From contig CAVTWJ010000014.1 in the NCBI GenBank assembly GCA_963738405.1, forward strand, positions 32,001 to 96,000: 64,000 nucleotides of DNA, given 5' to 3'. Below, one piece after another: positions 1 to 64,000 of this stretch. The notes beneath the pieces are model-generated. The model had not been told where the DNA came from. It did not search any database and was given only the letters and a program-made list of their open reading frames with translations. This DNA is from a candidate division FCPU426 bacterium. Its GTDB lineage: Bacteria; Oederibacteriota; Muellerivitia; Muellerivitales; Muellerivitaceae. The position numbers were made by a program, and so were the translations under genes. Position 1 is the stretch's first letter; each line of letters starts with the position of its first letter.

Positions 1-79
1 GGTTCTTGATAAAGGCAAAATGGGCCCTGTAGGCTACTGCGGCGCCGTCCAGTAGGTACAGACGAGGTTTGGCAATCAT
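1..79 (-). CDS. polA: DNA polymerase I (or 5'-3' exonuclease), N-terminal fragment; gene runs off the window
   Basis: Manual translation from the ATG at 79 gives MIAKPRLYLLDGAAVAYRAHFAFIKN, the LxLxDG..AYRAxF start of the PolA 5'-3' exonuclease domain. Confidence 0.8.
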   Translation of the reverse strand, partial: MIAKPRLYLLDGAAVAYRAHFAFIKN

Positions 80-138
80 GCAAGAATTCCTTTCAAACTT
101 TGGGATTCAAACGTCAGCAGCGGAAAGGATATCGAGAT

Positions 139-681
139 TTAGCCCTTAAGTAAGGCAAGCGGTACGGAATAAATCTCTTTCACGGGGTGATATTCGGCCA
201 AGGCTAGCCGTTTGTAAAGACCCCGAAAATCATAGGGGGTTTTTTGTACGAAGGTAAAAGCCCTCATCAGATCTTCTTTGGACAGTCCTAGTCCTAAGGT
301 GCAGTGGGGAACCCAATTCCCTGGCAAATAATGAGAAAGAGCTCCCCGCATCAAATGTTTTATGGAACGATGCAAATGGGCGTGAAGTTTTAGCAAATCC
401 GAAGTCATCACCGGAGACAGGAAAAGGGGCCTTTCGGCTCCCGGAAAAGTCCCCAAGCTTGAGAAAGAAAAAGGAATCGGATTGAACTGGCGGGCCAGAT
501 GATTTAAAAGGGGCGGAATCTTATTTCGTGAATACTTATCAAAAACAGCAAGCGTCACATGGGGACTGGCGCCCTCACCGCTTAAAATCGTAGGAATCTT
601 GTTTTTTTCGAGCAGCTTTCCGATTTTCCGGACCGACTGGTCGGTCTTGGAGTCGAAAAGAAGCTCGATAGCGAAGGGCAT
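139..681 (-). CDS. 2H phosphoesterase (2'-5' RNA ligase superfamily)
   Basis: Two HxT motifs (PHVTL, PHCTL) in a 180 aa ORF. Confidence 0.85.
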   Translation of the reverse strand: MPFAIELLFDSKTDQSVRKIGKLLEKNKIPTILSGEGASPHVTLAVFDKYSRNKIPPLLNHLARQFNPIPFSFSSLGTFPGAERPLFLSPVMTSDLLKLHAHLHRSIKHLMRGALSHYLPGNWVPHCTLGLGLSKEDLMRAFTFVQKTPYDFRGLYKRLALAEYHPVKEIYSVPLALLKG

Positions 682-693
682 GGGGAGTCTCCT

Positions 694-733
694 AAAAAAA
701 AGCCCCCAACGGTAAGATACCGCCAGGGGCTTT
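694..733 (-). terminator. Rho-independent terminator after parAB and the small ORF
   Basis: Minus-strand hairpin AAAGCCCCTGGCGGTA..TACCGTTGGGGGCTT followed by a T run. Confidence 0.75.
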
Positions 734-800
734 CTACTATATCACCAACTAAAGGGTTCCGGCAGGAGCCCTGAAATCGTTATCGGAGTGAACGAAAAAA

Positions 801-1085
801 TTAAGCCGGTATTCCGTACTTCTTCTTGGCTTCCGGCGTCATGTTTTCGATATGTTCCATCAAAAGGCGGGCGCGGGTTCCGTTGGTCCTTTTCAACTCG
901 GTGGCCAAGGTTCCTTTCAACCGGCCCTGAAGCATGTCGGCCACTTTGCGGGGTGCATACACGTAAATGTCGACCCCGTCGTCCTTGTAGCTGGTAAAGT
1001 CGTTTCGAATGACGGCGTTGGGCGCGAGTCGCTTCACCTCGCCCTCCATTTTCTTGGCCAATATCTCTGCGGCGGTTTGAGGCAT
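801..1085 (-). CDS. Hypothetical protein, about 94 aa
   Basis: Part of ORF 801..1139; the ATG at 1085 is preceded by a GAGGAAGGAG RBS; no family recognised. Confidence 0.6.
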   Translation of the reverse strand: MPQTAAEILAKKMEGEVKRLAPNAVIRNDFTSYKDDGVDIYVYAPRKVADMLQGRLKGTLATELKRTNGTRARLLMEHIENMTPEAKKKYGIPA

Positions 1086-1170
1086 TTCTGCTCCTTCCTC
1101 AGGTTCGTTGGAAAAGCGCTTTCTCTTCCTTACGACCATAAAAATAATCTAAATCCTTAGTTGCCGATTG

Positions 1171-2037
1171 TCAACGATACCCTGCTTTGCGGAACAAATT
1201 CAGCATTCGGTCCAAATCATCCAGTGAATAATATTCCAGCGTGACTGTTCCTTTTTGCTTGCCCTGGGTCTTGATCGTAACCTTCGTTCCCAGCCAATCC
1301 CTCAAACTTTCCTCCAGCTTGGCCACATTGGGATCTTTGACCTTGGACCCATGTTTCGAACGACGTCCAGGCCCTTTCTGGTTTTGGAGCCATTGCTCCA
1401 CCTCCCGCACAGAAGCCCCGTGATGGAGAATCTTGTCCGCCCATTTTTTTTGCTCCTGGGGGGTTGGAAGCCCGGCTAAAACCCGGGCATGGCCGGCCGT
1501 CAGCCTTCCGGATGCCAAAAGGGACTGCACTTCGGGAGCGAGCTTCAAAAGCCTCAGGGCGTTGGCCACAGTCGCCCGGTCCTTGCCGACCTTTTGAGCT
1601 ATTTGCTCTTGGGTCATTTGAAATTCTTCCTGAAGGCGGTGATACCCTTGGGATTCTTCAATGGGATTCAGGTCGGACCGTTGGAGATTCTCAATCAGGG
1701 CCAATTCCAAGGACTCGACGTCGCTGGCCACCACTTCGGTGACCGGCAGGGTCAAAAGTCCCAATTTTTGGGCCGCACGCCAGCGTCTTTCCCCCGCCAC
1801 GATTTCCCAGATTTCCCCTTTTTTGCGGACCACGATAGGCTGGAGAATCCCCTTTTCACGTACCGAATTGACCAGTTCCTGGAGTTCTTCCGGCCGGAAA
1901 ACCTTCCGGGGCTGGTTGGGATTGGGGCGGATTTTTGAAAGTGGAATCTGCTGCAATCCTCCCCGGCGTTCCTCGAAGGGCCTTTTGGGGATAAGGGCTT
2001 CCAAACCCTTTCCGAGCGCTTTCTTAGTCACGGGCAA
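1171..2037 (-). CDS. parB: Chromosome partitioning protein ParB/Spo0J
   Basis: LGKGLEALI N-terminus, PNPNQPR, GERRWRAA CTP motif, ENLQRSDLNPIE, HTH. Confidence 0.97.
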   Translation of the reverse strand: MPVTKKALGKGLEALIPKRPFEERRGGLQQIPLSKIRPNPNQPRKVFRPEELQELVNSVREKGILQPIVVRKKGEIWEIVAGERRWRAAQKLGLLTLPVTEVVASDVESLELALIENLQRSDLNPIEESQGYHRLQEEFQMTQEQIAQKVGKDRATVANALRLLKLAPEVQSLLASGRLTAGHARVLAGLPTPQEQKKWADKILHHGASVREVEQWLQNQKGPGRRSKHGSKVKDPNVAKLEESLRDWLGTKVTIKTQGKQKGTVTLEYYSLDDLDRMLNLFRKAGYR

Positions 2038-2785
2038 CCACCTCCTTCGTGAGATTTAGGTAGGCTTGGGCTCCGCTGGAGCGGATGTCATAAAGAATAA
2101 TGGGTTTTCCAAAAGAGGGGGATTCGGAAAGCTGAACGTTTCGGGGAATGACTGTTTGATAAATCTTTTCCCCAAAAAATTTCTTCACTTCGTCGCCGAC
2201 CTGATTGGCGAGCCGGGTGCGGGCATCGTGCATGGTCAAGACCGCCCCCTCAATCACCAGATCCGGGTTAAGGCTTTCCCTTACCCTTTCAATGGTTTCC
2301 ATCAGCGAGCTCAAACCTTCAAGGGCGTAGTATTCGCTTTGAATGGGAATCAAGACCGACCGGGCGGCCGTGAGGGCGTTGAGCGTGAGGAACCCCAGGG
2401 AAGGGGGACAGTCGATCAGGATAAAATCAAACCCGTTTTCCACCGATTCCAGAGCTTTTTTGAGCCGTAATTCCCTTTCTTCCATGCCCACCAGTTCCAC
2501 TTCCGCGCCGGTCAAATGGCCGTTGGCGGGGACACAGAAAAGTTTTTGTAATTCGGTAGGCCGAATGGCCTGCAGGATGTCGGCCTCTCCCATGAGGACC
2601 TGGTAAATCGTGGGATCGCATTCGTTTTTATCTAGACCCACACCGCTCGTGGCGTTGCCCTGCGGGTCCAGATCCACCAGCAGGGTCTTTTTTTCGATGG
2701 CCGCCAGACAGGAGGCTAGGTTGACGGTGGTGGTGGTCTTGCCAACCCCGCCCTTTTGATTCGCGATACAGATAATCTTCGTCAT
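2024..2785 (-). CDS. parA: Chromosome partitioning ATPase ParA/Soj
   Basis: NQKGGVGKTT deviant Walker A, DLDPQGN, DCPPSLG; overlaps the parB start. Confidence 0.97.
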   Translation of the reverse strand: MTKIICIANQKGGVGKTTTTVNLASCLAAIEKKTLLVDLDPQGNATSGVGLDKNECDPTIYQVLMGEADILQAIRPTELQKLFCVPANGHLTGAEVELVGMEERELRLKKALESVENGFDFILIDCPPSLGFLTLNALTAARSVLIPIQSEYYALEGLSSLMETIERVRESLNPDLVIEGAVLTMHDARTRLANQVGDEVKKFFGEKIYQTVIPRNVQLSESPSFGKPIILYDIRSSGAQAYLNLTKEVVARD

Positions 2786-2814
2786 TCAAGTTCCTAATTT
2801 TTAACTACTAAGTT

Positions 2815-3777
2815 TTAAGCGCGGTTGCCTTGAAAAATGGCCTGGAGTTTGATCGGCTTGATGAGAAAGCAGAAAAAGCCCAAAAAGGAAAAAAGGATGG
2901 ACCCCACAAAGAGGATCAAGATCGAATAAGCCACGGCCTGATCTGATGTCAAATGGACCAAGCTAAACAAGATAATGAGCGCTCCTTCCCTTGTTCCCAT
3001 ACCTAAAAAGGTGACCAGGGAAACGATGTTCACAACCGAGATGGAAAAGGCGATAAAAGTGAATCCAATGGCCGAAAGACCGATGGAATGGGCTAGTTCC
3101 TCACAGCCCCAGAAATAAATGAGATAGGAAGCGGTAGATAAGAGGATGGGAATTAAAAGACTGGGTTTGTAAAAAGCCCCCATTCCGTCGTGAAAATCAT
3201 CGAACGCCTTATCGGTAATCTCCTTGTGTTCCTTCTTCATAAGCCTCTGAAAAACAGTTTTCAGGATGGCGCCCCCGATTTTCTGGTTGAACGCCAAGAG
3301 GGTTATGGCAAATAGAACTCCGAAGAAAATCCAAACGGTTTTGATCAAAACCGGGTCCACCGGCATGGGATAGAGCAATATGCCAGCCCCCCCTAAGATC
3401 AACAAAAGGTAAAGATCAAATACCCGGTCCACCAAAACACTGGGCATGGCCTTGCCAATGGGTAGCTTCAGGTCTTCCTGGAGATAAAAAATCTTGATGA
3501 AATCCCCCACCCGGCCGGGAGTCACATTTCCCCAAAACAAACTGCCCATATAGATCAAGAAACAATTCCAAACCGAATAAGCCTGCCCCTGCATCCGCAA
3601 GAGATAGCTCCACCGGACGCCCTTGAGAAAGACCATGATAATGAAGGTAAGGAGCCCCAGAGCACATAAGGCGAGGTCGGCGTTTTTTAACAAACCCCAG
3701 GTTTTTGGGATGTCGATTTTAAAGAGGATGAAAACAAACAAGCCGAGACCGATGATGATCGGCAAATATTTTTTCAT
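2815..3777 (-). CDS. Lysylphosphatidylglycerol synthase TM-domain (flippase-like, UPF0104) membrane protein
   Basis: Multi-TM; RW motif, GNVTPGRVGDFIK, DRVFD, GMGTREG. Confidence 0.85.
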   Translation of the reverse strand: MKKYLPIIIGLGLFVFILFKIDIPKTWGLLKNADLALCALGLLTFIIMVFLKGVRWSYLLRMQGQAYSVWNCFLIYMGSLFWGNVTPGRVGDFIKIFYLQEDLKLPIGKAMPSVLVDRVFDLYLLLILGGAGILLYPMPVDPVLIKTVWIFFGVLFAITLLAFNQKIGGAILKTVFQRLMKKEHKEITDKAFDDFHDGMGAFYKPSLLIPILLSTASYLIYFWGCEELAHSIGLSAIGFTFIAFSISVVNIVSLVTFLGMGTREGALIILFSLVHLTSDQAVAYSILILFVGSILFSFLGFFCFLIKPIKLQAIFQGNRA

Positions 3778-3813
3778 GATGAGGTAAAACCTTTTGGTGA
3801 ATTGACCAGCTTA

Positions 3814-3848
3814 ACCCTGTGCTGAAAAAGTATTTTTCAGCACAGGGT
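3814..3848. repeat. Perfect 16-bp inverted repeat, first of three intergenic hairpins
   Basis: ACCCTGTGCTGAAAAA-gta-TTTTTCAGCACAGGGT. Confidence 0.85.
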
Positions 3849-3966
3849 CGACAGCCATGGGATAGAACGAGCCACTAAAAACATGGTTTTTATTTTCTGT
3901 GGCTCGTTCACAAATATGAAAAAGTCCGAATTTCAGACTTTTTCAACAACCTGTCAAGGCGGGCTA

Positions 3967-5385
3967 TTATATCCGAAGCATCTTCAAGCCAACACGGGCT
4001 TTTCGGAAAAGGTCCTGGGCCGAGTGGGTATAAGACATATTCTTCATGATCATGCTGGGCCGCAGATAGAAGGACTTATAGGCGTACTTCAGAAGGCTCA
4101 CCAGTTCTTCCCGGTCCATGTGTTCTTCCCAAAGCTTGGGTTTAAAATCGGGCGTGGGGTTTTTGGCAAACTCCGCCCAATAGTCATTCTCATAGCGCCC
4201 CTCTTCCAAAGCCTTGTAATAAATAGCCGTGGCAGGAAAAGGAGTCAGAATGGAAAAATGAACAAAATCCGGGTCCAGTTCCTTGGCGAATTGGATGGTA
4301 TGCAGGGCCATTTCTCGGGTCTCGCCCGGGTTGCCGATCATGAAATAGGCCAGGGTCTTCATGCCGTGGTCCCGGGTGGCATTGAAAATGCGCCGCACAT
4401 GGTCCAGGTCCAGGTCTTTTAAAAGCGTAGCCAGCACTTCCTCGTTGCCGGATTCAACCCCGTAATGGATGCGGTCGCACCCCGCCGAGGCCAGTTCCTT
4501 CAGCATTTCATCGTCCATGCGGTCGGCCCGAGCGCGGATGTCGAAGGAAATCTCAAGCTTGCGTTTCTTGATCTCCCCGCAGATATCAAAAACACGCTTT
4601 CGGTTCACGTTGAAGGTGTCGTCGTAAATAAAAAATTCACGGATGCCAAGCTTAATGCAAGCTTCCATCTCGTTGACCACGCTCATCGCTGAGTGGCTTC
4701 GGAAACGGCGTCCCATGGTGGGGCGATCGCAAAACAAACAGCGGTAGGGGCATCCCCGGCTGGTGAACATGGTAGTAATGGGGTTGTGTTTCGCCAAAAT
4801 GGAATAGTACTTATTGACGGGGGTCAGTTCCCTGGCCGGATAGGGCAGGTTGTCCAAATCTTCCACCGGGGGCGCGGGAGGGTTGTCCTTTACTTGTCCG
4901 GTCGCGGGATCCCGGTAGGCCAAACCGAAAACCTGGGGAAAGGGAAGCAGTCCTTCCAGGGCGCTTAAGAGCTGGGTAAAAGCAAGCTCACCCTCGCCCT
5001 TGATCGCGAAATCCACCTCGTCCATAGCTAGGGTCTCGCGGGCATAAATATGAACATGGGGCCCGCCCATCACGACCTTGCATTTGGGGTTGGCGCGTTT
5101 GGCAGCTTGGGCCACCATGCGCGCGTCGATCACCGTGAAGGTTAGGGTTTGAATCCCGACCACGTCAGGCATGATTTCCCGAATTCGGCTCTCGACCTCG
5201 TCCTGGGAAACCTCCTCCACCTGGCAATCCAGCACCCGAATGTCATGGGCGGTGTTGGCCTTTGCAAATCCGGCCACATACAAAAGACCCAAAGGCGGGT
5301 TGAAACCCCGTTCCTCGTCCACCACGGACGGGATATTGGTAGTAATCATGTTCTCGCTCGGCGGATTGACTAACAAAACCTTCAT
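3967..5385 (-). CDS. B12-binding radical SAM protein
   Basis: N-terminal cobalamin-binding domain (PPLGLLYVA, GGPH, GEGE) and SRGCPYRCLFC CxxxCxxC motif. Confidence 0.93.
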   Translation of the reverse strand: MKVLLVNPPSENMITTNIPSVVDEERGFNPPLGLLYVAGFAKANTAHDIRVLDCQVEEVSQDEVESRIREIMPDVVGIQTLTFTVIDARMVAQAAKRANPKCKVVMGGPHVHIYARETLAMDEVDFAIKGEGELAFTQLLSALEGLLPFPQVFGLAYRDPATGQVKDNPPAPPVEDLDNLPYPARELTPVNKYYSILAKHNPITTMFTSRGCPYRCLFCDRPTMGRRFRSHSAMSVVNEMEACIKLGIREFFIYDDTFNVNRKRVFDICGEIKKRKLEISFDIRARADRMDDEMLKELASAGCDRIHYGVESGNEEVLATLLKDLDLDHVRRIFNATRDHGMKTLAYFMIGNPGETREMALHTIQFAKELDPDFVHFSILTPFPATAIYYKALEEGRYENDYWAEFAKNPTPDFKPKLWEEHMDREELVSLLKYAYKSFYLRPSMIMKNMSYTHSAQDLFRKARVGLKMLRI

Positions 5386-5387
5386 GG

Positions 5388-6245
5388 TTATCTCCCCCTC
5401 TTTACCAGCAGATCCGCCAACAATCCCAGGGCCGCCACCTGCAGACCCGCTACCAGAAGAAGAATGGTGACACCGTCAAGAGGCTGTCCCCGGTAAGCGG
5501 ACAAGGCCCCGGCGGCAACTCCTGCTATGAATAGGATACCGCTTAAGGGTATGAATATCTTCAAGGGTTTGAAATACATGACGATTCTTAGCACCAAAGA
5601 AAAGAAGTTGATGGTGTCTTTGATGGGGCTGATTTTGGAAGAACCAATGCGTTCCCGGTACTGAATGGGCAAATAATGCACGATATAACCGTGACATTCC
5701 AGCGCCAGAGTCAGGGTGGTGGTGAAGGAAAACCCGTTAGGGAACAATCCCTCATAGCGCCCGGCTATTTTTTTTCGGAAAACCCTTAAACCCGAGTTCA
5801 GATCGGGAATTTTGCGTTCGGCCAGGTAATTGGCCCATTTCCCCAAAAGCCATTTAGGGAACCGCCGAAGGGTGGGGATAGCGGCATTGGGTTTAATACG
5901 GGCGCCCACCGCCATGTCGGCGGTCTTGACCGATTCAAGAAGGGCTGGCAAATCCTCCGCCGGGTAGGTGCCGTCGGCATCCAAAATGGCGATTAGGTCG
6001 TGTTTAGCCTGACGGATGCCCGCCTTCAAAGAGGCGCCATAGCCGCGGTTTTCACCCATCCGGATTAGGACCGCCCCGGCTTTGCGGGCCGCTAAGGCGG
6101 TTTCGTCTTTACTACCGTCATCCACTACCAGAATTTCAAATGGAATCCGCGCGGCTTTTAAATGTTTGCGCACTTCCCCCACCACGCCCGCGACGCCCTT
6201 TTCCTCGTTATAGGCGGGGATAACTACCGAGACGGCCTCGTTCAT
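5388..6245 (-). CDS. Glycosyltransferase family 2 (DPM synthase-like) with two C-terminal TM helices
   Basis: VVIPAYNE, VDDGSKD, LDADGTY, DLNSGLRVF. Confidence 0.92.
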   Translation of the reverse strand: MNEAVSVVIPAYNEEKGVAGVVGEVRKHLKAARIPFEILVVDDGSKDETALAARKAGAVLIRMGENRGYGASLKAGIRQAKHDLIAILDADGTYPAEDLPALLESVKTADMAVGARIKPNAAIPTLRRFPKWLLGKWANYLAERKIPDLNSGLRVFRKKIAGRYEGLFPNGFSFTTTLTLALECHGYIVHYLPIQYRERIGSSKISPIKDTINFFSLVLRIVMYFKPLKIFIPLSGILFIAGVAAGALSAYRGQPLDGVTILLLVAGLQVAALGLLADLLVKRGR

Positions 6246-6601
6246 TGGAGATCCACTTTCATTTCGGTGTAATGGGGGTCACCCGTGGGAGGGTAAAAAC
6301 TAACCCGGACCTTATAGCTGCCCGGTTTGACCCAGGGCGAAAAGGGGATGGTGCCGTAAAAATACCAGAGGCCCTTATCAACATCCTTAGCGAAAACCAG
6401 CGTCGGACTGCCAAAGGTTTCCACCACGCCAACCACCTTTATGGAGTCCATAGGGGCCTCCACCTTCGCCAGGGCGGGCTGTCCCCGCTTAACGGGCTGG
6501 GGGACAATTTGCAAATTCAGGGAATCATCCCTGACCCCCAATGTGGCGCAGCCTGTCAAAAGGGCGCCGAGCGCCAAAACAAGGGGGAAAGTTTTTCGCA
6601 T
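6242..6601 (-). CDS. Putative lipoprotein with a small beta-rich domain
   Basis: MRKTF..LLTGC lipobox; stop codon overlaps the GT2 start. Confidence 0.65.
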   Translation of the reverse strand: MRKTFPLVLALGALLTGCATLGVRDDSLNLQIVPQPVKRGQPALAKVEAPMDSIKVVGVVETFGSPTLVFAKDVDKGLWYFYGTIPFSPWVKPGSYKVRVSFYPPTGDPHYTEMKVDLQ

Positions 6602-6798
6602 GACAACCATCCTAGGAGATTTTAAGCAAAAAAGAACCCACTCAACCGGAAAAGTCAATCTTGCATGACCCGGTCTCGCGATTTGAAAAGGGGTTCCCAT
6701 CGCGGGAAGCCTAAGGGGGAAAGGGGCTGTTATTCATTGGGGATAGGACAAGGTCATTCGTCCCAGGAACAGCTTCGATTGAACAAAAATAAGAAAGT

Positions 6799-7389
6799 TT
6801 ATTTCTTGGCTTGAGCCGCCGCGGCCGCCATATTCGCCTCAGCCGAGGGCGCGGTTCGCATGGCATCGCGATGTGCTTTTAACTGCTTGGCCTTTTCCAT
6901 GAATTGTACCTTGGCTTGCTTTTGTTTGTTTTCTTCTCTTGCTTCAAGGTAAGCAAAGGCGTTGGCCTTCAAAAGCATGGTCTCAGCCACATAGGCGCCC
7001 ACGCCGTAATTCACGAAGGCCGGCAGGAGGGCGGATAGGGCCACCAGGGCCAACAGCCAGAGGCTCGACATGGTTTGAGGCAAACCCAGCATGGGTTTTT
7101 GCATCATGGCTAGGTAAACCACTCCCACCATCATGGCCACGATCACGATCAGAAAAAAACCTAAGAGGCGGTAGGTCGAGCGTATCTTTTCATAGGTTAA
7201 CTGCAGATCCTCGGCGTATTGCCTGACGGATTGGCCCCTCTCCTCGAGCTTTTCCTTCCATTGGTCGTCCCAAAGAAGTATTTTGCGCCTCAGCATCACG
7301 CCGAAAACCAGGACCATAAACGTCACGGTCCAGGTCAGCAAAGATAACAAAAAGAACCCGATGGCCGATTCAACGGTAGGGTTTGTCAT
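6799..7389 (-). CDS. Hypothetical membrane protein (3 TM, C-terminal coiled coil)
   Basis: 196 aa ORF with a GGAGG RBS and three hydrophobic segments. Confidence 0.7.
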   Translation of the reverse strand: MTNPTVESAIGFFLLSLLTWTVTFMVLVFGVMLRRKILLWDDQWKEKLEERGQSVRQYAEDLQLTYEKIRSTYRLLGFFLIVIVAMMVGVVYLAMMQKPMLGLPQTMSSLWLLALVALSALLPAFVNYGVGAYVAETMLLKANAFAYLEAREENKQKQAKVQFMEKAKQLKAHRDAMRTAPSAEANMAAAAAQAKK

Positions 7390-7416
7390 TCGTCCTCCAT
7401 CCCTGGTTTATTCTTT

Positions 7417-8103
7417 TTAAGAATGCGTCAATTGGACCGTCGCGTCCAAGAGTTCCAACAGCCGCTGTTTCACTTCGTTCCATTGGGGACCCCCGTCCCC
7501 GTTCTGTTTGGCCTGCTGCCAGGCCATGACCAACTGGGTTAAAATCTTGTCCCCTTCGGCGATCAAGGCCATGCGCACCGCCATCCGGCGGTTTTCTTCC
7601 TCTTGCGCGTAATCATCCTTCAGCCTCGAGAGCATCTCGGCCTGGGCCTCGGGGCTGGTGGCTTCGGCCTGGAGCGTGGACCGGACCTCAGCTTCCACCC
7701 TCTGCCGGATGGAAGATTCCAACACCTTCAGAAGCTCGTTTTGATCCAGGGACAGCCCCGCGGGAACCGCTATGGGGGCTGAGGCCGAGGGTGCCGCCGC
7801 GACCACCGGAGAAACCTTGGGTGAGTAATCTTCCCAATCCGACTCGCTGGCCAGTTCGGTCTTGATACCCCTGTTCTGGCCGAAAACCATCGGCATGAAC
7901 TCGTCGATCTTATCGTGATAGACCTTTAGTCCCACCTCAATTTCCTTCAAATCATCCGCCGTGCGGGCCAGAAGAACCAAATTGTATTTGGTCAACTCTT
8001 TCGGAAGAGCGGTTTTCATGTGTTGGTAGAGCCGCGCTTCCCGGACCTCGACGACCTTGAGGAAGGCTTGCCATTGGTTTTGGAGTTCAGCGTTGCCAGG
8101 CAT
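7417..8103 (-). CDS. Hypothetical protein (globular N-domain, Ala/Pro linker, coiled coil)
   Basis: 228 aa ORF with a GAGGGAG RBS; overlaps the 3' end of nnr. Confidence 0.7.
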   Translation of the reverse strand: MPGNAELQNQWQAFLKVVEVREARLYQHMKTALPKELTKYNLVLLARTADDLKEIEVGLKVYHDKIDEFMPMVFGQNRGIKTELASESDWEDYSPKVSPVVAAAPSASAPIAVPAGLSLDQNELLKVLESSIRQRVEAEVRSTLQAEATSPEAQAEMLSRLKDDYAQEEENRRMAVRMALIAEGDKILTQLVMAWQQAKQNGDGGPQWNEVKQRLLELLDATVQLTHS

Positions 8104-9668
8104 TGGGGCTCCCTCGGAGTTTCACTGATTTGTCGAAGCAATTTGGGGAAGATGGGTAAAAGATCCCCCGCCAACAGTCCGTCCGGCCCCATCCGCCGGG
8201 CTAATCTTTCCCCAGCCAATCCATGCAGATATACTCCGAGGGTGGCGGCATCGAAGGGGTTCAAACGCTGGGCTAAAAGCCCGCCAATGACTCCCGACAA
8301 CACATCTCCAGTTCCCGCAGTGGCCAAGGCCCGGTTGCCGGTGGGATTGATTCGAATTTCCCCCCTGGGGCTGGCAATGACGGTATGACGACCCTTTAGG
8401 ACAAGCACGACATTATAGCCCTCGGCAATTTGCTTCGCAACTTTGAGCCGGTTTTGTTCCACTTCGGAAATGCTGATCTTAAGCAGCCAAGCCGCCTCGC
8501 CTGGATGAGGCGTCAGGATGACCGGAGCCTTCACAGCCTTGAATATGTCCAATTGTCCCCCCAACAGGTTGAGGGCGTCCGCGTCCACGACCATAGGGAG
8601 CGTAAGCTTGGTCAAGAGGTCTCGAACCAGTTGAGCGGTTTCACGATGACGTCCAATGCCGGGCCCGATGACCACCGAGTTCACATTGGTGCAGAGGCCA
8701 AGGATTCGGCCCGCCGCCTTGAGGGAGAGGAACCCGCCCGCCACCTCAGGGACCGGCGCGGTCATGGGCTCGGTCAGTTTGACTTCCAATATGGCGTTGA
8801 GGCTCTCGGGGCATGCGACCGTTACAAGACCCGCTCCAATGCGTTGGGCGCCCAACGCGCTTAAAGTCGCGGCCCCGGTCAAGCCCGTGGCGCCCGCCAC
8901 TACCACCACCCTTCCCCGGCTTCCCTTGTGGGTGTAATCGTCGTAACGGGGCAGGGCTTTCCGGACGGTTTCTCTTTCGGTTATTTCATGTTTTAAAAAG
9001 GGAGCGTTTAGCAGTTCATCGGGAAAACCAATCGGGTCCACCTTCCATTTCCCCAAGTAGGCTGGAGCCGTGGGGGAATAAAACCCAACCTTGGGCAGGC
9101 CGAAAGTAACCGTCCGATGGGCGCTCAATACCTCTCCCAAGGGGTTACCCGTATCCGCCGACAGCCCGGATGGAATATCCACCGCCACGACGGGCTTTCC
9201 CAATCCCTTTGCCAGGCGGATCAAGTCCTTGGCCAAGCCTTCCACGGGGCGGCTCAAACCGGTGCCCAGAATCGCGTCCACCAGAAGATCGCATTCTTCC
9301 AGGGCCACCTGGATGGATTTTAAATTTCCGGCTTCTTCCAAAAAAAGAATCGGCACCTTGGCCGTTTTGGCCCTTTGAAACTGGCCCAGGGTTTCCTCCG
9401 CCAGGGATTCGGCGTCCCCCAGCACTACCGCCACCACGCTGGCTTTGACCGCTTTCAAGAGGCGGGCCGTTACCAATCCATCCCCGCCGTTATGCCCCTT
9501 GCCGCACAAAACCCCCACGGTGCGTTTGGAAAGGGGGGCAAAATGTTCCTCCAACTCTCTTAAAACCGCTTCCCCGGCCGATTCCATCAATTGGCGGACG
9601 GACAACCCATAATCTTGAACCGCCAATTCATCGATTTTTTTCATATCCCGGGCTGTGGCAAGTTTCAT
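8016..9668 (-). CDS. nnr: Bifunctional NAD(P)H-hydrate epimerase/dehydratase
   Basis: LMESAG, CGKGHNGGDG, DAILGTG, DIPSG (YjeF_N); HKGSRG, GPGIG, DADAL, TPHPGE, GTGDVL (kinase-like domain). Confidence 0.95.
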   Translation of the reverse strand: MKLATARDMKKIDELAVQDYGLSVRQLMESAGEAVLRELEEHFAPLSKRTVGVLCGKGHNGGDGLVTARLLKAVKASVVAVVLGDAESLAEETLGQFQRAKTAKVPILFLEEAGNLKSIQVALEECDLLVDAILGTGLSRPVEGLAKDLIRLAKGLGKPVVAVDIPSGLSADTGNPLGEVLSAHRTVTFGLPKVGFYSPTAPAYLGKWKVDPIGFPDELLNAPFLKHEITERETVRKALPRYDDYTHKGSRGRVVVVAGATGLTGAATLSALGAQRIGAGLVTVACPESLNAILEVKLTEPMTAPVPEVAGGFLSLKAAGRILGLCTNVNSVVIGPGIGRHRETAQLVRDLLTKLTLPMVVDADALNLLGGQLDIFKAVKAPVILTPHPGEAAWLLKISISEVEQNRLKVAKQIAEGYNVVLVLKGRHTVIASPRGEIRINPTGNRALATAGTGDVLSGVIGGLLAQRLNPFDAATLGVYLHGLAGERLARRMGPDGLLAGDLLPIFPKLLRQISETPREPQCLATLNSKTNGKPSSRSSRSGKRGSTNT

Positions 9669-9683
9669 GGCGCCTCCTGAAGG

Positions 9684-11171
9684 CTATTTCTCGATGTGGT
9701 AGATCAGGCTTGTAAAAAATTGAGGTCTGAACCGGAAGGCGGTCGCTTCGAATCGGTTCTGGAGAGTGGGGTCTTCCATGAGGTCGGTTAAAAGCGGCAC
9801 CACCATGCTTTTATCCTGTCGCAAGACCACCGCCCCCAGCCTTTCCCGCATATTCACATCCACAAAACTTAACCGGTCGGTATAGAAACTATGGAGCGCC
9901 ACATAGGCGCCCTTGGGAGGGTTAAAGGGAAGGGTTACAAGAATCGGGTTTCGGCCGGACCAATATTGGGTTTTGGGAATTTCATCCGAATAAATCACTG
10001 CGTCGGGCGGGAGCGTATTTAAATACTCCGCCGAACGCTTGATGTCGCCGAAGGAATCATATTGGGCAATGATAACAGCGGCGGAATAGATGACCGACCA
10101 GGCCAGCATCACCGTCAAAAGGGTGTTCTTGAGAAGCAATTTGTAGATGGGCCGATGAGGCTCTTTCCAGCGGATAAAAAAGAGATCCAACTGGTAGCCT
10201 GCGGCGACCGCGACCAGCGGTAAAAAAGGAAGAAGATACCGGTCCTGGTAAGCGGTTGGAAAAAGTCTGGATAAAAAAAGAACCATATAAACCTGAAGAA
10301 TCACCCGCCGGAAGGCATTGCCCTCCGCCCCTTCCCGGTTGGCCATTTTCCCGATCCCCAAGATGGCCGCCCCGTAGATGAGGGGAGTAAACACAAAGGC
10401 GGGCTGGGTCAGGTAGGTGTAAAGATGCTCCATGAAGTTGAGAAAAAACAAATGGTGGCCCGATAGGCCCGATGCGGTTCCCGCCCCTTCCCGGTAAGCT
10501 TCCAATATGGTCATGAACTTTGGCAGCAGCAGATACATCGGCCCTGCCCAAACAAGAAGGGTCATCAGCCTTCGGGGCCAAAGAGTTCTTTTCTCGAGCC
10601 CCTCGCCCACGGCCCAAATCCAAGGCAAAAGGAGGTAGCCTTCCGGGCGGGTACAGGCGGCAACCGCAGCGGTAAGGCTGGCCGTAATCCAGGCGCCTGG
10701 GTGCTGATCCGCTTCCGCCGCAGTTAACCTTTCCAACGCCAGCCAGAAAAACAGAAGAAAAAAAACATCCGGCATCACCTTTAAGGACCACTGCCAAAGC
10801 AGGGGAGAAAAAAGGGCCATGGTGCAAACCAGCCCGGACATTTCGGTCGACATCCAACGCCTGCTGAACCGCCAAAGAGGAAGTAAAAAAAGAAGCCCCG
10901 CAAGGGCCGAAACCCACCGCCCTAAGATCCACCCGGTTGCCCCCATGCACTGACCCAAAAACAGAAGAAAGGGATAACCGGGAAAAAGCACAAACCGCTC
11001 GTTAGGCACGAAATGAGGGGAAAAATAAGTGAGGCTGTAGACCCCATCGGTAGTCTCAGCGGCGGCCATGCGCAGCAGGGGAAGACGCGTGACCACACCC
11101 ATGAACAGCAAAAACCAAAACCAATGGGCCGCGGTGAGGATGCGGGGTTTCCACTCTTTGGAGGAGGGCAT
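9684..11171 (-). CDS. GT-C fold membrane glycosyltransferase (ArnT/PMT-like)
   Basis: Multi-TM; acidic ETTD after TM1, PGYP, RPEG, DRYLLP motifs. Confidence 0.7.
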   Translation of the reverse strand: MPSSKEWKPRILTAAHWFWFLLFMGVVTRLPLLRMAAAETTDGVYSLTYFSPHFVPNERFVLFPGYPFLLFLGQCMGATGWILGRWVSALAGLLFLLPLWRFSRRWMSTEMSGLVCTMALFSPLLWQWSLKVMPDVFFLLFFWLALERLTAAEADQHPGAWITASLTAAVAACTRPEGYLLLPWIWAVGEGLEKRTLWPRRLMTLLVWAGPMYLLLPKFMTILEAYREGAGTASGLSGHHLFFLNFMEHLYTYLTQPAFVFTPLIYGAAILGIGKMANREGAEGNAFRRVILQVYMVLFLSRLFPTAYQDRYLLPFLPLVAVAAGYQLDLFFIRWKEPHRPIYKLLLKNTLLTVMLAWSVIYSAAVIIAQYDSFGDIKRSAEYLNTLPPDAVIYSDEIPKTQYWSGRNPILVTLPFNPPKGAYVALHSFYTDRLSFVDVNMRERLGAVVLRQDKSMVVPLLTDLMEDPTLQNRFEATAFRFRPQFFTSLIYHIEK

Positions 11172-11179
11172 ATCGTTCC

Positions 11180-11563
11180 TTACAACCTAGATTCTAAGAT
11201 CACCGTTGCAGTCGCATCCCTTTTGCTATGGGCCAGGGTTAAGTGAAGAAACTCGATACCGCGCTCAACCCTTAATTTTTCAAAGATTCCCAACAACCGC
11301 AGAGAGGGTTTTCCCGCCTCGTCGCGCAGAACCTCAATCTGGTTCCATTTCCACCGGCCCCCGAAACCCCGGCTGAAGGCCTTGATGACAGCCTCTTTCG
11401 CGGCAAAACGGCCGGCGAGCGAGGGATAGGGGTCGGATTTTTTTAGGCAGTAAGCGGCTTCTTGGGGAGTGAAGAGGCGGTCGATAAAACGCTTACCGAA
11501 TCTTTCATGGGCGAGCTTCACCCGGTCGATCTCGATTAAATCCACACCTACACCCACAATCAT
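11180..11563 (-). CDS. acpS: Holo-[acyl-carrier-protein] synthase
   Basis: GVGVDLIEI, RLFTPQE, AGRFAAKEA, GKP. Confidence 0.95.
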   Translation of the reverse strand: MIVGVGVDLIEIDRVKLAHERFGKRFIDRLFTPQEAAYCLKKSDPYPSLAGRFAAKEAVIKAFSRGFGGRWKWNQIEVLRDEAGKPSLRLLGIFEKLRVERGIEFLHLTLAHSKRDATATVILESRL

Positions 11564-11641
11564 GGCATACCTTTTTATTACGAGGAGGTGGCGTATTTTA
11601 TCGGCGGGAAGCGTCGGATGACAAGTCCGTGGGAAAAGGGG

Positions 11642-12061
11642 TTAGGAACCGGCCCTTTTGGCCTCTTCGATGACCTTCAAGCGGCCCTGGGCCCTTTCCA
11701 ATTTGGACAAGACTTCAGGATTGTTCTTCATTTCTTTTTTTGAGGCCATCAGTTCCTTGGCCGTTTCCATGGATTTTTTGGCGCGATCCGCGTCAATTTC
11801 ATCGGCCTTCTCGTAGGCCTCGGCCAGCACGATCACCGACTTGGGGTTCACTTCCACAAACCCCTTGGAAACAAAATAAAGCTCCCGCTTTCCGTTGGCC
11901 GTCACCTTGAGGGTGCCGGGCTTGATCGTCGCCATGATCGGCATATGGCGGGCCATGACACCGAACTCCCCGGCGCTTCCCGGCAATGTCACCAAGGTGA
12001 CCTCGGAAGCGAATCCCGGCTTATCGGGGGAAACAACCTGGAGCTGGAGAGTGTTGGCCAT
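11642..12061 (-). CDS. atpC: ATP synthase F1 epsilon subunit
   Basis: VVSPD, PGSAGEFGVMARH, GFVEV; last gene of the atp operon. Confidence 0.95.
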   Translation of the reverse strand: MANTLQLQVVSPDKPGFASEVTLVTLPGSAGEFGVMARHMPIMATIKPGTLKVTANGKRELYFVSKGFVEVNPKSVIVLAEAYEKADEIDADRAKKSMETAKELMASKKEMKNNPEVLSKLERAQGRLKVIEEAKRAGS

Positions 12062-12210
12062 GGGATTCCCTTTCCTTACATCTTGAGACCTCTGAAAAAA
12101 TTAAAAAAAGCGACAACCCGAGGTCTCAATCCCAAAGATTTCCGCAGGAAATCGTGGGGTCACATTGAATGTTTTACTGGAAAAGGCGGCAAGGCCGACT
12201 TTTCCAGAGA

Positions 12211-13629
<1,419 letters not shown>

Positions 13630-13679
13630 TCATTTCCTCCAAGATTTCAAAGGCCCAACCGGGCCTCTTCTCTCCCCAT

Positions 13680-14537
13680 CTATTTCAAGGCTTCCGCTCC
13701 ACCGACGATTTCCGCCAATTCCTTGGTAATCATGGCCTGCCGGGCCCGGTTATAGTCCAGAGTCAGCTTGGCGATCATTTCCCCTGCGTTCTTGCTGGCC
13801 GATTCCATGGCGCTCCGTTTGGCACCCATTTCAGAGGAGAAACTCTCCAGCAGGTAGCGGTGGATCATCGTGGCCAGGTACTGGGACACCAGGGAATTCA
13901 AAATGGTGTCCAGATCCGGCTCAAAATCATAATCGGCCGTCAAGCCCTTGGCCTCCCCTGGAATTTCCTGAAGCCGAATGGGAAGCAATAGATCCATGGC
14001 GGTCTTTTGCGAAATCACGCTTTTGAATTCGGTGTAAAGCACCCGAATCTCTTTGTATCCGCCCCGAATGAACAACCCTTCGATCTCGTCGCGCATCTCC
14101 AACACGGTCTCATGCGGGATATTCGGAAATACATAGAGCCATTCTTTGATGATGTTGAATTTACGGCGCTTGAAGAAATCCCGCCCCTTTTTACCGATGG
14201 TGATCAGGTCCGTACCGGGGTTTTCCCGCAAGTAGGCCTGGGCTTGCCGGAAAATATTGGCGTTAAAACTTCCGCAAAGCCCGCGGTCCGCGCTGATGAC
14301 CACCAGGGCCGACTTGCCTTCCTGTTTCACCGCCAGGAGGGGATGGTCCCGTTCGGTGGTCTTGGCCGCCAGATTTTTCATCACTTCCGCCATGCGGATG
14401 GCGTAGGGCCGGGCGCTCAAGATGCGCTGTTGGGCGCGTTTCAAGCGGGCGGTGGCCACCATCTTCATGGCCTTGGTGATTTGGCCGATGTTCTTGACGC
14501 TTTTGATGCGTGTTTTGATTTCCCTGATCTGTGCCAT
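13680..14537 (-). CDS. atpG: ATP synthase F1 gamma subunit
   Basis: ITKAMKMVA, DRGLCG, NRARQAMITKEL. Confidence 0.98.
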   Translation of the reverse strand: MAQIREIKTRIKSVKNIGQITKAMKMVATARLKRAQQRILSARPYAIRMAEVMKNLAAKTTERDHPLLAVKQEGKSALVVISADRGLCGSFNANIFRQAQAYLRENPGTDLITIGKKGRDFFKRRKFNIIKEWLYVFPNIPHETVLEMRDEIEGLFIRGGYKEIRVLYTEFKSVISQKTAMDLLLPIRLQEIPGEAKGLTADYDFEPDLDTILNSLVSQYLATMIHRYLLESFSSEMGAKRSAMESASKNAGEMIAKLTLDYNRARQAMITKELAEIVGGAEALK

Positions 14538-14560
14538 GGGCGGTCCTCAAAAACCTTTCA

Positions 14561-16069
14561 TCAAGCCACGAATGACTTGGAGAATTCCTCGATGGCCGAG
14601 ACCAGCTTCGCCTTGTTGTCGTCCGTCAGGTCGTTTATCTCGCGGATTTCTTTCAGGATCGCCGGGTACTTTTCTTTCAGAAAGTTTAAAAGCCCCGTCT
14701 CAAAGGGTTTCACCTTCTCGATGGGCAGGTTATCCATATAGCCGCTAATCCCGGCGAAGATGGAAGCCACCTGATCTTCCATGATCATGGGGGAATACTG
14801 GGGCTGCTTCATCAGCTCCACCATATGGGACCCCCGGTTCAGCTGGGCCATGGAGGTTTTGTCCAATTCGGCGCCGAACTGGGCGAAGGCCGCCAGTTCG
14901 TTGTACTGGGCCATGTCCAATTTCAGCTTGCCCGCCACCTTCTTGGTGGCCTTGGTTTGGGCGTTGCCGCCCACGCGGGAGACCGAGATACCCACGTTAA
15001 TGGCCGGGCGAATACCCGAGTTGAAAAGGTTTGATTCAAGGAAGATCTGCCCGTCGGTAATGGAAATAACGTTGGTCGGGATATAAGCCGTCACGTCTCC
15101 CGCCTGTGTCTCGATAATCGGGAGGGCCGTTAAGGAACCGCCGCCCAACTTGTCATTCAACTTACAGGCGCGTTCCAATAGGCGTGAATGAAGGTAGAAA
15201 ACATCCCCCGGGTAGGCCTCGCGTCCCGGTGGACGGCGCAAGAGGAGGGACAATTCCCGATAGGCCACGGCTTGTTTGGACAAGTCGTCATAAATAATCA
15301 AGGCGTGCCCGCCGTTATAGGTGAATTCTTCCGCCATGGCGCATCCCGCGTAGGGGGCGATGTATTGCAGGGGCGCCGGGTCGGAAGCGGTGGAGGAAAC
15401 GATGATGCAATAACTCAACGCGTCGCGTTCTTCCAGGGTGCGAACCACTTGGGCCACCGTGGACTGCTTTTGGCCGATGGCCACATAAACGCAGATGACG
15501 CCCTTTCCCTTCTGGTTCAGGATCGCGTCAATGGCAATGGCAGTCTTTCCCGTCTGGCGGTCGCCGATGATCAACTCGCGCTGGCCCCGGCCGATAGGAA
15601 TCATGCAATCGATGGCCTTAATACCTGTATGAAGGGGTTCCTTCACCGGCTGGCGCTGCACCACGCCTGGGGCGCGGATCTCAAGCCTTCGGGTCGTGGT
15701 GGCCTTCAGGGGTCCCTTGCCGTCCAGGGGGATGCCGAGGGGATTCACCACCCGTCCCAGAAGTTCCTTGCCCGTCGGCACTTCGGCGATACGACCGGTC
15801 AACTCAACGGGATCGCCCTCGTGCACCAGGCGGGTTTCACCCATCAGCACCGCGCCCACGGAGTCGGTCTCCAGGTTAAAAGTAATGCCGTAGACGTCGT
15901 TGGGAAATTTGAGCAATTCGCCGGCCATGGCGTTTTTCAATCCGTAAATCACGGCCACGCCGTCCCCAACCTTAAGGACTTCTCCCACCTGGGAGAGATC
16001 GGTCTCGGCCTTGAATTCCTTGATTTTGGATTTCAGGATTTTCGTTACTTCATCCGCTTGGAGCGCCAC
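14561..16069 (-). CDS. atpA: ATP synthase F1 alpha subunit
   Basis: [23 protein letters not shown] start. Confidence 0.99.
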
Positions 16070-16100
16070 AGTGTTACCTCCGAGTATTCGTTAAAAAGGA

Positions 16101-16646
16101 TTAATCGATCTCGACCCGCAAAAGCCTCTGTTTCATCTTTTCAAGCTGCCCGAGGACGCTCCCGTCCATGCGCTGATCGCCTAAATAAATCATCATCCCG
16201 CCGATGAGGCCCGGCCTCACTTCTTCCTTCAGTTCCACGGTCAACCCCAGCATCTGCGAAAGCTTTTGGGAAAGGGACGATTTTTGGGCGGAGGTCAAGG
16301 GGCTGGCGGTCAAGACCCGCGCGATGGCCTTACCCCTCATCTCATAGCAAAGCCTCTCAAAGTGGTCCGCCACGGCTTTCAAATGCTTGATGCGTTTCTT
16401 GGTTAAAAGAAGGCGTAGGAAGTTTTCTAAAGTGGGAGAAAGGGCGCTTCCCAAAAGGGCTTTGAGGGCGTCCAATTTCTCCTGGGCCTTGACCCGGGGA
16501 TGCTCCAAGGTGACTTTCAACTCAGGGGATTCTTCCAAAAGCTTCTGCACCGCCTGCATCTCAGAGGAAAGCGAATCCACCGTCTTTTGCTCCTGGGCCA
16601 CCTGCAACAGCGCCACGGCGTACTTTTCGGCGATAACCGATTCCAT
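16101..16646 (-). CDS. atpH: ATP synthase F1 delta subunit
   Basis: IAEKYAVAL, LIGGM..GDQRMDGS. Confidence 0.93.
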   Translation of the reverse strand: MESVIAEKYAVALLQVAQEQKTVDSLSSEMQAVQKLLEESPELKVTLEHPRVKAQEKLDALKALLGSALSPTLENFLRLLLTKKRIKHLKAVADHFERLCYEMRGKAIARVLTASPLTSAQKSSLSQKLSQMLGLTVELKEEVRPGLIGGMMIYLGDQRMDGSVLGQLEKMKQRLLRVEID

Positions 16647-16668
16647 GGGCTTTCTCCTGATCTCGAAT

Positions 16669-17157
16669 TTAATTCTTGCGGGCGTTCAGCCCTTGAATGC
16701 TTTCCTGCACGATCTTGTCCTGCACCTTGGCGTCCACGCTGGCGCGGATGATCTTCTCAGCGATCTCGACTGCCATCGACCCGATTTCCCTCTGCAAGGT
16801 CGCGGAAGCGGCTTGGCGCTCGCTTTCCAAAACCTTCCTTGCATCGGCCAAGGTCAATTCGGATTCCTTGCGTGCGGCGTGAATGATTTCTTCCTTCATC
16901 CGATCCGCTTCCTTGCGGGCCGTTTGAAGGGTTTCGGCGGTCTTTTGCTCCAGATCCTTGAGCTTTTGCTCCAAATCCGACTGGAGCTTTTCAGATTCCT
17001 TTTGCCGCTGCTCAGCGGTGGCCAGCTGGCCCTCAATGCGCTTTTGCCGGTCCGCCATCCAGCCCCTCAGGTAGGGCAGGAAGACGACCGCGGACAGGGC
17101 CATGCCGATAACGAAGGTGGCAAGCTGCAGAAAAAATACACTGGCGTTAAATTCCAT
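16669..17157 (-). CDS. atpF: ATP synthase Fo subunit b
   Basis: N-terminal TM followed by a long coiled coil; ATG at 17157; position between atpE and atpH. Confidence 0.9.
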   Translation of the reverse strand: MEFNASVFFLQLATFVIGMALSAVVFLPYLRGWMADRQKRIEGQLATAEQRQKESEKLQSDLEQKLKDLEQKTAETLQTARKEADRMKEEIIHAARKESELTLADARKVLESERQAASATLQREIGSMAVEIAEKIIRASVDAKVQDKIVQESIQGLNARKN

Positions 17158-17216
17158 GGCGTACCTTCCAATCGAATCCGGGGCCCTTCGGCCCCGGATT
17201 CGGAGTGCGGCTCGAT

Positions 17217-17618
<402 letters not shown>

Positions 17619-17679
17619 TCAAGCGGGGGCAAGACCCGGAGAATCCCGCCTGCGCGGGAACGTCGAAATCGTTTAAGCC

Positions 17680-18528
17680 TCAGCCGTGCTGGGGCTCGCC
17701 GGCCTCCTCATGCTCGTCATGGCCTTGGACGGCGCCGCCGATATATACCATGGCCAGGAGCATGAAAACAAAGGCTTGGATAAAAGAAATAAACACGCCC
17801 AACACCACAATGCACACCCTTAAAAGAAAGGGAAAAGAGGACATAATCTTGAAAACCGGCGCGCCGTTCCAAAAAAAGAGGACCAGGATGATGCAAACCG
17901 CCAGGACCTTCTCTTTCCCCATCATGTTCCCGAACAAACGCATGGTGAGGGAAACGGGTTTGATCAACTCTCCCGCGATGTGGATGAGGGGCATCATCAG
18001 ACAAAGGGCGAAATAGATGACGTTCATCATGAGTTTCAGCGCGAAAGGCGACTTGGGGTCCGCCGAAACTTTCGGGGGCAGGAAATGGGCCAGGTATTTC
18101 AACAGGCCTTTTTCTTTAATCCCCCAGATGTGGGTCGAGGCAAAAACAATCAGCGCCATGCCGACATTCATATCGACCCGGCTGGTGGGCGACACCAAAC
18201 CCGGGATGAGCCCCATGAGGTTCGAGAAGAAAATAAAAAAGAAAAGATAAAAAAACATAGGGAAGAAAAACTCGGCGTGCTTTCCGACGATGGGGTCGGC
18301 TAGGTCCTTCACGAAGTCGATGGAAAGTTCGAAAAAATTCTGGAGCCCCGTCGGCACCAATTTCAGGTTGCGTCGGGCAAGGAGGAAGAGAACCAACAGG
18401 AGGCAAAAAACAAAAAGCGCGACGCTGGAGACGTTGATCAGATTATCAAATCCCATAAAATTTCCGTGAAGGGAAATCGGGCTTTCAGCGGTTTCGATGC
18501 CCGGGATAGGACTTTCAGCGGCGGCCAT
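17680..18528 (-). CDS. atpB: ATP synthase Fo subunit a
   Basis: NLMGLIPG, PTS, SLTMRLFGNM with the essential Arg, IQAFVF. Confidence 0.96.
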   Translation of the reverse strand: MAAAESPIPGIETAESPISLHGNFMGFDNLINVSSVALFVFCLLLVLFLLARRNLKLVPTGLQNFFELSIDFVKDLADPIVGKHAEFFFPMFFYLFFFIFFSNLMGLIPGLVSPTSRVDMNVGMALIVFASTHIWGIKEKGLLKYLAHFLPPKVSADPKSPFALKLMMNVIYFALCLMMPLIHIAGELIKPVSLTMRLFGNMMGKEKVLAVCIILVLFFWNGAPVFKIMSSFPFLLRVCIVVLGVFISFIQAFVFMLLAMVYIGGAVQGHDEHEEAGEPQHG

Positions 18529-18683
18529 TCGCAGAACCTTTCAAAACATGAATAAGCGAAGGGAGAAAGGGAAGGTGTGGAAGAAAAACCGCCAAAAAGG
18601 TTTTTCGAGAGCGTCGTTACGGAAATTCGTGGTCAATGGTCAACTTTTCCCAATACAAAATCAAGTGAAAAACTTCCGCCGCT

Positions 18684-19109
18684 TCAGGCCTTATTAGATG
18701 ACAAAGACTGTCCCTCTTTTTTTCCCATCCAGCCTAAAACAAAAAGAAACCAAATGTACCCGGCAAGCGCTCCCAAAAGACAAATCGTTGATATTTGAAG
18801 GAGTCCCCAACAGGCAAAGGCAAGCAACAACCAGCGGAACAAATTCCAAAACCAAATTTGTCCGCCTCCCTTTTGAAATCCGCTCATGAGAATCTTGCCG
18901 GACATCCACCCGAGGGAAATTAAATAGAGAGATGAAAGTATCCCTCCCGTAAAAAGACCCAGACTGAAATCGGCTTTGTGAAAAATAAAATAGACCAGGC
19001 CGGAAGCCAGGGCGCAACCTCCAAGGGTCCATCGGGTAACGCTTAAGATGAGTGCAAGGGATAAATTTGCGGAAGCACTTCCGGATGGAGGCGGCGCGGG
19101 GGAAATCAT
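18684..19109 (-). CDS. atpI: ATP synthase protein I
   Basis: 4-TM protein directly upstream of atpB. Confidence 0.75.
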   Translation of the reverse strand: MISPAPPPSGSASANLSLALILSVTRWTLGGCALASGLVYFIFHKADFSLGLFTGGILSSLYLISLGWMSGKILMSGFQKGGGQIWFWNLFRWLLLAFACWGLLQISTICLLGALAGYIWFLFVLGWMGKKEGQSLSSNKA

Positions 19110-19345
19110 GACCGGGGCGGATTTTTCGGGGGAGTCGAAATATCCCGAATGTCCCCGATCAAAAGATAAAACCCCGCGCAGACCCCCGCCAATAACCCCG
19201 CGATGATGACCCAGGGTCCCCAGTGCAGATAGCGGTTCAAGAGCCAGCCCACGCCCGCTCCCCCGAAGGTGGTCAGGACGAAGTTGATTCCGAGGGTGGA
19301 GAGTCGTACGAGATTGGCGCTGGTGGATAATTTTCCCTTGTCCAT
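19106..19345 (-). CDS. atpZ: AtpZ/AtpI (ATPase gene 1) family small membrane protein
   Basis: Two TM helices, GWLLNRYL..GPW..GLLAGVCAGF pattern; overlaps atpI. Confidence 0.8.
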   Translation of the reverse strand: MDKGKLSTSANLVRLSTLGINFVLTTFGGAGVGWLLNRYLHWGPWVIIAGLLAGVCAGFYLLIGDIRDISTPPKNPPRS

Positions 19346-19587
19346 TGACCCTCCTTATCGATATGAAACGCGGCCTTGATGTAGATCCCCTCAGGTGGCA
19401 GAAGCGCCTCTACCTTCGGGCGTTCTTCTTTGACAATCACGAGCCCCAATCCGCAGTCGTCCTTTATGTCCCGGGGACGGGGGATCAGTTTAAAACGCAT
19501 CCGCCGATCCTTTAAGAGGGACTCGGCGTGCATAGTCTCGTGGGTGGTGTGAAACAAAAGGATGAAGTGGGCTTCAGTTAGGGCCAT
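19273..19587 (-). CDS. DUF3343 family protein
   Basis: FHTTHETMHAESLL..LIPRPRDIKDDCGLGL pattern. Confidence 0.75.
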   Translation of the reverse strand: MALTEAHFILLFHTTHETMHAESLLKDRRMRFKLIPRPRDIKDDCGLGLVIVKEERPKVEALLPPEGIYIKAAFHIDKEGQWTRENYPPAPISYDSPPSESTSS

Positions 19588-19680
19588 TCGGCCCTTGGGG
19601 GATGGAGGGGAGGACACCCTGCCTCCTTTATTTATCGATCAACCGGTTTGTTTTGCGCTACCAGGAAAAACCCAAAGGGA

Positions 19681-20181
19681 TTAACCCTCGCTTCCGCCGT
19701 GGAGGTCCCGGAAATCCTTGGGGCTCAAATGCTCTAGGAACTTCTTAAAGTCGCTCATCTCTTCTTTGTATTTTTCTTTATCGGGGATGGTGGCGTTCAC
19801 TACCACCTTCTCCGCCACGAAAATGGGGGCGCCGGTGCGCAGGGCCAGGGCAATGGCGTCCGAAGGCCGGGCGTCCAAATCAATCTTGTCCCCGCCATCT
19901 AAAAATTCCAAAAAGATGCGGGCGAAAAAAGTGTTCTGATTGATGTCGTTGACCAGCACCTTAATCACCTTCGCCCCCAGGGCGTCAATGGTGTTCTTCA
20001 ACAGGTCATGGGTCATGGGCCGGGGAAGGGTCTGTTCGTTGAGCTGAATAAAAATGGCCGTGGCCTCAGGCACGCCGATCCAGATGGGCAGATAGCGTTT
20101 TTCATCGTCGTCGGTCAATATGACCGCCGGCGTTTTAAGGTTAGGATCCACCGCGATTCCGCGGACTTTCATTTCAATCAT
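19681..20181 (-). CDS. Bifunctional nuclease family protein (DUF151)
   Basis: LPIWIG..EA, RPMTHDL, DARPSDAIALA. Confidence 0.93.
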   Translation of the reverse strand: MIEMKVRGIAVDPNLKTPAVILTDDDEKRYLPIWIGVPEATAIFIQLNEQTLPRPMTHDLLKNTIDALGAKVIKVLVNDINQNTFFARIFLEFLDGGDKIDLDARPSDAIALALRTGAPIFVAEKVVVNATIPDKEKYKEEMSDFKKFLEHLSPKDFRDLHGGSEG

Positions 20182-20354
20182 CGGGCAAGGCTCCGTTTTA
20201 TTCCCAGCACAACCACGACAGTTTCATCATGGGAACAAGCTTCAAATGATTCAAGGGAAGACTGTAAAAGGGCATCCACTTAGGCGAGAAACCGTCGAAT
20301 GGGCGGATTATATCCCTCCTTTCCCACCCATGCAACGACAGGAAAAGAGGGGAA

Positions 20355-20924
20355 TTATTTCTTTTGGACATCCGCCTCGCTGAAAACTTGTGCCTCAAAG
20401 GCGGACAATTCAGCCTTATCGCGCCAGGAATCCTGCGGCAAGCCCGCCTTCACGCAGGTTTGAGATAAAAAAGTTTCCCGGTCCATGTGGTGCTCCACCG
20501 CCACTTGCGGCAACAAAAGCCCGGACCGGTTGCCCTTGCTGATGATGAGTCCGTGCACCCCGATCTTCACTTTTTCCGGATCGATTTTTTGGGGAATTGT
20601 CAGCACCGAAATCTCGATGCCGAGGGCGGAAAATTCTTCCTGAACCACCGGCGGAAACCTCGGGTCTTGAAAGGCCGCGCTGGTGGCCGCCTCTTGGACC
20701 GCTTCTACCAAGGGCTTGATGGGATAGGGCAAACCGATACAGCCCCGCAAACCATCTTCAGACCAGAGGGTCACAAAAACTCCCCGCTTTTCCCGAAGGA
20801 TGGGAGAAAGGGCATCCACCGGGGGAAGGCGCCTTCCCCTTTGCAAGGTGGTTCGAATGGCGTTTCGGGCCAGTTGCAGAAGAAATTTCTGCTCTTCAAT
20901 GCCCAGAACCTCGGAAGGTTTCAC
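20355..20924 (-). CDS. amrA: AMMECR1 domain protein (AmmeMemoRadiSam protein A)
   Basis: GVFVTL, LRGCIG, DPRF, EISVL, GLLLPQVA, CVKAGL. Confidence 0.93.
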   Translation of the reverse strand: MKPSEVLGIEEQKFLLQLARNAIRTTLQRGRRLPPVDALSPILREKRGVFVTLWSEDGLRGCIGLPYPIKPLVEAVQEAATSAAFQDPRFPPVVQEEFSALGIEISVLTIPQKIDPEKVKIGVHGLIISKGNRSGLLLPQVAVEHHMDRETFLSQTCVKAGLPQDSWRDKAELSAFEAQVFSEADVQKK

Positions 20925-21655
20925 CAGCCGCTCCTAGCAGTATTTTTAATGTTTAATAATTCAGCCGCCTCAAAAATCAAATCACCGACTTTTTTCCTTT
21001 TCAATTCCGTCACAACAAATGGAATAATTTTATGATCTTTTCTTTGAGCTAATCCAACTATGGCTTCACACTTCGTATCGTAATCAGAATCTTTAACTCG
21101 TTTCCATAAGGCTTTTCTTATTCTCGGATTATCTTTTTCATTAAGAGTTCCTATTGAAAACGTGGCCCAATCCCGTATCTTTGCTGTTCTATCGGCAGAT
21201 AACTTGGTAAGCAAATCAAGGGATTTTTGATTTTTATTCGAACCCAAGCCATAAGTGGCAGCCCAACGAACATCAGAATCAGTACTTTCGCTCAATGTTT
21301 TAAGAATAGGAAAACCTTCCTTGATTTCTAAATAACCTAATGCAACAGCAATAGCATTTAGAACTTTATTTGATTTTTCCTTCTTGAAGGTTTCATTAAT
21401 TACCTTAAATCTTTCAACTAAATACTGCCGCTTTTTCACTCCTAATTGACTAAGAATGTCGATTCCGAGGACACGCTCACGCACTGTTTTTCCGAAACAT
21501 AATGCCTTGGCAGATTTGAATACTTCACGACCACCTCTAAAATGAAGCTTGACCACATATTTCCAAGATGCTTTTTCATCTTTTTCTTTCAACGCTAAAT
21601 GGACTAATTGTTTTGTTGAACGTTGATCTTTATATGATTTTTTTCGTCGTGCCAT
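20921..21655 (-). CDS. HEAT-repeat protein, YibA-like; AT-rich
   Basis: LHFRGG, VRWAATYGLG, IRDWATFSIG, EAIVGLAQRKD repeats. Confidence 0.8.
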   Translation of the reverse strand: MARRKKSYKDQRSTKQLVHLALKEKDEKASWKYVVKLHFRGGREVFKSAKALCFGKTVRERVLGIDILSQLGVKKRQYLVERFKVINETFKKEKSNKVLNAIAVALGYLEIKEGFPILKTLSESTDSDVRWAATYGLGSNKNQKSLDLLTKLSADRTAKIRDWATFSIGTLNEKDNPRIRKALWKRVKDSDYDTKCEAIVGLAQRKDHKIIPFVVTELKRKKVGDLIFEAAELLNIKNTARSGW

Positions 21656-21701
21656 TCCTTACCTTCTACCTTGTGTTTGGTGTTGAATATTTTGTTGTCT
21701 T

Positions 21702-22535
21702 TCACCTGCAAAAAGCCACGGACGAATATCCCACCACCCGGTCCATGTCGCCCGTCACATCGCCCGAATTGCGGTAGCAAAGAAGCTCCGCCTTCGCCCC
21801 AAGCTCCTCGGCCCATTTCACCAGGGTCGTAACCGGTTCTTTACCGCAATGGGTGCAATGGTAATCCGAATATCCACTTCCCATGATTTCCTTGTCGGTC
21901 TTTTCTATTTTCTTCTCGTCACCGGTCAAAAGAGCGTCCAGGAACTTGCGGTCCGCCTTTTGGGCTGTGGAGTAATCGGGATAATGTGATAAATCGGACG
22001 AAGCCACAAGGATGAAAGGTTTTTCCTTGGCCAGCCGCTTCAGCCCCTTCAAAAGGGGTTCCACGCAGGCGGTCTTTCCCTGCCCCATGATCACCGGCAC
22101 CACCTTGGCGCCCGGCAAAAAGGTTTGAATGAAGGGGAAATGGACTTCTACTGAATGTTCCTTAACGTAGGCGGGGGGAAAGTCGATCACCTGGTCGTCC
22201 TCTTCCAAAATCCGGCAGGCTTCCTGATCCACTGGCAGTTCCCCCAGCGGGGTCATGACCGCTTCCCCCGAAAAAAGGGCGCATCCTTTAAAGGATAGGT
22301 AGTGGCTTGGGCCTGCCACCACCACGGTAGAAGGATTGAAGGAAGCCAGGGCCCGGTAACCCAATGCCGCTACCGCCCCCGAATAAACGTAACCGGCGTG
22401 GGGCAAAAGAAAACCAATGGGTTCTCCCGGCAATTCCGTGGCTTTCCCCTCTTCCCTAAATCCATCAAGCAATCGTTGAAGAATGGGAGCTTTACCGGGA
22501 TAAAAGGTTCCGGCGACGACCGGTTGAAGTTTCAT
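21702..22535 (-). CDS. amrB: MEMO1 family protein (AmmeMemoRadiSam protein B)
   Basis: VAGTFYP, PHAGYVYSG, GPSH, EHSVEV, SSDLSHY, VVGY. Confidence 0.94.
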   Translation of the reverse strand: MKLQPVVAGTFYPGKAPILQRLLDGFREEGKATELPGEPIGFLLPHAGYVYSGAVAALGYRALASFNPSTVVVAGPSHYLSFKGCALFSGEAVMTPLGELPVDQEACRILEEDDQVIDFPPAYVKEHSVEVHFPFIQTFLPGAKVVPVIMGQGKTACVEPLLKGLKRLAKEKPFILVASSDLSHYPDYSTAQKADRKFLDALLTGDEKKIEKTDKEIMGSGYSDYHCTHCGKEPVTTLVKWAEELGAKAELLCYRNSGDVTGDMDRVVGYSSVAFCR

Positions 22536-22575
22536 GGGGTTATTTTAAGGACTTCTAAAGAAACCTCAAACTCTT

Positions 22576-22666
22576 ACCGCCAAGACACGAAGACACCAAG
22601 AAAACCTTTGGTTTAAAATCCAATTCTTTAGTTTTGCTTCTCTTGGTGACTTGGCGTCTTGGTGGT
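22576..22666. repeat. Hairpin element with arms made of CACCAAGA-like 8-mers, copy 1
   Basis: 26-bp inverted arms with 4 mismatches; second copy at 32546-32641. Confidence 0.85.
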
Positions 22667-22691
22667 GAAAAATGCTTTTAGGCAGGATTTC

Positions 22692-23267
22692 TCAATGAAC
22701 CTTGGTCATTTTGATGATACGGTCCCGGGTCGAGGGCCAAATGCCATCGGGAAGGACAGACAAGGAACCGGCGGTAAACATGGATGTTTCCAAAGGCACC
22801 CAAGTTTTATGGGCGGCGTAGCTGGGTTTCAGGGGCAGGTCCATGGGAACGGGAAGCTGGTAAACCCGGACCAGAAAGAGGAACACACCCTGCCAGTCCC
22901 CCTCGTTGAACCTTTTTTCGACCGCCTCCTCGCTCATCACGGTAAAAGGGGTTAGGCCCTTGCAGATTTCCCAGTCGGTGACCTTCTCAACCTTGTCCCC
23001 AATGCCCAGCAGGCGGAAATGGATGCGCTTAGGGTCTTTGTTTTCCTTTTCAATGGCGGAAATACGGGGCCGCCAGTCGGATTTGATGCTCTGGGGCGTT
23101 TCGTGCTCAAAGGTTGGAAATAGGAAGAATTCGGGGTGTTCGGGTTTAAATACCCCGTCCTCTTCCACCATGCCGTCTTTTAATAGAAGAAGGGTTTGTT
23201 TCCCCTCTTCAAGGGCCTTCAATACGACGGCCCACTCTTTGAGCGCAACATTATTTTGTAGTTTCAT
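22692..23267 (-). CDS. DUF1802 family protein
   Basis: ALKEWA, GKQTLLL, FFLFPTFEH, WVPL. Confidence 0.85.
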   Translation of the reverse strand: MKLQNNVALKEWAVVLKALEEGKQTLLLLKDGMVEEDGVFKPEHPEFFLFPTFEHETPQSIKSDWRPRISAIEKENKDPKRIHFRLLGIGDKVEKVTDWEICKGLTPFTVMSEEAVEKRFNEGDWQGVFLFLVRVYQLPVPMDLPLKPSYAAHKTWVPLETSMFTAGSLSVLPDGIWPSTRDRIIKMTKVH

Positions 23268-23352
23268 AGGAAATTGATTATGTGGATTTCAACATGAACT
23301 TTCAAGCGGGAAAGGCTTACTGCCTAAACGAAGTAAAGCAAAATCAAGTCTT

Positions 23353-23448
23353 AGCCACAGATTCATAGGATGCACACAGATAGATTGAAGAAAAAGAAGT
23401 TAAATGTCTGTGTTTTTAAAATCCTATGAATCCCATGTATCTGTGGCT
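23353..23448. repeat. Hairpin element with arms made of 9-bp units ending in GAT
   Basis: AGCCACAGAT TCATAGGAT GCACACAGAT ... ATCCTATGA ATCCCATGT ATCTGTGGCT. Confidence 0.75.
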
Positions 23449-23471
23449 CAATGGTTGGTCTTTGTATTTTT

Positions 23472-24341
23472 TTAAGCCAGCGCTAATAGAACAATTCCCA
23501 AAACAACGATCAAAGTCCCGCCAAAAACCTTCGGGCACTGCGAAAGTGGAAGCTCTTTGAACACAAAGAGGGACCAGGCCGCGTAAACCAGCGCGTTTGA
23601 ATTGATGATGGGAACCGCCCGCGCCAGCCCCAGTTGTTCGATGGCCAGAAGAAAAAATATGGTTCCCAGCCCCCACAGGGCCGCAGTGCCTAACCCCAGG
23701 CCCACTTCTTTCAAACCCCACTTCGGCTTCACGGCAAACAAACATATCAGCAATCCCATCAAGGCTCCGCCCAGCATCAAGCCGCTGAAAATATCCATGG
23801 AAGTAAGCGTTGGTTCGGGCCTGAAAATTTGCAGGGCCCTCACCGGGGTGAAATAGGTGCCCCAAAAGACGCTGGCTAAGAGGCTGAAATAAATGCCCTT
23901 TTTCAAGTTGCCTTCTTTAGCGGGCGCGGCCGAGGCCCTCGAAACCCACCAGGCTCCCAGGAAAAGAAAAAAACCGCCCGCGAAGATAAGCGAATAGGCT
24001 TTCAGTCCCGAAGCCTCGTGGAAAAGCGCCAGCCCCAGGGCGATGTTGAAGAAAGAGTTCAAATTAAAAATGACCGCCGCCTTGGCCAAGCTGATCTCGG
24101 CTAAGGACAAGTTGCTGAAGGTTTGTCCCAAGCCCCAAATCAGGCCCGCCCCCACCGAACCCCAAAACCAAAGGGGATGGGCCCAAAGGGCCTTCAGGGA
24201 ATCGATTCTGAAAAGATCCAACGCCAGCATTCCCAAAGCCATAAGGGGAAAAAAGGCCAAGCCTTTGTTATTAGAAAACCGGGCCGGCACCAAGTAACTC
24301 CCGATGCAAAAAAACGCCCCGAGCGCGTAAACATAACCCAT
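23472..24341 (-). CDS. DMT superfamily transporter, GRP (glucose/ribose porter)-like
   Basis: 10-TM two-repeat pattern; GSYLVP, GLIWGLG, LGLARAVPI, FKE. Confidence 0.8.
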   Translation of the reverse strand: MGYVYALGAFFCIGSYLVPARFSNNKGLAFFPLMALGMLALDLFRIDSLKALWAHPLWFWGSVGAGLIWGLGQTFSNLSLAEISLAKAAVIFNLNSFFNIALGLALFHEASGLKAYSLIFAGGFFLFLGAWWVSRASAAPAKEGNLKKGIYFSLLASVFWGTYFTPVRALQIFRPEPTLTSMDIFSGLMLGGALMGLLICLFAVKPKWGLKEVGLGLGTAALWGLGTIFFLLAIEQLGLARAVPIINSNALVYAAWSLFVFKELPLSQCPKVFGGTLIVVLGIVLLALA

Positions 24342-24361
24342 GAAGATGATTCCTTAAGTTT

Positions 24362-25732
24362 TTAAAGATTGTTCGATTGGCCTAAAACCGGCGACAGGGT
24401 AGCAGATACCTTTCGAAGCAGGAAGAAATTCAAAATTCTCATTACCCCCAACAATCCCAACAGGGCTACCGGCGACACCCGGCCATAGAGAAAGGCTCCC
24501 AGAAACCCGGTCCCGGCAATGCCCAGCTTGATGAGGGCAAAGGTGGCCGCCACCACCTTGGCCCTCTCCTTTTCTTCAATGATGTTCATCCAAACCGCCG
24601 CGCTCACCGAGTTGTAAAACACCCCCGCCACGGCACCCAACCCGGCGCTGGCCAGGATGAACAACAAAACGTCTTGCGACCCGGAAACAGAAAGAAACAA
24701 CACACCCAGGGATAACAGCCAAAAGATCTGGTCAAACCCTAATGACTTGATCACCTGCTTCTCCGTCAGATTGGGAATCACGATGAACAAGGCTATGACC
24801 GCCACATAGGCCGACACCTGGGAAAGCACCGAAAGGTACGATTCCCTCATGCCGAGGTAATTGACGTAATAGAGGGAGGAATAAACCGCCCACATGGCGG
24901 TAATCCATTCATCGACAAACTTGGAACAGAAAAATATTTTCGATCCCGATTTACTGAAAAATAATTTCATGGACTGCCGGTACTGGTTCCAACCCTGCGT
25001 CACTGCGGATTTCCAGGTATCGGCTTCTTTCTCGAAAATGAGAGAGGGAGGTAACATCTTCCACCTCAGGTAAATCCCAACCGCGATCACGGCGGTCATA
25101 AACCAGTACATGTCATGGTTGGCGGGCAAGAAACCTCGCTTGGAAACCCAAAAGCCCCCCAAGATCGGAAAGAAGAGAAGAAAGGGCGCCAGGTTGGACA
25201 TCTGCAAAACGGTGTAAACCGAAGGCTTCTTGGAATTCGGAACATTCTCTACCAGCAGGGATTGATAAGGCGGTGTGGAACCCGCGTTCGTGGCCAGAAA
25301 GGCGATGGCCGCCAAGCACCACCACTTGCTGTCGGCTAGGGCCAGGGATAAGCAGTAGCCTCCCCAGCTTAAGATGTCGAAAGCGATTAAAGTTTTTTTG
25401 CGTCCCCACACATCCGAAAGATACCCGCCCATGAAATAACCGATGGGGCTGATGACTTGCAAAAGGGTTTGGTAAACCCCGATCTCGGTTTTGGATAAAC
25501 CCAACTGCACCATGTAAACGCTGGTGTAGGGTTGAACCATGGCGATGGGGATGACCCAAAGAATCCCGGCGTAAATGGTGACGGCCTGCACGGGGGCGAT
25601 GTCGCCAAACATTTGGCCGACTTTTCGGCCTTGTTGGCCTAATAGGTTGATAGGTTTCTTGAGGAGTATTTCATAACCCTCTTCGCCCGCGTCGCGAAGA
25701 GAGGATAAGAAAGATAGGAATGGTTGAAACAT
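24362..25732 (-). CDS. MFS transporter
   Basis: GGYLSDVWGRK motif A; about 12 TM helices. Confidence 0.88.
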   Translation of the reverse strand: MFQPFLSFLSSLRDAGEEGYEILLKKPINLLGQQGRKVGQMFGDIAPVQAVTIYAGILWVIPIAMVQPYTSVYMVQLGLSKTEIGVYQTLLQVISPIGYFMGGYLSDVWGRKKTLIAFDILSWGGYCLSLALADSKWWCLAAIAFLATNAGSTPPYQSLLVENVPNSKKPSVYTVLQMSNLAPFLLFFPILGGFWVSKRGFLPANHDMYWFMTAVIAVGIYLRWKMLPPSLIFEKEADTWKSAVTQGWNQYRQSMKLFFSKSGSKIFFCSKFVDEWITAMWAVYSSLYYVNYLGMRESYLSVLSQVSAYVAVIALFIVIPNLTEKQVIKSLGFDQIFWLLSLGVLFLSVSGSQDVLLFILASAGLGAVAGVFYNSVSAAVWMNIIEEKERAKVVAATFALIKLGIAGTGFLGAFLYGRVSPVALLGLLGVMRILNFFLLRKVSATLSPVLGQSNNL

Positions 25733-25852
25733 GTGGGTCCTGGGTCGAATTGAAAGGGGGCATTTTAGCAGGTTAAGAAAAAACGCAAGCTGGCAAGTGG
25801 TTCGGGAAAGGTCCTAGAAAACGCTTTTATGACATGCGGAGGCTTTAATAAC
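25716..25852. repeat. Direct repeat copy A (MFS start and promoter region)
   Basis: Aligns with 26434-26571, sharing TTGAAAGGGGGCATTTTAGCAGGTT, GAAAAAACGCAAGC and TAGAAAACGCTTTTATGA. Confidence 0.9.
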
Positions 25853-25920
25853 TTTAAAGAACGGCCTTTACGATTCCGCAAAGGATGCCCGGCAGACAAA
25901 ACAAAACCGGAATAATTGAA

Positions 25921-26130
25921 TTATCGATTCCAATCAGATGGATGAATATCGGCCTGACGAAGAATTTAACGGAGGAGGGAAATGCCAATGTCCCTTTGAT
26001 GGGGATTTGGAATGCGGAGTTTCAAAGTGCCTTTGACCATAAACATGTGTTTCCCGCCGCTATAGGGGCCTTCGAAACCTAGGAGGCCCAAACGGCGGAT
26101 CAAATCTCGCTGAGATACGGGTTTAAGCAT
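25921..26130 (-). pseudogene. hicA: HicA-family toxin with an in-frame TAA at codon 55
   Basis: Manual translation MLKPVSQRDLIRRLGLLGFEGPYSGGKHMFMVKGTLKLRIPNPHQRDIGISLLR*ILRQADIHPSDWNR*; GxH motif; overlaps the hicB stop. Confidence 0.85.
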
Positions 26131-26368
26131 GTACCAAATTGGGTAATTTCAAGCGCTTCCCGTGAATCACCGGAAGGCGGTCCCCCTGATGCACCTTTAA
26201 CAAAACCCATTCCTCAAGCACTTCCTGGAGAACCTTTCGGCAGTTCTCAAGCCCTTTTTCGTTAGACCACACACCCTTAAACCCAGGAATTTCCCCGTAG
26301 TAGGTCTTGTCCTCGAGGATTTTGTATTTGGCCTGCCCCATCGCGGTATGAATGTATTCCATGAACAT
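26123..26368 (-). CDS. hicB: HicB-family antitoxin (short form)
   Basis: EYIHTAM..YYGEIPGFKGVWS..LQEVLEEW..GDRLP. Confidence 0.88.
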   Translation of the reverse strand: MFMEYIHTAMGQAKYKILEDKTYYGEIPGFKGVWSNEKGLENCRKVLQEVLEEWVLLKVHQGDRLPVIHGKRLKLPNLVHA

Positions 26369-26433
26369 GTTCGCCCCCTTTACATTGGCAGTATATCAAA
26401 TCCATTTTTAAACAAAGGAATCAAACTTCAAAC

Positions 26434-26571
26434 AGGAATGGTTGGAACATGTTGATCCCGAAGTCGGATTGAAAGGGGGCATTTTAGCAGGTTGGGAAAA
26501 AACGCAAGCCGACAAGTGGTTCAGGGAGTGCTTTAGAAAACGCTTTTATGATGCCAGAGGCTTTTAAAAAC
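26434..26571. repeat. Direct repeat copy B (diverged copy of the MFS start and promoter)
   Basis: Matches copy A; on the minus strand it still encodes MFQPFL. Confidence 0.9.
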
Positions 26572-26680
26572 AATCTGAAACATCTATGTCGATTATCCAC
26601 TACAACTCCCCATCGAGGACAACCTGTGTAAATAAAGCGCAGACTGGATTTCCCTCGCGTCCCTGAAGCAGATGGACTTC

Positions 26681-27886
26681 TCAAGGGTTAATTAGCCTTT
26701 TGTAGTCGTCAGACGAATCAAAATCCTTGAATTGGGTATCCATCTTAATTTCTTGACGATATTTCGGATCAATATCGATTGTTTTTTGGACTTCCTCGAT
26801 CGCTTCTGTATGTTGGCCATTGGCCCAATAAGCCAATGCGAGGTTGTAATGTCCCATGGCATAATCCGGTTTTACTGCTATTGATTTTCCTAGTGTTTGA
26901 ATAGCCTCGTCGTATTTTTTCAACCGAAAGAAGGCATAACCCATCAATTCATAAGCCCTACAATTATTCGCATCCACATCAATGGCCTTTTGATATTCTG
27001 AAATTGCCTTCCCGAATTGTTTCTTTTTAGCTAATTTCTCCCCCGCGAAAAGGGGATTCTCCTTACCCGCTGTGAGTGTCTCATTCAACACTTGTATGCA
27101 AATCCAACCTGACGCGCTGCCCGAGGGGTAAACCATTTTTGCGGTTTTCTTGTCGTCTCCGGCTTGGTTTGTACAAGTGACATAAACCAAGCGACCCCCA
27201 TGAATAACCTTGGTCTCACAATTCGAAGTATCCATTTGATCGTTAGCAAAATCTTCACCCATAGCCAATTGCGCTTCATATTCCGCACTATCTCGGTAAG
27301 GTTGATGACCCCCGCCCATTGGAAACTCGGAATCAAAAGTAATATCATCGACCTTTAATGAGCCATCTTCCTCGTCAAGGGTGATAAAACCATAAAAAAT
27401 CCGGGCGCTAGCACCTGTCGTTTCGGGTGGGGTGCCGCCAAGGAACAACCCTTTGTTCATTGGTTCCTCACCAACAAGAACACTTATCTCAAAAAACACC
27501 CGTTTTCGATTTGGAACTTCATTTGAATCGCCGGTATTATTCGCGGAATAAAGTTGAAGAAGTTTAAAATCCCCTTCATTGCCGAATGACTCAAGGTATT
27601 TCTCTGGTGTAATTTTGGACAAGTAACTCTTCGAAAGATAAGTTACGCTTTTATCTAAATTACCGCTGCCTTCCCCAATCGTACCCATGTTGGTAAACAT
27701 ATTCGAGGTACAGATAAGATCCATGAATTCTTTTGCCATTTTCGTTTCCGGGTTTTGTTCCTCATCCAAGAGGGGAAATGATTCAGTTTGTTTTGCTTCG
27801 AGTAGATGGCTTCTTTTCGCCAAACAAAAACTCGGGCTCAAACAAAAGCCGACAACGCAAATAATCCATAACCAGGATAATTTCAA
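26681..27886 (-). CDS. Secreted protein with C-terminal TPR repeats; AT-rich
   Basis: Signal peptide; TPR patterns AISEYQKAI, AYELMGYAF, GHYNLALAY. Confidence 0.85.
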   Translation of the reverse strand: MKLSWLWIICVVGFCLSPSFCLAKRSHLLEAKQTESFPLLDEEQNPETKMAKEFMDLICTSNMFTNMGTIGEGSGNLDKSVTYLSKSYLSKITPEKYLESFGNEGDFKLLQLYSANNTGDSNEVPNRKRVFFEISVLVGEEPMNKGLFLGGTPPETTGASARIFYGFITLDEEDGSLKVDDITFDSEFPMGGGHQPYRDSAEYEAQLAMGEDFANDQMDTSNCETKVIHGGRLVYVTCTNQAGDDKKTAKMVYPSGSASGWICIQVLNETLTAGKENPLFAGEKLAKKKQFGKAISEYQKAIDVDANNCRAYELMGYAFFRLKKYDEAIQTLGKSIAVKPDYAMGHYNLALAYWANGQHTEAIEEVQKTIDIDPKYRQEIKMDTQFKDFDSSDDYKRLINP

Positions 27887-28063
27887 TTGATCCCTCGATT
27901 TCTCAAAACAGAATTCAAAATATTATTAAGTTTTTCGTTTCAAATTCCCCCATTGGAAGATAGAGCTTTTCTGACAATTTTTTCTGCCCACGTCGGGTCC
28001 CCGTCGAGAACAAAGCTTTATCCCCAATCTCGAAACCATTATCGCACCCGGCAATTGATGCCA

Positions 28064-29668
28064 TCAGGCCTCTTCCACAAAATATTCCTCAGGTTCGTTT
28101 CCATCCCAAACCCAATCCACCAACTTCTCCATTTCATCTACCCACATCTCATTCGCGATGGCCACATTGACCACCCGCTCAACGATCTTTTGGGTTTCTT
28201 CAAGGTCTTTGGAGAGCTTATCGAGGCGTTTCAACGGAATAGCTTGCCATTCCGTAAACCGATAGCCCCCGTTATCCGTCCTTCCCTCATGGCAGTTACG
28301 AATGCTTTCAATGATCGCGATTCTGGTGTCTTTATTCAGCAGTTTAAATGCCGGATATACTTCTTTCGCCAATACGGGATCCAATTCCAACTTGATCGCC
28401 TTTTCGGCCACGGTCCCCTTCGGATCAAGCCCTAAAAGCCTTTCCAAAGCCCAGTAACCTTCAATCCAGGTACTGCATTTGGTTAGCCGATCAAGTTCGT
28501 TGAGAACCTTTATGGCTTCCCAAACATCGATGGTGGGGAAAACTGCGGCTGCTATCGTCGGCCGACCCAGTCGTTTGGCCGCTTCAAGTACGAGCGGGTC
28601 GTCAAACACCTCGTAATCATGGGCAGGATCGGCCTCCTTTTCCTCCTCTGAGAGGGTTCGAACCAGGATCTCCCTTTCGTAACTAGTTGCCTGCATGGAA
28701 AGGACCTTCCGCTGAAGTTCTTCAGGGGTAAAGTCCTTGTAGGGAGTGTAGGGATTTACGCTGACACGCGAGGTGTCGATTCTTATGTGTTTAACTTGGT
28801 CATATTTCTTTATTCCAGGAACAAACCCCTTCGGGGCTTTACCCTTGGGTTCCTTGACTGTTTCGTAATCCTCCAGCCGATTCCCCTCCTTGACCCATTT
28901 GACCAACCCTTTGGCCTGGGCTTCGGTCATTTGCACCTTCCGGGCTAGGCTCAACGCCCTGGCGATGAGGTCCCGGTCTTCCGGGGAGGTTTTGGAGACC
29001 CCGTCCAGCCCCAGCATGGCGTAGGCGACTTTCTCTGGAAAATCCCACAAATTCGCATCTGTTATGCCTGGTTCATAAGGTGTTTCGTTTCTAAGGGTTT
29101 TTGGGGCATTCACGGGAACCCCATAAATGGCCTCTTTGGCCTTGTCATTCAAGAAATCCATCAGCCTTAGTATTCGGCTAACGGTTGTCTGGTCTATTCC
29201 TAGTTGGGCCGCTATCTTCTCCTGGCTAACGCCCGGTTGGAACCGTTGGATGTCCTCTATGCCTTGGTACCGGTCCAGCCAATGAGGGTTCTCTTCCTCG
29301 TTATCCATGAATGCTTCCAAAAGAATCTGGGCTGGCGTGAGGTCGTAATCCAGGGCATCCAGGGTCGCCCAACCGAGCCGCTGGGCCGCCTCAAGCCTTA
29401 AATGGCCGCCTACGACCCCATGCTCATAGGGGCAGACACCCCCTAGGTCTTTGGCGATCTCAGCCTTTTCGGCCTCGGAAAGGGTCCAGGTCTTGATGGG
29501 CGTTTTTTGGCCAATTGACCGCATGGAATTCATCTTGGCCTCGACAGCGCCGGGCTTTTTGAACTTGCGGGGGTTCTTGGGGTTGGGCCAGAGTTTCCCG
29601 ATGGGGATTCTCATGAACCGGGGGGTGGGACGGTTCTCAGATGGATTGGCAGACGTTTCAACGGACAT
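28064..29668 (-). CDS. ParB/Srx-domain protein with an internal tandem duplication
   Basis: PNPKNPRK, GGHLRLEAA and HTH SQEKIAAQLGIDQTTVSR; second homologous half; GGAGG RBS. Confidence 0.85.
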   Translation of the reverse strand: MSVETSANPSENRPTPRFMRIPIGKLWPNPKNPRKFKKPGAVEAKMNSMRSIGQKTPIKTWTLSEAEKAEIAKDLGGVCPYEHGVVGGHLRLEAAQRLGWATLDALDYDLTPAQILLEAFMDNEEENPHWLDRYQGIEDIQRFQPGVSQEKIAAQLGIDQTTVSRILRLMDFLNDKAKEAIYGVPVNAPKTLRNETPYEPGITDANLWDFPEKVAYAMLGLDGVSKTSPEDRDLIARALSLARKVQMTEAQAKGLVKWVKEGNRLEDYETVKEPKGKAPKGFVPGIKKYDQVKHIRIDTSRVSVNPYTPYKDFTPEELQRKVLSMQATSYEREILVRTLSEEEKEADPAHDYEVFDDPLVLEAAKRLGRPTIAAAVFPTIDVWEAIKVLNELDRLTKCSTWIEGYWALERLLGLDPKGTVAEKAIKLELDPVLAKEVYPAFKLLNKDTRIAIIESIRNCHEGRTDNGGYRFTEWQAIPLKRLDKLSKDLEETQKIVERVVNVAIANEMWVDEMEKLVDWVWDGNEPEEYFVEEA

Positions 29669-29798
29669 GAGGACACCTCCCAAATGAATTGAATGCTCCC
29701 CTTGTTTTGGGAATCGTAATTTTAGTTTTTATTCATTTCAAGAAAAAAGCGGGAGGTAGATCAGTTTCACAAGGACAGAAAAGCAACAGTTTTTTCGA

Positions 29799-30092
29799 TT
29801 AGGCGGGTTTGGCCAAGATAGGCTTCTTCTTGTGATGAATTTTCTGAGCTTGGGACAAATCATAATTCTTTTGGAGATTCAGCCACAGATCGGGAGTTGT
29901 TCCCAAAACATCCGCTAAGGAAAGGGCGGCTTCGGGGGTAACCCCCCTTCTCCCGTGGATAATTTCGTTCACCTTGGCATGTGACCACCCCAGGTGCAGA
30001 GCGAAAGCGTTTTGGGAAACGCCCATAGGTTTCAGGAAATCTTCGCTCAAAATTTCACCAGGATGGGTTGGGAGCTTCGATTTCGTTAACAT
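29799..30092 (-). CDS. higA: HigA-family addiction module antitoxin
   Basis: THPGEILSEDFL, VNEIIHGRRGVT, WLNLQ..YDL. Confidence 0.93.
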   Translation of the reverse strand: MLTKSKLPTHPGEILSEDFLKPMGVSQNAFALHLGWSHAKVNEIIHGRRGVTPEAALSLADVLGTTPDLWLNLQKNYDLSQAQKIHHKKKPILAKPA

Positions 30093-30133
30093 TTCGTTTT
30101 TCTCCAATAGAGAGACACTGCTTTCATTCCATT

Positions 30134-30565
30134 TCAAAGCCCTAACTTTTTAAGAAGCTGGGCCGTCGTGTACCATTCGACACCGGTTCCTTCAAAATCG
30201 CCGTCGTTGGACCATAGGGGTATTTCCAATTCTAAAGCCAAGGCCAATAAATCCACATCGTCGGGGTCTCTTTTTCCAATTTTCCGCCGGGCAATTGCCA
30301 ACGAACCCTGATATTCCCTTAAGTTAAATTCCCGGACAGCCAAAAGTTGAAACTGGCTTTCCAAAAGTTCCACGGCCATTTCATATTTCTCGGCCATGAC
30401 CGGAAGGTATTCCCGTACTTCTTTGATGTTTAAGGATGTTGAAACGACTTCGAGGGAGGATTGTTTAAAGACTTTAAGAGCGGCACGGCCTACGACAGCG
30501 GACAGAAGGACGTTAGCGTCCGCCGCGATTCGACCGGCGGCCTTTTCTCCATTTTTCAAAATCAT
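30134..30565 (-). CDS. PIN-domain toxin; start codon uncertain
   Basis: ADANVLLSA, RDPDDVDLLALA, LWSNDGDF. Confidence 0.9.
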   Translation of the reverse strand: MILKNGEKAAGRIAADANVLLSAVVGRAALKVFKQSSLEVVSTSLNIKEVREYLPVMAEKYEMAVELLESQFQLLAVREFNLREYQGSLAIARRKIGKRDPDDVDLLALALELEIPLWSNDGDFEGTGVEWYTTAQLLKKLGL

Positions 30566-30791
30566 TGATAACCGTCCGCTCGCTGACGCCTGATTTTTTT
30601 AAGTGGCTCGATATAGCCAAGCCCAGGTTGGTTAAAAGTTCCTTACGCAATTCCAAGGGAAGTTCCTGGGATTTGGACATTGGAACCAATAGGCTGGCAA
30701 CCTTGCCGTGCTTAGTAACAAACACAAGATCATTTCCGCTCAAATATTCCGGAGCATTATCCCTAAATTCTCTAACTCCCGCGACTCGCAT
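30513..30791 (-). CDS. Phd/YefM-like antitoxin
   Basis: GVREFRDN..VFVTKHGK..LVP; overlaps the PIN gene. Confidence 0.85.
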   Translation of the reverse strand: MRVAGVREFRDNAPEYLSGNDLVFVTKHGKVASLLVPMSKSQELPLELRKELLTNLGLAISSHLKKSGVSERTVINDFEKWRKGRRSNRGGR

Positions 30792-30865
30792 GACTACTCC
30801 TATTCAAACAACTTTGCTTTTTCTTCTCTCTTAAATATCCAACCTTCTTCAAATTATGTCAATAG

Positions 30866-30877
30866 TTGTGTACACAA
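30866..30877. promoter_or_regulatory. Palindromic operator upstream of the Phd-like antitoxin
   Basis: Perfect palindrome TTGTGTACACAA next to a minus-strand TTGACA; core matches the TGTACA/GTGTACAC operators known for YefM and Phd. Confidence 0.65.
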
Positions 30878-30890
30878 TAATTTAACTGCT

Positions 30891-31352
30891 TCAGCCAAAC
30901 GGCGGTGCTTGAGCCTCCGCGATTTCCTTGATCATCACCACCGCGTCTTCCTGGTTGTCGCTGTAATATTTTTTGCGGATGGCCACCATACGGAACCCGC
31001 ACTTTTCATAAAGCCTTCGGCCCGCCCCGTTACTATCCCTCACTTCCAACGTGGCCAAGCGGGCGCCCTTTTGGGCGGCATAGGCCAAGAAATGATCCAT
31101 CATTCTCTTCCCCAATCCCCGGTTGCGAAACGAGGGTGAAATAGCCAGGGTGATAATGTGGGCTTCTTCGGGCGCTTCCCAATAGCCGATATACCCGGCC
31201 AAGATTCCATCTTCCTCAATAACGAAGTAGTTTGCTTGGGTGCGTTTCAATTCCTCTTCAAAAAGTTCTTTGGACCAGGGCGAGGGCATGGAGGCTTTTT
31301 CAATGTCAACAACTCGATCCAGGTCGGCCAAGTTCATGGGTCGGAAGATCAT
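30891..31352 (-). CDS. rimI: Ribosomal protein S18 alanine N-acetyltransferase
   Basis: IEKAS..PWS, RNRGLG, LEVRDSN, RKKYY..EDA. Confidence 0.93.
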   Translation of the reverse strand: MIFRPMNLADLDRVVDIEKASMPSPWSKELFEEELKRTQANYFVIEEDGILAGYIGYWEAPEEAHIITLAISPSFRNRGLGKRMMDHFLAYAAQKGARLATLEVRDSNGAGRRLYEKCGFRMVAIRKKYYSDNQEDAVVMIKEIAEAQAPPFG

Positions 31353-32044
31353 GGGGCGGGCTTTTTCTCATCCACGGCGGGGGGCCTGAGATAGAGGGGT
31401 TTCAACTGATCCAATGTGGGGCGAGAGCCCGCCTGCCATTGACGGTAGGCAATACGGGCGATGCTCATGGCGCTGGGCTGGTGCTGGGCGTTGAAGGCGA
31501 AAAGCCCCCTTGTACCCAGGCTTTCGCGGAGCAACTTCTCATACTTCAAGGCACCCGGCCCGACGATCCATGCCCTTTCCTGGATGATAGAATCCAGCCG
31601 GTCGATGGCTAAGATTTGAGGCGGGGTGACGGCCCTAAAACCCTCCTCTTCAATATGGTAATGCCCCACGAAACATTCGCCCCTTTGGGCATCTACCAGG
31701 CAAAGGGCTTCGCCTTTCAATCCCGCGGCGAGCAGGTTTTCGGCCAGGCCGTCCAGCGTGGGAATGCCAAAGGCCAGCAGGTTGGAGGGCAGACACAGGC
31801 CCTCGGCGGTCGCGATGCCGACCCTGATTCCGGTAAAACTTCCGGGGCCGATGGATACTGCCACCGCCGACAGGTCCTGGGCGGTGAGGTCTCTTTCTTT
31901 CAAAAGTGTTTCCATGGCGGGAATAAGAGTAACCGAGCTTTCCCAATCCGCCGGGAGGTGGCAAAGGGAAAGTTCCTCGCCGGTGATGATATCCAGCAGG
32001 GCGACGCTTGAGATTCGAGTGGAGACTTCTATAGCGGCCAGCAA
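31349..32044 (-). CDS. tsaB: tRNA threonylcarbamoyladenosine biosynthesis protein TsaB
   Basis: GPGSFTGIRVG, DAQRGE, PLYLR. Confidence 0.93.
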   Translation of the reverse strand: MLAAIEVSTRISSVALLDIITGEELSLCHLPADWESSVTLIPAMETLLKERDLTAQDLSAVAVSIGPGSFTGIRVGIATAEGLCLPSNLLAFGIPTLDGLAENLLAAGLKGEALCLVDAQRGECFVGHYHIEEEGFRAVTPPQILAIDRLDSIIQERAWIVGPGALKYEKLLRESLGTRGLFAFNAQHQPSAMSIARIAYRQWQAGSRPTLDQLKPLYLRPPAVDEKKPAP

Positions 32045-32502
32045 CGCACCAGCTCCTCTATTCGGGGAATTGTTTCGGGTTGATCGGCTTCCACAATGAT
32101 ACGGCGGCTTTGGGAACCCAGGGCCTCAAATAAAACCTTCACCGTATTGGGCGGCAGCAGATGTGGATATTTGTCGCCCCATTCCACCGCCACCACCCCG
32201 CCCCGTTCTATCCATTCGCTAAACCCCAGGTCCTCGACTTCGCGCGCCTGCTCCAACCGGTACCAGTCGAAATGATAAAGGGGCATACGGCCCTGGTAGA
32301 TGTGCTGAAGAGTGTAGGTGGGGGAAGTGACGGTATTTTGAACGCCCAGGCCTTGGGCAAAACCCTTAACCCACAGGGTCTTCCCCGCGCCTAAGGGCCC
32401 GGACAAGCTCCACACCTCGCCGGGCATGGCCTTTTCGCCCAAGAGACGGCCCAATTGTCCGGTTTGTTCGGGGGATTCGCACATAAAACTGGAAGTCAGC
32501 AA
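32029..32502 (-). CDS. tsaE: tRNA threonylcarbamoyladenosine biosynthesis ATPase TsaE; start approximate
   Basis: LSGPLGAGKT, VTSPTY, HFDWYRL, VEW. Confidence 0.93.
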   Translation of the reverse strand: MLTSSFMCESPEQTGQLGRLLGEKAMPGEVWSLSGPLGAGKTLWVKGFAQGLGVQNTVTSPTYTLQHIYQGRMPLYHFDWYRLEQAREVEDLGFSEWIERGGVVAVEWGDKYPHLLPPNTVKVLFEALGSQSRRIIVEADQPETIPRIEELVRCWPL

Positions 32503-32545
32503 GTTGAGGAGTCCTTCGTTTTGGTTTCCAAAAACAACAATTTTT

Positions 32546-32641
32546 ACCACCAAGACACCAAGTCACCAAGAAAAGCAAAAAAGATTTTTAGTTTTACGGA
32601 TTTTTATTACGTCTTACTTGGTGTCTTCGTGCCTTGGTGGT
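32546..32641. repeat. Hairpin element with CACCAAGA-like arms, copy 2 (inverted relative to copy 1)
   Basis: ACCACCAAGACACCAAGTCACCAAG ... CTTGGTGTCTTCGTGCCTTGGTGGT. Confidence 0.85.
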
Positions 32642-32655
32642 GAATAATTTGACGT

Positions 32656-33714
32656 TTATTTATCTTTTGCGAAATGGTCGTAACCCTGCTTCTTCAAGGG
32701 GGTTCTTTTGCCGTCTTTGGAAATAAGGGTAATGCCCTTGGCCTTGGGAACCATGCGCCCGATGGACTTTACCATGACCCCGGTGGAACCAGGCAGTTGA
32801 ACCGCCTTGGAGATCTTGGGGATCGGCACGGTGAACAAAAGTTCATAGTCTTCCCCGCCGGACAAAGCGAAGGTTAGGGGGTCCAATTCCCTCTCGCCGC
32901 AGAAATGGATCAAGGAAGGCGAAAGAGGAATGGCTTCTTCATGGATTTCGGCGCCTACTCCCGACTCTTCGCAGAGATGGTAAATTTCGCTGGAGAGCCC
33001 GTCGGAAATATCAATGGCCGCGCTGGCGATGGAATCCGCGACCAGGGCGCGGCCCACGTTGAACCGGGGCACGGGGCATAAATGACGCTTAATGAGGAGC
33101 GATTCTGTTTCTTTTCCCTTGGGGGAGGGTTTTTGTAAGGCATACAACCCCGCGGCGGAATCGCCCAGAGAACCCGTCACAAATAGGGCGTCGCCCGCCT
33201 TGGCGCGGGAACGGCGCAGGGCCCTTCCCTTCTCAACCTCGCCCACCAAAGCCACATTCACCACGAACTTGTCGCTTGAAACCGTATCGCCCCCCACCAC
33301 TTGGGCGCCGTAGGATTCACCCCACTCGTTCAAGCCCTCGTAAAAGGCTTCTATGTCTTTCACCGGGAAATCTTTGGGAACGCCCAGTGAAACCACCGCC
33401 ACCGTGGGTTTCGCCCCCATGGCCGCGCAGTCGCTGATATTGACCGCCATGGTCTTGGCCCCCAACTGCCAGGGGGAAATAGTTTTGAAGTCGAAATGTT
33501 TTCCTTCGACCAACATGTCGGTGGTGATGACCATCTCATGGCCCGCAGTGGACTTGAATAAGGCGGCGTCATCCCCGATGCCCATGAGAATGTTGGGATT
33601 GTTCGATTTCACGGCGGATTTGATCTTTTCGATCAAGCCGAATTCGCCCAGATCGCTCAGGGTTGGTTTTTTACCGTTGCCGGAAGCTGGTTTTTTACGT
33701 GGTGTATCGGCCAT
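32656..33714 (-). CDS. thiL: Thiamine-monophosphate kinase
   Basis: GEFGLI, GIGDDAA, NISDCAAMG, GGDT, DISDGL, GGEDYEL, GYDHF. Confidence 0.96.
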   Translation of the reverse strand: MADTPRKKPASGNGKKPTLSDLGEFGLIEKIKSAVKSNNPNILMGIGDDAALFKSTAGHEMVITTDMLVEGKHFDFKTISPWQLGAKTMAVNISDCAAMGAKPTVAVVSLGVPKDFPVKDIEAFYEGLNEWGESYGAQVVGGDTVSSDKFVVNVALVGEVEKGRALRRSRAKAGDALFVTGSLGDSAAGLYALQKPSPKGKETESLLIKRHLCPVPRFNVGRALVADSIASAAIDISDGLSSEIYHLCEESGVGAEIHEEAIPLSPSLIHFCGERELDPLTFALSGGEDYELLFTVPIPKISKAVQLPGSTGVMVKSIGRMVPKAKGITLISKDGKRTPLKKQGYDHFAKDK

Positions 33715-34894
33715 TGATATCGATGTAACCATCCGTCAGGTCGCAGGTATAGACGGTGGTTTTCCCCTTTCCTAGTCTCAAGTCCACCGTGATGTCGATG
33801 TCCTTTTGCTGCAGAATCTTTTTCAGTTTCTCGCGCGACCAAACAACTTTTTTTCCGCCATCGTAGAGCCGGTAGCCCCCGATGGTCACGGATGTCTTAA
33901 ATTCATCAACCGCCGCTCCTGAATAGCCTACCGCCGCCAGGACCCTTCCCCAGTTGGGGTCGGCGCCAAAGAGCGCGGTTTTAACCAGGGGGGATTTGGC
34001 GACCGTCATAGAGGCTTTGAGAGCGTCCGAATCGTTCTTGGCGCCTTGGACGGTGATAGAAACAAATTTGGTGGCCCCTTCGCCATCCCGCACGATGTCT
34101 TTTGCCAGCTCCAGGCATACGGATTTCAGGGCCTCGACGAAAATTTTGTAATCTTTCGAACCTGCAAGAACAGGTTTGTTGCGGCAGGCGCCGTTGGCCA
34201 AAAGAACCACGGAGTCGTTGGTCGAAACATCGCCATCCACGGTGATGCGGTGGAAACTTTCCTTCACGGCTTCACGCAGGGCCTGATTGAGAACGGGCTT
34301 TGAAATATTCACATCCGTCAGAAGGTAAACCAGCATGGTGGCCATGTTGGGATGGATCATGCCCGAACCCTTGGCGATGCCGGTGAGCCAGGCATGTTTT
34401 CCCCCAACGATAAGGGGCAAGGCTTTGAATTTGGGAAAGGTATCGGTGGTCAGGATGGCGTTGGCGGCGTCCAGGCCCCCGCTTTTCGAAAGTTTCAAAA
34501 CCGCCTGGCGCAGGCCGGAAAGAATCTTAGGGAGTGGCAGGGGGATTCCGATGACCCCGGTGGAATGGACCAGAACGGAAGACGGGGCTATGGCTAGGAA
34601 TTTTGCGGCGGCTCCCGCCGTTTGGAGAACGTCTTTTTCACCCTGCTTCCCCGTGAGGGCATTGGCGTTTTTGGTATTCACCACAATCGCTTGGATAGGT
34701 TTACCACTTTTGAGTGCCTCTTCGGTGTGGCGCGCGGGAGCGGCTTTGACTTTATTGGTGGTCACCAGCCCCACGGTAACGGCGGGCAGGGTGGAACAAA
34801 TAAGCGCCATGTCCAGTTTTCCGCTGGACTTGAGCCCCGCGTGAATGCCGGAGGCGATAAAACCCGAAGGCAGGGGCAAATGTTTTAATGTCAT
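33695..34894 (-). CDS. argJ: Bifunctional ornithine acetyltransferase / N-acetylglutamate synthase
   Basis: STGVIG, TTDT, KGSGMIHPNMATML, DGEGATK, DPNWGR. Confidence 0.97.
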   Translation of the reverse strand: MTLKHLPLPSGFIASGIHAGLKSSGKLDMALICSTLPAVTVGLVTTNKVKAAPARHTEEALKSGKPIQAIVVNTKNANALTGKQGEKDVLQTAGAAAKFLAIAPSSVLVHSTGVIGIPLPLPKILSGLRQAVLKLSKSGGLDAANAILTTDTFPKFKALPLIVGGKHAWLTGIAKGSGMIHPNMATMLVYLLTDVNISKPVLNQALREAVKESFHRITVDGDVSTNDSVVLLANGACRNKPVLAGSKDYKIFVEALKSVCLELAKDIVRDGEGATKFVSITVQGAKNDSDALKASMTVAKSPLVKTALFGADPNWGRVLAAVGYSGAAVDEFKTSVTIGGYRLYDGGKKVVWSREKLKKILQQKDIDITVDLRLGKGKTTVYTCDLTDGYIDINGRYTT

Positions 34895-34937
34895 AACCAG
34901 AATCCTTTGACAGGCCGCAATAAATATAAGCTTCAAA

Positions 34938-35051
34938 GCGGTCTGTCACCCCAAAGATTCCGTACCCAAAGGGTACTGTACCGCCCTCCTTGTTCATTTT
35001 TTTGAGGGGCGGCACGCAGGAATCGTGGGGATTCCAAAGTTGTCGTTCCGC
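34938..35051. ncRNA. Candidate structured RNA (three-way junction) in the argJ / HAD intergenic region
   Basis: Nested stems CCCCA-GATTCC/GGAATC-TGGGG, GTACCC/GGGTAC and CCGCCC/GGGCGG; no family recognised. Confidence 0.4.
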
Positions 35052-35125
35052 ACCGTTATACAAAAAAGCGAACCCTTTCGATACCCCTTCCTAGCCCGCA
35101 ATGGGCGTTCACCCGAACGGGTGCT

Positions 35126-35154
35126 TTGACAGGAAAGGTCGCTCCCCTTAACAT
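35126..35154 (+). promoter_or_regulatory. Sigma70-type promoter of the HAD gene
   Basis: TTGACA-17 bp-TAACAT. Confidence 0.7.
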
Positions 35155-35180
35155 TGGTCCGCTTTTCCAAGGAGGACGGG

Positions 35181-35849
35181 ATGCGTTGCAAAGGGGTTCA
35201 CCGGGAACTCAAAGGCGTTCTTTTCGATTTGGACGGAACCCTGATTGATTCCAAAAAAGACATCGCCTCGGCGGCCAACGCCGCGCGCCTCCACTTTGGC
35301 ATGGAGCCTCTGCCCCTGGAAACCGTCATGGGTTACATCGGCTGGGGCATCGAGCACTTGAACCAAAAAACCCTGGGCACGGAAGACCCGAAAAGGCTGG
35401 CGGAGGGCCTGGAAGTTTTGAAGGCCTACTACCGGGACCATTGCGTGGACCAAACGGTTATTTACCCGGGCGTCATGGAACTTTTGAAAAACCTGAAAGA
35501 CCGGGGAGTGAAAATGGGCCTGGTTTCCAACAAACCCCATGAGTTCACCTTGATCACCCTGGAAAAACTGGGGTTGGCGCCCTACTTCGTGGTGGCCCTG
35601 GGGGCCGATGTGGTGGCCAATAAAAAGCCCCACCCCGAACCTCTGTTATCGGCCCTGAAACAGATGGGGGTTTCGCCCGGTGAATCCGTCATGATCGGCG
35701 ACTCGCCGGTGGATGTGGAAGCCGCGCGGGCGGCGGGAATGCTGGTAGGAATCGTCAGCCACGGCTTCGTGGCAAAAGAATACTTGAACGCCTCGGACCC
35801 CGATTGGTTGGTGGATTCTTTGTTGGATTTTATCGAGATTCTGAATTAA
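35181..35849 (+). CDS. HAD-superfamily hydrolase, phosphoglycolate phosphatase-like
   Basis: FDLDGTL, SNK, KPHP, GDS..D; AAGGAGG RBS. Confidence 0.92.
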   Translation: MRCKGVHRELKGVLFDLDGTLIDSKKDIASAANAARLHFGMEPLPLETVMGYIGWGIEHLNQKTLGTEDPKRLAEGLEVLKAYYRDHCVDQTVIYPGVMELLKNLKDRGVKMGLVSNKPHEFTLITLEKLGLAPYFVVALGADVVANKKPHPEPLLSALKQMGVSPGESVMIGDSPVDVEAARAAGMLVGIVSHGFVAKEYLNASDPDWLVDSLLDFIEILN

Positions 35850-35888
35850 TCAGGCTTCCGTGACACCTTCCGCCCTTATAATTGCCCT

Positions 35889-36602
35889 ATGAAATGCCCC
35901 GAATGCGATTTGGAACAGCCGGAAAATACGGCCGTTTGCCCCAGCTGCGGTTTGAATTTCGCCATGTGGCGGGCCCATACCGGTGAACCTTTAACGCCGA
36001 CACCCATTCCGGAGGAAGAACCCGCCACTAGCGGGGAGGATAGGAGCCAGGCCGCATCCGAGGAGGAATCCCATCCCGAGGCCGAATCCAGCCCCGAAGA
36101 CCCCCCCGCGGAGGAGGTCCTCGACTCTTCTGCTAAACCCAAGGCTTTTAAATGGAGCCCTCTTTATTCCTTAGGCATCGGCCTATTGATCGCTTTGATA
36201 CTGGGAGTTTTCATTTTCTCCCGCCGCTCCCATAACCCCCTACCCAATCCCGCAAATGTGATCCCGGCCCCAACGGCACTATCCACTCCCGGCGATGCCA
36301 CCCCCATGAATTCGCTAATGGCCACCGGCACTCCAGGCCAAGCCGTGGATTCACCGACCCCTGAAAGCACCTCAACCCCCACTGAAATTCCTAAACCGAA
36401 AGAACCCACCGCCACCCCAGTTCCCCCGGTGGAATCTTCCTCATTGCCAAGCACTCCCACCGAAGCCCCATCACCTGTTCCAGCGGTTAATACGGCCGTA
36501 CCTGAGCCGGCAACCCCCACCCAAGCCTCCGGTCATAGCGACTTGCTTGAATCTTCGGGAGGACTCACCCTTTCCCTCCCGACCGCCATTCCAACCCCCT
36601 AG
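35889..36602 (+). CDS. Zinc-ribbon, single-TM protein with a Pro/Thr-rich tail
   Basis: CPEC..CPSC, acidic linker, one TM helix, PT-rich C-terminus. Confidence 0.75.
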   Translation: MKCPECDLEQPENTAVCPSCGLNFAMWRAHTGEPLTPTPIPEEEPATSGEDRSQAASEEESHPEAESSPEDPPAEEVLDSSAKPKAFKWSPLYSLGIGLLIALILGVFIFSRRSHNPLPNPANVIPAPTALSTPGDATPMNSLMATGTPGQAVDSPTPESTSTPTEIPKPKEPTATPVPPVESSSLPSTPTEAPSPVPAVNTAVPEPATPTQASGHSDLLESSGGLTLSLPTAIPTP

Positions 36603-36604
36603 CC

Positions 36605-37456
36605 TTAAGATCGAGCTTCTCGAATCGACCCGCAGGATTCCCAAGCCAGCATGACCCTCTTGCGGGGAAGCCCCCAACTGAACCCCCCCAGGTTTCCCGA
36701 TTCCCGAATGACCCGGTGGCAGGGGATCAGAAACCCCACGCTGTTGGCCCCCACCGCCGATCCCACCGCCCGGCCCGCCTTGGGTTTCCCAATTTTCCGC
36801 GCGACTTCGCCGTAAGACCTCGTCTGCCCCTGGGGGATTTGAAGCAGGGCCTCCCAGACCTTCAACTGAAAGGGGCTTCCCTTTAACAGGACCTTGAGGG
36901 GCTTACGGGGAGATTTAAAAATTTCCCGGGCCGTCTTTTGAATTAGCCGTGGGGCTTCCTTGAATGTCGCTTTGGGCCAGCGTTGTTTCAATATTGAGAG
37001 GGCTTCCCGGTTTTCCCAGGAAGGAAACCCCAGGTGGCAGATGCCCCGGCGGGTCAAACCCAATAGGGCCAGGCCGAAGGGGCTCTCGAAAAAGCCATAG
37101 GTGATTTCAACGCCCGCCCCGCCCGATTTGATTTCCCCCGGAGTGAGGGCTTCCACCTTCACCATCAAGTCGTGAAGCCGACCGGGGGAGGAAAGCCCCG
37201 CGTCATAGGCCGCGTCCAAAACACTTTTCGATTGGGAAAGCCGTCCCCCGGCATAACGGGCCGTCAAGAAAGCGAGATAGGCTTTGGGGCTGACCCCTGC
37301 CCATCGTTTGAAAAGTTTTTGAAAATGAAAGGGGCTTAATTGGACCCGGCGGGCCAAATCTTCCAACCGGGGCTGATCCTGGAGGTGCGCGTGAAGATAA
37401 AGAAGGCTCTCTTCGATCCGCCGGTAATCTTTTTCATGCTGGGTGGGGTTTCTCAT
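36605..37456 (-). CDS. AraC-HTH fused to methylated-DNA-protein-cysteine methyltransferase (Ada/Ogt-like)
   Basis: SPFHFQKLFKRWAGVSPK HTH; FQLKVWEAL and IPCHRV active site. Confidence 0.93.
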   Translation of the reverse strand: MRNPTQHEKDYRRIEESLLYLHAHLQDQPRLEDLARRVQLSPFHFQKLFKRWAGVSPKAYLAFLTARYAGGRLSQSKSVLDAAYDAGLSSPGRLHDLMVKVEALTPGEIKSGGAGVEITYGFFESPFGLALLGLTRRGICHLGFPSWENREALSILKQRWPKATFKEAPRLIQKTAREIFKSPRKPLKVLLKGSPFQLKVWEALLQIPQGQTRSYGEVARKIGKPKAGRAVGSAVGANSVGFLIPCHRVIRESGNLGGFSWGLPRKRVMLAWESCGSIREARS

Positions 37457-37514
37457 GCCTTTTAGAATAGGCTCCCGAAGATTGCGGAACCACCCGGAAC
37501 TTGCGGTCTTTCGG

Positions 37515-38768
37515 TCAGGGGGTCCAGTTGGGGAAAAGGGTCAAAACAACCGACAACAACCCCAGAAGGATGATGAGCACTCCCAAGCCCCCTACCATCA
37601 GGTTGGCTTTCCAGTTATTGACGTCCTTCCCTAAGAGCGACTTGTCGTTGGTCAAGAGAAGCAGAAAGGTCAACACAATGGGCAAAAGAAGGGCGTTACC
37701 CACCTCCACCATGACGGTCATGGTGACCAGCGGGACATTGGGAATCAACACGATCACCGCGGCAATCACCACCCCGGCGGAATAAAAGCCATAGAACCTC
37801 CGGGCCTGGGGAAAGCCCAGATTGAGGCTGTGGGGCCACCCAAAAGTTTCGCCAAAGGCCCAGGCGGTGGAAATGGCCACCACGAAGGCGCCCAAAAAGG
37901 AGGCGCTGATGAGGCCCACGGCAAAGAAAAGCCCGGCGTATTTTCCCGCCAGGGGGATCAGGGCCTGGGCGGCCTGGGCCGCGTCGTTTATGCTGACATG
38001 ATGAAGGAACAAGGTGGCGGCGGTGGAGATAACGATGAAGGCCATGATGATCTCCGTCAAGACAGCGCCGATGGCGGTATCCACCCGCTCGAAGGGCAGG
38101 TCGGAACGCTTAAGCTTTTTATCCACCACCGCGCTCTGCTGGTAATAGATCATCCAGGGCATGATGACCGCCCCGATCAGGCCGATCACCACCAAGATAA
38201 AATTTCGGTCGATGGATTGGGTCGGGATGGAAAAAACCTGCCGGGCGATTTCGCCCCAGTCCGGATGGGCCATGAAGGCCGCTGGGATGAAAAGGAGATC
38301 CGCCAGGCAGAAAAACAAGGCGATATATTCGGCGATGCGGTAGCGCCCCGTCATGACCACCAGGATCAGAAGAAGCGCTGAGAGGGGGACCGAAACAAAG
38401 GGGGAAATATCAGCCATGCGGGCCGCGCTCATGATGCCCGCGAACTCGGTGACCAACGCCGCGATATTGCAGAGGAAAAGCACCGCCAGTGAAACCCAGG
38501 CCCAGCCCATGCCGTATTTTTTGCGGATCAAAAAGGCGTGGCCCTTGCCCGTGATGGAGCCCAACCGGGCGGTCATTTCCTGAACCACATAAAGGGGGAT
38601 GGCGAGAAAGAGAAGCAGGCCTACGAGATGGTAGCTGTACTGGGCGCCCGCCACGGCTGCGGTGGTGATGCTGCCCGCCTCGGTGTCGGCCTGCATAACG
38701 ATCAGCCCCGGTCCCATGACCAGAAAAAAGGCTCCGACGCGCGTCCAAAGAGAAGATTTTTTCTTCAT
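37515..38768 (-). CDS. NRAMP-family divalent cation transporter, atypical (NRMT-like) clade
   Basis: GPGLI, QEMTARLG..TGKG, GAVIMPW; the canonical DPGN position reads DTEAGS. Confidence 0.9.
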   Translation of the reverse strand: MKKKSSLWTRVGAFFLVMGPGLIVMQADTEAGSITTAAVAGAQYSYHLVGLLLFLAIPLYVVQEMTARLGSITGKGHAFLIRKKYGMGWAWVSLAVLFLCNIAALVTEFAGIMSAARMADISPFVSVPLSALLLILVVMTGRYRIAEYIALFFCLADLLFIPAAFMAHPDWGEIARQVFSIPTQSIDRNFILVVIGLIGAVIMPWMIYYQQSAVVDKKLKRSDLPFERVDTAIGAVLTEIIMAFIVISTAATLFLHHVSINDAAQAAQALIPLAGKYAGLFFAVGLISASFLGAFVVAISTAWAFGETFGWPHSLNLGFPQARRFYGFYSAGVVIAAVIVLIPNVPLVTMTVMVEVGNALLLPIVLTFLLLLTNDKSLLGKDVNNWKANLMVGGLGVLIILLGLLSVVLTLFPNWTP

Positions 38769-38858
38769 GATAAAAAGAGCCTTTTCAAATTGAGATCGGC
38801 AACCATACGGTTTTCTTCAATAAGACCCAATGGATGGAAGCGAGGTGAGGAGATTACT

Positions 38859-38883
38859 CTAATTGATAACCATTATCAATTAG
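38859..38883. promoter_or_regulatory. Fur-family operator upstream of the NRAMP gene
   Basis: CTAATTGATAA-cca-TTATCAATTAG; contains TGATAAC-C-ATTATCA, one mismatch from the 7-1-7 Fur box. Confidence 0.85.
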
Positions 38884-38939
38884 AAAAATAACCCTCGGCA
38901 TATTAAACAGGATGACGGTCGAAGAATTGGAATTGGATT

Positions 38940-39203
38940 TTACTCAAACTCAACAGTGGATAAGATCTCGACAAACTTACCCCGATCCGCCTTGGCCACG
39001 GACTTTCCCTGAGGAATGGCCGTCACTTTCAATTCGATTTCTCGCATGGGGAGTTTGACCCGGATCGTTTCCGCGCCCAGGAGTTCGTAGGAAGGCTTCA
39101 GGGGAGCTTGGTTTAAAAGAACCCAGCCCGCGTCGCAAAGATGCTTGGCGGCCATGCGGGTTTTAGTGATTCCCATCAGTTTCAGGTAAAGATCAACCCG
39201 CAT
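38940..39203 (-). CDS. S4-domain RNA-binding protein (Hsp15/YabO-like)
   Basis: MRVDLYLK..KTRMAAKHLCDAG..KPS. Confidence 0.88.
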   Translation of the reverse strand: MRVDLYLKLMGITKTRMAAKHLCDAGWVLLNQAPLKPSYELLGAETIRVKLPMREIELKVTAIPQGKSVAKADRGKFVEILSTVEFE

Positions 39204-39226
39204 GGCTGTTGAGCTGGGGGAAAAGG

Positions 39227-41035
39227 TCAGTCGCCCTTATCCAGGTAAAAACGCAGGCCGAGGCCCACTTCAATGCCTGAATAGTCGATGGCGGCTTGGC
39301 TTCCGTCGGCGTTGAGGAGGGGCGAGGGAAAGTTAATCGCGCTTCCCGTGGTCACATTGGTCGCAAGGTTCGTAAAACGAAGGAACCGGTAGTCGAATCC
39401 CAGGTCGAATGATGTGGATTTGGAGCTATCGACGAAAAACTCGAAATCGGCGCCCGCTACCGCCCCGAAGCTGGAGCTGGAGGCGTCCATGTTTTCGGTG
39501 ACCCCTCCTCCTGCGACCGTAACGCCGGCCCCCGCGAGGAAATAATAACCGCCCGAGAGGGAAAGGTCGAAATTGGTTCCCTCATCCAGCGGAATAAGGA
39601 GCTTGGCGTGAAGGGCCGGGCCCAGCACCGCGCTGTTCCACATTTGGGTGACGCCCGCCTGCTCCACGTTTTCAACCGTCTTGCGTAAAAACTCGGCCTC
39701 CACACCGATTTGAATCGTCGGGTCCAGCGCCAAATCCGCGGCGAAATTAAACCCGAAGCCGAAGGGGAAACTTTGGTTGGAATTCACGCTCGAACCGTAA
39801 TAATCGCTCAAGTCGGTTGTGTTGTAATTGATCGCGTTGAATTTAGCCGTCAAGGTCCAGCTATCCGCGTCAGGCAAAGTGGGATATTCGGTCATGGGCG
39901 GCAGGTCCGAATCCTCTTCGGTGGAAGCCTCGGAGGCTACGGTGGCGGGAGAGCTTTCCCCGGCCGCGGGTAGGGCGGCGGTTTTAGACGCGGGAGTCGT
40001 CCCCGCAGTGGAAGGGGCGGCGGGAGAAGCCGGTTTGGGTTTAAACACGACCACCTTGCCGTCTTCCATAATGTAGGCCTTGGCTTTCAATTGATCGATC
40101 CACTGCTCAATAGCGTCCGACTGGCCGGTTTTTTGAAGATGTTCCTTGATACTGGAGGCCACGGAAGCGAAATCAGCCGGCCCCTTGGATTCCAGCCTCA
40201 CGACATAAATGCCCTCGGCGCCGTTGACGATTCCCAGGCCCTTGACCCTCATGGCGAAAATTCCATTGGCCAGTTCCGGATCCAAATCGGAACGGTAAAC
40301 GGTTCCGACTTCCCCGCCGTTATCCCGGGTGCCCGAATCCTCGGAGTATTTTTTCGCCTCGGACGCGAAATCCGCGCCCTTCTTCAAGTCGGCCAAAACC
40401 GCCTGGGCTTGTTTTTCGGCCCCGGCCCGTTTGGAGGCGGAGGCTTTCGAGTCCGCGTTGAAAAGAATGATGGAAAATTTGGCCTGTTCGTAATCTTGCG
40501 GGTGCTTTTGGTAGTAATCCGCGACCTGCTGGTCCGTGACCACGGCGGTGGAGGGAAGCTCTTCCTGTTTAAAATGAAGAACGCGTCCAGCCTTGATGCG
40601 CCGAAGCATTCTTTCACGCGTGTCTTCTTTCAGGTCGTCCAGGGTGATGCCTTCCTTGGTCAATCCCGCCTGGAATTCCTCGTCGGTGGCGAAGTTGCGC
40701 TTCATTCCCTCGATTTCCTGGTTCACCTGGGCTTCCACGTCGCTGTCGGAAATTTCCATTTTTTCACGGTCCGCTTCCTCGGCCAGAACCACTTCTTGAA
40801 TGAAATTATCCTCCACCTGCTTTTTGGCATCCAGATAGGCGGGGCTGCCGGCGGACGGGGTTTTATCCCCTTTGACCGCAAAAAAAGCGTCGATGGACTC
40901 TTCCAACTCGCCTTGGGTGAGGGAATCCTGGTCCACCACCAGCGTTATTTGATCCACCGTTTCCGCCATCACAAATCGCGGAAAAAACAATACCGTTCCC
41001 ATCGCCCAAAGACCTGCCCATATCCATTTATTCAT
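39227..41035 (-). CDS. SurA N-domain plus parvulin, fused to a C-terminal outer-membrane beta-barrel
   Basis: Signal peptide, ETVDQITLVVD SurA start, FASEAKKYSED..GG parvulin, Ala/Pro/Ser linker, eight amphipathic strands ending GLGLRFY. Confidence 0.85.
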   Translation of the reverse strand: MNKWIWAGLWAMGTVLFFPRFVMAETVDQITLVVDQDSLTQGELEESIDAFFAVKGDKTPSAGSPAYLDAKKQVEDNFIQEVVLAEEADREKMEISDSDVEAQVNQEIEGMKRNFATDEEFQAGLTKEGITLDDLKEDTRERMLRRIKAGRVLHFKQEELPSTAVVTDQQVADYYQKHPQDYEQAKFSIILFNADSKASASKRAGAEKQAQAVLADLKKGADFASEAKKYSEDSGTRDNGGEVGTVYRSDLDPELANGIFAMRVKGLGIVNGAEGIYVVRLESKGPADFASVASSIKEHLQKTGQSDAIEQWIDQLKAKAYIMEDGKVVVFKPKPASPAAPSTAGTTPASKTAALPAAGESSPATVASEASTEEDSDLPPMTEYPTLPDADSWTLTAKFNAINYNTTDLSDYYGSSVNSNQSFPFGFGFNFAADLALDPTIQIGVEAEFLRKTVENVEQAGVTQMWNSAVLGPALHAKLLIPLDEGTNFDLSLSGGYYFLAGAGVTVAGGGVTENMDASSSSFGAVAGADFEFFVDSSKSTSFDLGFDYRFLRFTNLATNVTTGSAINFPSPLLNADGSQAAIDYSGIEVGLGLRFYLDKGD

Positions 41036-42032
41036 CTCTTAAATCCTCCAGAGTGACCCCGACAATGGGGGCTAAGTCTTGATTCACCTTGATCACGGCA
41101 TTTTTTTTAAGTCCGGCCATCCACTGGTCGAACCTCATATCCTGCTCTTCTTTCATAAGAAAATCATGAATAAGGGGTGCCGCTTCGGCCAGGGTTCGCA
41201 TGCGCCTGGGGCGTTCCTCGATTCTTTGAAACAAATGGTAGCCAAATTCGTCCTTCACCGGTTTGGAAATCTCACCCGCTCCCAGAGCCGTTAAAACGGT
41301 CAGAAAAGCAGCGGGAAGGCGGTCGGTTTGCATCCAGCCCCAATCCCCTCCCTGGGACTTTTCAACCCCCTGGGAGAAGGTCGACGCCACCTTGGCGAAA
41401 TCTTCCCCGCGGCCCAAGCTCAACATGACCTTGTCCAGATCAGCCTTTTTCCTGACCACCAAATGCCGGGCCCGGATCGCGGCAGGGACCCAATAGGCGG
41501 AAAGATGAGACCAGTAATATTCCTCAACCTCGGGGTCCGTCACCTGCACCCGTGAATCCACTTCCTGGGTCACGATCTTCTGGGCCAGTTCTTCCTGGAG
41601 TACCTTGCGTTTCCAGGCTTCCTCGCTGACTCCCTGTGTCTTTAAGAGGGCCCTGTAGTCGTCCGGGATTTCCAGAAGGGCTTTTTGGAAAGCCTCATCC
41701 AGGTCTTTCTGGGTCATCTTCAGGCCCGTCCGCCGGGCCTCTTGCAGCAACAGCTTGCGGTTGATCACCTGTTCGAAAAGCCGGCGCTTGATGGCCCGCA
41801 TGTCGCCTTCGGTCACGGCGCTGTAATGAATTTCCATCAGGCGGAATTCGTTATCGAAAGTTTCCAGGGAGATGGGCTCGCCGTTAACGGTCACCAGGGT
41901 TTTTTCGGGCGGCACCTGGTCGGGTGTTAAATCGACCAGGGGTTCCTTTTGGCAACCGGCCAGAACCGCTAAAATTCCTGCGCTCCAAATCCAGATTCGG
42001 GCCCGGCTTGTCAGCTTTCGATCTTCGATCAT
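41028..42032 (-). CDS. SurA/PrsA-like peptidylprolyl isomerase, putative lipoprotein
   Basis: LAGC lipobox, VTVNGEPI, ARHLVV, GGDWGW, FGYHLF. Confidence 0.88.
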   Translation of the reverse strand: MIEDRKLTSRARIWIWSAGILAVLAGCQKEPLVDLTPDQVPPEKTLVTVNGEPISLETFDNEFRLMEIHYSAVTEGDMRAIKRRLFEQVINRKLLLQEARRTGLKMTQKDLDEAFQKALLEIPDDYRALLKTQGVSEEAWKRKVLQEELAQKIVTQEVDSRVQVTDPEVEEYYWSHLSAYWVPAAIRARHLVVRKKADLDKVMLSLGRGEDFAKVASTFSQGVEKSQGGDWGWMQTDRLPAAFLTVLTALGAGEISKPVKDEFGYHLFQRIEERPRRMRTLAEAAPLIHDFLMKEEQDMRFDQWMAGLKKNAVIKVNQDLAPIVGVTLEDLRDE

Positions 42033-42060
42033 TCCAGGCACCCGCAATCGGCCCTTGGGA

Positions 42061-42834
42061 CTAGGGCTTGCTATTCGGTTTTGACGCGGGAGAAGCCGAA
42101 GGGGGTTGGCCTAAGGCGCCTTGGTCTTGAAGTAAAGCGCTCGAGGTGGAGAGATTGGTGAGATATTTTTGGATCATATCCTCGTTTTTAACCACCTTGC
42201 TGTCACCCTGGAGCTGGTTCATCAACTTGTCCGCACGAACCCTCAAACGCACTTGATCCCGCACCTTATCGTAGGGCGGCGCCTTCTGCCCGTCTTGTTC
42301 CAATTGTTTGGAATACTTGGCGTAGCGGTCCTTGATCTCCGCCTCGGTCACCGTCACGGTATTAATCTTGCTCGCGGCGAAGGATTGGGCCAGCAGCATT
42401 TGCAGGTAAGAGTCTTTGTATGATTTTTCGAGTCGATTGACCGTTTCCATGTCCTGAACCAGACGGTCCTTGATGTCCTTGATTTGATTGCCCGCTTCCA
42501 GCAGTTTCGTTTTGGAAAGCTCATCAAACTGGGGATCGCTGTAGTGGGCGGCCCGGGCCGCTTCCAAAACCACTTCCTGGTCGATCAGGCTGTCCAATAC
42601 CTCACGCACCGCCTCCGCGTTGTTGGGATCCACGGGCTGGGGGGAGAATACACGCAAGAGGTCCATCTGGTGCATCCAATCGCCGAAGGTGATCTTTTGA
42701 TCCCCTACGGTCGCGACCACTTGGGAATCCGACAGCCCCGACTTGTTGGAGAATTTACTACAGGCCCAGCCGCTCAAAAAAAAGGTTAAGGCGGCGCCAA
42801 GAATAATAAAAAAACGCGCGAGTCGGGAAACCAT
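42061..42834 (-). CDS. SurA N-terminal-domain protein without parvulin, putative lipoprotein
   Basis: LSGWAC possible lipobox, VVATVGDQKIT, VLDSLIDQEVV, VTEAEIK. Confidence 0.75.
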   Translation of the reverse strand: MVSRLARFFIILGAALTFFLSGWACSKFSNKSGLSDSQVVATVGDQKITFGDWMHQMDLLRVFSPQPVDPNNAEAVREVLDSLIDQEVVLEAARAAHYSDPQFDELSKTKLLEAGNQIKDIKDRLVQDMETVNRLEKSYKDSYLQMLLAQSFAASKINTVTVTEAEIKDRYAKYSKQLEQDGQKAPPYDKVRDQVRLRVRADKLMNQLQGDSKVVKNEDMIQKYLTNLSTSSALLQDQGALGQPPSASPASKPNSKP

Positions 42835-43068
42835 GGGAACTCCTTGAGCGGTTTTACTGGGTGAAAGACGGCGTATCGTAACAAATAGGCTTAGGTCCCG
42901 CAATAGCAGGAAGAAAGGGAAGGGAGATTGGCAAAGGCATTTACCCCGAAGACGCAAAACCATGGCAATGCAAATCCATGTGAGAAAAAGATTTTTCCCA
43001 TCGTCTTCGACAAAATTCCCCGATTGAACGGGGATTATTCTGTGACAAAAACTTTTGGCGGATGCCTT

Positions 43069-43404
43069 TTATTCAGCGGTTTTAGGAGCGGCCGTCTTAA
43101 CCTTGATCTTCTTGTTCTTAACGCGGGCCCTTTTGGTCAGATCGGGTTGATCTTGATCGGGGGACAGCTTTAATGGATTTTCCGCCAGGTAATACTTTTT
43201 GGCGATTTTATCTTCCGCGCTGCGAAAGAGGATAAAAGCGAAGCGGTTTTCGATCTTGCTGATGATCCCAGGTCCCCATTCGGGCCTGACCGGCAATTGA
43301 ACTATTTTACCCAGGTCTTTTTCGTTGATTTGCACGACAGCCTTCCCTTCCACTGGTTGAATGATGTTAATAAGTGTCTGGCAAACTCTTTGTTTTTCAT
43401 CCAT
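43069..43404 (-). CDS. Small SH3-like protein (DUF3553-like)
   Basis: GKIV..RPEWGPGII pattern; basic tail. Confidence 0.6.
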   Translation of the reverse strand: MDEKQRVCQTLINIIQPVEGKAVVQINEKDLGKIVQLPVRPEWGPGIISKIENRFAFILFRSAEDKIAKKYYLAENPLKLSPDQDQPDLTKRARVKNKKIKVKTAAPKTAE

Positions 43405-43409
43405 CAAAT

Positions 43410-43450
43410 AAAAAAGCCCTGTAGCCTAAAAAGCAAGCTACAGGGCTTTT
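43410..43450 (-). terminator. Terminator after the cold-shock gene
   Basis: AAAAGCCCTGTAGC..GCTACAGGGCTTTT. Confidence 0.85.
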
Positions 43451-43471
43451 GAGAATCCTGAAAGATCTTGA

Positions 43472-43672
43472 TTAGATCTTAACGACGTTCTCAGCTTTCA
43501 GGCCTTTGTCCCCGCGGGTGACCTCAAACTCAACGCGGTCCCCTTCGTTCAGCGACTTGTAACCCTCGCCTTGAATGGACGAATGGTGCACGAATACATC
43601 CTCGCCACCGTCCTGGGAAATAAAACCAAAACCTTTTTCGTTCTTAAACCACTTCACAGTACCTTGAACCAT
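43472..43672 (-). CDS. Cold-shock protein
   Basis: GTVKWF, KGFGFI (RNP1), DVFVH (RNP2). Confidence 0.97.
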
Positions 43673-43806
43673 TGCTTGAAACCTCAACCTTCTTTTATTT
43701 TTATTCATCCCGTCAAGCTTTAAGGGCCTGAAAGGAGATATCTACAGTACAGGAAAAAGCAAAAATAGGTGAAAAAATCGGTGAAAACAACTTGAAGAGG
43801 GCAAAA

Positions 43807-46800
43807 CTACCCCTTTTGTAGGTCTTTTAGAAGCCGCTCTACCGCCGCTAGACGTTGTTCCTGAGTCTCATCCCCCTTCGCAACCCTAAAGGAAACGGTG
43901 TTTGGATCCTGTGGGGAGAAGCGAATTCGGGAGGGTGGATACTGCTTGAACCATTTCTGGACCCGAGCGGGATCGGGTGAATGACTGGGATGCCATTGAA
44001 GGCTCACCCACCCGCCCTGGGCCTCCAGACGTTGAACGCCTAAGCCTTTGGTCAAGGGACGGAAGGAGGCCACGGTCAGGAGCATCTGTGCCTCCGGAGG
44101 GAGGGGGCCGAATCTATCTTTTAATTCCTCTTCAATCCCTGACAAACTCTCTCCCGCCTCGGCCAGCCGCCGGTAGAACTCGATCTTTAAACCTTCATCG
44201 GGAATATATTCCTTAGGGAAATAAGCCGTAACCCCCAGGGTGAGTTGAGGCGTAAAGTCGTCGGTAAAAGACTCGCCTTTCAAGTGGGCAACTTCCTGAC
44301 TGAGCATGCGGCTGTAAAGTTCAAAACCAATAGCTTCCATGTTGCCGTGCTGCTGGGTGCCCAACACGTTGCCCGCTCCCCGGATTTCCATGTCCTTCAT
44401 TGCGATGTGAAGCCCTGACCCCAGGGAAGAAAATTCCTGTAAGACTTCCAGCCGCTTTTGGGCTAATTCTTTCAGGGTCATGTGGCGGGGATAAAAAAAG
44501 TAAGCGTAAGCCTGACGATCGGTGCGGCCCACCCGGCCCTTCAACTGGTAGAGTTGTGAAAGACCCATGTGATCCGCCCGTTCCACGATCAGGGTATTCA
44601 CGTTGGGCATGTCGAGCCCTGATTCGATGATGGAGGTACAGACCAAGACGTCGTATTCCCGGTCGATGAAATCCATCATGATGGATTCTAGCTCATGTTC
44701 CTGAAGCTGGCCGTGGGCCACGGCAAGTTTGGCCTCGGGCACCACCGCATGGAGATGGTCGGCGATGCGCTCAATATCTTTCACGTGGTTGTGCACGTAA
44801 AAAACCTGGCCCTCCCGGTTGATCTCCCTACGGATGGCTTCCCCCAAAAGCTTGTCGTCCATTGGCGCCACTTGGCTCAAGACCGACATTCGGTTGCGAG
44901 GCGGGGTATCAATCACTGAGATTTCCCGGATTCCAGAAAGGGACATGTGCAAAGTGCGGGGGATAGGCGTGGCGGTCAGGGTCAGCACGTCCACATCTTT
45001 CTTTATGCTTTTCATCTTCTCTTTCTGCGCCACCCCAAAGCGGTGTTCTTCATCAATAACGAGCAAACCCAAATTGGGCAACTTCACATCTTTCATGATG
45101 AGCCGGTGGGTGCCGATGAGGATATCGATCTCGCCTTCTCGGGCCTTATCGAGGGTTTCCTTAATTTCCTTGGGCGAGCGAAATCGAGAAAGCAGGGCAA
45201 TCTTAACCGGATAGTCCGCCATGCGATCCTTGAAGGTGTTGAAATGCTGCTGGGCCAGGATGGTCGTGGGAACAAGCACCGCCACCTGTCTTTTATCCTG
45301 CACCGCTTTGAAGGCCGCCCGCATGGCCACTTCGGTTTTGCCGTAGCCCACGTCGCCGCAAACGAGGCGATCCATGACCCGGTCCGACTCCATGTCCTTT
45401 TTCACATCCACCACGGCCTGGTACTGGCCCGGCGTGAGGGTGTAGAGGAAGGCGTCCTCGAATTCATTCTGCCAGGGGCTGTCCACCGAAAAGGGTTGTT
45501 TGCGCATGGCCTGACGGGTGGAGTAGAGGGCCATCAGTTCCCGGGCCACCGCCTCGATTTCTTTTTTAATCTTGGTCTTGGTACGGCTCCACTGCTCTCC
45601 GCCCAGCTTGGAAAGAACAGGAGAACCTTCGCTTCCTATATAGCGCTGGATGAGTCCGATCTGGTCCGTGGGAAGATATATCTTTTCGTTATCGGCAAAT
45701 TCAAGCTGAATGTAATCGCGTGTCACTTCATCGATGGTGAGGGGGGTCAATCCTCGATAAAGGCAGATGCCGCAGTCCAGATGGACCGCCCAATCGCCCA
45801 GGGATAATTCGTTTAAAGAAGAAAGCGCCTTTCCCCCCGAAACGGTGCGGATGCGCCGATGCCGTCGCCCCCGGTAGCGGCGGAAAAGATCATGATCAGG
45901 AAGAACTTTCAGCCCAATTCCATCCAGAGAAAAGCCCTGTTCCACCTCTCCCAAGGCCAGAAAAAGGGAGGGAGTCCCCTTGGGGTCAATCTTCTCTTCC
46001 CTCAACAACTCCGAAAGCCTTTCCCTTTCCCCCCGGTTATGACACCACAAAACCACCCGCTCGTTACCCGCAATCCACTTCTTAAGATCGTTGATGAAAG
46101 CCCCGAACTTTCCGTAATAGGGATTGAGGCTTCGGGCTTGAAAAGAAAATTCAAAATCAGGCTTTTCCCCTATTAAATCCTGAACGATCTGACCAATGGC
46201 GAAGGCCTTTCCACTTTCAAGGGCCTTTTGAACCGATCGGAGATCGTTGAATAGATGGCGGGCGGGAAAGAGGTCCGATTTTTCCTCACGAGCCTGGCGG
46301 TCGCAGGCGTCGAGCTTGTCTGAAAGCTCCTCATATTTGCGCTCCAGGGCCAGGGGCTCGAGGAGGAGAAGCCGGCTCTTATCCGGCAGGTAATCCAGAA
46401 GGCATTGACGTTCGGGAAGTGCCCCCACCGCCTGCCATTCCCAACCGGGGAAGGTTCGGGTTTGGGTGAAAAGCTCAAGGGCTGAAGTGGCCCAACGGGA
46501 TTCTTCCTTCATCTTTTCCCGAAGGGCAGCTTTTAAATTCTGGCTGGTTTCCGCTTTGACCACCACCTCATGGGCGGGAAATACGTAGACTTCTGATATA
46601 TCCCCCCCGGAGCGCTGGTTGAGGATATTGAGGGGACGAACCGAGACCAGGGTCTCGCCAAAAAACTCGAGCCGGACAGGCCCCGAAGGTGAACCGGGTG
46701 AAGCCAAGTCTAAAATACCGCCCCGCATGGCGAACTGGCCCAATTCCACCACCTGGGTGACCGACTCGTACCCTAAGGCCACCAGTCTTTCCTTTAAATC

Positions 46801-47295
46801 AGATGGAGCGTCCTGATCCTTTCTTAAAACCAGAACCTGGTCCAGCCATTCCGAGGCCGGAAGGGTCTGCTGGAGGGCGCCCTGCAGGGTGGTAATGATG
46901 ACGCAGGCTCCTCCCTGCAGAAGCTGGTAAAAACACCTTTGGCGCTCGCCGATAAGCTCCGGGTCGGGGGTTTCCACGTCCTGCGGCATGATTTCCCAGG
47001 AAGGACAAAGCAGGATGGGAATATCCGGCATCCAGCTAAAAAGGTCATCCTGTAGGCCGAGCGCCTCATCCCGAGTGGGGGTCATGATCAGCCAGGGCTG
47101 GTCTTCCTGGAGATGTTGGTAAAACCACGCCACTAGGAAGGCCTTAGACGACCCGGGTATGCCCTGAAGGAGGGTGCGGGGTTTCATAGACTTCAGAGCG
47201 GCAAGCGATTGCTCCGCCTCAGGCCAATCCAGCTTGGCTAAAACCAGCGGGGAGGTTGGGGTCAAGGGGTTCGGTTTGGAATCGGTTTCCGGCAT
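43807..47295 (-). CDS. mfd: Transcription-repair coupling factor
   Basis: UvrB-like N-terminus, CarD/RID domain, GDVGYGKT, DEEH, TATPIPRTL, TRCF C-terminus. Confidence 0.98.
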   Translation of the reverse strand: MPETDSKPNPLTPTSPLVLAKLDWPEAEQSLAALKSMKPRTLLQGIPGSSKAFLVAWFYQHLQEDQPWLIMTPTRDEALGLQDDLFSWMPDIPILLCPSWEIMPQDVETPDPELIGERQRCFYQLLQGGACVIITTLQGALQQTLPASEWLDQVLVLRKDQDAPSDLKERLVALGYESVTQVVELGQFAMRGGILDLASPGSPSGPVRLEFFGETLVSVRPLNILNQRSGGDISEVYVFPAHEVVVKAETSQNLKAALREKMKEESRWATSALELFTQTRTFPGWEWQAVGALPERQCLLDYLPDKSRLLLLEPLALERKYEELSDKLDACDRQAREEKSDLFPARHLFNDLRSVQKALESGKAFAIGQIVQDLIGEKPDFEFSFQARSLNPYYGKFGAFINDLKKWIAGNERVVLWCHNRGERERLSELLREEKIDPKGTPSLFLALGEVEQGFSLDGIGLKVLPDHDLFRRYRGRRHRRIRTVSGGKALSSLNELSLGDWAVHLDCGICLYRGLTPLTIDEVTRDYIQLEFADNEKIYLPTDQIGLIQRYIGSEGSPVLSKLGGEQWSRTKTKIKKEIEAVARELMALYSTRQAMRKQPFSVDSPWQNEFEDAFLYTLTPGQYQAVVDVKKDMESDRVMDRLVCGDVGYGKTEVAMRAAFKAVQDKRQVAVLVPTTILAQQHFNTFKDRMADYPVKIALLSRFRSPKEIKETLDKAREGEIDILIGTHRLIMKDVKLPNLGLLVIDEEHRFGVAQKEKMKSIKKDVDVLTLTATPIPRTLHMSLSGIREISVIDTPPRNRMSVLSQVAPMDDKLLGEAIRREINREGQVFYVHNHVKDIERIADHLHAVVPEAKLAVAHGQLQEHELESIMMDFIDREYDVLVCTSIIESGLDMPNVNTLIVERADHMGLSQLYQLKGRVGRTDRQAYAYFFYPRHMTLKELAQKRLEVLQEFSSLGSGLHIAMKDMEIRGAGNVLGTQQHGNMEAIGFELYSRMLSQEVAHLKGESFTDDFTPQLTLGVTAYFPKEYIPDEGLKIEFYRRLAEAGESLSGIEEELKDRFGPLPPEAQMLLTVASFRPLTKGLGVQRLEAQGGWVSLQWHPSHSPDPARVQKWFKQYPPSRIRFSPQDPNTVSFRVAKGDETQEQRLAAVERLLKDLQKG

Positions 47296-47517
47296 GAATT
47301 TAGAAGGGCCCTTTCAAGAGATCCGCAAATACAAACAGGGCTTCCCGCGCCCGTAGGGGGCAGAAAACCCGGAAAATGTAAGAAATTGTGCGTGAATCTT
47401 GCCTAGTGGGGGAAGGATTGTCAAGCAAGGTAGAAAAAGGTAAAAAAAAGCCTTCGAGGAAATCCAGCGGGCTTTAGAAGCCGGGCATGATCCGCCCCTC
47501 CTTCAGGAGGGAGAAGG

Positions 47518-47676
47518 TCAACGATCCGGGCTTAAGGACGGAACCAGGGTTAAAAGAAAAATACATTCGGGGCAGGTTAAGAGGTGGTATTCCACCTCAG
47601 CTTTTTCCTTTTCCCCAAGGGTTCCAAGCCTGTATTCATTCAATAGTCTTTTAATTCTCTCGCAATTCTCATCCAT
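47518..47676 (-). CDS. Stand-alone zf-HC2 (zinc anti-sigma-like) peptide, 52 aa
   Basis: C..IKRLLNEY..G.L....VEYHLLTCPEC (HxxxCxxC); GAGGGGAG RBS. Confidence 0.75.
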   Translation of the reverse strand: MDENCERIKRLLNEYRLGTLGEKEKAEVEYHLLTCPECIFLLTLVPSLSPDR

Positions 47677-47793
47677 AGCTCCCCTCGCTTTCAGTGTCCT
47701 AAAAGGCTTCGTTTCAGGCACTTCATTGATCCAGCGCTTTAAAAACCAAGGCGTCGCTGGCAAGCGGGCGGCTTAGGTTATGAGTATATGAAA

Positions 47794-47810
47794 AGCATCA
47801 TCCATGCCAA
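47794..47810 (-). promoter_or_regulatory. Putative sigma54 -24/-12 promoter
   Basis: Minus-strand TTGGCATGGATGATGCT with exact GG-N10-GC spacing. Confidence 0.6.
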
Positions 47811-48010
47811 AACAAGGTGAAGGTGTAACATTAAAACAGCCATTATTTAAGGATTTCTAAGCATTTGGGGGAAGGTAACGGTTTAACCCGCACAATAGTT
47901 TACCGTTATGAGCCAATAATTTGCCATTTTAGTTAAATGTTTTACGTTAAAACCAAATTCAGGATTCAATATGCCTTTTAATTGGCTAGATAAAAGCTTT
48001 ATTAAGAGAA

Positions 48011-48679
48011 TCAAAAAGTCAGAAATTGACTCGAAAAATGGAATAAGACCAGGGCACTACTAATGGCCAGGGCAGAGCCAATAGGAACCGTAAGGTTATC
48101 ATCCAAATCAAACGAAAAAAGTTCGACCAGGGCCCCGGCCAAGGCCCCAAAAACCGCGACCCTAAAATCTCCCAACAAAGCGAATGCCACAGTAAAAGCT
48201 ACTAAAAAGAAGGAAAGGCTTCCCTCCAATGAGCGTTCAAAGATTTTCATTCGACCGAAGTTTTTTCCGCCTAATTCAGCCGCCGCGTCACCCAAAGAGA
48301 GAAAAAGCATCGCTGTCACCGCCACAGGCCTGGAAAAAAAATAAATCACAATAAAAAATGCCAACAAAAGAAAGGTGGAGCCGTTCAACCGATTAGTTTC
48401 GGTCTGACGGATTAAAAACGAAAATTGAGCCATGAATTGCGAATTAAACCGGCGATCCGCAAGACGGAACAGGTCAAAACAAAGCGAGGCCAAAAAACAA
48501 ACCCCCGAAAACCAAAGCAAGAAAACCCTTGCCTGAGATGGGAGTGAATGCGCCGGGGGATAAAGATATAAAAGAGGAAAAAGGGAGGAAGCCAAGACGT
48601 GGAAAACCTTCCTAAACCCCTGGAAGGGTTTTCGAATGGCGGGTTGAGATCCTAAGGTGTTGATGCTGGCGTCGATCAA
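48011..48679 (-). CDS. CTP-dependent polyprenol/diacylglycerol kinase family protein
   Basis: RKVFH, LGDAAAELGG..FG, RSLEGS, DDNLTVP. Confidence 0.88.
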   Translation of the reverse strand: MIDASINTLGSQPAIRKPFQGFRKVFHVLASSLFPLLYLYPPAHSLPSQARVFLLWFSGVCFLASLCFDLFRLADRRFNSQFMAQFSFLIRQTETNRLNGSTFLLLAFFIVIYFFSRPVAVTAMLFLSLGDAAAELGGKNFGRMKIFERSLEGSLSFFLVAFTVAFALLGDFRVAVFGALAGALVELFSFDLDDNLTVPIGSALAISSALVLFHFSSQFLTF

Positions 48680-48810
48680 ACAGATCCCCTTCGTTTACGA
48701 TATTTCGAAATTAACAGTTTCTCAGCCCTTTGGAAACGATTGAGGCTGCTTTAATACCCTATCCGAAACCAGCGAATATGAACCGGAGGCGATCTTAACA
48801 GGTATCCCTT

Positions 48811-49305
48811 CTACCATTCATCCATCGTTGAGCGCTGGGGAAAAATCCTTTGCTCTTCCAAAAACTTGGACCGGCGTTGCAACGCTTCCGTCACCTTGTC
48901 CTTCATGCTTTTAAGCTTGAAAGGTTTGGCCAGGTAATCGCAGGCCCCCCTTTTCAAGGCTTCGATACCGACTGAAAAAGACCCATAGGCCGTCATGAGA
49001 ATAACGAATATTCGCTTATCCCTCAATTTCAGGTATTGGAGCAATTCCAACCCCGTCATTTCGGGCATTCTTAAATCGACCAAGGCCAAATCGTAGGCGT
49101 TCTTTCTCTGCAACGCGATGGCTTGCGTGGCGCTTTGCGCGATATCGACCCGGTATCCTGATTGGCCGAGGCTGGTTTGAATCATCTTGGCGAAATCAAT
49201 TTCATCGTCTACGACCAACAGCCTAGCCTTAGACCCCGATTTGGATCGCGACTTGGGCCGCGTTTTTTTCGCAGGGGCCCTTTTTGCTTTTGGCGAAAAA
49301 CCCAT
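48811..49305 (-). CDS. Single-domain response regulator (NtrC-like receiver)
   Basis: VVDDE, DLRMP, MTAY, KPF; no output domain. Confidence 0.92.
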   Translation of the reverse strand: MGFSPKAKRAPAKKTRPKSRSKSGSKARLLVVDDEIDFAKMIQTSLGQSGYRVDIAQSATQAIALQRKNAYDLALVDLRMPEMTGLELLQYLKLRDKRIFVILMTAYGSFSVGIEALKRGACDYLAKPFKLKSMKDKVTEALQRRSKFLEEQRIFPQRSTMDEW

Positions 49306-49307
49306 AA

Positions 49308-50708
49308 TCAGGAATCCTTTCCGTCTGTGCGGCCATTATAGCCCAAAAGACCCTCATCCATCCCTTTCTGGGCGGATAAACCCTCCGCTGGGAAAAGAAT
49401 GGTAAAGCAAGCCCCCTCTCCGGGCCTGCTTTCCACCGATAGGGTGCCGCGGTGCTCGTCTACGACCCTTTTGACGATAGCGAGTCCCAAACCCGTCCCC
49501 TTGCCGAAACCCTTCGTGGAATAAAAAGGTTCGAAGATTCGTTTCAAATCTTTCAACGGAATGCCTTTGCCCGTGTCCCTTACCGTCACTTTAATTTCAC
49601 CCCTTTGATCCGCCGCGCTTAACCGCATGGGCCGAAATTGAAACTTCGCGGTCAGTGTAATCAATCCCCCGGGTCCAATAGAATCCAGAGCGTTTTCCAA
49701 AAGATTCAAATGGGCTTGAAAAAGACCCTCCGTATAGGCCATCAAATGGGGAAGCTTGGGATCCACATCCAAAATCAACTTTGCTTCTTTCTCTTTCAGC
49801 TTAGGTTGGATGGCCTGCACCGCAGCCTGAAGGATTTGCGAAAAGTTGACCGGCTTGACCTCGGAGAGGCTTTGCCGGGAGTAATCAAGCACATCCCGTA
49901 CCGTATGGATGGCCCGTTGGACAAATTGATCGATTTGGGCCAATTGCTTATAGGTTTTGCTGTCCTTGCGCGTCTCCCCCATCAAGAGTTCTAGATTTCC
50001 TGAAATCAGTCCTAGGGGTGTGTTGACCCCGTGGGCTATACGACCCGTCAATTCGCCCATTTGAATAAAATGGCGCTTTTGTTCCAAGGATTTTTCCCGC
50101 GTTCGAATCCGCTCTTCCCTTGACCAAACTTGCCGCATCAGGACAAAACACAGCACGGTCGTCATCACCAGGAAAAACTCCCAACGGATTCCCTGATGTA
50201 AATAAGCAGCGCGCCGAAATTCGAGGGTTGATTTTTCTAAGATCCCAGAAAAGGGGTTGATGTCCCCCGCGTCAAAAACTAGGGGAAGCCTCCAGGCGTA
50301 ATCCAGGTATAGGGTACCGACACAAACGATTAAAACCCAAGCTACCACCCAGACGGCCCTTTTGGGAGGCAGGGTCATCAGGGCCGCGACCAGAATCAAA
50401 AGAAAAATGGGCATGTAGTTGCTGACTGGCCCACCCGAAACCGAGATCCATAAACCGGCTAGGAAGGTGTCGACCACCATCACAGCCGGAAGAAGCAAGC
50501 CGATGATCCGCCGCATTCCCCCCAAGGCTAAAAACACCAAACTCAAGGCCATAGCTAAAAGAAGAATGTCCCACCCCGCCTCCACTGAAACGGATTGGGT
50601 TCGGGACCCCTCCCCAAGCCACAACAAAAGGATTAATAGGCTCAAGCAAAGTGTGCGGGCCCGAAGAAGATATCGGAACGATTGGCTTTCTGTTTCGATG
50701 GAAGACAA
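49308..50708 (-). CDS. Membrane sensor histidine kinase
   Basis: Multi-TM N-terminus; IAHGVNTPL H-box, NLLENA, DTGKGI, FEPFYSTK, GTGLGL. Confidence 0.92.
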   Translation of the reverse strand: MSSIETESQSFRYLLRARTLCLSLLILLLWLGEGSRTQSVSVEAGWDILLLAMALSLVFLALGGMRRIIGLLLPAVMVVDTFLAGLWISVSGGPVSNYMPIFLLILVAALMTLPPKRAVWVVAWVLIVCVGTLYLDYAWRLPLVFDAGDINPFSGILEKSTLEFRRAAYLHQGIRWEFFLVMTTVLCFVLMRQVWSREERIRTREKSLEQKRHFIQMGELTGRIAHGVNTPLGLISGNLELLMGETRKDSKTYKQLAQIDQFVQRAIHTVRDVLDYSRQSLSEVKPVNFSQILQAAVQAIQPKLKEKEAKLILDVDPKLPHLMAYTEGLFQAHLNLLENALDSIGPGGLITLTAKFQFRPMRLSAADQRGEIKVTVRDTGKGIPLKDLKRIFEPFYSTKGFGKGTGLGLAIVKRVVDEHRGTLSVESRPGEGACFTILFPAEGLSAQKGMDEGLLGYNGRTDGKDS

Positions 50709-50717
50709 GGGAGCTCC

Positions 50718-51050
50718 TTATGAGCGAACCCGGGAAAGGCTTTCCCGGACCCATTTGGAATAAGCGGTGGAAACCTTTTGAGTCGGCAGGGCTAAAATCT
50801 CACAAACGCTGTAGGGATGGTGCGCCCTCACCCATTTTTCCAGGCCAGGCCATTTCGAAGGCATTGTCTTTACGATAAGCATCTCTTCTTGTGCGGTTTC
50901 AATCTTTCCCTTCCACCAATATCGGCTAGCTAATCCAGGAATCCGGTTAACACAGGCGGCCCATCTTCCCTTCAAAAGCCCCAAAGAAAGTTGCTCACTG
51001 GTTTTCCGATCCGGTGTAGTAATAAAAACGATTAAAACGGTTCGACTCAT
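50718..51050 (-). CDS. cutA: CutA family protein
   Basis: AACVN, SRYWWKG, HPYSVCEI. Confidence 0.93.
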   Translation of the reverse strand: MSRTVLIVFITTPDRKTSEQLSLGLLKGRWAACVNRIPGLASRYWWKGKIETAQEEMLIVKTMPSKWPGLEKWVRAHHPYSVCEILALPTQKVSTAYSKWVRESLSRVRS

Positions 51051-52285
51051 GAATCCACGCCTCGATTTGGAATCAAATCAAATCTCTTTTCCCCATCGCT
51101 GGCGCGGGTCACTCGAACCTCGGAAACCGCTGGAGCCGTTTGGCCTGTGCGGCCCTCCCCAGGCAAGGCGTAAACTCTAGCGCCATCAGCCACCTCTACC
51201 ATCTCCGCCAGTCTGTTTTTAGAAAGTATTTCCAATCTGCGGCCAATGGAAATCGCGTCCAGCCCCATGAAGGCCTGAAGATCCGTGTTGGAAGCCATCG
51301 TCCGGCCCGCCTTAGCGAGGAAATAAAGAAGCTTCTTGCATACCAAATCAAGCTTCAAATGCTCGTTGACCGCCTCGAATAGATCTTGATACTCGACCCT
51401 TAGGCCCCGCCTTTGGCTTCCCCTCATCATGGCTTCGGAGATGAGATAAAGAAACCGCCTCGGGTTGCCTGCTGAGATGGCCAGGGCCAAGGTGAGGGCT
51501 TCGGGTTCGAGAAAAGCGTCCAACGAACCCTTGAAGCTGGCCTTTTGAAGGCGAAGTTCAAGAAGCTGTCTTAACTCGCTTGAGGTGAATTTTTCCACTA
51601 GTACCATGTGTCGGAAAAGCCCCAGCACTGTGGGCTCGGCGCCTTCTTTTACAACTTGGGCTACTTTGGCGTAAAACTCTTCCTGCAAGGCAACGACAAA
51701 ACTGATTCGGGGAAGCTCCAAGAGAGACTTTAACTCTTCCAAAAGCTGCAAGGTTCTCTCCGAACGCGTAAGGTGCTGGATTCGATCCCCTTTGATTTTT
51801 TCCAAATCATCCACGAATACGATAAGAGGCTTTCTGAGCCGGACGGTTATGGTTTTAACCACTAGAAAAACCCCGTTTTTGCTCAAGTCCCCCTTTTCCA
51901 AACGACTTTCAACGTCTTTCAATAAGAGGCCCTTGGGGCGCGGCAAGACCACCAGCATTTCACGGAGCAGTTCACCTAAAAAATAAGAAGCATCGTCAAG
52001 CGGCACTCCGATGGCGAGACTGTGGAAATCTTTAGGAACTCGACTTTGAAGAATCTTCAAGAGACTGCTTTTTCCCACCCCTGGTTCTCCAGCAACCCCC
52101 GCGTTGGCCTGGGAGAGCATGGCCGAGGTTAATCGCTCGAGAATCTCTTCGCGGCCTATGAAATAATTTAGATTGTGGTCCCGAAGGGAAAGGGTCGTGA
52201 AGGGATCGTACTTTAATCCAAACTGACGGTAGGCGGCACCTGCGGTTTTGATAACGGAATTTTTGGAGCGGTTCTTTTTTTTCAT
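51047..52285 (-). CDS. AAA+ ATPase with a C-terminal winged-helix-like region
   Basis: FGLKYDPF, FIGRE, GEPGVGKS, VFVDDLEK, GNPR. Confidence 0.85.
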   Translation of the reverse strand: MKKKNRSKNSVIKTAGAAYRQFGLKYDPFTTLSLRDHNLNYFIGREEILERLTSAMLSQANAGVAGEPGVGKSSLLKILQSRVPKDFHSLAIGVPLDDASYFLGELLREMLVVLPRPKGLLLKDVESRLEKGDLSKNGVFLVVKTITVRLRKPLIVFVDDLEKIKGDRIQHLTRSERTLQLLEELKSLLELPRISFVVALQEEFYAKVAQVVKEGAEPTVLGLFRHMVLVEKFTSSELRQLLELRLQKASFKGSLDAFLEPEALTLALAISAGNPRRFLYLISEAMMRGSQRRGLRVEYQDLFEAVNEHLKLDLVCKKLLYFLAKAGRTMASNTDLQAFMGLDAISIGRRLEILSKNRLAEMVEVADGARVYALPGEGRTGQTAPAVSEVRVTRASDGEKRFDLIPNRGVDS

Positions 52286-52342
52286 GGTTCCCAGGCTTCT
52301 TTGGAAAAACCCGCTCCTACTTAAGAAAAGCGGAGAAAGATT

Positions 52343-53380
52343 TTATCGGCTCATCGTCAATCGCTCACCGTTCACCAGATAGGGCGTAATCAATCCGGTT
52401 TTCCCTTTGATCTGAACCGCTGGAAGGGCGGTCATATCAAAATAATCATGGCAGACATCCGCCATTTCATCGTTGACCAAAACCTGGCCATGCTTGGCGA
52501 TACCGCAAAGACGGGAGGCCAAATTAACCGTATCACCGATCAACGTGAATTCCATGCGGTTGGCGGAGCCCAGATTACCCACAATGGCCGTTCCGGCGGT
52601 AATGCCAACCCCCAGCCCTATTTCCACCGGCTTGCTGTAGGAGACTTTAAAAGCCTTGTTGAGCATTTCGAACCGGTCCTGCATTTGCAAGGCGGTGCGT
52701 AAAACCATTTTGGAAGCATCTCCCTCGTTTCCATAGGGCCGACGGAAATAGGCAAAGATGGCATCCCCAATGTACTTGTTGATGTCTCCGCCGTTTTGGG
52801 TGATGACTTCCTGCATGGCGGTAAACATTTTATTGAGAATTTCGACCGTTTCCTCGGGCTTCAACATTTCGGTCATCCGGGTGAAACTTCGCAAGTCCGA
52901 AAAGAGAACGTAAACCCTGCGGAGTTCGCCGCCCAATTCGGCGCGGGCGGCCTTGGAGGCCGCCTGGGTTGAAACGCTCGATCCCACGTATTTTTCCAGG
53001 GTCTGCTGCGTTTCTTTCGCCTTGTCCGCCAGGGTCCGGTATTCGGACGCGGCGGTACGGATAATAAGCCTTTGATTTTCTCCTAGGGTCCAGGGAAGAA
53101 AATTTTTCACCCTTTCATATTTAAAGGGAAGTATTTGATTTTCCAAAAACGACGTTTGAAGATCGGCCATGAGGGCGGCCTTGTCAGTCCATGTGACGAT
53201 TCCCCACCAAAGAAGAAGCAAAATTCCAGCCCCGATTGAAATCCACTCCACTTCCACGGGATTGTCCAAAAATTGGGAAGCGACGACCCCCGTCAATACC
53301 GTCAATAGGATAAGTAGGCCTAAAAGGCCGAAAAAACGGTTAATGTGGGATAAAAATTTTATGAGGACGGACGGCAACAC
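52343..53380 (-). CDS. Class III adenylate cyclase with 2 TM helices; start approximate
   Basis: LFSDLRSFT, NKYIGDA, FTLIGDTVNLASRL, IKGK. Confidence 0.92.
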   Translation of the reverse strand: MLPSVLIKFLSHINRFFGLLGLLILLTVLTGVVASQFLDNPVEVEWISIGAGILLLLWWGIVTWTDKAALMADLQTSFLENQILPFKYERVKNFLPWTLGENQRLIIRTAASEYRTLADKAKETQQTLEKYVGSSVSTQAASKAARAELGGELRRVYVLFSDLRSFTRMTEMLKPEETVEILNKMFTAMQEVITQNGGDINKYIGDAIFAYFRRPYGNEGDASKMVLRTALQMQDRFEMLNKAFKVSYSKPVEIGLGVGITAGTAIVGNLGSANRMEFTLIGDTVNLASRLCGIAKHGQVLVNDEMADVCHDYFDMTALPAVQIKGKTGLITPYLVNGERLTMSR

Positions 53381-53487
53381 GGTAAAACCTTTGAAAAATA
53401 GGATGAAAGGGATTCGGCTTGAGGGCAGTTTATCGCAAAAGGAAAAGGAAAAACATATGCAAAAAGCGGTGTTTTGATTGCACAAAT

Positions 53488-54918
53488 CTAAACTTGTGTC
53501 AAATCCTTGCCCGCCAAGCGGAGTTTTTCTAAACCTTCGGGGGTTCGGGCCTCCACGTAGCAACGCATGAGCGGTTCGGTACCCGAAAAGCGAACCATCA
53601 ACCATTCTCCGCCGTCCAAGAGAAACTTCACCCCGTCCTTACGGACGATATCAATGACTTTCTTTCCGGCCAGGTCGGTAGGTGGGTTGTCTTTAAGTTT
53701 TGCGGTCATCACTTCTTTCAAACCGTCCTTCAATTTGATGTTGAGCCGATCCGAATAAAAAGCGCCGTATTGCTGGTGAAGTCCCTTTAGAATCGCGGTC
53801 AGAGTCTTGCCTTCTTGGGCAACGACCTCTGCCATTAAAAGGTTCGCAAGTATCCCGTCTTTTTCAGGCACATGTCCGTGAACCGTCAGCCCGCCCGATT
53901 CCTCCCCGCCGATAATGATGGATTCTTGGGACATGATTTCCGCGATGTACTTGAACCCGACGGGCGTTTCTTTTAACTCCACGTTGTTGGCCTTCGCGAT
54001 GGCGTCCATCAAACTGGTAGTGGCGACCGTCCTCACCACACACCCCTTCCAATCGCGTGTCTTCAAAAGGTGGGCGAAAAGAATGGGCAAGACCTGATTA
54101 GGCGTTATAAAAGTTCCATCGGCATCAATTACCCCAAAACGGTCCGCGTCGCCATCGTTGGCGAGTCCCAGATGTGCTGGTAGGGTTTTGACCAAGTTGA
54201 TGGCTTCCTGCAGTTCTTCTTCGCCCGGTTCGGGGTGGTGCCCCGCCCCCCCAAAAAAGGGATCACGGGTATTGTGCATCACCTTGACGTTGACACCCGC
54301 TTCCTGAAGCAAGCTGTCCATATAGCCCAATCCATTGCCATGCATCAGGTCCACCACGATTTTCAGACGAGCCTTACGCAAGGTGTCCATTTGAACTAAT
54401 TGGCGGATCCGCTCAAAGTAGGCGGGCTTGGGATCAATAGGGACCACCAACCCCTTGGATTCGGCCTCGGAATAACTCAGTTCTGGAACCTTGCCTCCCT
54501 GCGTGCCGATGCTTTCTGCCAAGGCTTCCAATTCCAGGGTGACCTGCACGGGTGCCGGACCCCCGTCGGAGCCATTGAACTTGAGCCCCTGATAGGCCGC
54601 GGGATTGTGGCTAGCGGTAAAATTAATGGAACCCGCCGTTTTTCGCCGAACCAGTTCGTAAGAAACCGTCGGGGTGGGGGTGCCTACCGGGCATACGAAG
54701 GAAGTGATCCCGTATCCCGCCAAAACCTTAATCGTTAGCTGTATGAATTCTTCGGTCAGGAAACGATAGTCCCCCGCCACCACCACGCCTTTGGAAGCCT
54801 CACCCGTTTTTTGAAGGTGTTGGGCAATAGCCGCCACCGCAATCTTGACGTTAGCGAAAGTAAAATCTTCCGCAAGGATGGCGCGCCAACCAGAGGTGCC
54901 AAAAGTTATTTTTGCCAT
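53488..54918 (-). CDS. Phosphoglucomutase/phosphomannomutase
   Basis: FGTSGWR, TASHNP, DGDADR, GEESG, RFSGTEP. Confidence 0.95.
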   Translation of the reverse strand: MAKITFGTSGWRAILAEDFTFANVKIAVAAIAQHLQKTGEASKGVVVAGDYRFLTEEFIQLTIKVLAGYGITSFVCPVGTPTPTVSYELVRRKTAGSINFTASHNPAAYQGLKFNGSDGGPAPVQVTLELEALAESIGTQGGKVPELSYSEAESKGLVVPIDPKPAYFERIRQLVQMDTLRKARLKIVVDLMHGNGLGYMDSLLQEAGVNVKVMHNTRDPFFGGAGHHPEPGEEELQEAINLVKTLPAHLGLANDGDADRFGVIDADGTFITPNQVLPILFAHLLKTRDWKGCVVRTVATTSLMDAIAKANNVELKETPVGFKYIAEIMSQESIIIGGEESGGLTVHGHVPEKDGILANLLMAEVVAQEGKTLTAILKGLHQQYGAFYSDRLNIKLKDGLKEVMTAKLKDNPPTDLAGKKVIDIVRKDGVKFLLDGGEWLMVRFSGTEPLMRCYVEARTPEGLEKLRLAGKDLTQV

Positions 54919-54965
54919 GGGGGCTAGTTCCTTAAGGGAATAGGAAGGAGGTGAAAGTGTAAGGA

Positions 54966-54999
54966 AAAAGAAAAAGGGACGCAATGGGTTTGCGCCCCT
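54966..54999 (-). terminator. Terminator-like hairpin between the nucleotidyltransferase and PGM/PMM genes
   Basis: Minus-strand AGGGGCGCAA..TTGCGTCCCT followed by TTTTCTTTT. Confidence 0.65.
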
Positions 55000-55057
55000 G
55001 AATTCTCGTGAAACTAAAATTTCCAACAAGTTGATTTCCAGCTACCTCCTCAATAAA

Positions 55058-57559
55058 TCAACCCTGCCATTTTTTGATCTTGTCCACATAAGAAGAGACT
55101 AGATCTTTCGCCGTTTTCTCCGTCTCCGCCTCAGCGGTCACGTGAAAAAAGGCCAGGTCGGCGTCGGGCAGAATCATGACCGACGACCCGTTTTGGGTGA
55201 TCTTAACCCCGTCAATCAGCTCCCTTTTTAAGTTTTCGGTGTCTTCAATCAAATGCCGCATGATGGTTCCCTTCATTTCCCAAGAACAGGGTACCTTTTG
55301 GCTGACCTCGTGTTTTTTAGGAATCTGGGGGAGATAACTGGAAATGGGCTTATGTTCGAGTGCCAAAAATTCCATCAGTTTGGCGGTGGACATCATGGCG
55401 TCCATGTGGGGAGCGAAAGATGTGAAGATAAAACCCCCATCCGGTTCCCCCACAAGGGAGATACCAGGCTGGGTTGCCGCTTCCATGAGGGAAAAATAGG
55501 TCGTACGGGTGCGCTGGACGCTGCCACCATTTGCCTTGGCCAAGTCATCCAGAACCTGGGAAGCGTTGATAGGAACCACGGTCTTTGCGCCCTTCTGTCG
55601 GTGGTAAATGTAGAGGGAGAAAAGGGCGAGCAGCTCGGTTCCACCCAGCAAGTGTCCTTTTTCATCCACCACGAAAATCTTTTCCGCGCCCGCGTCAAAC
55701 AGGACCCCGAAGTGGGCCTTGAGGGTCGGCACAATGTCGGAAAGCTGCTTCAGGGCGGCCTGAAATTGTTCAGGGGTTTTGGTGAGTTTGGATTCATCCA
55801 TATAGGCGTTCAAAGCCACGACCTCGCAGCCCAATTTCCCCAATAGCCATGGAAAGATGGGCGAAGCCGCAGAGAAAGCGTAGTCAATCACCACCTTGGG
55901 TTTGCAATCAACAATGGATTTCACTTCCAAAGCGTCCAAGAAACCTTGGTGATAAAACTCCAACATACGGTGGGGGAAAACCAGCTCGCCGGTTTCTTCC
56001 ATGGTGGCCCGGCGGAAATCTTCCCGATAAAAAAGATTTTCGATTCCCTTTTCCTTGCCAGAGGAAAGGGCAAGACCCCTGCTGTCAAAAAACTTGATGT
56101 CGATGAACTGCTCGTCAAAGGGGCTCTTTCGGGTATGCAGGCCGCCAGCATCGGAAAGTTTGGGCACGGCGTATCGCGCCACGGGAATCGGCATTTCTTG
56201 AAGGTCATGCACGTTGACGCCTGAGGAAAGGATACCGGAGATGAGAGCCCGGTTGATCATGCGGCTTGTTTTGTGGATGTCCCTGGCAGTCAAAACCGTT
56301 GAGCCCTTTGGCAGGGAGGCCCCATAGGCCGCACCCAACTTGCTGGCGAATTCCGGCGTGATGTCAATGCCAGCCATTCCGGTGACTCCGTGTTGGCCAA
56401 AAATGGAACGGGCCCATTTATCGCCCCAGACGAGGGAGGTGGAAAGTTGCGCCCCATCCTCCACGACCTTATTGGGCCAAACCTTGACGCCCGCCTTGAT
56501 GACCGATTCCTTGCCGATGGTGCAATTATCCGAAACGATCACACCCTCGAAGATGTTGGCTTTTTCTTGTACATCCGTACCTGAAGCAATCACGCATTCT
56601 CGAACCTGGGCCTCAGCCCCAATGGCCACATTGCGCCAAAGGATGGCGTTGGTCAAAACGGCTCCCTCCCCCACCTGGCAGCCGTCGCCTAAAACCGAAT
56701 TGGTGATCTTGGCGTGCTTGGCAACGGTACAATCTTTTCCCACCACCACGGTACCGGTCAGCTGGGCGGTGGAATCAATGGTGCTTTTTTCCCCGGCCCA
56801 AATTTCTTTGCCGACCCGGTTTAAACGCGAACCCTGGATGCTGACATCCACCTTGCCTGCGAAAACATCCTGATGGGCCAAACGGTATTGGTCCAAATTA
56901 CCGATGTCCGCCCAATAGCCTTGGGCCACATAGCCGTAAAGAGGCATGTTTTTTTGGAGCATCAGCGGAAAAAGATTTTTCGAGAAATCGAATTCTTCTT
57001 TCTCAGGGATCAAATCCAAAACTTCCGGCTCAAGAATGTAAATACCGGTATTAACCGTATCGGAAAAAACCTCGCCCCAAGTGGGCTTTTCAAGGAAGCG
57101 CTGGATCTTTCCATCCGGCCCCGTAATGACGACCCCAAAGGCCAGGGGGTTTTCCACCCGGGTAAGGATCATGGTGGCCTGAGCTTTGTTTTTCTCATGA
57201 AAGGCGATGGCCGCGCCCAGATCGAAATCGGTTAATACGTCGCCGGAAATAACCACAAAACGTTCTTTTTCAATCATCGACTGGCAATTTTTGACCGAGC
57301 CCGCCGTGCCCAGGTCGCTTTCGGCGGCTTTGTACTGCATCTTCACCCCAAAGTCGGTACCATCCCGAAAATATTCGGTGATGATCTCCGGTTGGTAAAA
57401 GACCACGCTGATGAGGTCGGTCAGTTTATATTTTTTCAAAAGGTCGACGATGATTTCCATGATAGGCCGATTGACCATAGGGATCATGGGCTTGGGCAGG
57501 TTGATGGTTAGCGGGCGCATGCGGGTTCCAAAACCACCCGCCATAATCACTGCTTTCAT
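55058..57559 (-). CDS. Mannose-1-phosphate guanylyltransferase + hexapeptide repeats + PMM-like domain
   Basis: MAGGFGTRMRPLT..PKP, LGTAG, EKP, left-handed beta-helix repeats, C-terminal phosphomutase fold. Confidence 0.92.
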   Translation of the reverse strand: MKAVIMAGGFGTRMRPLTINLPKPMIPMVNRPIMEIIVDLLKKYKLTDLISVVFYQPEIITEYFRDGTDFGVKMQYKAAESDLGTAGSVKNCQSMIEKERFVVISGDVLTDFDLGAAIAFHEKNKAQATMILTRVENPLAFGVVITGPDGKIQRFLEKPTWGEVFSDTVNTGIYILEPEVLDLIPEKEEFDFSKNLFPLMLQKNMPLYGYVAQGYWADIGNLDQYRLAHQDVFAGKVDVSIQGSRLNRVGKEIWAGEKSTIDSTAQLTGTVVVGKDCTVAKHAKITNSVLGDGCQVGEGAVLTNAILWRNVAIGAEAQVRECVIASGTDVQEKANIFEGVIVSDNCTIGKESVIKAGVKVWPNKVVEDGAQLSTSLVWGDKWARSIFGQHGVTGMAGIDITPEFASKLGAAYGASLPKGSTVLTARDIHKTSRMINRALISGILSSGVNVHDLQEMPIPVARYAVPKLSDAGGLHTRKSPFDEQFIDIKFFDSRGLALSSGKEKGIENLFYREDFRRATMEETGELVFPHRMLEFYHQGFLDALEVKSIVDCKPKVVIDYAFSAASPIFPWLLGKLGCEVVALNAYMDESKLTKTPEQFQAALKQLSDIVPTLKAHFGVLFDAGAEKIFVVDEKGHLLGGTELLALFSLYIYHRQKGAKTVVPINASQVLDDLAKANGGSVQRTRTTYFSLMEAATQPGISLVGEPDGGFIFTSFAPHMDAMMSTAKLMEFLALEHKPISSYLPQIPKKHEVSQKVPCSWEMKGTIMRHLIEDTENLKRELIDGVKITQNGSSVMILPDADLAFFHVTAEAETEKTAKDLVSSYVDKIKKWQG

Positions 57560-57793
57560 TTGGAACCACCTTGGTATTGGCTGTGAGCCCTGGAAGGACG
57601 AACGGTTCATTTTATCCGCTTTCACGGGAAAATTGAACTTCCTCACGAGGGAAACCTTTTCGGCAAAACAAACGAGATTCGTTCAAGCTTGTCCTGTTTT
57701 ATGCGAGAAATGTGGAAAGGAAACTTGCAATTTCACCGCTAAAAACCCATTTTAGGGGTTCGTTTTTACCCAAAACTTAAGGAGTTCCACCCC

Positions 57794-59152
57794 ATGAGCC
57801 TGTCAGAACAGGATGTCTTGAACGCCCTTCGTCCCATTAAGGACCCCGACCTGCACCAGGACATCGTGACTTTAGGCTTCGTAAAACACATCGCTATCGA
57901 AGGTGGAAAAGTAAGTTTTGAGATCGAACTCACCACTCCCGCCTGTCCGGTCAAGGACCTCTTCAAAACCCAGGCCCAGGTGGCGGTTGGCAAGCTCCCG
58001 GGGGTCAGCGATGTTGAGGTCAAAATGACCTCCAATGTGCGCCAAGCCCCTACCGGCATCAAAAACCTCAACATGCCCACCGTCAAAAACCTGATCGCGG
58101 TTGCCTCGGGCAAGGGGGGCGTCGGCAAAAGCACCGTTGCTTCCAACCTGGCCCTGGCCCTCGCCAAAACCGGCGCCGCTGTCGGCCTTATGGACGCCGA
58201 TGTTTACGGCCCTTCTATTCCCCGAATGCTGGGAGTACAAGGCCGTCAGCCGGAAACCGATCCCCTATCCAAAAAGATGATTCCCTTTGAGAAACACGGC
58301 ATCAAGTTTATGAGCGTGGGGATGCTGCAGCAGGAAAGCGACACGGCGCTTATATGGAGAGGCCCCATGGCCAGTAAATTGGTCCAACAGTTCCTGGCGG
58401 GCGTTGAATGGGGCGCCTTGGATTACCTGTTGATTGACCTGCCTCCTGGCACTGGAGACATCCAACTGACTCTAACCCAGTCCGTCCCCCTGGCCGGGGC
58501 GGTCCTCGTGACCACTCCTCAGGACGTGGCCCGGCACATTACCCAAAAAGGTTTAAGAATGTTCCAACAGGTTCAGGTTCCCATTATCGGCATCGTGGAA
58601 AATATGAGCGGTTTTGTTTGCTCCCATTGCAATGAGATCACGCCTATCTTTAAGAAGGGCGGGGGCAAAAAAATGGCGGAGGAACTGGCCGTCCCCTTCC
58701 TCGGGGAGGTTCCCCTGGAGCCCTTGATCGCCGAGGATGGGGACAACGGGGTGCCTACGGTAGCCGCCCATCCGGATTCGGCCTCCGGCAAGGCCTATGG
58801 CCTTATCGCCTTGCAAATGGCGGCCCAGCTTTCCATCATCAATGCCGCCACTGTCAAAATTACCAACCGCCCCGAGGAAGTAAATACACAGGACGATAAA
58901 GTGACGGTGATTACCTGGGACGACAAAAAGGTGACCCGCTACCCCAACCGCTACTTAAGAAGCATGTGCCCTTGCGCATCATGCGTAAATGAGGTTACCG
59001 GAGAACGCACGATCAATTTGGAATCCATTGATCCGGAAGTGAAAATCATGGGGGTGGACCCGGTTGGCCGTTATGCCCTACATTTTCAATGGTCCGATGG
59101 CCATGGAACGGGGCTTTATTCTTTCGATACCTTAAGAAAATTGGGTGAATAA
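57794..59152 (+). CDS. Mrp/NBP35 Fe-S carrier ATPase with N-terminal DUF59 and C-terminal DUF971
   Basis: DPDL..LTTPACP, SGKGGVGKS, DLPPGTGD, ENMS..CSHC, LRSMCPCASC..WSDGHGTGLY. Confidence 0.93.
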   Translation: MSLSEQDVLNALRPIKDPDLHQDIVTLGFVKHIAIEGGKVSFEIELTTPACPVKDLFKTQAQVAVGKLPGVSDVEVKMTSNVRQAPTGIKNLNMPTVKNLIAVASGKGGVGKSTVASNLALALAKTGAAVGLMDADVYGPSIPRMLGVQGRQPETDPLSKKMIPFEKHGIKFMSVGMLQQESDTALIWRGPMASKLVQQFLAGVEWGALDYLLIDLPPGTGDIQLTLTQSVPLAGAVLVTTPQDVARHITQKGLRMFQQVQVPIIGIVENMSGFVCSHCNEITPIFKKGGGKKMAEELAVPFLGEVPLEPLIAEDGDNGVPTVAAHPDSASGKAYGLIALQMAAQLSIINAATVKITNRPEEVNTQDDKVTVITWDDKKVTRYPNRYLRSMCPCASCVNEVTGERTINLESIDPEVKIMGVDPVGRYALHFQWSDGHGTGLYSFDTLRKLGE

Positions 59153-59419
59153 TTCACAATCTTGTCGTCAGAAAAAAACCTAATATCGTGAAAACACGTG
59201 AGAATTTTTGGCGCCTTTGGAAATATCAAGCATTTCGGGTAAAGAATTCGACCGGCTTAATAAATTCAAGCTTTTAACGCTTTCATAGACATAAAAACAA
59301 CATTTTCAAAAAACACAGGGTTACACTTTTAACCTGATTTAACATCGGATGTGGTCCCCTTCCTCGAATCTCAATGTAAAGTAACTCAAATACATCTTGA
59401 GATTCAAAAAGAGGACACA

Positions 59420-59617
59420 ATGGCCATTGGATTTAAGTTTGAATCGAAGATCAAGATCCTCAACCAGTTCACCTATGACGCCATTTCCGATTTACGCGAA
59501 CTGCTTTGGCGTTGCGGGCAATGCGGGCTACTGGCCCACCGCAAGTGCGGCGTTCCGGATTACTGCCCCTCTTGCGCCGCGCCCCACAGGGAATTCGCAC
59601 TTGTGGAAGAAGACTAA
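59420..59617 (+). CDS. Small rubredoxin-like protein
   Basis: WRCGQCG...PDYCPSCAAP..EF; GAGGA RBS. Confidence 0.75.
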   Translation: MAIGFKFESKIKILNQFTYDAISDLRELLWRCGQCGLLAHRKCGVPDYCPSCAAPHREFALVEED

Positions 59618-61401
59618 TTTGAGATTTTTTGGATTTTCTGCAGAAGTTCGCCAGCTGAAATAAACCCTACCGCCCTTAAATCTTTCCGTTCCATCCCGTC
59701 AGGTCCCACAAACACCATCGTGGGTACCCCCATGATTTCGAATTGCTTCTTCAAAGTTTCCACGGGTCCGGAAGAATACTGGGTTAAATCCGCCTTCAAA
59801 AGAACCCATTTCCCCAGGGCCTCACGGACGGTAGGGTCCGGAAAAGTCTTAATCTCCAATTCCTTACAGGGAATGCACCAAGATGCAGAAAAATCCACCA
59901 ATACTGGACGTCCCTCGGATTTGGCTTGTGAAAGAAGCGCAGAATCAAAGGGTTTAAAATATGATTCCACGGGCTTGGGCCAGGATTGAAAAAGCCCAAG
60001 AGCCGCAATGATCAAAACCACTCCGACGGTTCTTTGGAAAGTCTTGAATCCCGCCGAGACCGAATGCCCTGCGAAAACCCAGCCCAACAAGATACCACCC
60101 AATCCCAGGTAGGCAGGAACGGCCATACGGTTGAAACCCTCCGGTAAAAGAGGGCCCAGGAAATAAAGGGGCATCCCTAAGAGCACCAAACCAAAGGCCT
60201 TTTTCACCCAAACCATCCATGTTCCAGCCTTTGGCAAACGGCCAATTTCTCCTGAAAAAAACCCAAGCCAAAGGTAGGGAAACCCTAATCCGAGTGACAG
60301 GGTGAAAAAGAGGATGAATCCAAGGTAAGGGTTGGCCTTGGCGGCCACATAGGTCAAAAGGCCGACGGAAAAGGGGTCCACACAGGGGGCGGCCACGATG
60401 CCGAAAACCAATCCCATCCCCAGGGCGCCCATCCAGCCTTGGGTATTCCCCGCCGCTACTTTGTTTAACAGCCAGCTGGGCGCTTGGATCTCGTACAAGC
60501 CGAACATAGAAAGGGAAAGGACGGTCAAAACTAACGAGATGCCGATGAGAACCAGGGGCGATTGCAGGGTAGAACCCAGGATCTTGCCGGTTAAGGCCGC
60601 CGTCACCCCCAGACTGGAATAGGTAATGGAAATGCCCACCACATAAGCGAAGGCTCGGTTCAGAATCACCAGGGGTTTTTCTGCTTTTTGGGAGCCGAAA
60701 TAAGAGACGGTTAGGGGAATCATGGGATAAACGCAAGGAGTAAGGTTTAAAGCTAGGCCCCCAAGGAAGATAAGAACAAAGGTCAGCAGAATCCCCTTTT
60801 CTCTAAAAAACTTGGCGATGATATTTTCAGGAGCTTGGTTAGAAGAAGCCAAAGGGTTTTGAAACACATCAGGATTAATCGGGGTCACAGCTTGCCCTGG
60901 TTTGCCAATTGAAAGTGTCAATTGCACAGACACTTTACTCGGAGCCATACAAACCTGATCGTTACAAGCTTGGTAATGGACTTGAAGATCTAAAGAAACC
61001 ATCCCTGTCTTGACGGCTGGGCTTAAAACCAGATCCAGGAAAAGGGTAGTGGCTTCCTGATAAACGGCGAATGGTTTCGATTCCCCGGCGAGGGTTTTAG
61101 GAATACCGGCTTCATAACGAACTTTTCCAACAATACTCAAGGGCGAACCGGGGGCCGGAGAAACTTCCAAAGGGATAAAGGACTCGGGCAGGCCTTCATG
61201 AGCGTTAACGTGCCAGCCGTGTTGTATCTTTAGCATCACCGCTGCGGTAAAGGGAACGCCGGGGGCCACGGGTTGAACCGCCGGAAAGGCCCGGGCGAAG
61301 ACGATCGTTCCGGGCCTTGGAAAAAAGGAAGAACTTTGAGCGGGTGAGGAACTGGGGGTTAGAAAAAGAAGGGTTAGAATTGAAAGGATGAAGTTTTTCA
61401 T
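59614..61401 (-). CDS. dsbD: Thiol:disulfide interchange protein DsbD
   Basis: Alpha domain CNDQVC, TM domain TPCVYP and APC, thioredoxin WCIPC. Confidence 0.92.
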   Translation of the reverse strand: MKNFILSILTLLFLTPSSSPAQSSSFFPRPGTIVFARAFPAVQPVAPGVPFTAAVMLKIQHGWHVNAHEGLPESFIPLEVSPAPGSPLSIVGKVRYEAGIPKTLAGESKPFAVYQEATTLFLDLVLSPAVKTGMVSLDLQVHYQACNDQVCMAPSKVSVQLTLSIGKPGQAVTPINPDVFQNPLASSNQAPENIIAKFFREKGILLTFVLIFLGGLALNLTPCVYPMIPLTVSYFGSQKAEKPLVILNRAFAYVVGISITYSSLGVTAALTGKILGSTLQSPLVLIGISLVLTVLSLSMFGLYEIQAPSWLLNKVAAGNTQGWMGALGMGLVFGIVAAPCVDPFSVGLLTYVAAKANPYLGFILFFTLSLGLGFPYLWLGFFSGEIGRLPKAGTWMVWVKKAFGLVLLGMPLYFLGPLLPEGFNRMAVPAYLGLGGILLGWVFAGHSVSAGFKTFQRTVGVVLIIAALGLFQSWPKPVESYFKPFDSALLSQAKSEGRPVLVDFSASWCIPCKELEIKTFPDPTVREALGKWVLLKADLTQYSSGPVETLKKQFEIMGVPTMVFVGPDGMERKDLRAVGFISAGELLQKIQKISN

Positions 61402-61502
61402 GCCCTTTTATACCCCAACCCAAGCTTGGGAGTTACAAGTTCAATAAAAAACCCGGGGGTTGGTCCGGATTTCCATGATCCAAACAACCTTCAGCTCTTT
61501 GA

Positions 61503-62516
61503 TTAAACCCTGCGCGTGGATTCCCTTTCAATCAGTTCGGGTTGGAGCGTGGTAGCTTTCACTGCCAGCGGTTCCCCCGAAATCATTTGAAACATCTTGT
61601 GGGCTGAAAGCTTGCCCATTTCGTAAGGTGAAAAAGCCACCGTGGTCAGGGCCGGTTCAAGGTAGGCCGCTTCTTCCATGTTATCGAATCCCAGGACGGA
61701 CATATCTCCCGGAACCGAAACCCCTTTTTCTTTCAATGCTCGTATGGCTCCCATGGCCATCAAGTCGCTGGCGCAAATAAGAGCGCTGGGCCGGCTAACG
61801 GCAGAAAGAATTTTGAGAGCGGCTTTATATCCGCCCTCCTCTTCAAAATCGCCATCTGCGGTCCATTCTTGATGAAAGTCAAGATGATGCGCCGAGAGGT
61901 TTTCTTGGAAGCCCTGGAATCGTTCAATGGCATTCGTGGTAGTCATACGGCCATTGATGATGCCGATGCGTTCATGCCCTAGGCCCACTAAATACTCGAC
62001 TGCTTTCTTAACCCCTAATTTGTTATCGAAACCCACATAAGGCAGGTCTTCCTGTCCGGTAATCTTGCCGTTGACCAAAATGAAGGGCACATTGGCCTCC
62101 GCCAATTCGCGGATGGAGGCGTCCGTGGACCATGCGTTCAAAACGAACATACCATCCACGCTGCCATCCCCCAAGAGGGCGCGATAAGAAATCTGGGCGC
62201 GGGCGGTTTCATTGAGGGGATGAAGAAGTAAACGGTATTGTTTTTCCGCCGCCACTTCCTCCAGCCCCTCGAGGATGCTGGTAAAAAAAGAGCTGCGAAA
62301 GATGGCGGTATGGTGGGGTGCGATCAAACCACAAATGTGGGAATGCTTTTGGCGCAATCGGCGTGCATGGGCCTGGGGTTTATAGTGAAGATCCTTGATG
62401 GCGACCTGGACCTTTTTTTTACAGTCATCGCTCACCCATTTTTTGTTATTCAAAACGCGGGAAACCGTTCCAATGGTGACTCCGGCACGTTTGGCTACAT
62501 CTTTAATGGTGGCCAC
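61503..62516 (-). CDS. LacI-family transcriptional regulator
   Basis: GTG start after AGGAG; TIKDVAKRAGV..TVSRVLN, VLGFDN, PALTTV. Confidence 0.95.
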   Translation of the reverse strand: MATIKDVAKRAGVTIGTVSRVLNNKKWVSDDCKKKVQVAIKDLHYKPQAHARRLRQKHSHICGLIAPHHTAIFRSSFFTSILEGLEEVAAEKQYRLLLHPLNETARAQISYRALLGDGSVDGMFVLNAWSTDASIRELAEANVPFILVNGKITGQEDLPYVGFDNKLGVKKAVEYLVGLGHERIGIINGRMTTTNAIERFQGFQENLSAHHLDFHQEWTADGDFEEEGGYKAALKILSAVSRPSALICASDLMAMGAIRALKEKGVSVPGDMSVLGFDNMEEAAYLEPALTTVAFSPYEMGKLSAHKMFQMISGEPLAVKATTLQPELIERESTRRV

Positions 62517-62694
62517 GGTGTTGCTCCTGATCTGATATTTCCGGCTCAAGATAGACGGGTGGGTCACCCGATTTCCGAATTTGGAATCCAATTCGGAATG
62601 ACCGTATTTTAGAAATCAGGAAGGGCATTTGCCATGCCCGGAGACCGAATGGACGAAAATAGTTTCTAAAGTTTTCCAGGCCTGTCAGATAAGC

Positions 62695-62708
62695 TTCAAA
62701 CGTTTTAA
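62695..62708. promoter_or_regulatory. Possible LacI-family operator
   Basis: TTCAAACGTTTTAA with a central AAACGTTT palindrome upstream of the lacI-like gene. Confidence 0.3.
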
Positions 62709-62742
62709 GAATAACGAAAATAAGGTTTAATCTTAAAGTAGG

Positions 62743-63744
62743 TCAGCTTTTGGGCAATGAAAGCAGTTCCAAAGCCCCCTGGTTGAATTCCAGGGTGCCC
62801 ATACCTTCCGAATCGATTTTCAATCTTTTGCCATTTTGACTGGGAATAAAATTCTCGTCTTTTAGACCGGTTGGTTCCATTTTTATACGAAGCATGACCC
62901 CGGGGGGAAAGGTCCCGGGAACTTTCCATCGAAACCGGAAACCTTGATCCATTTTTTCAACGACCGCTTTCTCAAATATCTTCTGGGCCCTGAAATAGGC
63001 CCCCACTCGAAGAAGCGTATCAACCCAAATATCCTTGGATTGAAGATAATCCAAAAGCTGGGTGAATATCTTTTTGGAAATGGGTTGATATCCCCAGGGA
63101 GTCCCCTCCAAGCCGTGGATCGTAAGGATGAGCCAAGCCTCGTCCTTAAGGTCGTTGTCGATCCAAGATTGGTAAGTTTCCCAAGAAAGATTAGTTTCCG
63201 TCATTTTCGAAGGAAGGTTCAACCAATCAGGTTCCGAATCGCTTTTGAGATCTTGTTGTCCCTGCCCATAACCGCCTCGCGCCAGCAAATGGCTTTGGCC
63301 CACAAGAGTTTTGAGTTCTGGTGTCATCTCCGTATAGGGGTAGCCATAGGTGTAAACGGAAACCCCAAATTCCTTTTGAAGCACGTTTTGCGCGCCGACC
63401 ACCTGGGCGTCCAGGTCCCGGGATGTTTTTAAATCCGAGACATGCAGATGATCCAAACTGTGATTTCCAATCTCGTGTCCGGCGGCCAATATCTTCCGCC
63501 AATCATCCTTTCGGTCGATCTTGTTTCCGATGAGAAAAAAGGTGCCTTTTAGTCCCCTGGAATTCAATTCGGGCAAAGCGACATCCAAATGGGAAGGGTC
63601 CCCGTCATCAAAGGTCATGGAGATGGCCGCCCGGTGGGCATTCCAGGGCAGTACCTTGATCGAAGGCATTATTTCTTGCGCGGCCGCCAAGGAACTCATG
63701 GCCCATGCCGTTAATAAAAAAACCAGTTTCAGCGTTTTATTCAT
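62743..63744 (-). CDS. Secreted polysaccharide deacetylase (CE4/NodB-like)
   Basis: Signal peptide; TFDDG, HEIGNHSLDH, YPY, LTIH. Confidence 0.9.
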   Translation of the reverse strand: MNKTLKLVFLLTAWAMSSLAAAQEIMPSIKVLPWNAHRAAISMTFDDGDPSHLDVALPELNSRGLKGTFFLIGNKIDRKDDWRKILAAGHEIGNHSLDHLHVSDLKTSRDLDAQVVGAQNVLQKEFGVSVYTYGYPYTEMTPELKTLVGQSHLLARGGYGQGQQDLKSDSEPDWLNLPSKMTETNLSWETYQSWIDNDLKDEAWLILTIHGLEGTPWGYQPISKKIFTQLLDYLQSKDIWVDTLLRVGAYFRAQKIFEKAVVEKMDQGFRFRWKVPGTFPPGVMLRIKMEPTGLKDENFIPSQNGKRLKIDSEGMGTLEFNQGALELLSLPKS

Positions 63745-63754
63745 CTTTCTCTCC

Positions 63755-63793
63755 AAAAAATAAAAAGCCCTCCCCGTTCGTCCGGGAAGGGCT
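63755..63793 (-). terminator. Terminator after the P-II gene
   Basis: Minus-strand AGCCCTTCCCG..CGGGGAGGGCT followed by TTTTATTTTTT. Confidence 0.8.
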
Positions 63794-63817
63794 CAGTTTA
63801 AACCAAGGACGTGATAA

Positions 63818-64000
63818 TTACAGGGCTTTAGGACCCTTTTCACCGGTTCGAATGCGGATGGCGTTCGTTACGGGCGAAACAAAAATTTTTCCGTCGCCGA
63901 TTTCGCCGGTGCGCGTCGCATTTACAATTACCTTTGTCACTTTCGCGACTTCCTTGTCGTTCACCACCGCGGTGATCACAATCTTAGGAAGAAGCCCCTC
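63818..64000 (-). CDS. P-II nitrogen regulatory family protein, C-terminal part
   Basis: Manual translation EGLLPKIVI..ATRTGEIGDGKIFVSPV..AIRIRTGEKG..*. Confidence 0.93.
   Translation of the reverse strand, partial: EGLLPKIVITAVVNDKEVAKVTKVIVNATRTGEIGDGKIFVSPVTNAIRIRTGEKGPKAL

Follow-up and report, generated by a model that had tools for sequence, protein, structure and literature searches.

A single-parvulin SurA-like chaperone joined by a disordered leash to a predicted eight-stranded outer-membrane β-barrel

Whether unfolded outer-membrane proteins (OMPs) reach BAM by free diffusion together with SurA or within envelope-spanning supercomplexes is debated. Relatives of SurA can be held at a membrane, as in PrsA, a membrane-tethered lipoprotein which has kept the parvulin His pair in most members and which, like PEB4, is a dimer, and in PpiD, which is anchored by an N-terminal helix. 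Among outer-membrane proteins, OmpA joins a small barrel to a periplasmic domain via a Pro-rich hinge, and known combinations of TPRs with a barrel (PgaA, BcsC, PelB, and Slam) employ much larger barrels. The chaperone activity of SurA has been reported to reside in the module formed by its N- and C-terminal parts, with PPIase activity not being needed, and PpiD of E. coli has been described as a permanently membrane-anchored protein with a SurA-like chaperone module and a parvulin that lacks PPIase activity (PMC2956729). In recent BAM-SurA structures, artificial SurA-OMP fusions and crosslinks have been needed to hold the parts together; as far as the available part of that report describes them, these engineered fusions engage BAM, and a linker of 76 residues has been considered necessary, with which the barrel finishes folding while SurA stays at POTRA-1 (PMC11366764). 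In the literature searched, including the accessible sections of one review (PMC9820271), the only SurA-barrel fusions found are the engineered SurA-OmpX and SurA-EspP, and a description of a natural arrangement of SurA-like chaperone, leash, and outer-membrane barrel has not been found, in line with the initial annotation of the gene described here, which knew of no precedent.

This gene lies in a window of 64,000 nt (the whole stretch of DNA that was analysed) and occupies positions 39227..41035 of the reverse strand, where a single ORF of 602 aa, as annotated initially, runs without interruption and with an even G+C content of 0.50–0.60 (features in Table 1). It starts with an ATG at 41035 and shares its first 8 nt with the end of the upstream gene, stop codon included. 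The database gene call for the protein (P0002) begins 11 codons later and yields 591 aa; the position of the Shine-Dalgarno-like motif favours the 602-aa start over this shorter call. The translation opens with MNK, the hydrophobic stretch WIWAGLWAMGTVLFF, and PRFVMA, followed by ETVD, which by inspection represents a signal peptide of the signal peptidase I type without a lipobox Cys. A hydrophobic stretch and a small-residue site before a conserved TVD(E/Q)I have been found at the N-terminus throughout the fusion-family alignment, and the signal peptide proposed earlier is thus retained.

Table 1. Features of the fusion gene and its surroundings, in positions of the window.
Feature	Position	Strand	Basis and remarks
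Shine-Dalgarno-like GGAGGA	41044..41049	-	8 nt before ATG at 41035; read directly
Signal peptide, residues 1–24	40964..41035	-	translation inspected by eye
SurA-like N-terminal chaperone domain, residues 27–165	40541..40957	-	Pfam, AF2, Foldseek
Parvulin (PPIC-type), single, residues 166–289	40169..40540	-	Pfam Rotamase_3
SurA/PrsA-type C-terminal helix and short strands, residues 290–329	40049..40168	-	AF2; completes chaperone core
Disordered leash, residues 330–383, 54 aa	39887..40048	-	pLDDT, composition; acidic at its end
Predicted 8-stranded outer-membrane β-barrel domain, residues 384–602, 219 aa	39230..39886	-	AF2, Foldseek, homology
Upstream neighbour, lipoprotein SurA-like chaperone with intact parvulin, 339 aa	41028..42047	-	Pfam SurA_N_3 and Rotamase
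Second upstream neighbour, lipoprotein with SurA_N-like domain only, without parvulin, 300 aa	42061..42963	-	Pfam SurA_N_3, 41.9 bits
Downstream neighbour, S4-domain protein, 87 aa	38940..39203	-	Pfam S4, 23.3 bits
Terminator-like hairpin separating mfd from the SurA-like cluster, 17-bp stem and T run	43412..43450	-	terminator scan

The N-terminal half has been identified by both profile and fold. Pfam SurA_N covers residues 27–144 with a score just above its cut-off (33.8 vs. 30.8 bits) and is matched by 22/22 members of the fusion family, SurA_N_3 reaches 32.7 bits (cut-off 27.2), and the domain is helical in the AF2 model. The best Foldseek match of this half is SurA in the BAM-SurA complex (9hg5_F, E 7.4e-11); PrsA/PEB4-type structures (6vj4, 5tvl, 4wo7, 3rfw) match with E-values of 2e-10 to 2e-8, and the fold matches to PrsA and to SurA without P2 (2pv3) fall at 2e-10 to 3e-10. 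At the level of sequence, the best PDB match is E. coli SurA (1m5y, E 1.3e-11), the engineered entries 8qpv and 8qp5 are among the PDB matches of the fusion, and the parvulin structure of PpiD (2kgj) matches with E 1.5e-7. Pfam has recognized one parvulin only (Rotamase_3, residues 175–282, 62.2 bits, cut-off 22.5), so the two-parvulin layout of the E. coli type is not present; the score against NF008038 (PRK10770, E. coli-type SurA) is 41.3 bits and does not reach the equivalog cut-off of 394, and the protein scores far under the cut-offs of all NCBIfam SurA/PrsA equivalogs. Behind the parvulin, AF2 places a helix (289–318) and two short strands (321–324 and 327–329), and residues 283–298 align with the C-terminal segment of SurA ('wi.qlkakayi' vs. 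'wmqeqrasayv'). Pfam, AF2, and fold matches together thus give an N-domain into which one parvulin is inserted and to which a C-terminal helix returns, and the chaperone half belongs with the single-parvulin SurA-like proteins of PrsA/PpiD/PEB4 grade rather than a two-parvulin SurA of the E. coli type.

The parvulin itself is altered at its catalytic site. When aligned to 1m5y with HMMER, the fusion carries I189 ('SIIL') where SurA 'SHIL' has its His, and Y277 ('GIYVV') where the His of 'GFHIL'/'GWHLI' stands, and in the family alignment the first position is occupied by I, V, L, or M and the second by Y in 35/35 rows each. As both canonical His residues are replaced, the parvulin is probably catalytically inactive; loss of the pair reportedly does not always abolish activity, according to work on Pin1 mutants. 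The N-domain, the parvulin without its usual His residues, and the C-helix had all been read from the letters in the initial annotation and have each been recovered here by alignments or models.

The chaperone core is followed by the leash, which had been described as an Ala/Pro/Ser/acidic linker of about 60 aa and measures 54 aa here. It consists to 70% of A/P/S/T/G, carries 7 acidic residues, and shows pLDDT values <50 at residues 334–382 of the full-length AF2 model. Over 35 family rows, its length varies within 38–63 aa at a mean pairwise identity of 0.21.

For the C-terminal domain, an AF2 model based on a 51-sequence alignment has resulted in a mean pLDDT of 94.2, a pTM of 0.88, and eight antiparallel strands (residues 393–404, 425–436, 441–459, 462–482, 487–509, 512–534, 541–563, and 587–597). 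Turns of 4, 4, and 6 residues connect the strands at the end of the model where both termini lie, long loops connect them at the opposite end, and loop 1 contains a helix. The Foldseek search against the PDB has returned 59 matches at E ≤ 1e-3, outer-membrane barrels throughout among the matches listed, and the best of these are 8-stranded, namely OmpA TM (1bxw, E 3.6e-9), OmpW, OprG, Ail, NspA, and OmpX. Against 8-stranded barrels, TM-scores, from which closure of the barrel has been judged, amount to 0.55–0.61 when normalized by query and 0.69–0.77 by target (0.69 for OmpA TM), and the full-length model gives a target-normalized value of 0.76 against 9fzd_A. The 10-stranded OpcA, OmpT, and Pla fit worse, with query-normalized TM-scores of 0.30–0.47 and an rmsd of 12–16 Å. 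By phmmer, 70 homologues of the domain have been collected at E ≤ 1e-3, one of which (P0069, E 8.7e-12) passes PF13505 OMP_b-brl with 42.6 bits (cut-off 28.7), and a protein-atlas feature search has led to OMP β-barrel clusters at 0.96–0.97. Residues 392–602 alone match 0 Pfam families at E ≤ 10, below the gathering cut-off of PF13505, which is matched at E ≤ 0.1 in only 4/22 fused family members (best 2.6e-6); the sole NCBIfam match of this domain is OMP_myx_plus at E 0.21, and neither an OmpA_membrane nor an OmpA C-like Pfam match has been found in the fusion protein. Membership of the fusion barrel in PF13505 consequently follows by transitive homology, as its relatives match and its own C-domain does not. 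Taken together, the pLDDT, the pTM, the best Foldseek E-value, and the number of homologues place the barrel assignment far beyond chance, and the domain is predicted with high confidence to form an 8-stranded barrel like those of OmpA, OmpW, OprG, and OmpX. The AlphaFold model thus agrees with the barrel that had been proposed from the letters; each of the eight strands listed at that time lies inside one predicted strand, the predicted strands being longer, and the domain start placed at about residue 393 coincides with the first strand, while the conserved domain begins earlier with a YPTLP motif (384–388) that is invariant in the 22-member family alignment.

A β-signal is defined by a C-terminal strand with a terminal aromatic residue and is typical of BAM clients. 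The last strand of the fusion, E589-V-G-L-G-L-R-F596-Y597, fits the pattern polar-x-G-x-x-hydrophobic-x-aromatic, and G591, F596, and Y597 are invariant in the fused-family alignment, but 4–9 residues follow in the fused family (LDKGD after EVGLGLRFY in this protein), so the aromatic RFY is not C-terminal. Invariant residues have also been found in the long barrel loops (P572, N575, G578, and D584 in the 22-member alignment). As the barrel is conserved nearly like the chaperone half and its loops hold such residues, it may do more than anchor.

The same architecture, which the initial annotation had suggested looking for in other genomes, recurs as one ORF of 587–624 aa in 8/8 genome loci covering it, at identities of 45–78% (two further loci, cut by contig ends, are outside this count). 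Metagenomic matches of the C-domain within the 331–1054 aa band comprise 23/25 proteins of 590–621 aa, the other two being contig-end fragments, and relatives with two separate genes, named initially as the outcome that would count against the fusion, have not been seen in either set. Five matches in the 119–382 aa band, candidates for close relatives in which the barrel stands alone, all come from contigs of 1,038–1,320 bp and have been rejected as fragments for this reason. P0112 (41% identity) stops right after the C-helix, without leash or barrel, and represents an unfused relative. The tails of P0100, P0101, P0105, and P0111 are unalignable, Arg/Pro-rich in the first three, and look like frameshifts. 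Over 35 rows, mean pairwise identity amounts to 0.60 in the N-domain, 0.59 in the parvulin, 0.56 in the C-helix, and 0.53 in the barrel. Since the folded domains are conserved to this extent and the linker diverges in sequence with its length held within narrow bounds, the fusion is, as judged from these alignments, real and under selection. In databases, the fused proteins are named only 'peptidylprolyl isomerase', 'parvulin-like PPIase', or 'foldase PrsA'; these names need correcting, given a parvulin without the His pair and 219 residues of unannotated barrel.

The barrel family extends beyond the fusion. In 21 relatives (e.g., P0037, P0040, and P0041, E 1e-29 to 1e-5 to the fusion C-domain), a signal peptide and N-terminal TPRs are joined to the barrel by a P/S/T/A-rich stretch of ∼20–70 aa, and 9 stand-alone relatives consist of signal peptide and barrel; in both groups, RFF/RFY forms the last residues of barrel and protein alike. 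Since members of this barrel family also bear TPR domains on leashes like that of the fusion, the combination of barrel and leash appears to be a reusable anchoring module. A PDB profile search with the untrimmed alignment, in which the TPR columns of longer relatives were retained, has shown only TPR proteins among the 60 matches listed. Within the 64-kb window, a purpose-built barrel HMM (--max) has recovered the target only (266 bits, next match E 0.94), and the 401-aa TPR protein at 26681..27886 has been rejected as a barrel-TPR relative, as it shows no match to this HMM.

At its locus, three SurA-like paralogues form a conserved cluster, in which two lipoprotein genes precede the fusion gene. 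The 339-aa neighbour is translationally coupled to it through the 8-nt overlap, and its lipobox G-C and both parvulin His residues (RHL, GYHLF) have been retained in 11/11 orthologues. In the 300-aa neighbour, a conserved hydrophobic stretch and [AG]-C are found in 11/11 orthologues, and the Met at 42834 (MVSRLARFF...) is likely the true start, as most orthologues begin at the matching position. Identity to the chaperone half of the fusion is only 21% for the former and 26% over 132 residues for the latter, and a recent tandem duplication as the origin of this half has been rejected on these values. The S4-domain gene lies downstream in 8/8 loci extending beyond the fusion gene and, though syntenic, is probably unrelated in function. 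Terminator-like sites are not above expectation in the scan (11 vs. 9.3 ± 3.1 in shuffles), where only the 17-bp stem stands out, nor are promoters (2 vs. 3.0 expected from shuffles); Rfam has given no match over the whole window, and no bamA, skp, lol, or lpt gene has been found in its 64 kb.

We consider it probable, with some room for other readings, that the gene encodes a SurA-like, ATP-independent holdase whose own C-terminal 8-stranded barrel keeps it permanently anchored in the outer membrane. Tethering, chaperone activity, and BAM dependence of the fusion are what we infer from its architecture, as given by structure prediction and homology. The signal peptide would direct the protein to Sec export, and BAM would insert the barrel via its β-signal-like last strand, leaving both termini in the periplasm, a topology predicted from the short turns on the termini side of the barrel. 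On a leash of 38–63 residues, the chaperone module could then move about while staying only a few nm from the periplasmic face of the outer membrane. This mobile module, consisting of the SurA_N domain and the C-helix together with the parvulin that has lost both catalytic-site His residues, may capture unfolded OMPs and concentrate them near BAM. In design, such a protein would correspond, at the outer membrane, to PpiD with its inner-membrane anchor and to the lipoprotein PrsA.

The same parts might alternatively constitute a fixed accessory BAM subunit next to BamA, whose SurA-like module acts as a permanent substrate receptor and replaces the transient docking of SurA at POTRA-1 and perhaps some lipoprotein subunits, which we regard as unlikely. 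The length of the leash is of the same order as the 76 residues needed for a SurA-linked barrel, as reported in the accessible part of that study (PMC11366764), and members of the same barrel family carry TPR modules, a fold shared with BamD. Two of the TPR-barrel relatives match the YfiO/BamD Pfam family weakly (E 0.005–0.007, far below the cut-off), but matches of this strength are expected for any TPR, and neither the window nor the retrieved loci have yielded bamA or another BAM gene.

To a similarly small degree, the barrel could be the working part of the protein, e.g., an OmpW/OprG-like small-molecule channel or a structural OMP, for which the SurA-like half serves as a private chaperone or, in the manner of the OmpA C-domain, as a periplasmic adaptor connecting the outer membrane with another part of the envelope. 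The finding that unrelated modules, SurA-like or TPR, sit on non-conserved leashes fits an anchor better, barrels that stand alone or are linked to TPRs fold with no SurA attached, and the chaperone half is conserved at 0.56–0.60 over all three of its parts; these points are set against the mean identity and invariant loop residues of the barrel itself, the presence of OmpW and OprG among its structural neighbours, and the existence of stand-alone family members, according to which the barrel can have an independent role.

Very improbable is a soluble, β-rich periplasmic C-domain (lipocalin- or sandwich-like) that would make the protein a free chaperone with an extra client-binding domain. It would agree with the missing Pfam match of this C-domain and with the predicted nature of the AF2 models, yet only outer-membrane barrels occur among the listed Foldseek matches at E ≤ 1e-3, relatives pass PF13505, and relatives end in RFF/RFY, the terminal aromatic typical of BAM clients. 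An artefact of a lost stop codon, sequencing error, or misassembly in one contig retains next to no probability, as the four frameshift-like tails and the errors that occur in the G+C-rich, low-complexity linker region of public assemblies are opposed by the same single ORF in all independent genome loci and nearly all metagenomic proteins, by the even G+C across the gene, and by the restriction of short barrel forms among close relatives to contigs of little more than 1 kb.

If the barrel-anchored holdase is indeed what the gene encodes, delivery of OMPs can work with a chaperone held at the target membrane, the leash of constrained length would fix the place of a natural SurA-like chaperone at the outer membrane, and a natural, probably stable handle on the hand-over from chaperone to BAM would be available. 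The modular anchor, also found on TPR domains, could then be borrowed for placing proteins under the outer membrane. As a tentative and rather doubtful extension, periplasmic OMP transport in this lineage may be pictured as a chaperone relay fixed to both membranes instead of a freely diffusing SurA; the two SurA-like lipoproteins would then occupy one side, and the barrel-anchored paralogue, possibly a resident BAM subunit, would lie under the outer membrane. In this same extension, leash and 8-stranded barrel would be a general device for stationing SurA-like chaperones or TPR/BamD-like adaptors at the outer membrane independently of lipoproteins.

With SurA of E. coli (1m5y; 9hg5, 8pz1) the fusion shares a core of N-domain and C-terminal segment into which parvulin is inserted, but E. 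coli SurA is soluble and has two parvulins, the second of which is active, whereas the fusion has a single parvulin without either His, a leash, and a predicted barrel. The layout of N-domain, one parvulin, and C-tail is the same as in PrsA of Firmicutes and the PEB4/Cj1289/HP0175 type, none of which has a barrel, and PrsA, found in monoderms, is tethered to the cytoplasmic membrane by a lipid instead of a predicted barrel. OmpA, OmpW, OprG, OmpX, Ail, and NspA share the fold of the predicted barrel; OmpA has the opposite domain order, its barrel preceding a periplasmic domain that binds peptidoglycan. The TPR-leash-barrel relatives resemble the fusion in their signal peptide, periplasmic protein-binding module, P/S/T/A-rich leash, and barrel family, and differ in having 2–4 TPRs in place of the SurA-like module and a barrel that ends exactly at RFF/RFY. 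PpiD is similar in its SurA-like module, its parvulin without PPIase activity (predicted for the fusion), and its membrane anchor (PMC2956729), but it sits in the inner membrane next to Sec, its type of C-terminal domain is missing from the fusion, and the anchor of the latter is a C-terminal β-barrel on a leash, predicted for the outer membrane. In the engineered SurA-OmpX and SurA-EspP (PDB 8qpv, 8qp5), as here, the C-terminus of SurA is joined to an OMP barrel, 8-stranded in the case of OmpX; as the available part of their description presents them, these are laboratory constructs that trap folding intermediates, whereas the fusion gene is natural, conserved, and its product presumably functional after insertion.

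The gene, on the reverse strand, is one uninterrupted reading frame of 602 codons, as the initial annotation had proposed, and joins a SurA-like chaperone half through a linker to a predicted C-terminal barrel (residues 384-602). GGAGGA is found 8 nt upstream of its ATG at 41035, which shares an 8-nt overlap with the stop codon of the preceding gene, which makes the 602-aa start credible and translational coupling to the upstream gene probable. The public gene call (P0002) has 591 aa, starting 11 codons later, and the G+C content along the gene is even (0.50-0.60). The same architecture has been sought in other genomes, and a scan with every species represented by one genome has yielded ten fusion loci, all in uncultured MAGs deposited as Candidatus Firestonebacteria, 'Elusimicrobia', 'proteobacterium' or 'bacterium'. 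All eight loci that cover the gene hold it as one ORF of 587-624 aa, and the contigs of the remaining two end inside it. Matches to the C-domain in the band of 331-1054 aa (n = 25) have 590-621 aa in 23 cases and parvulin Pfam domains in 24, the two short ones (522 and 344 aa) lying on contigs of 2,218 and 1,038 bp. The fusion is thus real.

Judged by inspection, residues 1-24 look like a signal peptide of the signal peptidase I type (MNK, then a hydrophobic core and VMA ahead of ETVD). Pfam assigns residues 27-144 to SurA_N (33.8 bits against a cut-off of 30.8) and 166/175-289 to a PPIC-type parvulin (Rotamase_3, 62.2 bits). Among solved structures, the top sequence match of the chaperone half has been E. 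coli SurA (1m5y, E 1.3e-11), with PpiD parvulin (2kgj, 1.5e-7) and PrsA also matched. After the parvulin, AlphaFold2 places a long helix (289-318) and then a pair of short strands, which in the model match the C-terminal segment completing the SurA/PrsA core, and the N-terminal half of the full-length model is matched best in fold by BAM-bound SurA (9hg5_F, E 7.4e-11) and by a number of PrsA structures. Domain content and fold matches therefore point to a single-parvulin SurA-like layout of the PrsA, PEB4 and PpiD grade, whereas E. coli SurA has two parvulins; the NCBIfam SurA/PrsA equivalogs all score far below cut-off for the fusion. The suspected absence of both usual parvulin histidines has been confirmed by alignment, in which the 'SHIL' His of SurA falls on I189 and that of 'GFHIL'/'GWHLI' on Y277. 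Throughout the family alignment (35 rows, of which ~31 are distinct, since the loci L001, L003, L008 and L009 nearly repeat the database proteins P0005, P0108, P0011 and P0016) the first position is I, V, L or M and the second Tyr in 35/35 rows.

Searching with the chaperone half has given results that speak against universality of the fusion. One protein of 338 aa has been returned (P0112, 41% identical) that ends just past the C-helix, with no leash or barrel and with the Tyr kept. Four close fusion homologues on contigs of 14-279 kb (P0100, P0101, P0105, P0111) have unalignable C-terminal tails, Arg/Pro-rich in the first three, and their frame departs from the family alignment in the parvulin (P0111) or elsewhere in the linker or barrel; these tails are probably indel errors in a G+C-rich low-complexity stretch, or mark pseudogenes. 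In three further proteins the chain stops within linker or barrel; the contigs of P0102 and P0103 are short (1,355 and 2,396 bp), and that of P0075 measures 14.5 kb. Beyond these, the identity of the chaperone half is at most 30%.

The linker (residues 330-383) comprises 54 aa, 70% of them A/P/S/T/G and seven acidic, and the AlphaFold2 pLDDT is below 50 at 334-382. Over the 35 rows its length is held at 38-63 aa but its mean identity is just 21%, a pattern characteristic of a spacer; the corresponding values are 60% for the SurA_N core, 59% for the parvulin, 56% for the C-helix and 53% for the barrel.

No Pfam family has been found on the C-domain, even at E<=10. With residues 385-602 as query, phmmer has given 70 relatives at E<=1e-3 (43 at E<=1e-10) among 1.84 billion representative proteins, and 50 of these and other relatives, aligned with the C-domain itself, served as input for AlphaFold2. 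The resulting model is of high confidence (mean pLDDT 94.2, pTM 0.88, no segment below 50), and DSSP assigns to it eight long antiparallel strands (393-404, 425-436, 441-459, 462-482, 487-509, 512-534, 541-563 and 587-597 in full-length numbering), so that the eight-stranded outer-membrane barrel first read from the sequence is borne out at the level of prediction. Foldseek has reported 59 PDB matches at E<=1e-3, and among the matches listed all are outer-membrane barrels, with the OmpA transmembrane domain at the top (1bxw, E 3.6e-9, target-normalised TM 0.69) and including OmpW, OprG (query-normalised TM 0.58), Ail, NspA, OmpX and OprF-N; closure of the predicted barrel is indicated by these TM scores. 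The ten-stranded OpcA, OmpT and Pla fit more poorly (TM 0.30-0.47, rmsd 12-16 A). The barrel has independent support as well: the relative P0069, matching the fusion protein at E 8.7e-12, passes PF13505 OMP_b-brl (42.6 bits, cut-off 28.7), the same family appears at E<=0.1 in 4/22 fused members (best 2.6e-6), and a protein-atlas feature search has led to 'outer membrane protein beta-barrel' clusters at 0.96-0.97. Tight turns (4, 4 and 6 residues) are predicted at the barrel end that bears the termini, and long loops of 20 residues with a short helix and of 23 residues lie opposite. As short turns and termini of bacterial OMPs usually face the periplasm, both termini, and hence leash and chaperone, would be periplasmic. 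BAM clients carry a beta-signal in their C-terminal strand, typically with a terminal aromatic residue; the last strand of the fusion, EVGLGLRFY, fits the beta-signal pattern, but in the fused family another 4-9 residues follow it.

Pfam scanning of 41 barrel relatives has revealed further architectures. All five of 587-617 aa combine SurA_N, parvulin and barrel; 22 of the 25 with 312-566 aa carry TPRs, placed before the barrel in 21 and after it in one (P0089), and in three no further domain is recognised. Of the other 11 (229-267 aa), nine consist of signal peptide and barrel and two are fragment-like. Inspection of the TPR forms (P0037, P0040, P0041, P0043 and 17 others, about 330-495 aa) shows a signal peptide, 2-4 TPRs, roughly 20-70 mostly P/S/T/A-rich residues and the barrel, and RFF or RFY is the exact C-terminus in most of them and in a few stand-alone forms. 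No account of this small TPR-barrel form is known to us. Since one barrel occurs in SurA-like, TPR and stand-alone forms, barrel and leash appear to make up a portable anchor that holds periplasmic protein-binding modules at the outer membrane.

The gene content of the window is that of an ordinary chromosome (parAB, F1Fo ATP synthase, mfd, tsaBE, argJ, thiL and a dsbD-like gene), and no second barrel of this family is encoded in it. The local order runs from mfd through a hairpin, a 112-aa ORF, two SurA-like genes and the fusion to an 87-aa S4-domain protein. The SurA-like pair precedes the fusion in 10/10 loci, the S4 gene follows it in 8/8, and mfd is present in all nine loci that reach that far; in the related MAG of locus L007, two overlapping ORFs of 722 and 521 aa (1536..5106, +) stand in place of an intact mfd, owing to a frameshift or assembly error. 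The hairpin with its T run suggests that the cluster is transcribed apart from mfd despite the conserved adjacency. In both paralogues a hydrophobic stretch precedes a G-C or [AG]-C that is invariant in 11/11 orthologues each, and from this lipobox Cys both are predicted to be lipoproteins; with the barrel-bearing fusion, every SurA-like protein of the cluster would thus be membrane-tethered. The 339-aa paralogue keeps both parvulin His in 11/11 orthologues. Identity to the chaperone half of the fusion is 21% for the 339-aa protein and 26% over 132 residues for the 300-aa protein; judged by sequence, the three paralogues are old.

Features of the fusion locus and other observations in the window
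Position	Strand	Feature	Remarks
20355..22535	-	AmmeMemoRadiSam system proteins A and B	Lie on either side of a 'putative lyase' of 244 aa (PRK09687-like); scanned adjacent ORFs include no radical SAM partner
28064..30137	-	HigA-family antitoxin (29802..30137)	101.7 bits, cut-off 47.7; adjoins 539-aa protein with weak ParB-like N-terminal domain
30137..30565		143-aa ORF	Immediately precedes HigA on the coding strand; possible toxin partner of HigA
35889..36602	+	237-aa ORF	N-terminal CxxC...CxxC zinc-ribbon-like motif, one hydrophobic segment, long Pro/Thr/Ser/Glu-rich tail; no NCBIfam family at E<=1e-8
39227..41035	-	Fusion gene	Single open frame, 602 codons
41028..42047	-	339-aa SurA_N+parvulin paralogue	Directly upstream of fusion; predicted lipoprotein
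42061..42963	-	300-aa SurA_N-only paralogue	No parvulin; upstream of 339-aa gene; predicted lipoprotein
43412..43450	-	Terminator-like hairpin	17-bp perfect stem and T run, between mfd (plus 78-aa ORF) and SurA-like cluster
53488..55029	-	Second, stand-alone mutase gene	Adjoins 862-aa fusion gene
55058..57646	-	862-aa fusion	Sugar-1-phosphate nucleotidylyltransferase (mannose-1-P guanylyltransferase-like) and phosphoglucosamine/phosphohexose mutase
59614..61401	-	DsbD-type disulphide reductase	Best NCBIfam match TsoB rhodanese/DsbD fusion-like selenoprotein (435 bits, below cut-off 805); DsbD subfamily model 298 bits, below cut-off 330

Prediction and homology support the whole: an export signal, a chaperone module, a His-less parvulin, a leash of constrained length, an OMP-type barrel and conservation as one gene. 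We propose that the barrel would be inserted by BAM and that the chaperone module would be suspended in the periplasm over the range that the leash allows, for which polymer scaling gives a rough estimate of ~5 nm typically and ~20 nm fully stretched, and would there hold unfolded OMPs close to the outer membrane and to BAM. That the protein is a fixed BAM subunit, a reading with which the constrained leash length is compatible, seems to us unlikely, and none of bamA, skp, lol or lpt is found in the 64-kb window. We hold it equally doubtful that the barrel has its own function and the SurA-like half acts as its private chaperone or adaptor; stand-alone barrels would suit this, and the TPR-linked forms suit the anchor. 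A soluble beta domain, for all the silence of Pfam, is very improbable beside the barrel fold matches, and an artefact, whatever the aberrant tails may suggest, is scarcely conceivable with the intact frame recurring in every complete locus.

For the tethered chaperone that we favour, the anchoring mode would be new, SurA-like chaperones as such being known. No natural SurA-barrel fusion has been found in full-text literature on SurA or parvulin joined to a barrel or the outer membrane, or on Firestonebacteria, most subscription journals and the domain-architecture databases lying outside this scope, so 'not described' means not found there. A term search of a review on SurA-like proteins (PMC9820271) has likewise returned no such fusion, its four uses of 'anchored' not concerning SurA. 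Database names of the fusion relatives are peptidylprolyl isomerase, parvulin-like PPIase or PrsA only. According to the SurA literature, the N- plus C-terminal module suffices for chaperone function and PPIase activity is dispensable. In work on engineered fusions, barrel folding of SurA-OmpX has been incomplete without an added linker, and for that reason a 76-residue linker was used in SurA-EspP (PMC11366764). At 38-63 residues, the natural leash is comparable to that engineered linker in order of magnitude, and the fusion may embody the same idea as the inner-membrane-anchored PpiD, at the other membrane.

Follow-up and report, generated by a model that had tools for sequence, protein, structure and literature searches.

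Three consecutive genes on the minus strand of the window, the whole 64-kb stretch of DNA that was analysed, encode chaperones of the SurA/PrsA family, and with moderate confidence we read them as a lineage-conserved set of membrane-tethered proteins in which the third, a SurA leashed to the outer membrane, works beside BAM. The genes, hereafter g1, g2 and g3, lie where the preliminary description had placed them, and its claim of three neighbouring SurA paralogues is borne out by Pfam domains and structure matches. The three anchoring signals do differ, as had been noticed: g1 is a probable lipoprotein, g2 a clear one, and g3 is fused to a barrel. In g2 and g3 a parvulin domain separates the N part from the C part, whereas g1 has none. 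No BamA gene was found within the window.

A SurA module on a predicted outer-membrane barrel

The g3 gene (39227..41035, minus strand) encodes 602 aa in four successive parts, all on the same strand: a signal peptide of the signal peptidase I type (residues 1-24, 40964..41035), a SurA module made of an N domain, a parvulin lacking its histidines, and a C-terminal helix and strands (residues 25-330, 40046..40963), a disordered linker rich in Ala, Ser, Thr and Pro (residues 331-383, 39887..40045), and a C-terminal domain of 219 residues predicted to form an 8-stranded OmpA-like beta-barrel (residues 384-602, 39230..39886). The signal peptide was read from the sequence as MNKWIW...FVMA with cleavage before Glu, and an equivalent N-terminus is present in 38 aligned homologues. 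Pfam recognizes SurA_N (E 4.2e-08) and Rotamase_3 (E 8.5e-17) in g3, and a SurA-like N domain in 38/38 homologues. The AlphaFold2 model has a mean pLDDT of 81.8, mostly 85-97 over the SurA module, whose Foldseek matches are SurA (9hg5_F, E 4.4e-13; 2pv3_A), LIC12922 and PrsA. PPIase activity of parvulins needs a pocket of two His plus Asp or Cys; in g3 the two His positions are occupied by Ile189 and Tyr277, none of the 38 sequences has a His at either position, and Asp233 is kept in 36 of them. The description of g3 as a barrel-fused SurA with a degenerate parvulin therefore stands on Pfam, AlphaFold2, Foldseek and the lack of these histidines throughout the 38 sequences. The linker of about 53-54 residues falls below a pLDDT of 50 for residues 337-381; within the family it spans 38-67 residues (median 53.5), with Ala, Ser, Thr and Pro making up 59% over reference residues 330-383. 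The low pTM of 0.42 is what one would predict for domains strung on this flexible linker, and it makes their modelled relative placement tentative.

The barrel segment of the window's own g3 matches nothing in Pfam up to E<=10 and has no PDB sequence match of significance; its assignment draws on the structure prediction, the orthologues and a profile search. Eight long strands are modelled, with pLDDT mostly 80-97, and Foldseek aligns them with the OmpA transmembrane domain (1bxw, TMt 0.72; 1qjp, 0.79), OmpW (0.61) and OprG (0.60). Hydrophobicity alternates in 8/8 strands, a count made without a shuffled control, and the domain is thus predicted to be a closed, antiparallel 8-stranded barrel with alternating lipid-facing residues. 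Among the orthologues, 9/38 match PF13505 (OMP_b-brl; best E 3.2e-07), and the look-alikes of residues 384-602 in the ESM Atlas belong to clusters named OMP beta-barrel. Barrels are inserted by BAM, and their C-terminal beta-signal ends in an aromatic residue; the last strand of g3 ends ...GLRFYL and is followed by 2-19 polar residues. The aromatic is not the final residue. Conservation of Arg595 and Phe596 reaches at least 90%.

A profile of the barrel retrieved 112 proteins at E<=1e-3, including stand-alone forms of ~230-270 aa that match PF13505 and proteins combining TPR with the barrel, which makes the barrel a reusable membrane anchor. The SurA-barrel fusion itself forms a family of about 55 full-length clusters with 38-81% identity; shorter entries of this family were considered as true unfused forms and rejected, being frameshifted or truncated. 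We found no description in the literature of a natural fusion between SurA and a small outer-membrane barrel, and the combination of a chaperone with a small barrel anchor, shared with the TPR-plus-barrel family, represents a new domain architecture.

The succession of signal peptide, passenger, linker and C-terminal barrel resembles type V secretion, and one might ask whether g3 displays its SurA module at the cell surface like an autotransporter, or is mainly a structural envelope protein, rather than being a chaperone of outer-membrane proteins (OMPs). An Autotransporter beta-domain match in one of the 38 orthologues, weak at E 0.0052, and the well-conserved predicted outward loop between strands 1 and 2 (mean identity 0.66) point in this direction. 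However, the domain has ~8 strands and resembles OmpA, OmpW and OprG best, not the 12-stranded autotransporter domains, the prediction gives a disordered linker in place of a helix filling the pore, the periplasm-proximal strand halves and the periplasmic turns are more conserved, and the passenger is a member of a family of periplasmic chaperones whose gene lies beside those of two lipoprotein paralogues. We have consequently rejected g3 as a type V autotransporter, and consider the surface or structural reading as a whole highly improbable.

A clear and a probable lipoprotein partner in a conserved neighbourhood

The first gene, g1 (42061..42834, minus strand), encodes a protein of 257 aa that amounts to the SurA core, its N and C domains, and is probably a lipoprotein. 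Its start, preceded by a Shine-Dalgarno sequence AAGGAG 6 nt upstream of the ATG, is identical in a database copy (P0171). Pfam finds SurA_N_3 (E 8.2e-11) and SurA_N_2 and no parvulin domain; AlphaFold2 (pLDDT 76.7, pTM 0.67) and Foldseek likewise give the core alone, the best matches being SurA core chains (9hg9_F, E 3.7e-4; 8pzv_F, TMt 0.61). That g1 is a chaperone domain only, as was proposed, is thus upheld; its status as a putative lipoprotein is upheld in part. The signal peptide covers residues 1-24 and ends ...SGWA ahead of Cys25 (codon from 42762), a cysteine that is invariant in 25/25 aligned relatives. The lipobox consensus is [LVI][ASTVI][GAS]C; position -1 is Ala, Ser or Gly in 25/25, but the g1 lipobox is non-canonical, with Gly at -3 in 24/25 and Trp at -2 in 14/25. 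As the site also fits signal peptidase I, g1 could instead be soluble.

The lipoprotein nature of g2 (41028..42047, minus strand; 339 aa) is clearer. Its lipobox LAGC, read from the sequence, agrees with the consensus (Cys32, codon from 41954), the cysteine is found in 91/92 family members covering that column, and orthologues carry LAGC, LSGC, VMGC or PIGC. The protein is built like PrsA and PpiD, with a SurA-like N domain, a parvulin bearing both His and a C-terminal helix; it matches SurA_N_3 (E 7.9e-12) and Rotamase (E 4.6e-15) in Pfam, and SurA (E 3.9e-23) and PrsA 4wo7 (E 2.9e-19) among PDB sequences. The preliminary description saw here a lipoprotein with an intact-looking parvulin, on the strength of the ARHL and GYHL motifs. 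Both motifs are found, and the two His are kept in 108/108 family sequences, but a Gly of g2 stands opposite the Asp of E. coli SurA P2, and the 108 sequences have at this position Gly (76), Ala (10), Asp (8), Thr (7), Glu (5) or Ser (2). The full pocket of two His plus Asp or Cys is therefore absent from both g2 and g3, and by analogy with SurA it is probably the chaperone core, and not PPIase chemistry, that matters in the trio.

The 8-bp overlap reported between g2 and g3 is real (ATGAATAA): at the junction (41028..41049, minus strand) the g3 ATG at 41035 overlaps the g2 stop, and GGAGGA (41049-41044) lies 8 nt upstream of it. In 6/6 loci, L001-L005 included, there is a start codon whose overlap with the g2 stop amounts to 8-11 bp, and judging from this arrangement g2 and g3 appear to be translationally coupled. 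Co-conservation of the trio could also be confirmed, the order mfd-g1-g2-g3 being found in 5/5 related loci with upstream DNA; the upstream mfd copies of L001-L005 are 70-73% identical. A gene for an S4-domain protein follows g3 in 5/5 loci with downstream DNA, and one of the five loci with the complete mfd-g1-g2-g3-S4 block is a Candidatus Firestonebacteria MAG. In 25 of 59 g3 clusters the longest contig has the same size as that of a g2 cluster, a comparison made by hand that serves only as a proxy. Within the window, mfd (43807..47295, minus strand; Pfam) and g1 have two reading frames between them, a cold-shock gene and an ORF of 112 aa, each with a terminator-like hairpin behind it. The S4-domain protein (38940..39203, minus strand; 87 aa, Pfam S4) probably has no share in the chaperone function.

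The occurrence of PPIase genes downstream of mfd in other bacteria, which had been put forward as known, is confirmed by loci of other phyla and by an excerpt of PMC6288519. In Elusimicrobia and other phyla, mfd is followed by one or more lipoprotein PPIases and then by a secreted SurA-like gene without barrel; the order of lipoprotein and secreted SurA is found as well in locus L043, and in both cases the last member is an ordinary soluble protein. In Actinomycetota MAGs (L007, L015) a g2-like lipoprotein comes after mfd. In a tree that set g3 beside secreted SurA-like genes from other phyla, 13 of 18 inner branches were unresolved, and the tree did not show g3 to be their orthologue. Since lipoproteins and secreted SurA-like proteins encoded after mfd are known elsewhere without a barrel, it is the barrel-anchored SurA that constitutes the new part.

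A proposed set of tethered chaperones and the route across the periplasm

How OMPs cross the periplasm is debated, a soluble SurA shuttle being opposed to supercomplexes that bridge Sec and BAM. We infer that the g3 barrel inserts into the outer membrane, and an even number of strands would place both of its ends in the periplasm, so that the secreted SurA-like module, joined to it through the flexible linker of 38-67 residues, should hang under the outer membrane. There the leashed module would hold unfolded OMPs, its presumed clients, and offer them to BAM while being kept from diffusing off. The lipid tethers of g1 and g2 would be short, about 12-18 residues. If PrsA and PpiD are a guide, the two most likely serve close to the membrane as holdases or foldases of chains that have just been exported.

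It is tempting to go further and to imagine, as the preliminary description did, a relay in which g1 and g2 at the inner membrane and g3 at the outer membrane touch each other and pass clients from hand to hand, with no diffusing carrier. The three distinct anchors, the strict co-conservation and the coupling suggested for g2 and g3 are consistent with such a presumed hand-over. An extended chain measures about 0.35 nm per residue, and the linker together with the elongated SurA module could, by our estimate, reach some 15-25 nm, which is on the scale of a periplasm's width. A transfer from an inner-membrane SurA-like protein to SurA has already been proposed for E. coli, according to excerpts of PMC9797188. 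Against the relay stand the residues following the lipidated cysteine: at +2, g1 and its relatives have Asn (12), Ser (8), Asp (3 of 25) or Gly (2), and g2 has Gln, Gly, Thr, Phe, Ser or Thr across 6 loci. In model diderms the majority of lipoproteins end up in the outer membrane, which argues in the same sense. Furthermore, Elusimicrobia and L043 have the same gene order with a soluble last member, and the cluster alone therefore implies no tethered chain. On balance we think the relay unlikely.

The same +2 residues, which include no consistent signal of the type that retains lipoproteins at the inner membrane, would fit a platform located entirely at the outer membrane, where g1 and g2 arrive by Lol sorting and g3 by its barrel, and which resembles BAM accessory proteins with nothing bridging to the inner membrane. 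The short tethers of g1 and g2 and their co-conservation with an outer-membrane-anchored g3 speak for it. However, among lipoprotein relatives that have been characterised, the nearest are the PrsA proteins, and these work at the cytoplasmic membrane, according to the PDB matches and an excerpt of PMC6288519. The g2-like lipoproteins of the two Actinomycetota MAGs also tell against it. Actinomycetota are typically devoid of a Gram-negative-type outer membrane, and the ancestral site of such a lipoprotein was therefore probably the cytoplasmic membrane. An all-outer-membrane platform seems to us decidedly unlikely. Quite unlikely too is the boldest reading, in which this candidate-phylum lineage has replaced the diffusing SurA by the outer-membrane-leashed one and, with two lipid-anchored paralogues presumed at the inner membrane, OMPs follow an obligate, fully tethered route from hand to hand across the periplasm. 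In that reading the presence of the g3-type barrel on TPR modules as well would hint at a wider habit of fixing periplasmic assembly factors by a barrel instead of a lipid.

The favoured reading, tethered chaperones with g3 working beside BAM, bears on the debate by itself. A conserved natural SurA that is predicted to be tied covalently to the outer membrane would mean that at least one lineage needs no freely diffusing SurA, and g3 would be a tethering experiment already done by nature. It offers a handle on whether a SurA anchored at the outer membrane supports OMP assembly, on the length of the leash, and on the feeding of such a chaperone by lipid-anchored paralogues.

Comparison with known systems

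E. coli SurA (1m5y; BAM-SurA complexes 9hg5 and 8pz1) shares its N-domain, parvulin and C-helix with g2 and g3, and its N+C core with g1. Unlike the trio, it is soluble and has two parvulins, whereas g3 has a single His-less parvulin and a barrel, and g1 and g2 have lipoprotein signals. With 41.3 bits for g3 and 63 bits for g2, both score below the cut-off of 394 of the NCBIfam SurA equivalog PRK10770; these scores, the single parvulin of each and the membrane anchor led us to reject them as SurA sensu stricto.

PpiD of E. coli, which works with YfgM at SecYEG, provides a functional model for g1 and g2 and for the relay: according to excerpts of PMC9797188, this SurA-like chaperone of the inner membrane has an inactive parvulin and is proposed to receive clients and hand them over to SurA and then BAM. 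As a PpiD-SurA-BAM hand-over has been proposed for E. coli, the concept of a relay has a precedent; the novelty lies in the last chaperone, the SurA of g3, being physically anchored to the outer membrane. PpiD is held by an N-terminal transmembrane helix and is ~620 aa long, in contrast to the lipid-type anchors of g1 and g2; g2 reaches 59.7 bits against the PpiD model NF008054 (cut-off 493), and no YfgM-like partner was seen adjoining the trio.

The PrsA proteins of Firmicutes (B. subtilis, 4wo7) have the same build as g2, a lipoprotein with N domain, parvulin and C domain, and the same neighbour, mfd; C. difficile PrsA2 is encoded directly downstream of it, according to an excerpt of PMC6288519. 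Unlike PrsA, g2 has two paralogous partners, shares its genome with a gene for an OMP-type barrel, and comes from a family with Gly at the Asp/Cys pocket position in 76 of 108 sequences; its score against the PrsA equivalog is 74.8 bits (cut-off 361).

The g3 barrel finds its counterpart in OmpA, where a small 8-stranded barrel, a flexible linker and a periplasmic domain are likewise combined, but the order is reversed, the periplasmic module of g3 being N-terminal and a chaperone instead of a peptidoglycan-binding domain. The linear order of g3 is that of the engineered SurA-OmpX and SurA-EspP fusions (8qpv, 8qp5), which trap the hand-over to BAM. In these laboratory constructs the barrel is the client, whereas g3 represents a natural family whose barrel presumably serves as a lasting anchor.

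Layout and conservation of the gene trio

Three consecutive minus-strand genes of the SurA/PrsA family, here called g1, g2 and g3, span positions 39227-42834 of the window. Only SurA-like N-terminal Pfam models match g1 (42834..42061, 257 aa), while SurA_N_3 and PpiC-type rotamase models match g2 (42047..41028, 339 aa), and SurA_N and rotamase models cover residues 27-289 of g3 (41035..39227, 602 aa). The reading frames of g2 and g3 share 8 bp, GGAGGA stands 8 nt before the g3 ATG, and AAGGAG precedes the ATG of g1. The preliminary description of a core-only gene followed by a lipoprotein gene with a parvulin and a barrel fusion proved accurate. Between mfd and g1 lie a cold-shock protein gene (43472..43708, minus strand) and a 112-aa ORF without family match (43069..43407, minus strand), the latter having no match in any fetched locus. 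Terminator-like hairpins follow the cold-shock gene (43450-43412) and the 112-aa ORF (43034-43017), and a sigma-70 promoter scan found none upstream of g1, with match counts not above those of shuffles. In this genome, g1, g2 and g3 are probably not cotranscribed with mfd.

One scan of species-representative genomes gave 80 loci, comprising six true orthologous loci (L001-L006, among them L003 from Candidatus Firestonebacteria and L004 from an uncultured proteobacterium) and 74 distant PPIases. The trio, which had been put forward as a single system, is indeed conserved together: the order mfd-g1-g2-g3 is found in all five loci with upstream DNA, with identities to the window proteins of 46-50% for g1, 61-66% for g2 and 45-50% for g3. 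All orthologous loci examined offer a start codon with an 8-11-bp overlap onto the g2 stop, and the gene for a small S4-domain RNA-binding protein that follows g3 (38940-39203, minus strand) is present in 5/5 loci with downstream DNA (L001, L003-L006). The spacing between mfd and g1 is about 150-640 bp in L001-L004 and reaches a 2.4-kb gap in L005. By hand comparison, 25 of 59 g3 clusters match a g2 cluster in the size of the longest source contig, which is a proxy of co-occurrence only.

The preliminary description had also stated that PPIase genes occur downstream of mfd in other bacteria, and this was borne out. A match to mfd longer than 300 residues lies upstream in 11 of the 74 distant loci, that is 16/80 overall, the one in L061 being weak (21% identity). 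In L009 (Elusimicrobia), mfd is followed by two overlapping genes, one for a SurA-like lipoprotein and one for a secreted SurA-like protein, and the same pair occurs in L044 (Elusimicrobiaceae). The locus L043 of an unrelated uncultured bacterium (8206-11836, plus strand) holds three parvulin-containing paralogues: a 484-aa lipoprotein without detected SurA_N, a 293-aa protein with a Cys-ended N-terminus and a canonical two-parvulin secreted SurA. A single PrsA-type lipoprotein is found in the Actinomycetota loci L007 and L015, where N-terminal sequences inspected by eye also point to MazG-like and enolase-like reading frames after the PrsA-like gene. Likewise, PMC6288519 places C. difficile PrsA2 directly downstream of mfd. 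The barrel is absent from C. difficile PrsA2 and from the post-mfd genes of L007, L009, L015, L043 and L044. As these post-mfd genes have no barrel, we consider the trio to be a lineage-specific elaboration of an old and widespread neighbourhood; what is special about it is the barrel on its last gene and, in second place, the lack of a parvulin in g1. The mfd neighbourhood itself looks like an old conserved synteny rather than a functional operon with the chaperones. A maximum-likelihood tree of SurA modules was built on 21 rows, namely those from the window, from L001-L005 and, for 10 further SurA-like ORFs, from six more loci linked to mfd; g1 was left out as it has no parvulin. Support is 100/100 both for the g2 clade and for the g3 clade, whereas 13 of the 18 inner branches lack resolution and the rows from L043 have long branches.

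Other features of the window deserve mention in their own right. At 28064-30565 (minus strand), the genes of a PIN-domain protein (30134..30565) and of an HTH protein (29799..30137) overlap and resemble a toxin-antitoxin pair; the neighbouring gene (28064..29683) encodes 539 aa that weakly match ParB_N. A 237-aa protein encoded at 35889-36602 (plus strand) has no Pfam match; it begins with a zinc-ribbon-like Cys-x2-Cys ... Cys-x2-Cys motif, contains a single hydrophobic segment and ends in a long tail rich in Pro, Thr and Ser. Finally, a STAND-type NTPase (nSTAND1/AAA_16) adjoins an adenylate/guanylate cyclase-domain protein at 51047-53605 (minus strand), with CutA1, a histidine kinase and a response regulator downstream.

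The SurA module and the barrel of g3

Searching 5.8 billion protein clusters with g3 yielded 63 matches, about 55 of which are full-length (580-632 aa) and share 38-81% identity over the whole protein, C-terminus included. Among the shorter entries, P0038, P0057 and P0060 were considered as barrel-less forms and rejected, as they turn Arg/Pro-rich straight after the YPTLP motif and are probably assembly frameshifts; P0051 and P0058 were rejected too, their sequences ending inside the barrel. From these sequences, the shorter members of the family are judged to be frameshifted or truncated, not unfused. The AlphaFold2 model of g3, built on an alignment of 38 family sequences (mean pLDDT 81.8, pTM 0.42), is confident for a SurA-like module (residues ~27-330) and for an all-beta domain with eight long strands (residues 393-598), and between them pLDDT falls below 50 (residues 337-381). 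Across the family the linker measures 38-67 residues (median 53.5) and consists for 59% of Ala, Ser, Thr and Pro. In Foldseek searches of the PDB, the N-terminal part matches SurA (9hg5_F, E 4.4e-13; 2pv3_A, SurA without the second parvulin) as well as leptospiral LIC12922 and PrsA proteins; the ESM Atlas returned just a generic PPIase cluster for full-length g3. Both pocket histidines of the parvulin are absent in 38/38 sequences, the first position being Ile, Met or Val and the second an invariant Tyr, and the Asp is kept in 36/38.

The last ~270 residues of g3 have no Pfam match, and the window barrel segment alone gave no usable Pfam or PDB sequence match. At the level of predicted structure, Foldseek relates this part to the OmpA transmembrane domain (TMt 0.72 for 1bxw, 0.72 for 9fzc_A and 0.79 for 1qjp), and also to OmpW (0.61) and OprG (0.60). 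PF13505 (OMP_b-brl) matches 9 of the 38 family members (best E 3.2e-07), and ESM Atlas look-alikes of residues 384-602 fall into clusters named OMP beta-barrel, with scores of 0.96-0.97. Hydrophobic and polar residues alternate in 8/8 strands, with Kyte-Doolittle differences of 2.0-5.0 (38-sequence mean, no shuffled control). The conserved motifs of the domain lie mostly at its predicted periplasmic end (YPTLP before strand 1, PLDExTNF in turn 2, EFFLD in turn 3 and, at the end, RFYLDK). Along the long strands, mean identity is 0.57-0.77 in the halves nearer the periplasm vs 0.45-0.64 in the distal halves; such a conserved end would fit a docking surface.

When a barrel profile (the window and five loci) was searched against 1.84 billion representatives, 112 proteins were retrieved at E<=1e-3, 23 of these at E<=1e-30. 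Beyond SurA fusions, the matches include stand-alone proteins of ~230-270 aa, several of them matching PF13505, and proteins of ~336-495 aa in which TPR repeats at the N-terminus precede a C-terminal barrel, a family that accounts for 12 of 43 scanned matches. Proteins combining TPR and barrel are P0071-P0076, P0084, P0088-P0090, P0094, P0095, P0099 and P0126, some with weak TPR_Slam matches; P0126 has the reverse order, its TPR being C-terminal to the barrel. Given the stand-alone and TPR-fused forms, the g3 barrel looks like a membrane anchor that can be reused with different periplasmic interaction modules, and the TPR-plus-barrel family may be another class of periplasmic assembly factors held by a barrel. 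No second copy of the barrel was found within the 64-kb window.

Probable anchoring of g2 and g1 and the possibility of a relay

Against solved structures, g2 matches SurA (E 3.9e-23), B. subtilis PrsA (E 2.9e-19) and HP0175. Its signal peptide ends in LAGC (LAGC, LSGC, VMGC or PIGC in the orthologues), and the Cys is found in 91 of the 92 sequences covering this column in a family of 108. The lipobox and both parvulin histidines (invariant, 108/108) thus agree with the lipoprotein call and the parvulin motifs first noted, but the intact look of the parvulin needs one correction: residue 227 corresponds in the alignment to the Asp of E. coli SurA P2, and the window protein has Gly there, as do 76/108 sequences, with Asp or Glu in 13/108. 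In view of this Gly, PPIase activity of g2 should not be assumed. The two parvulin pockets are opposite, g2 keeping both His with mostly Gly at the Asp position whereas g3 keeps the Asp, has lost both His and is expected to be inactive. In g1 (SurA_N_3, E 8.2e-11; SurA_N_2, E 4.3e-09), a signal-peptide-like N-terminus ends in [A/S/T]-G-[W/L]-[A/S]-C, and 25/25 sequences share this Cys. This end differs from the usual lipobox and would suit signal peptidase I too; g1 is a probable, not a certain, lipoprotein. Its AlphaFold2 model (pLDDT 76.7, pTM 0.67) forms a helical core with a small N/C beta-sheet and is closest to the SurA core chains of BAM-SurA cryo-EM entries (9hg9_F, E 3.7e-4; 8pzv_F, TMt 0.61). 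In both g1 and g2, some 12-18 residues separate the Cys from the first strand.

An OmpA-like barrel with an even number of strands has both termini in the periplasm, so the SurA module of g3 should be suspended beneath the outer membrane by a flexible leash. Read most economically, g3 would be a chaperone held at high local concentration beside BAM, while g1 and g2, if PrsA and PpiD are a guide, would act close to the membrane as holdases or foldases. It is tempting to go further, as the preliminary description did, and to imagine that tethered g1, g2 and g3 hand clients across the periplasm: at ~0.35 nm per residue of extended chain, a 54-residue leash could reach roughly 19 nm, which makes such a relay physically possible, and it resembles the route from PpiD through SurA to BAM that has been proposed for E. 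coli (PMC9797188). Such a relay would suppose g1 and g2 to sit in the inner membrane, the three proteins to touch and soluble carriers to be absent; we regard it as improbable. Among the 60 ORFs scanned in the 64-kb window, there was no BamA, Skp, further SurA-like or Lol gene. Three tethered chaperones, of which an outer-membrane-leashed SurA serves BAM, are the plainer reading and the one that seems to us reasonably probable.

Comparison with known systems

The three proteins are predicted to work like chaperones of the SurA/PrsA/PpiD family, and none of them passes a curated equivalog cut-off. SurA proper is soluble and has two parvulins, a definition outside of which g3 falls. Searches of the open-access literature turned up no account of a naturally occurring SurA-barrel fusion or of the g1-g2-g3 trio. 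The nearest architecture to g3 that we met is that of the engineered SurA-OmpX and SurA-EspP fusions (PDB 8qpv and 8qp5); these are artificial constructs made to trap BAM hand-over complexes, whereas g3 is a natural fusion.
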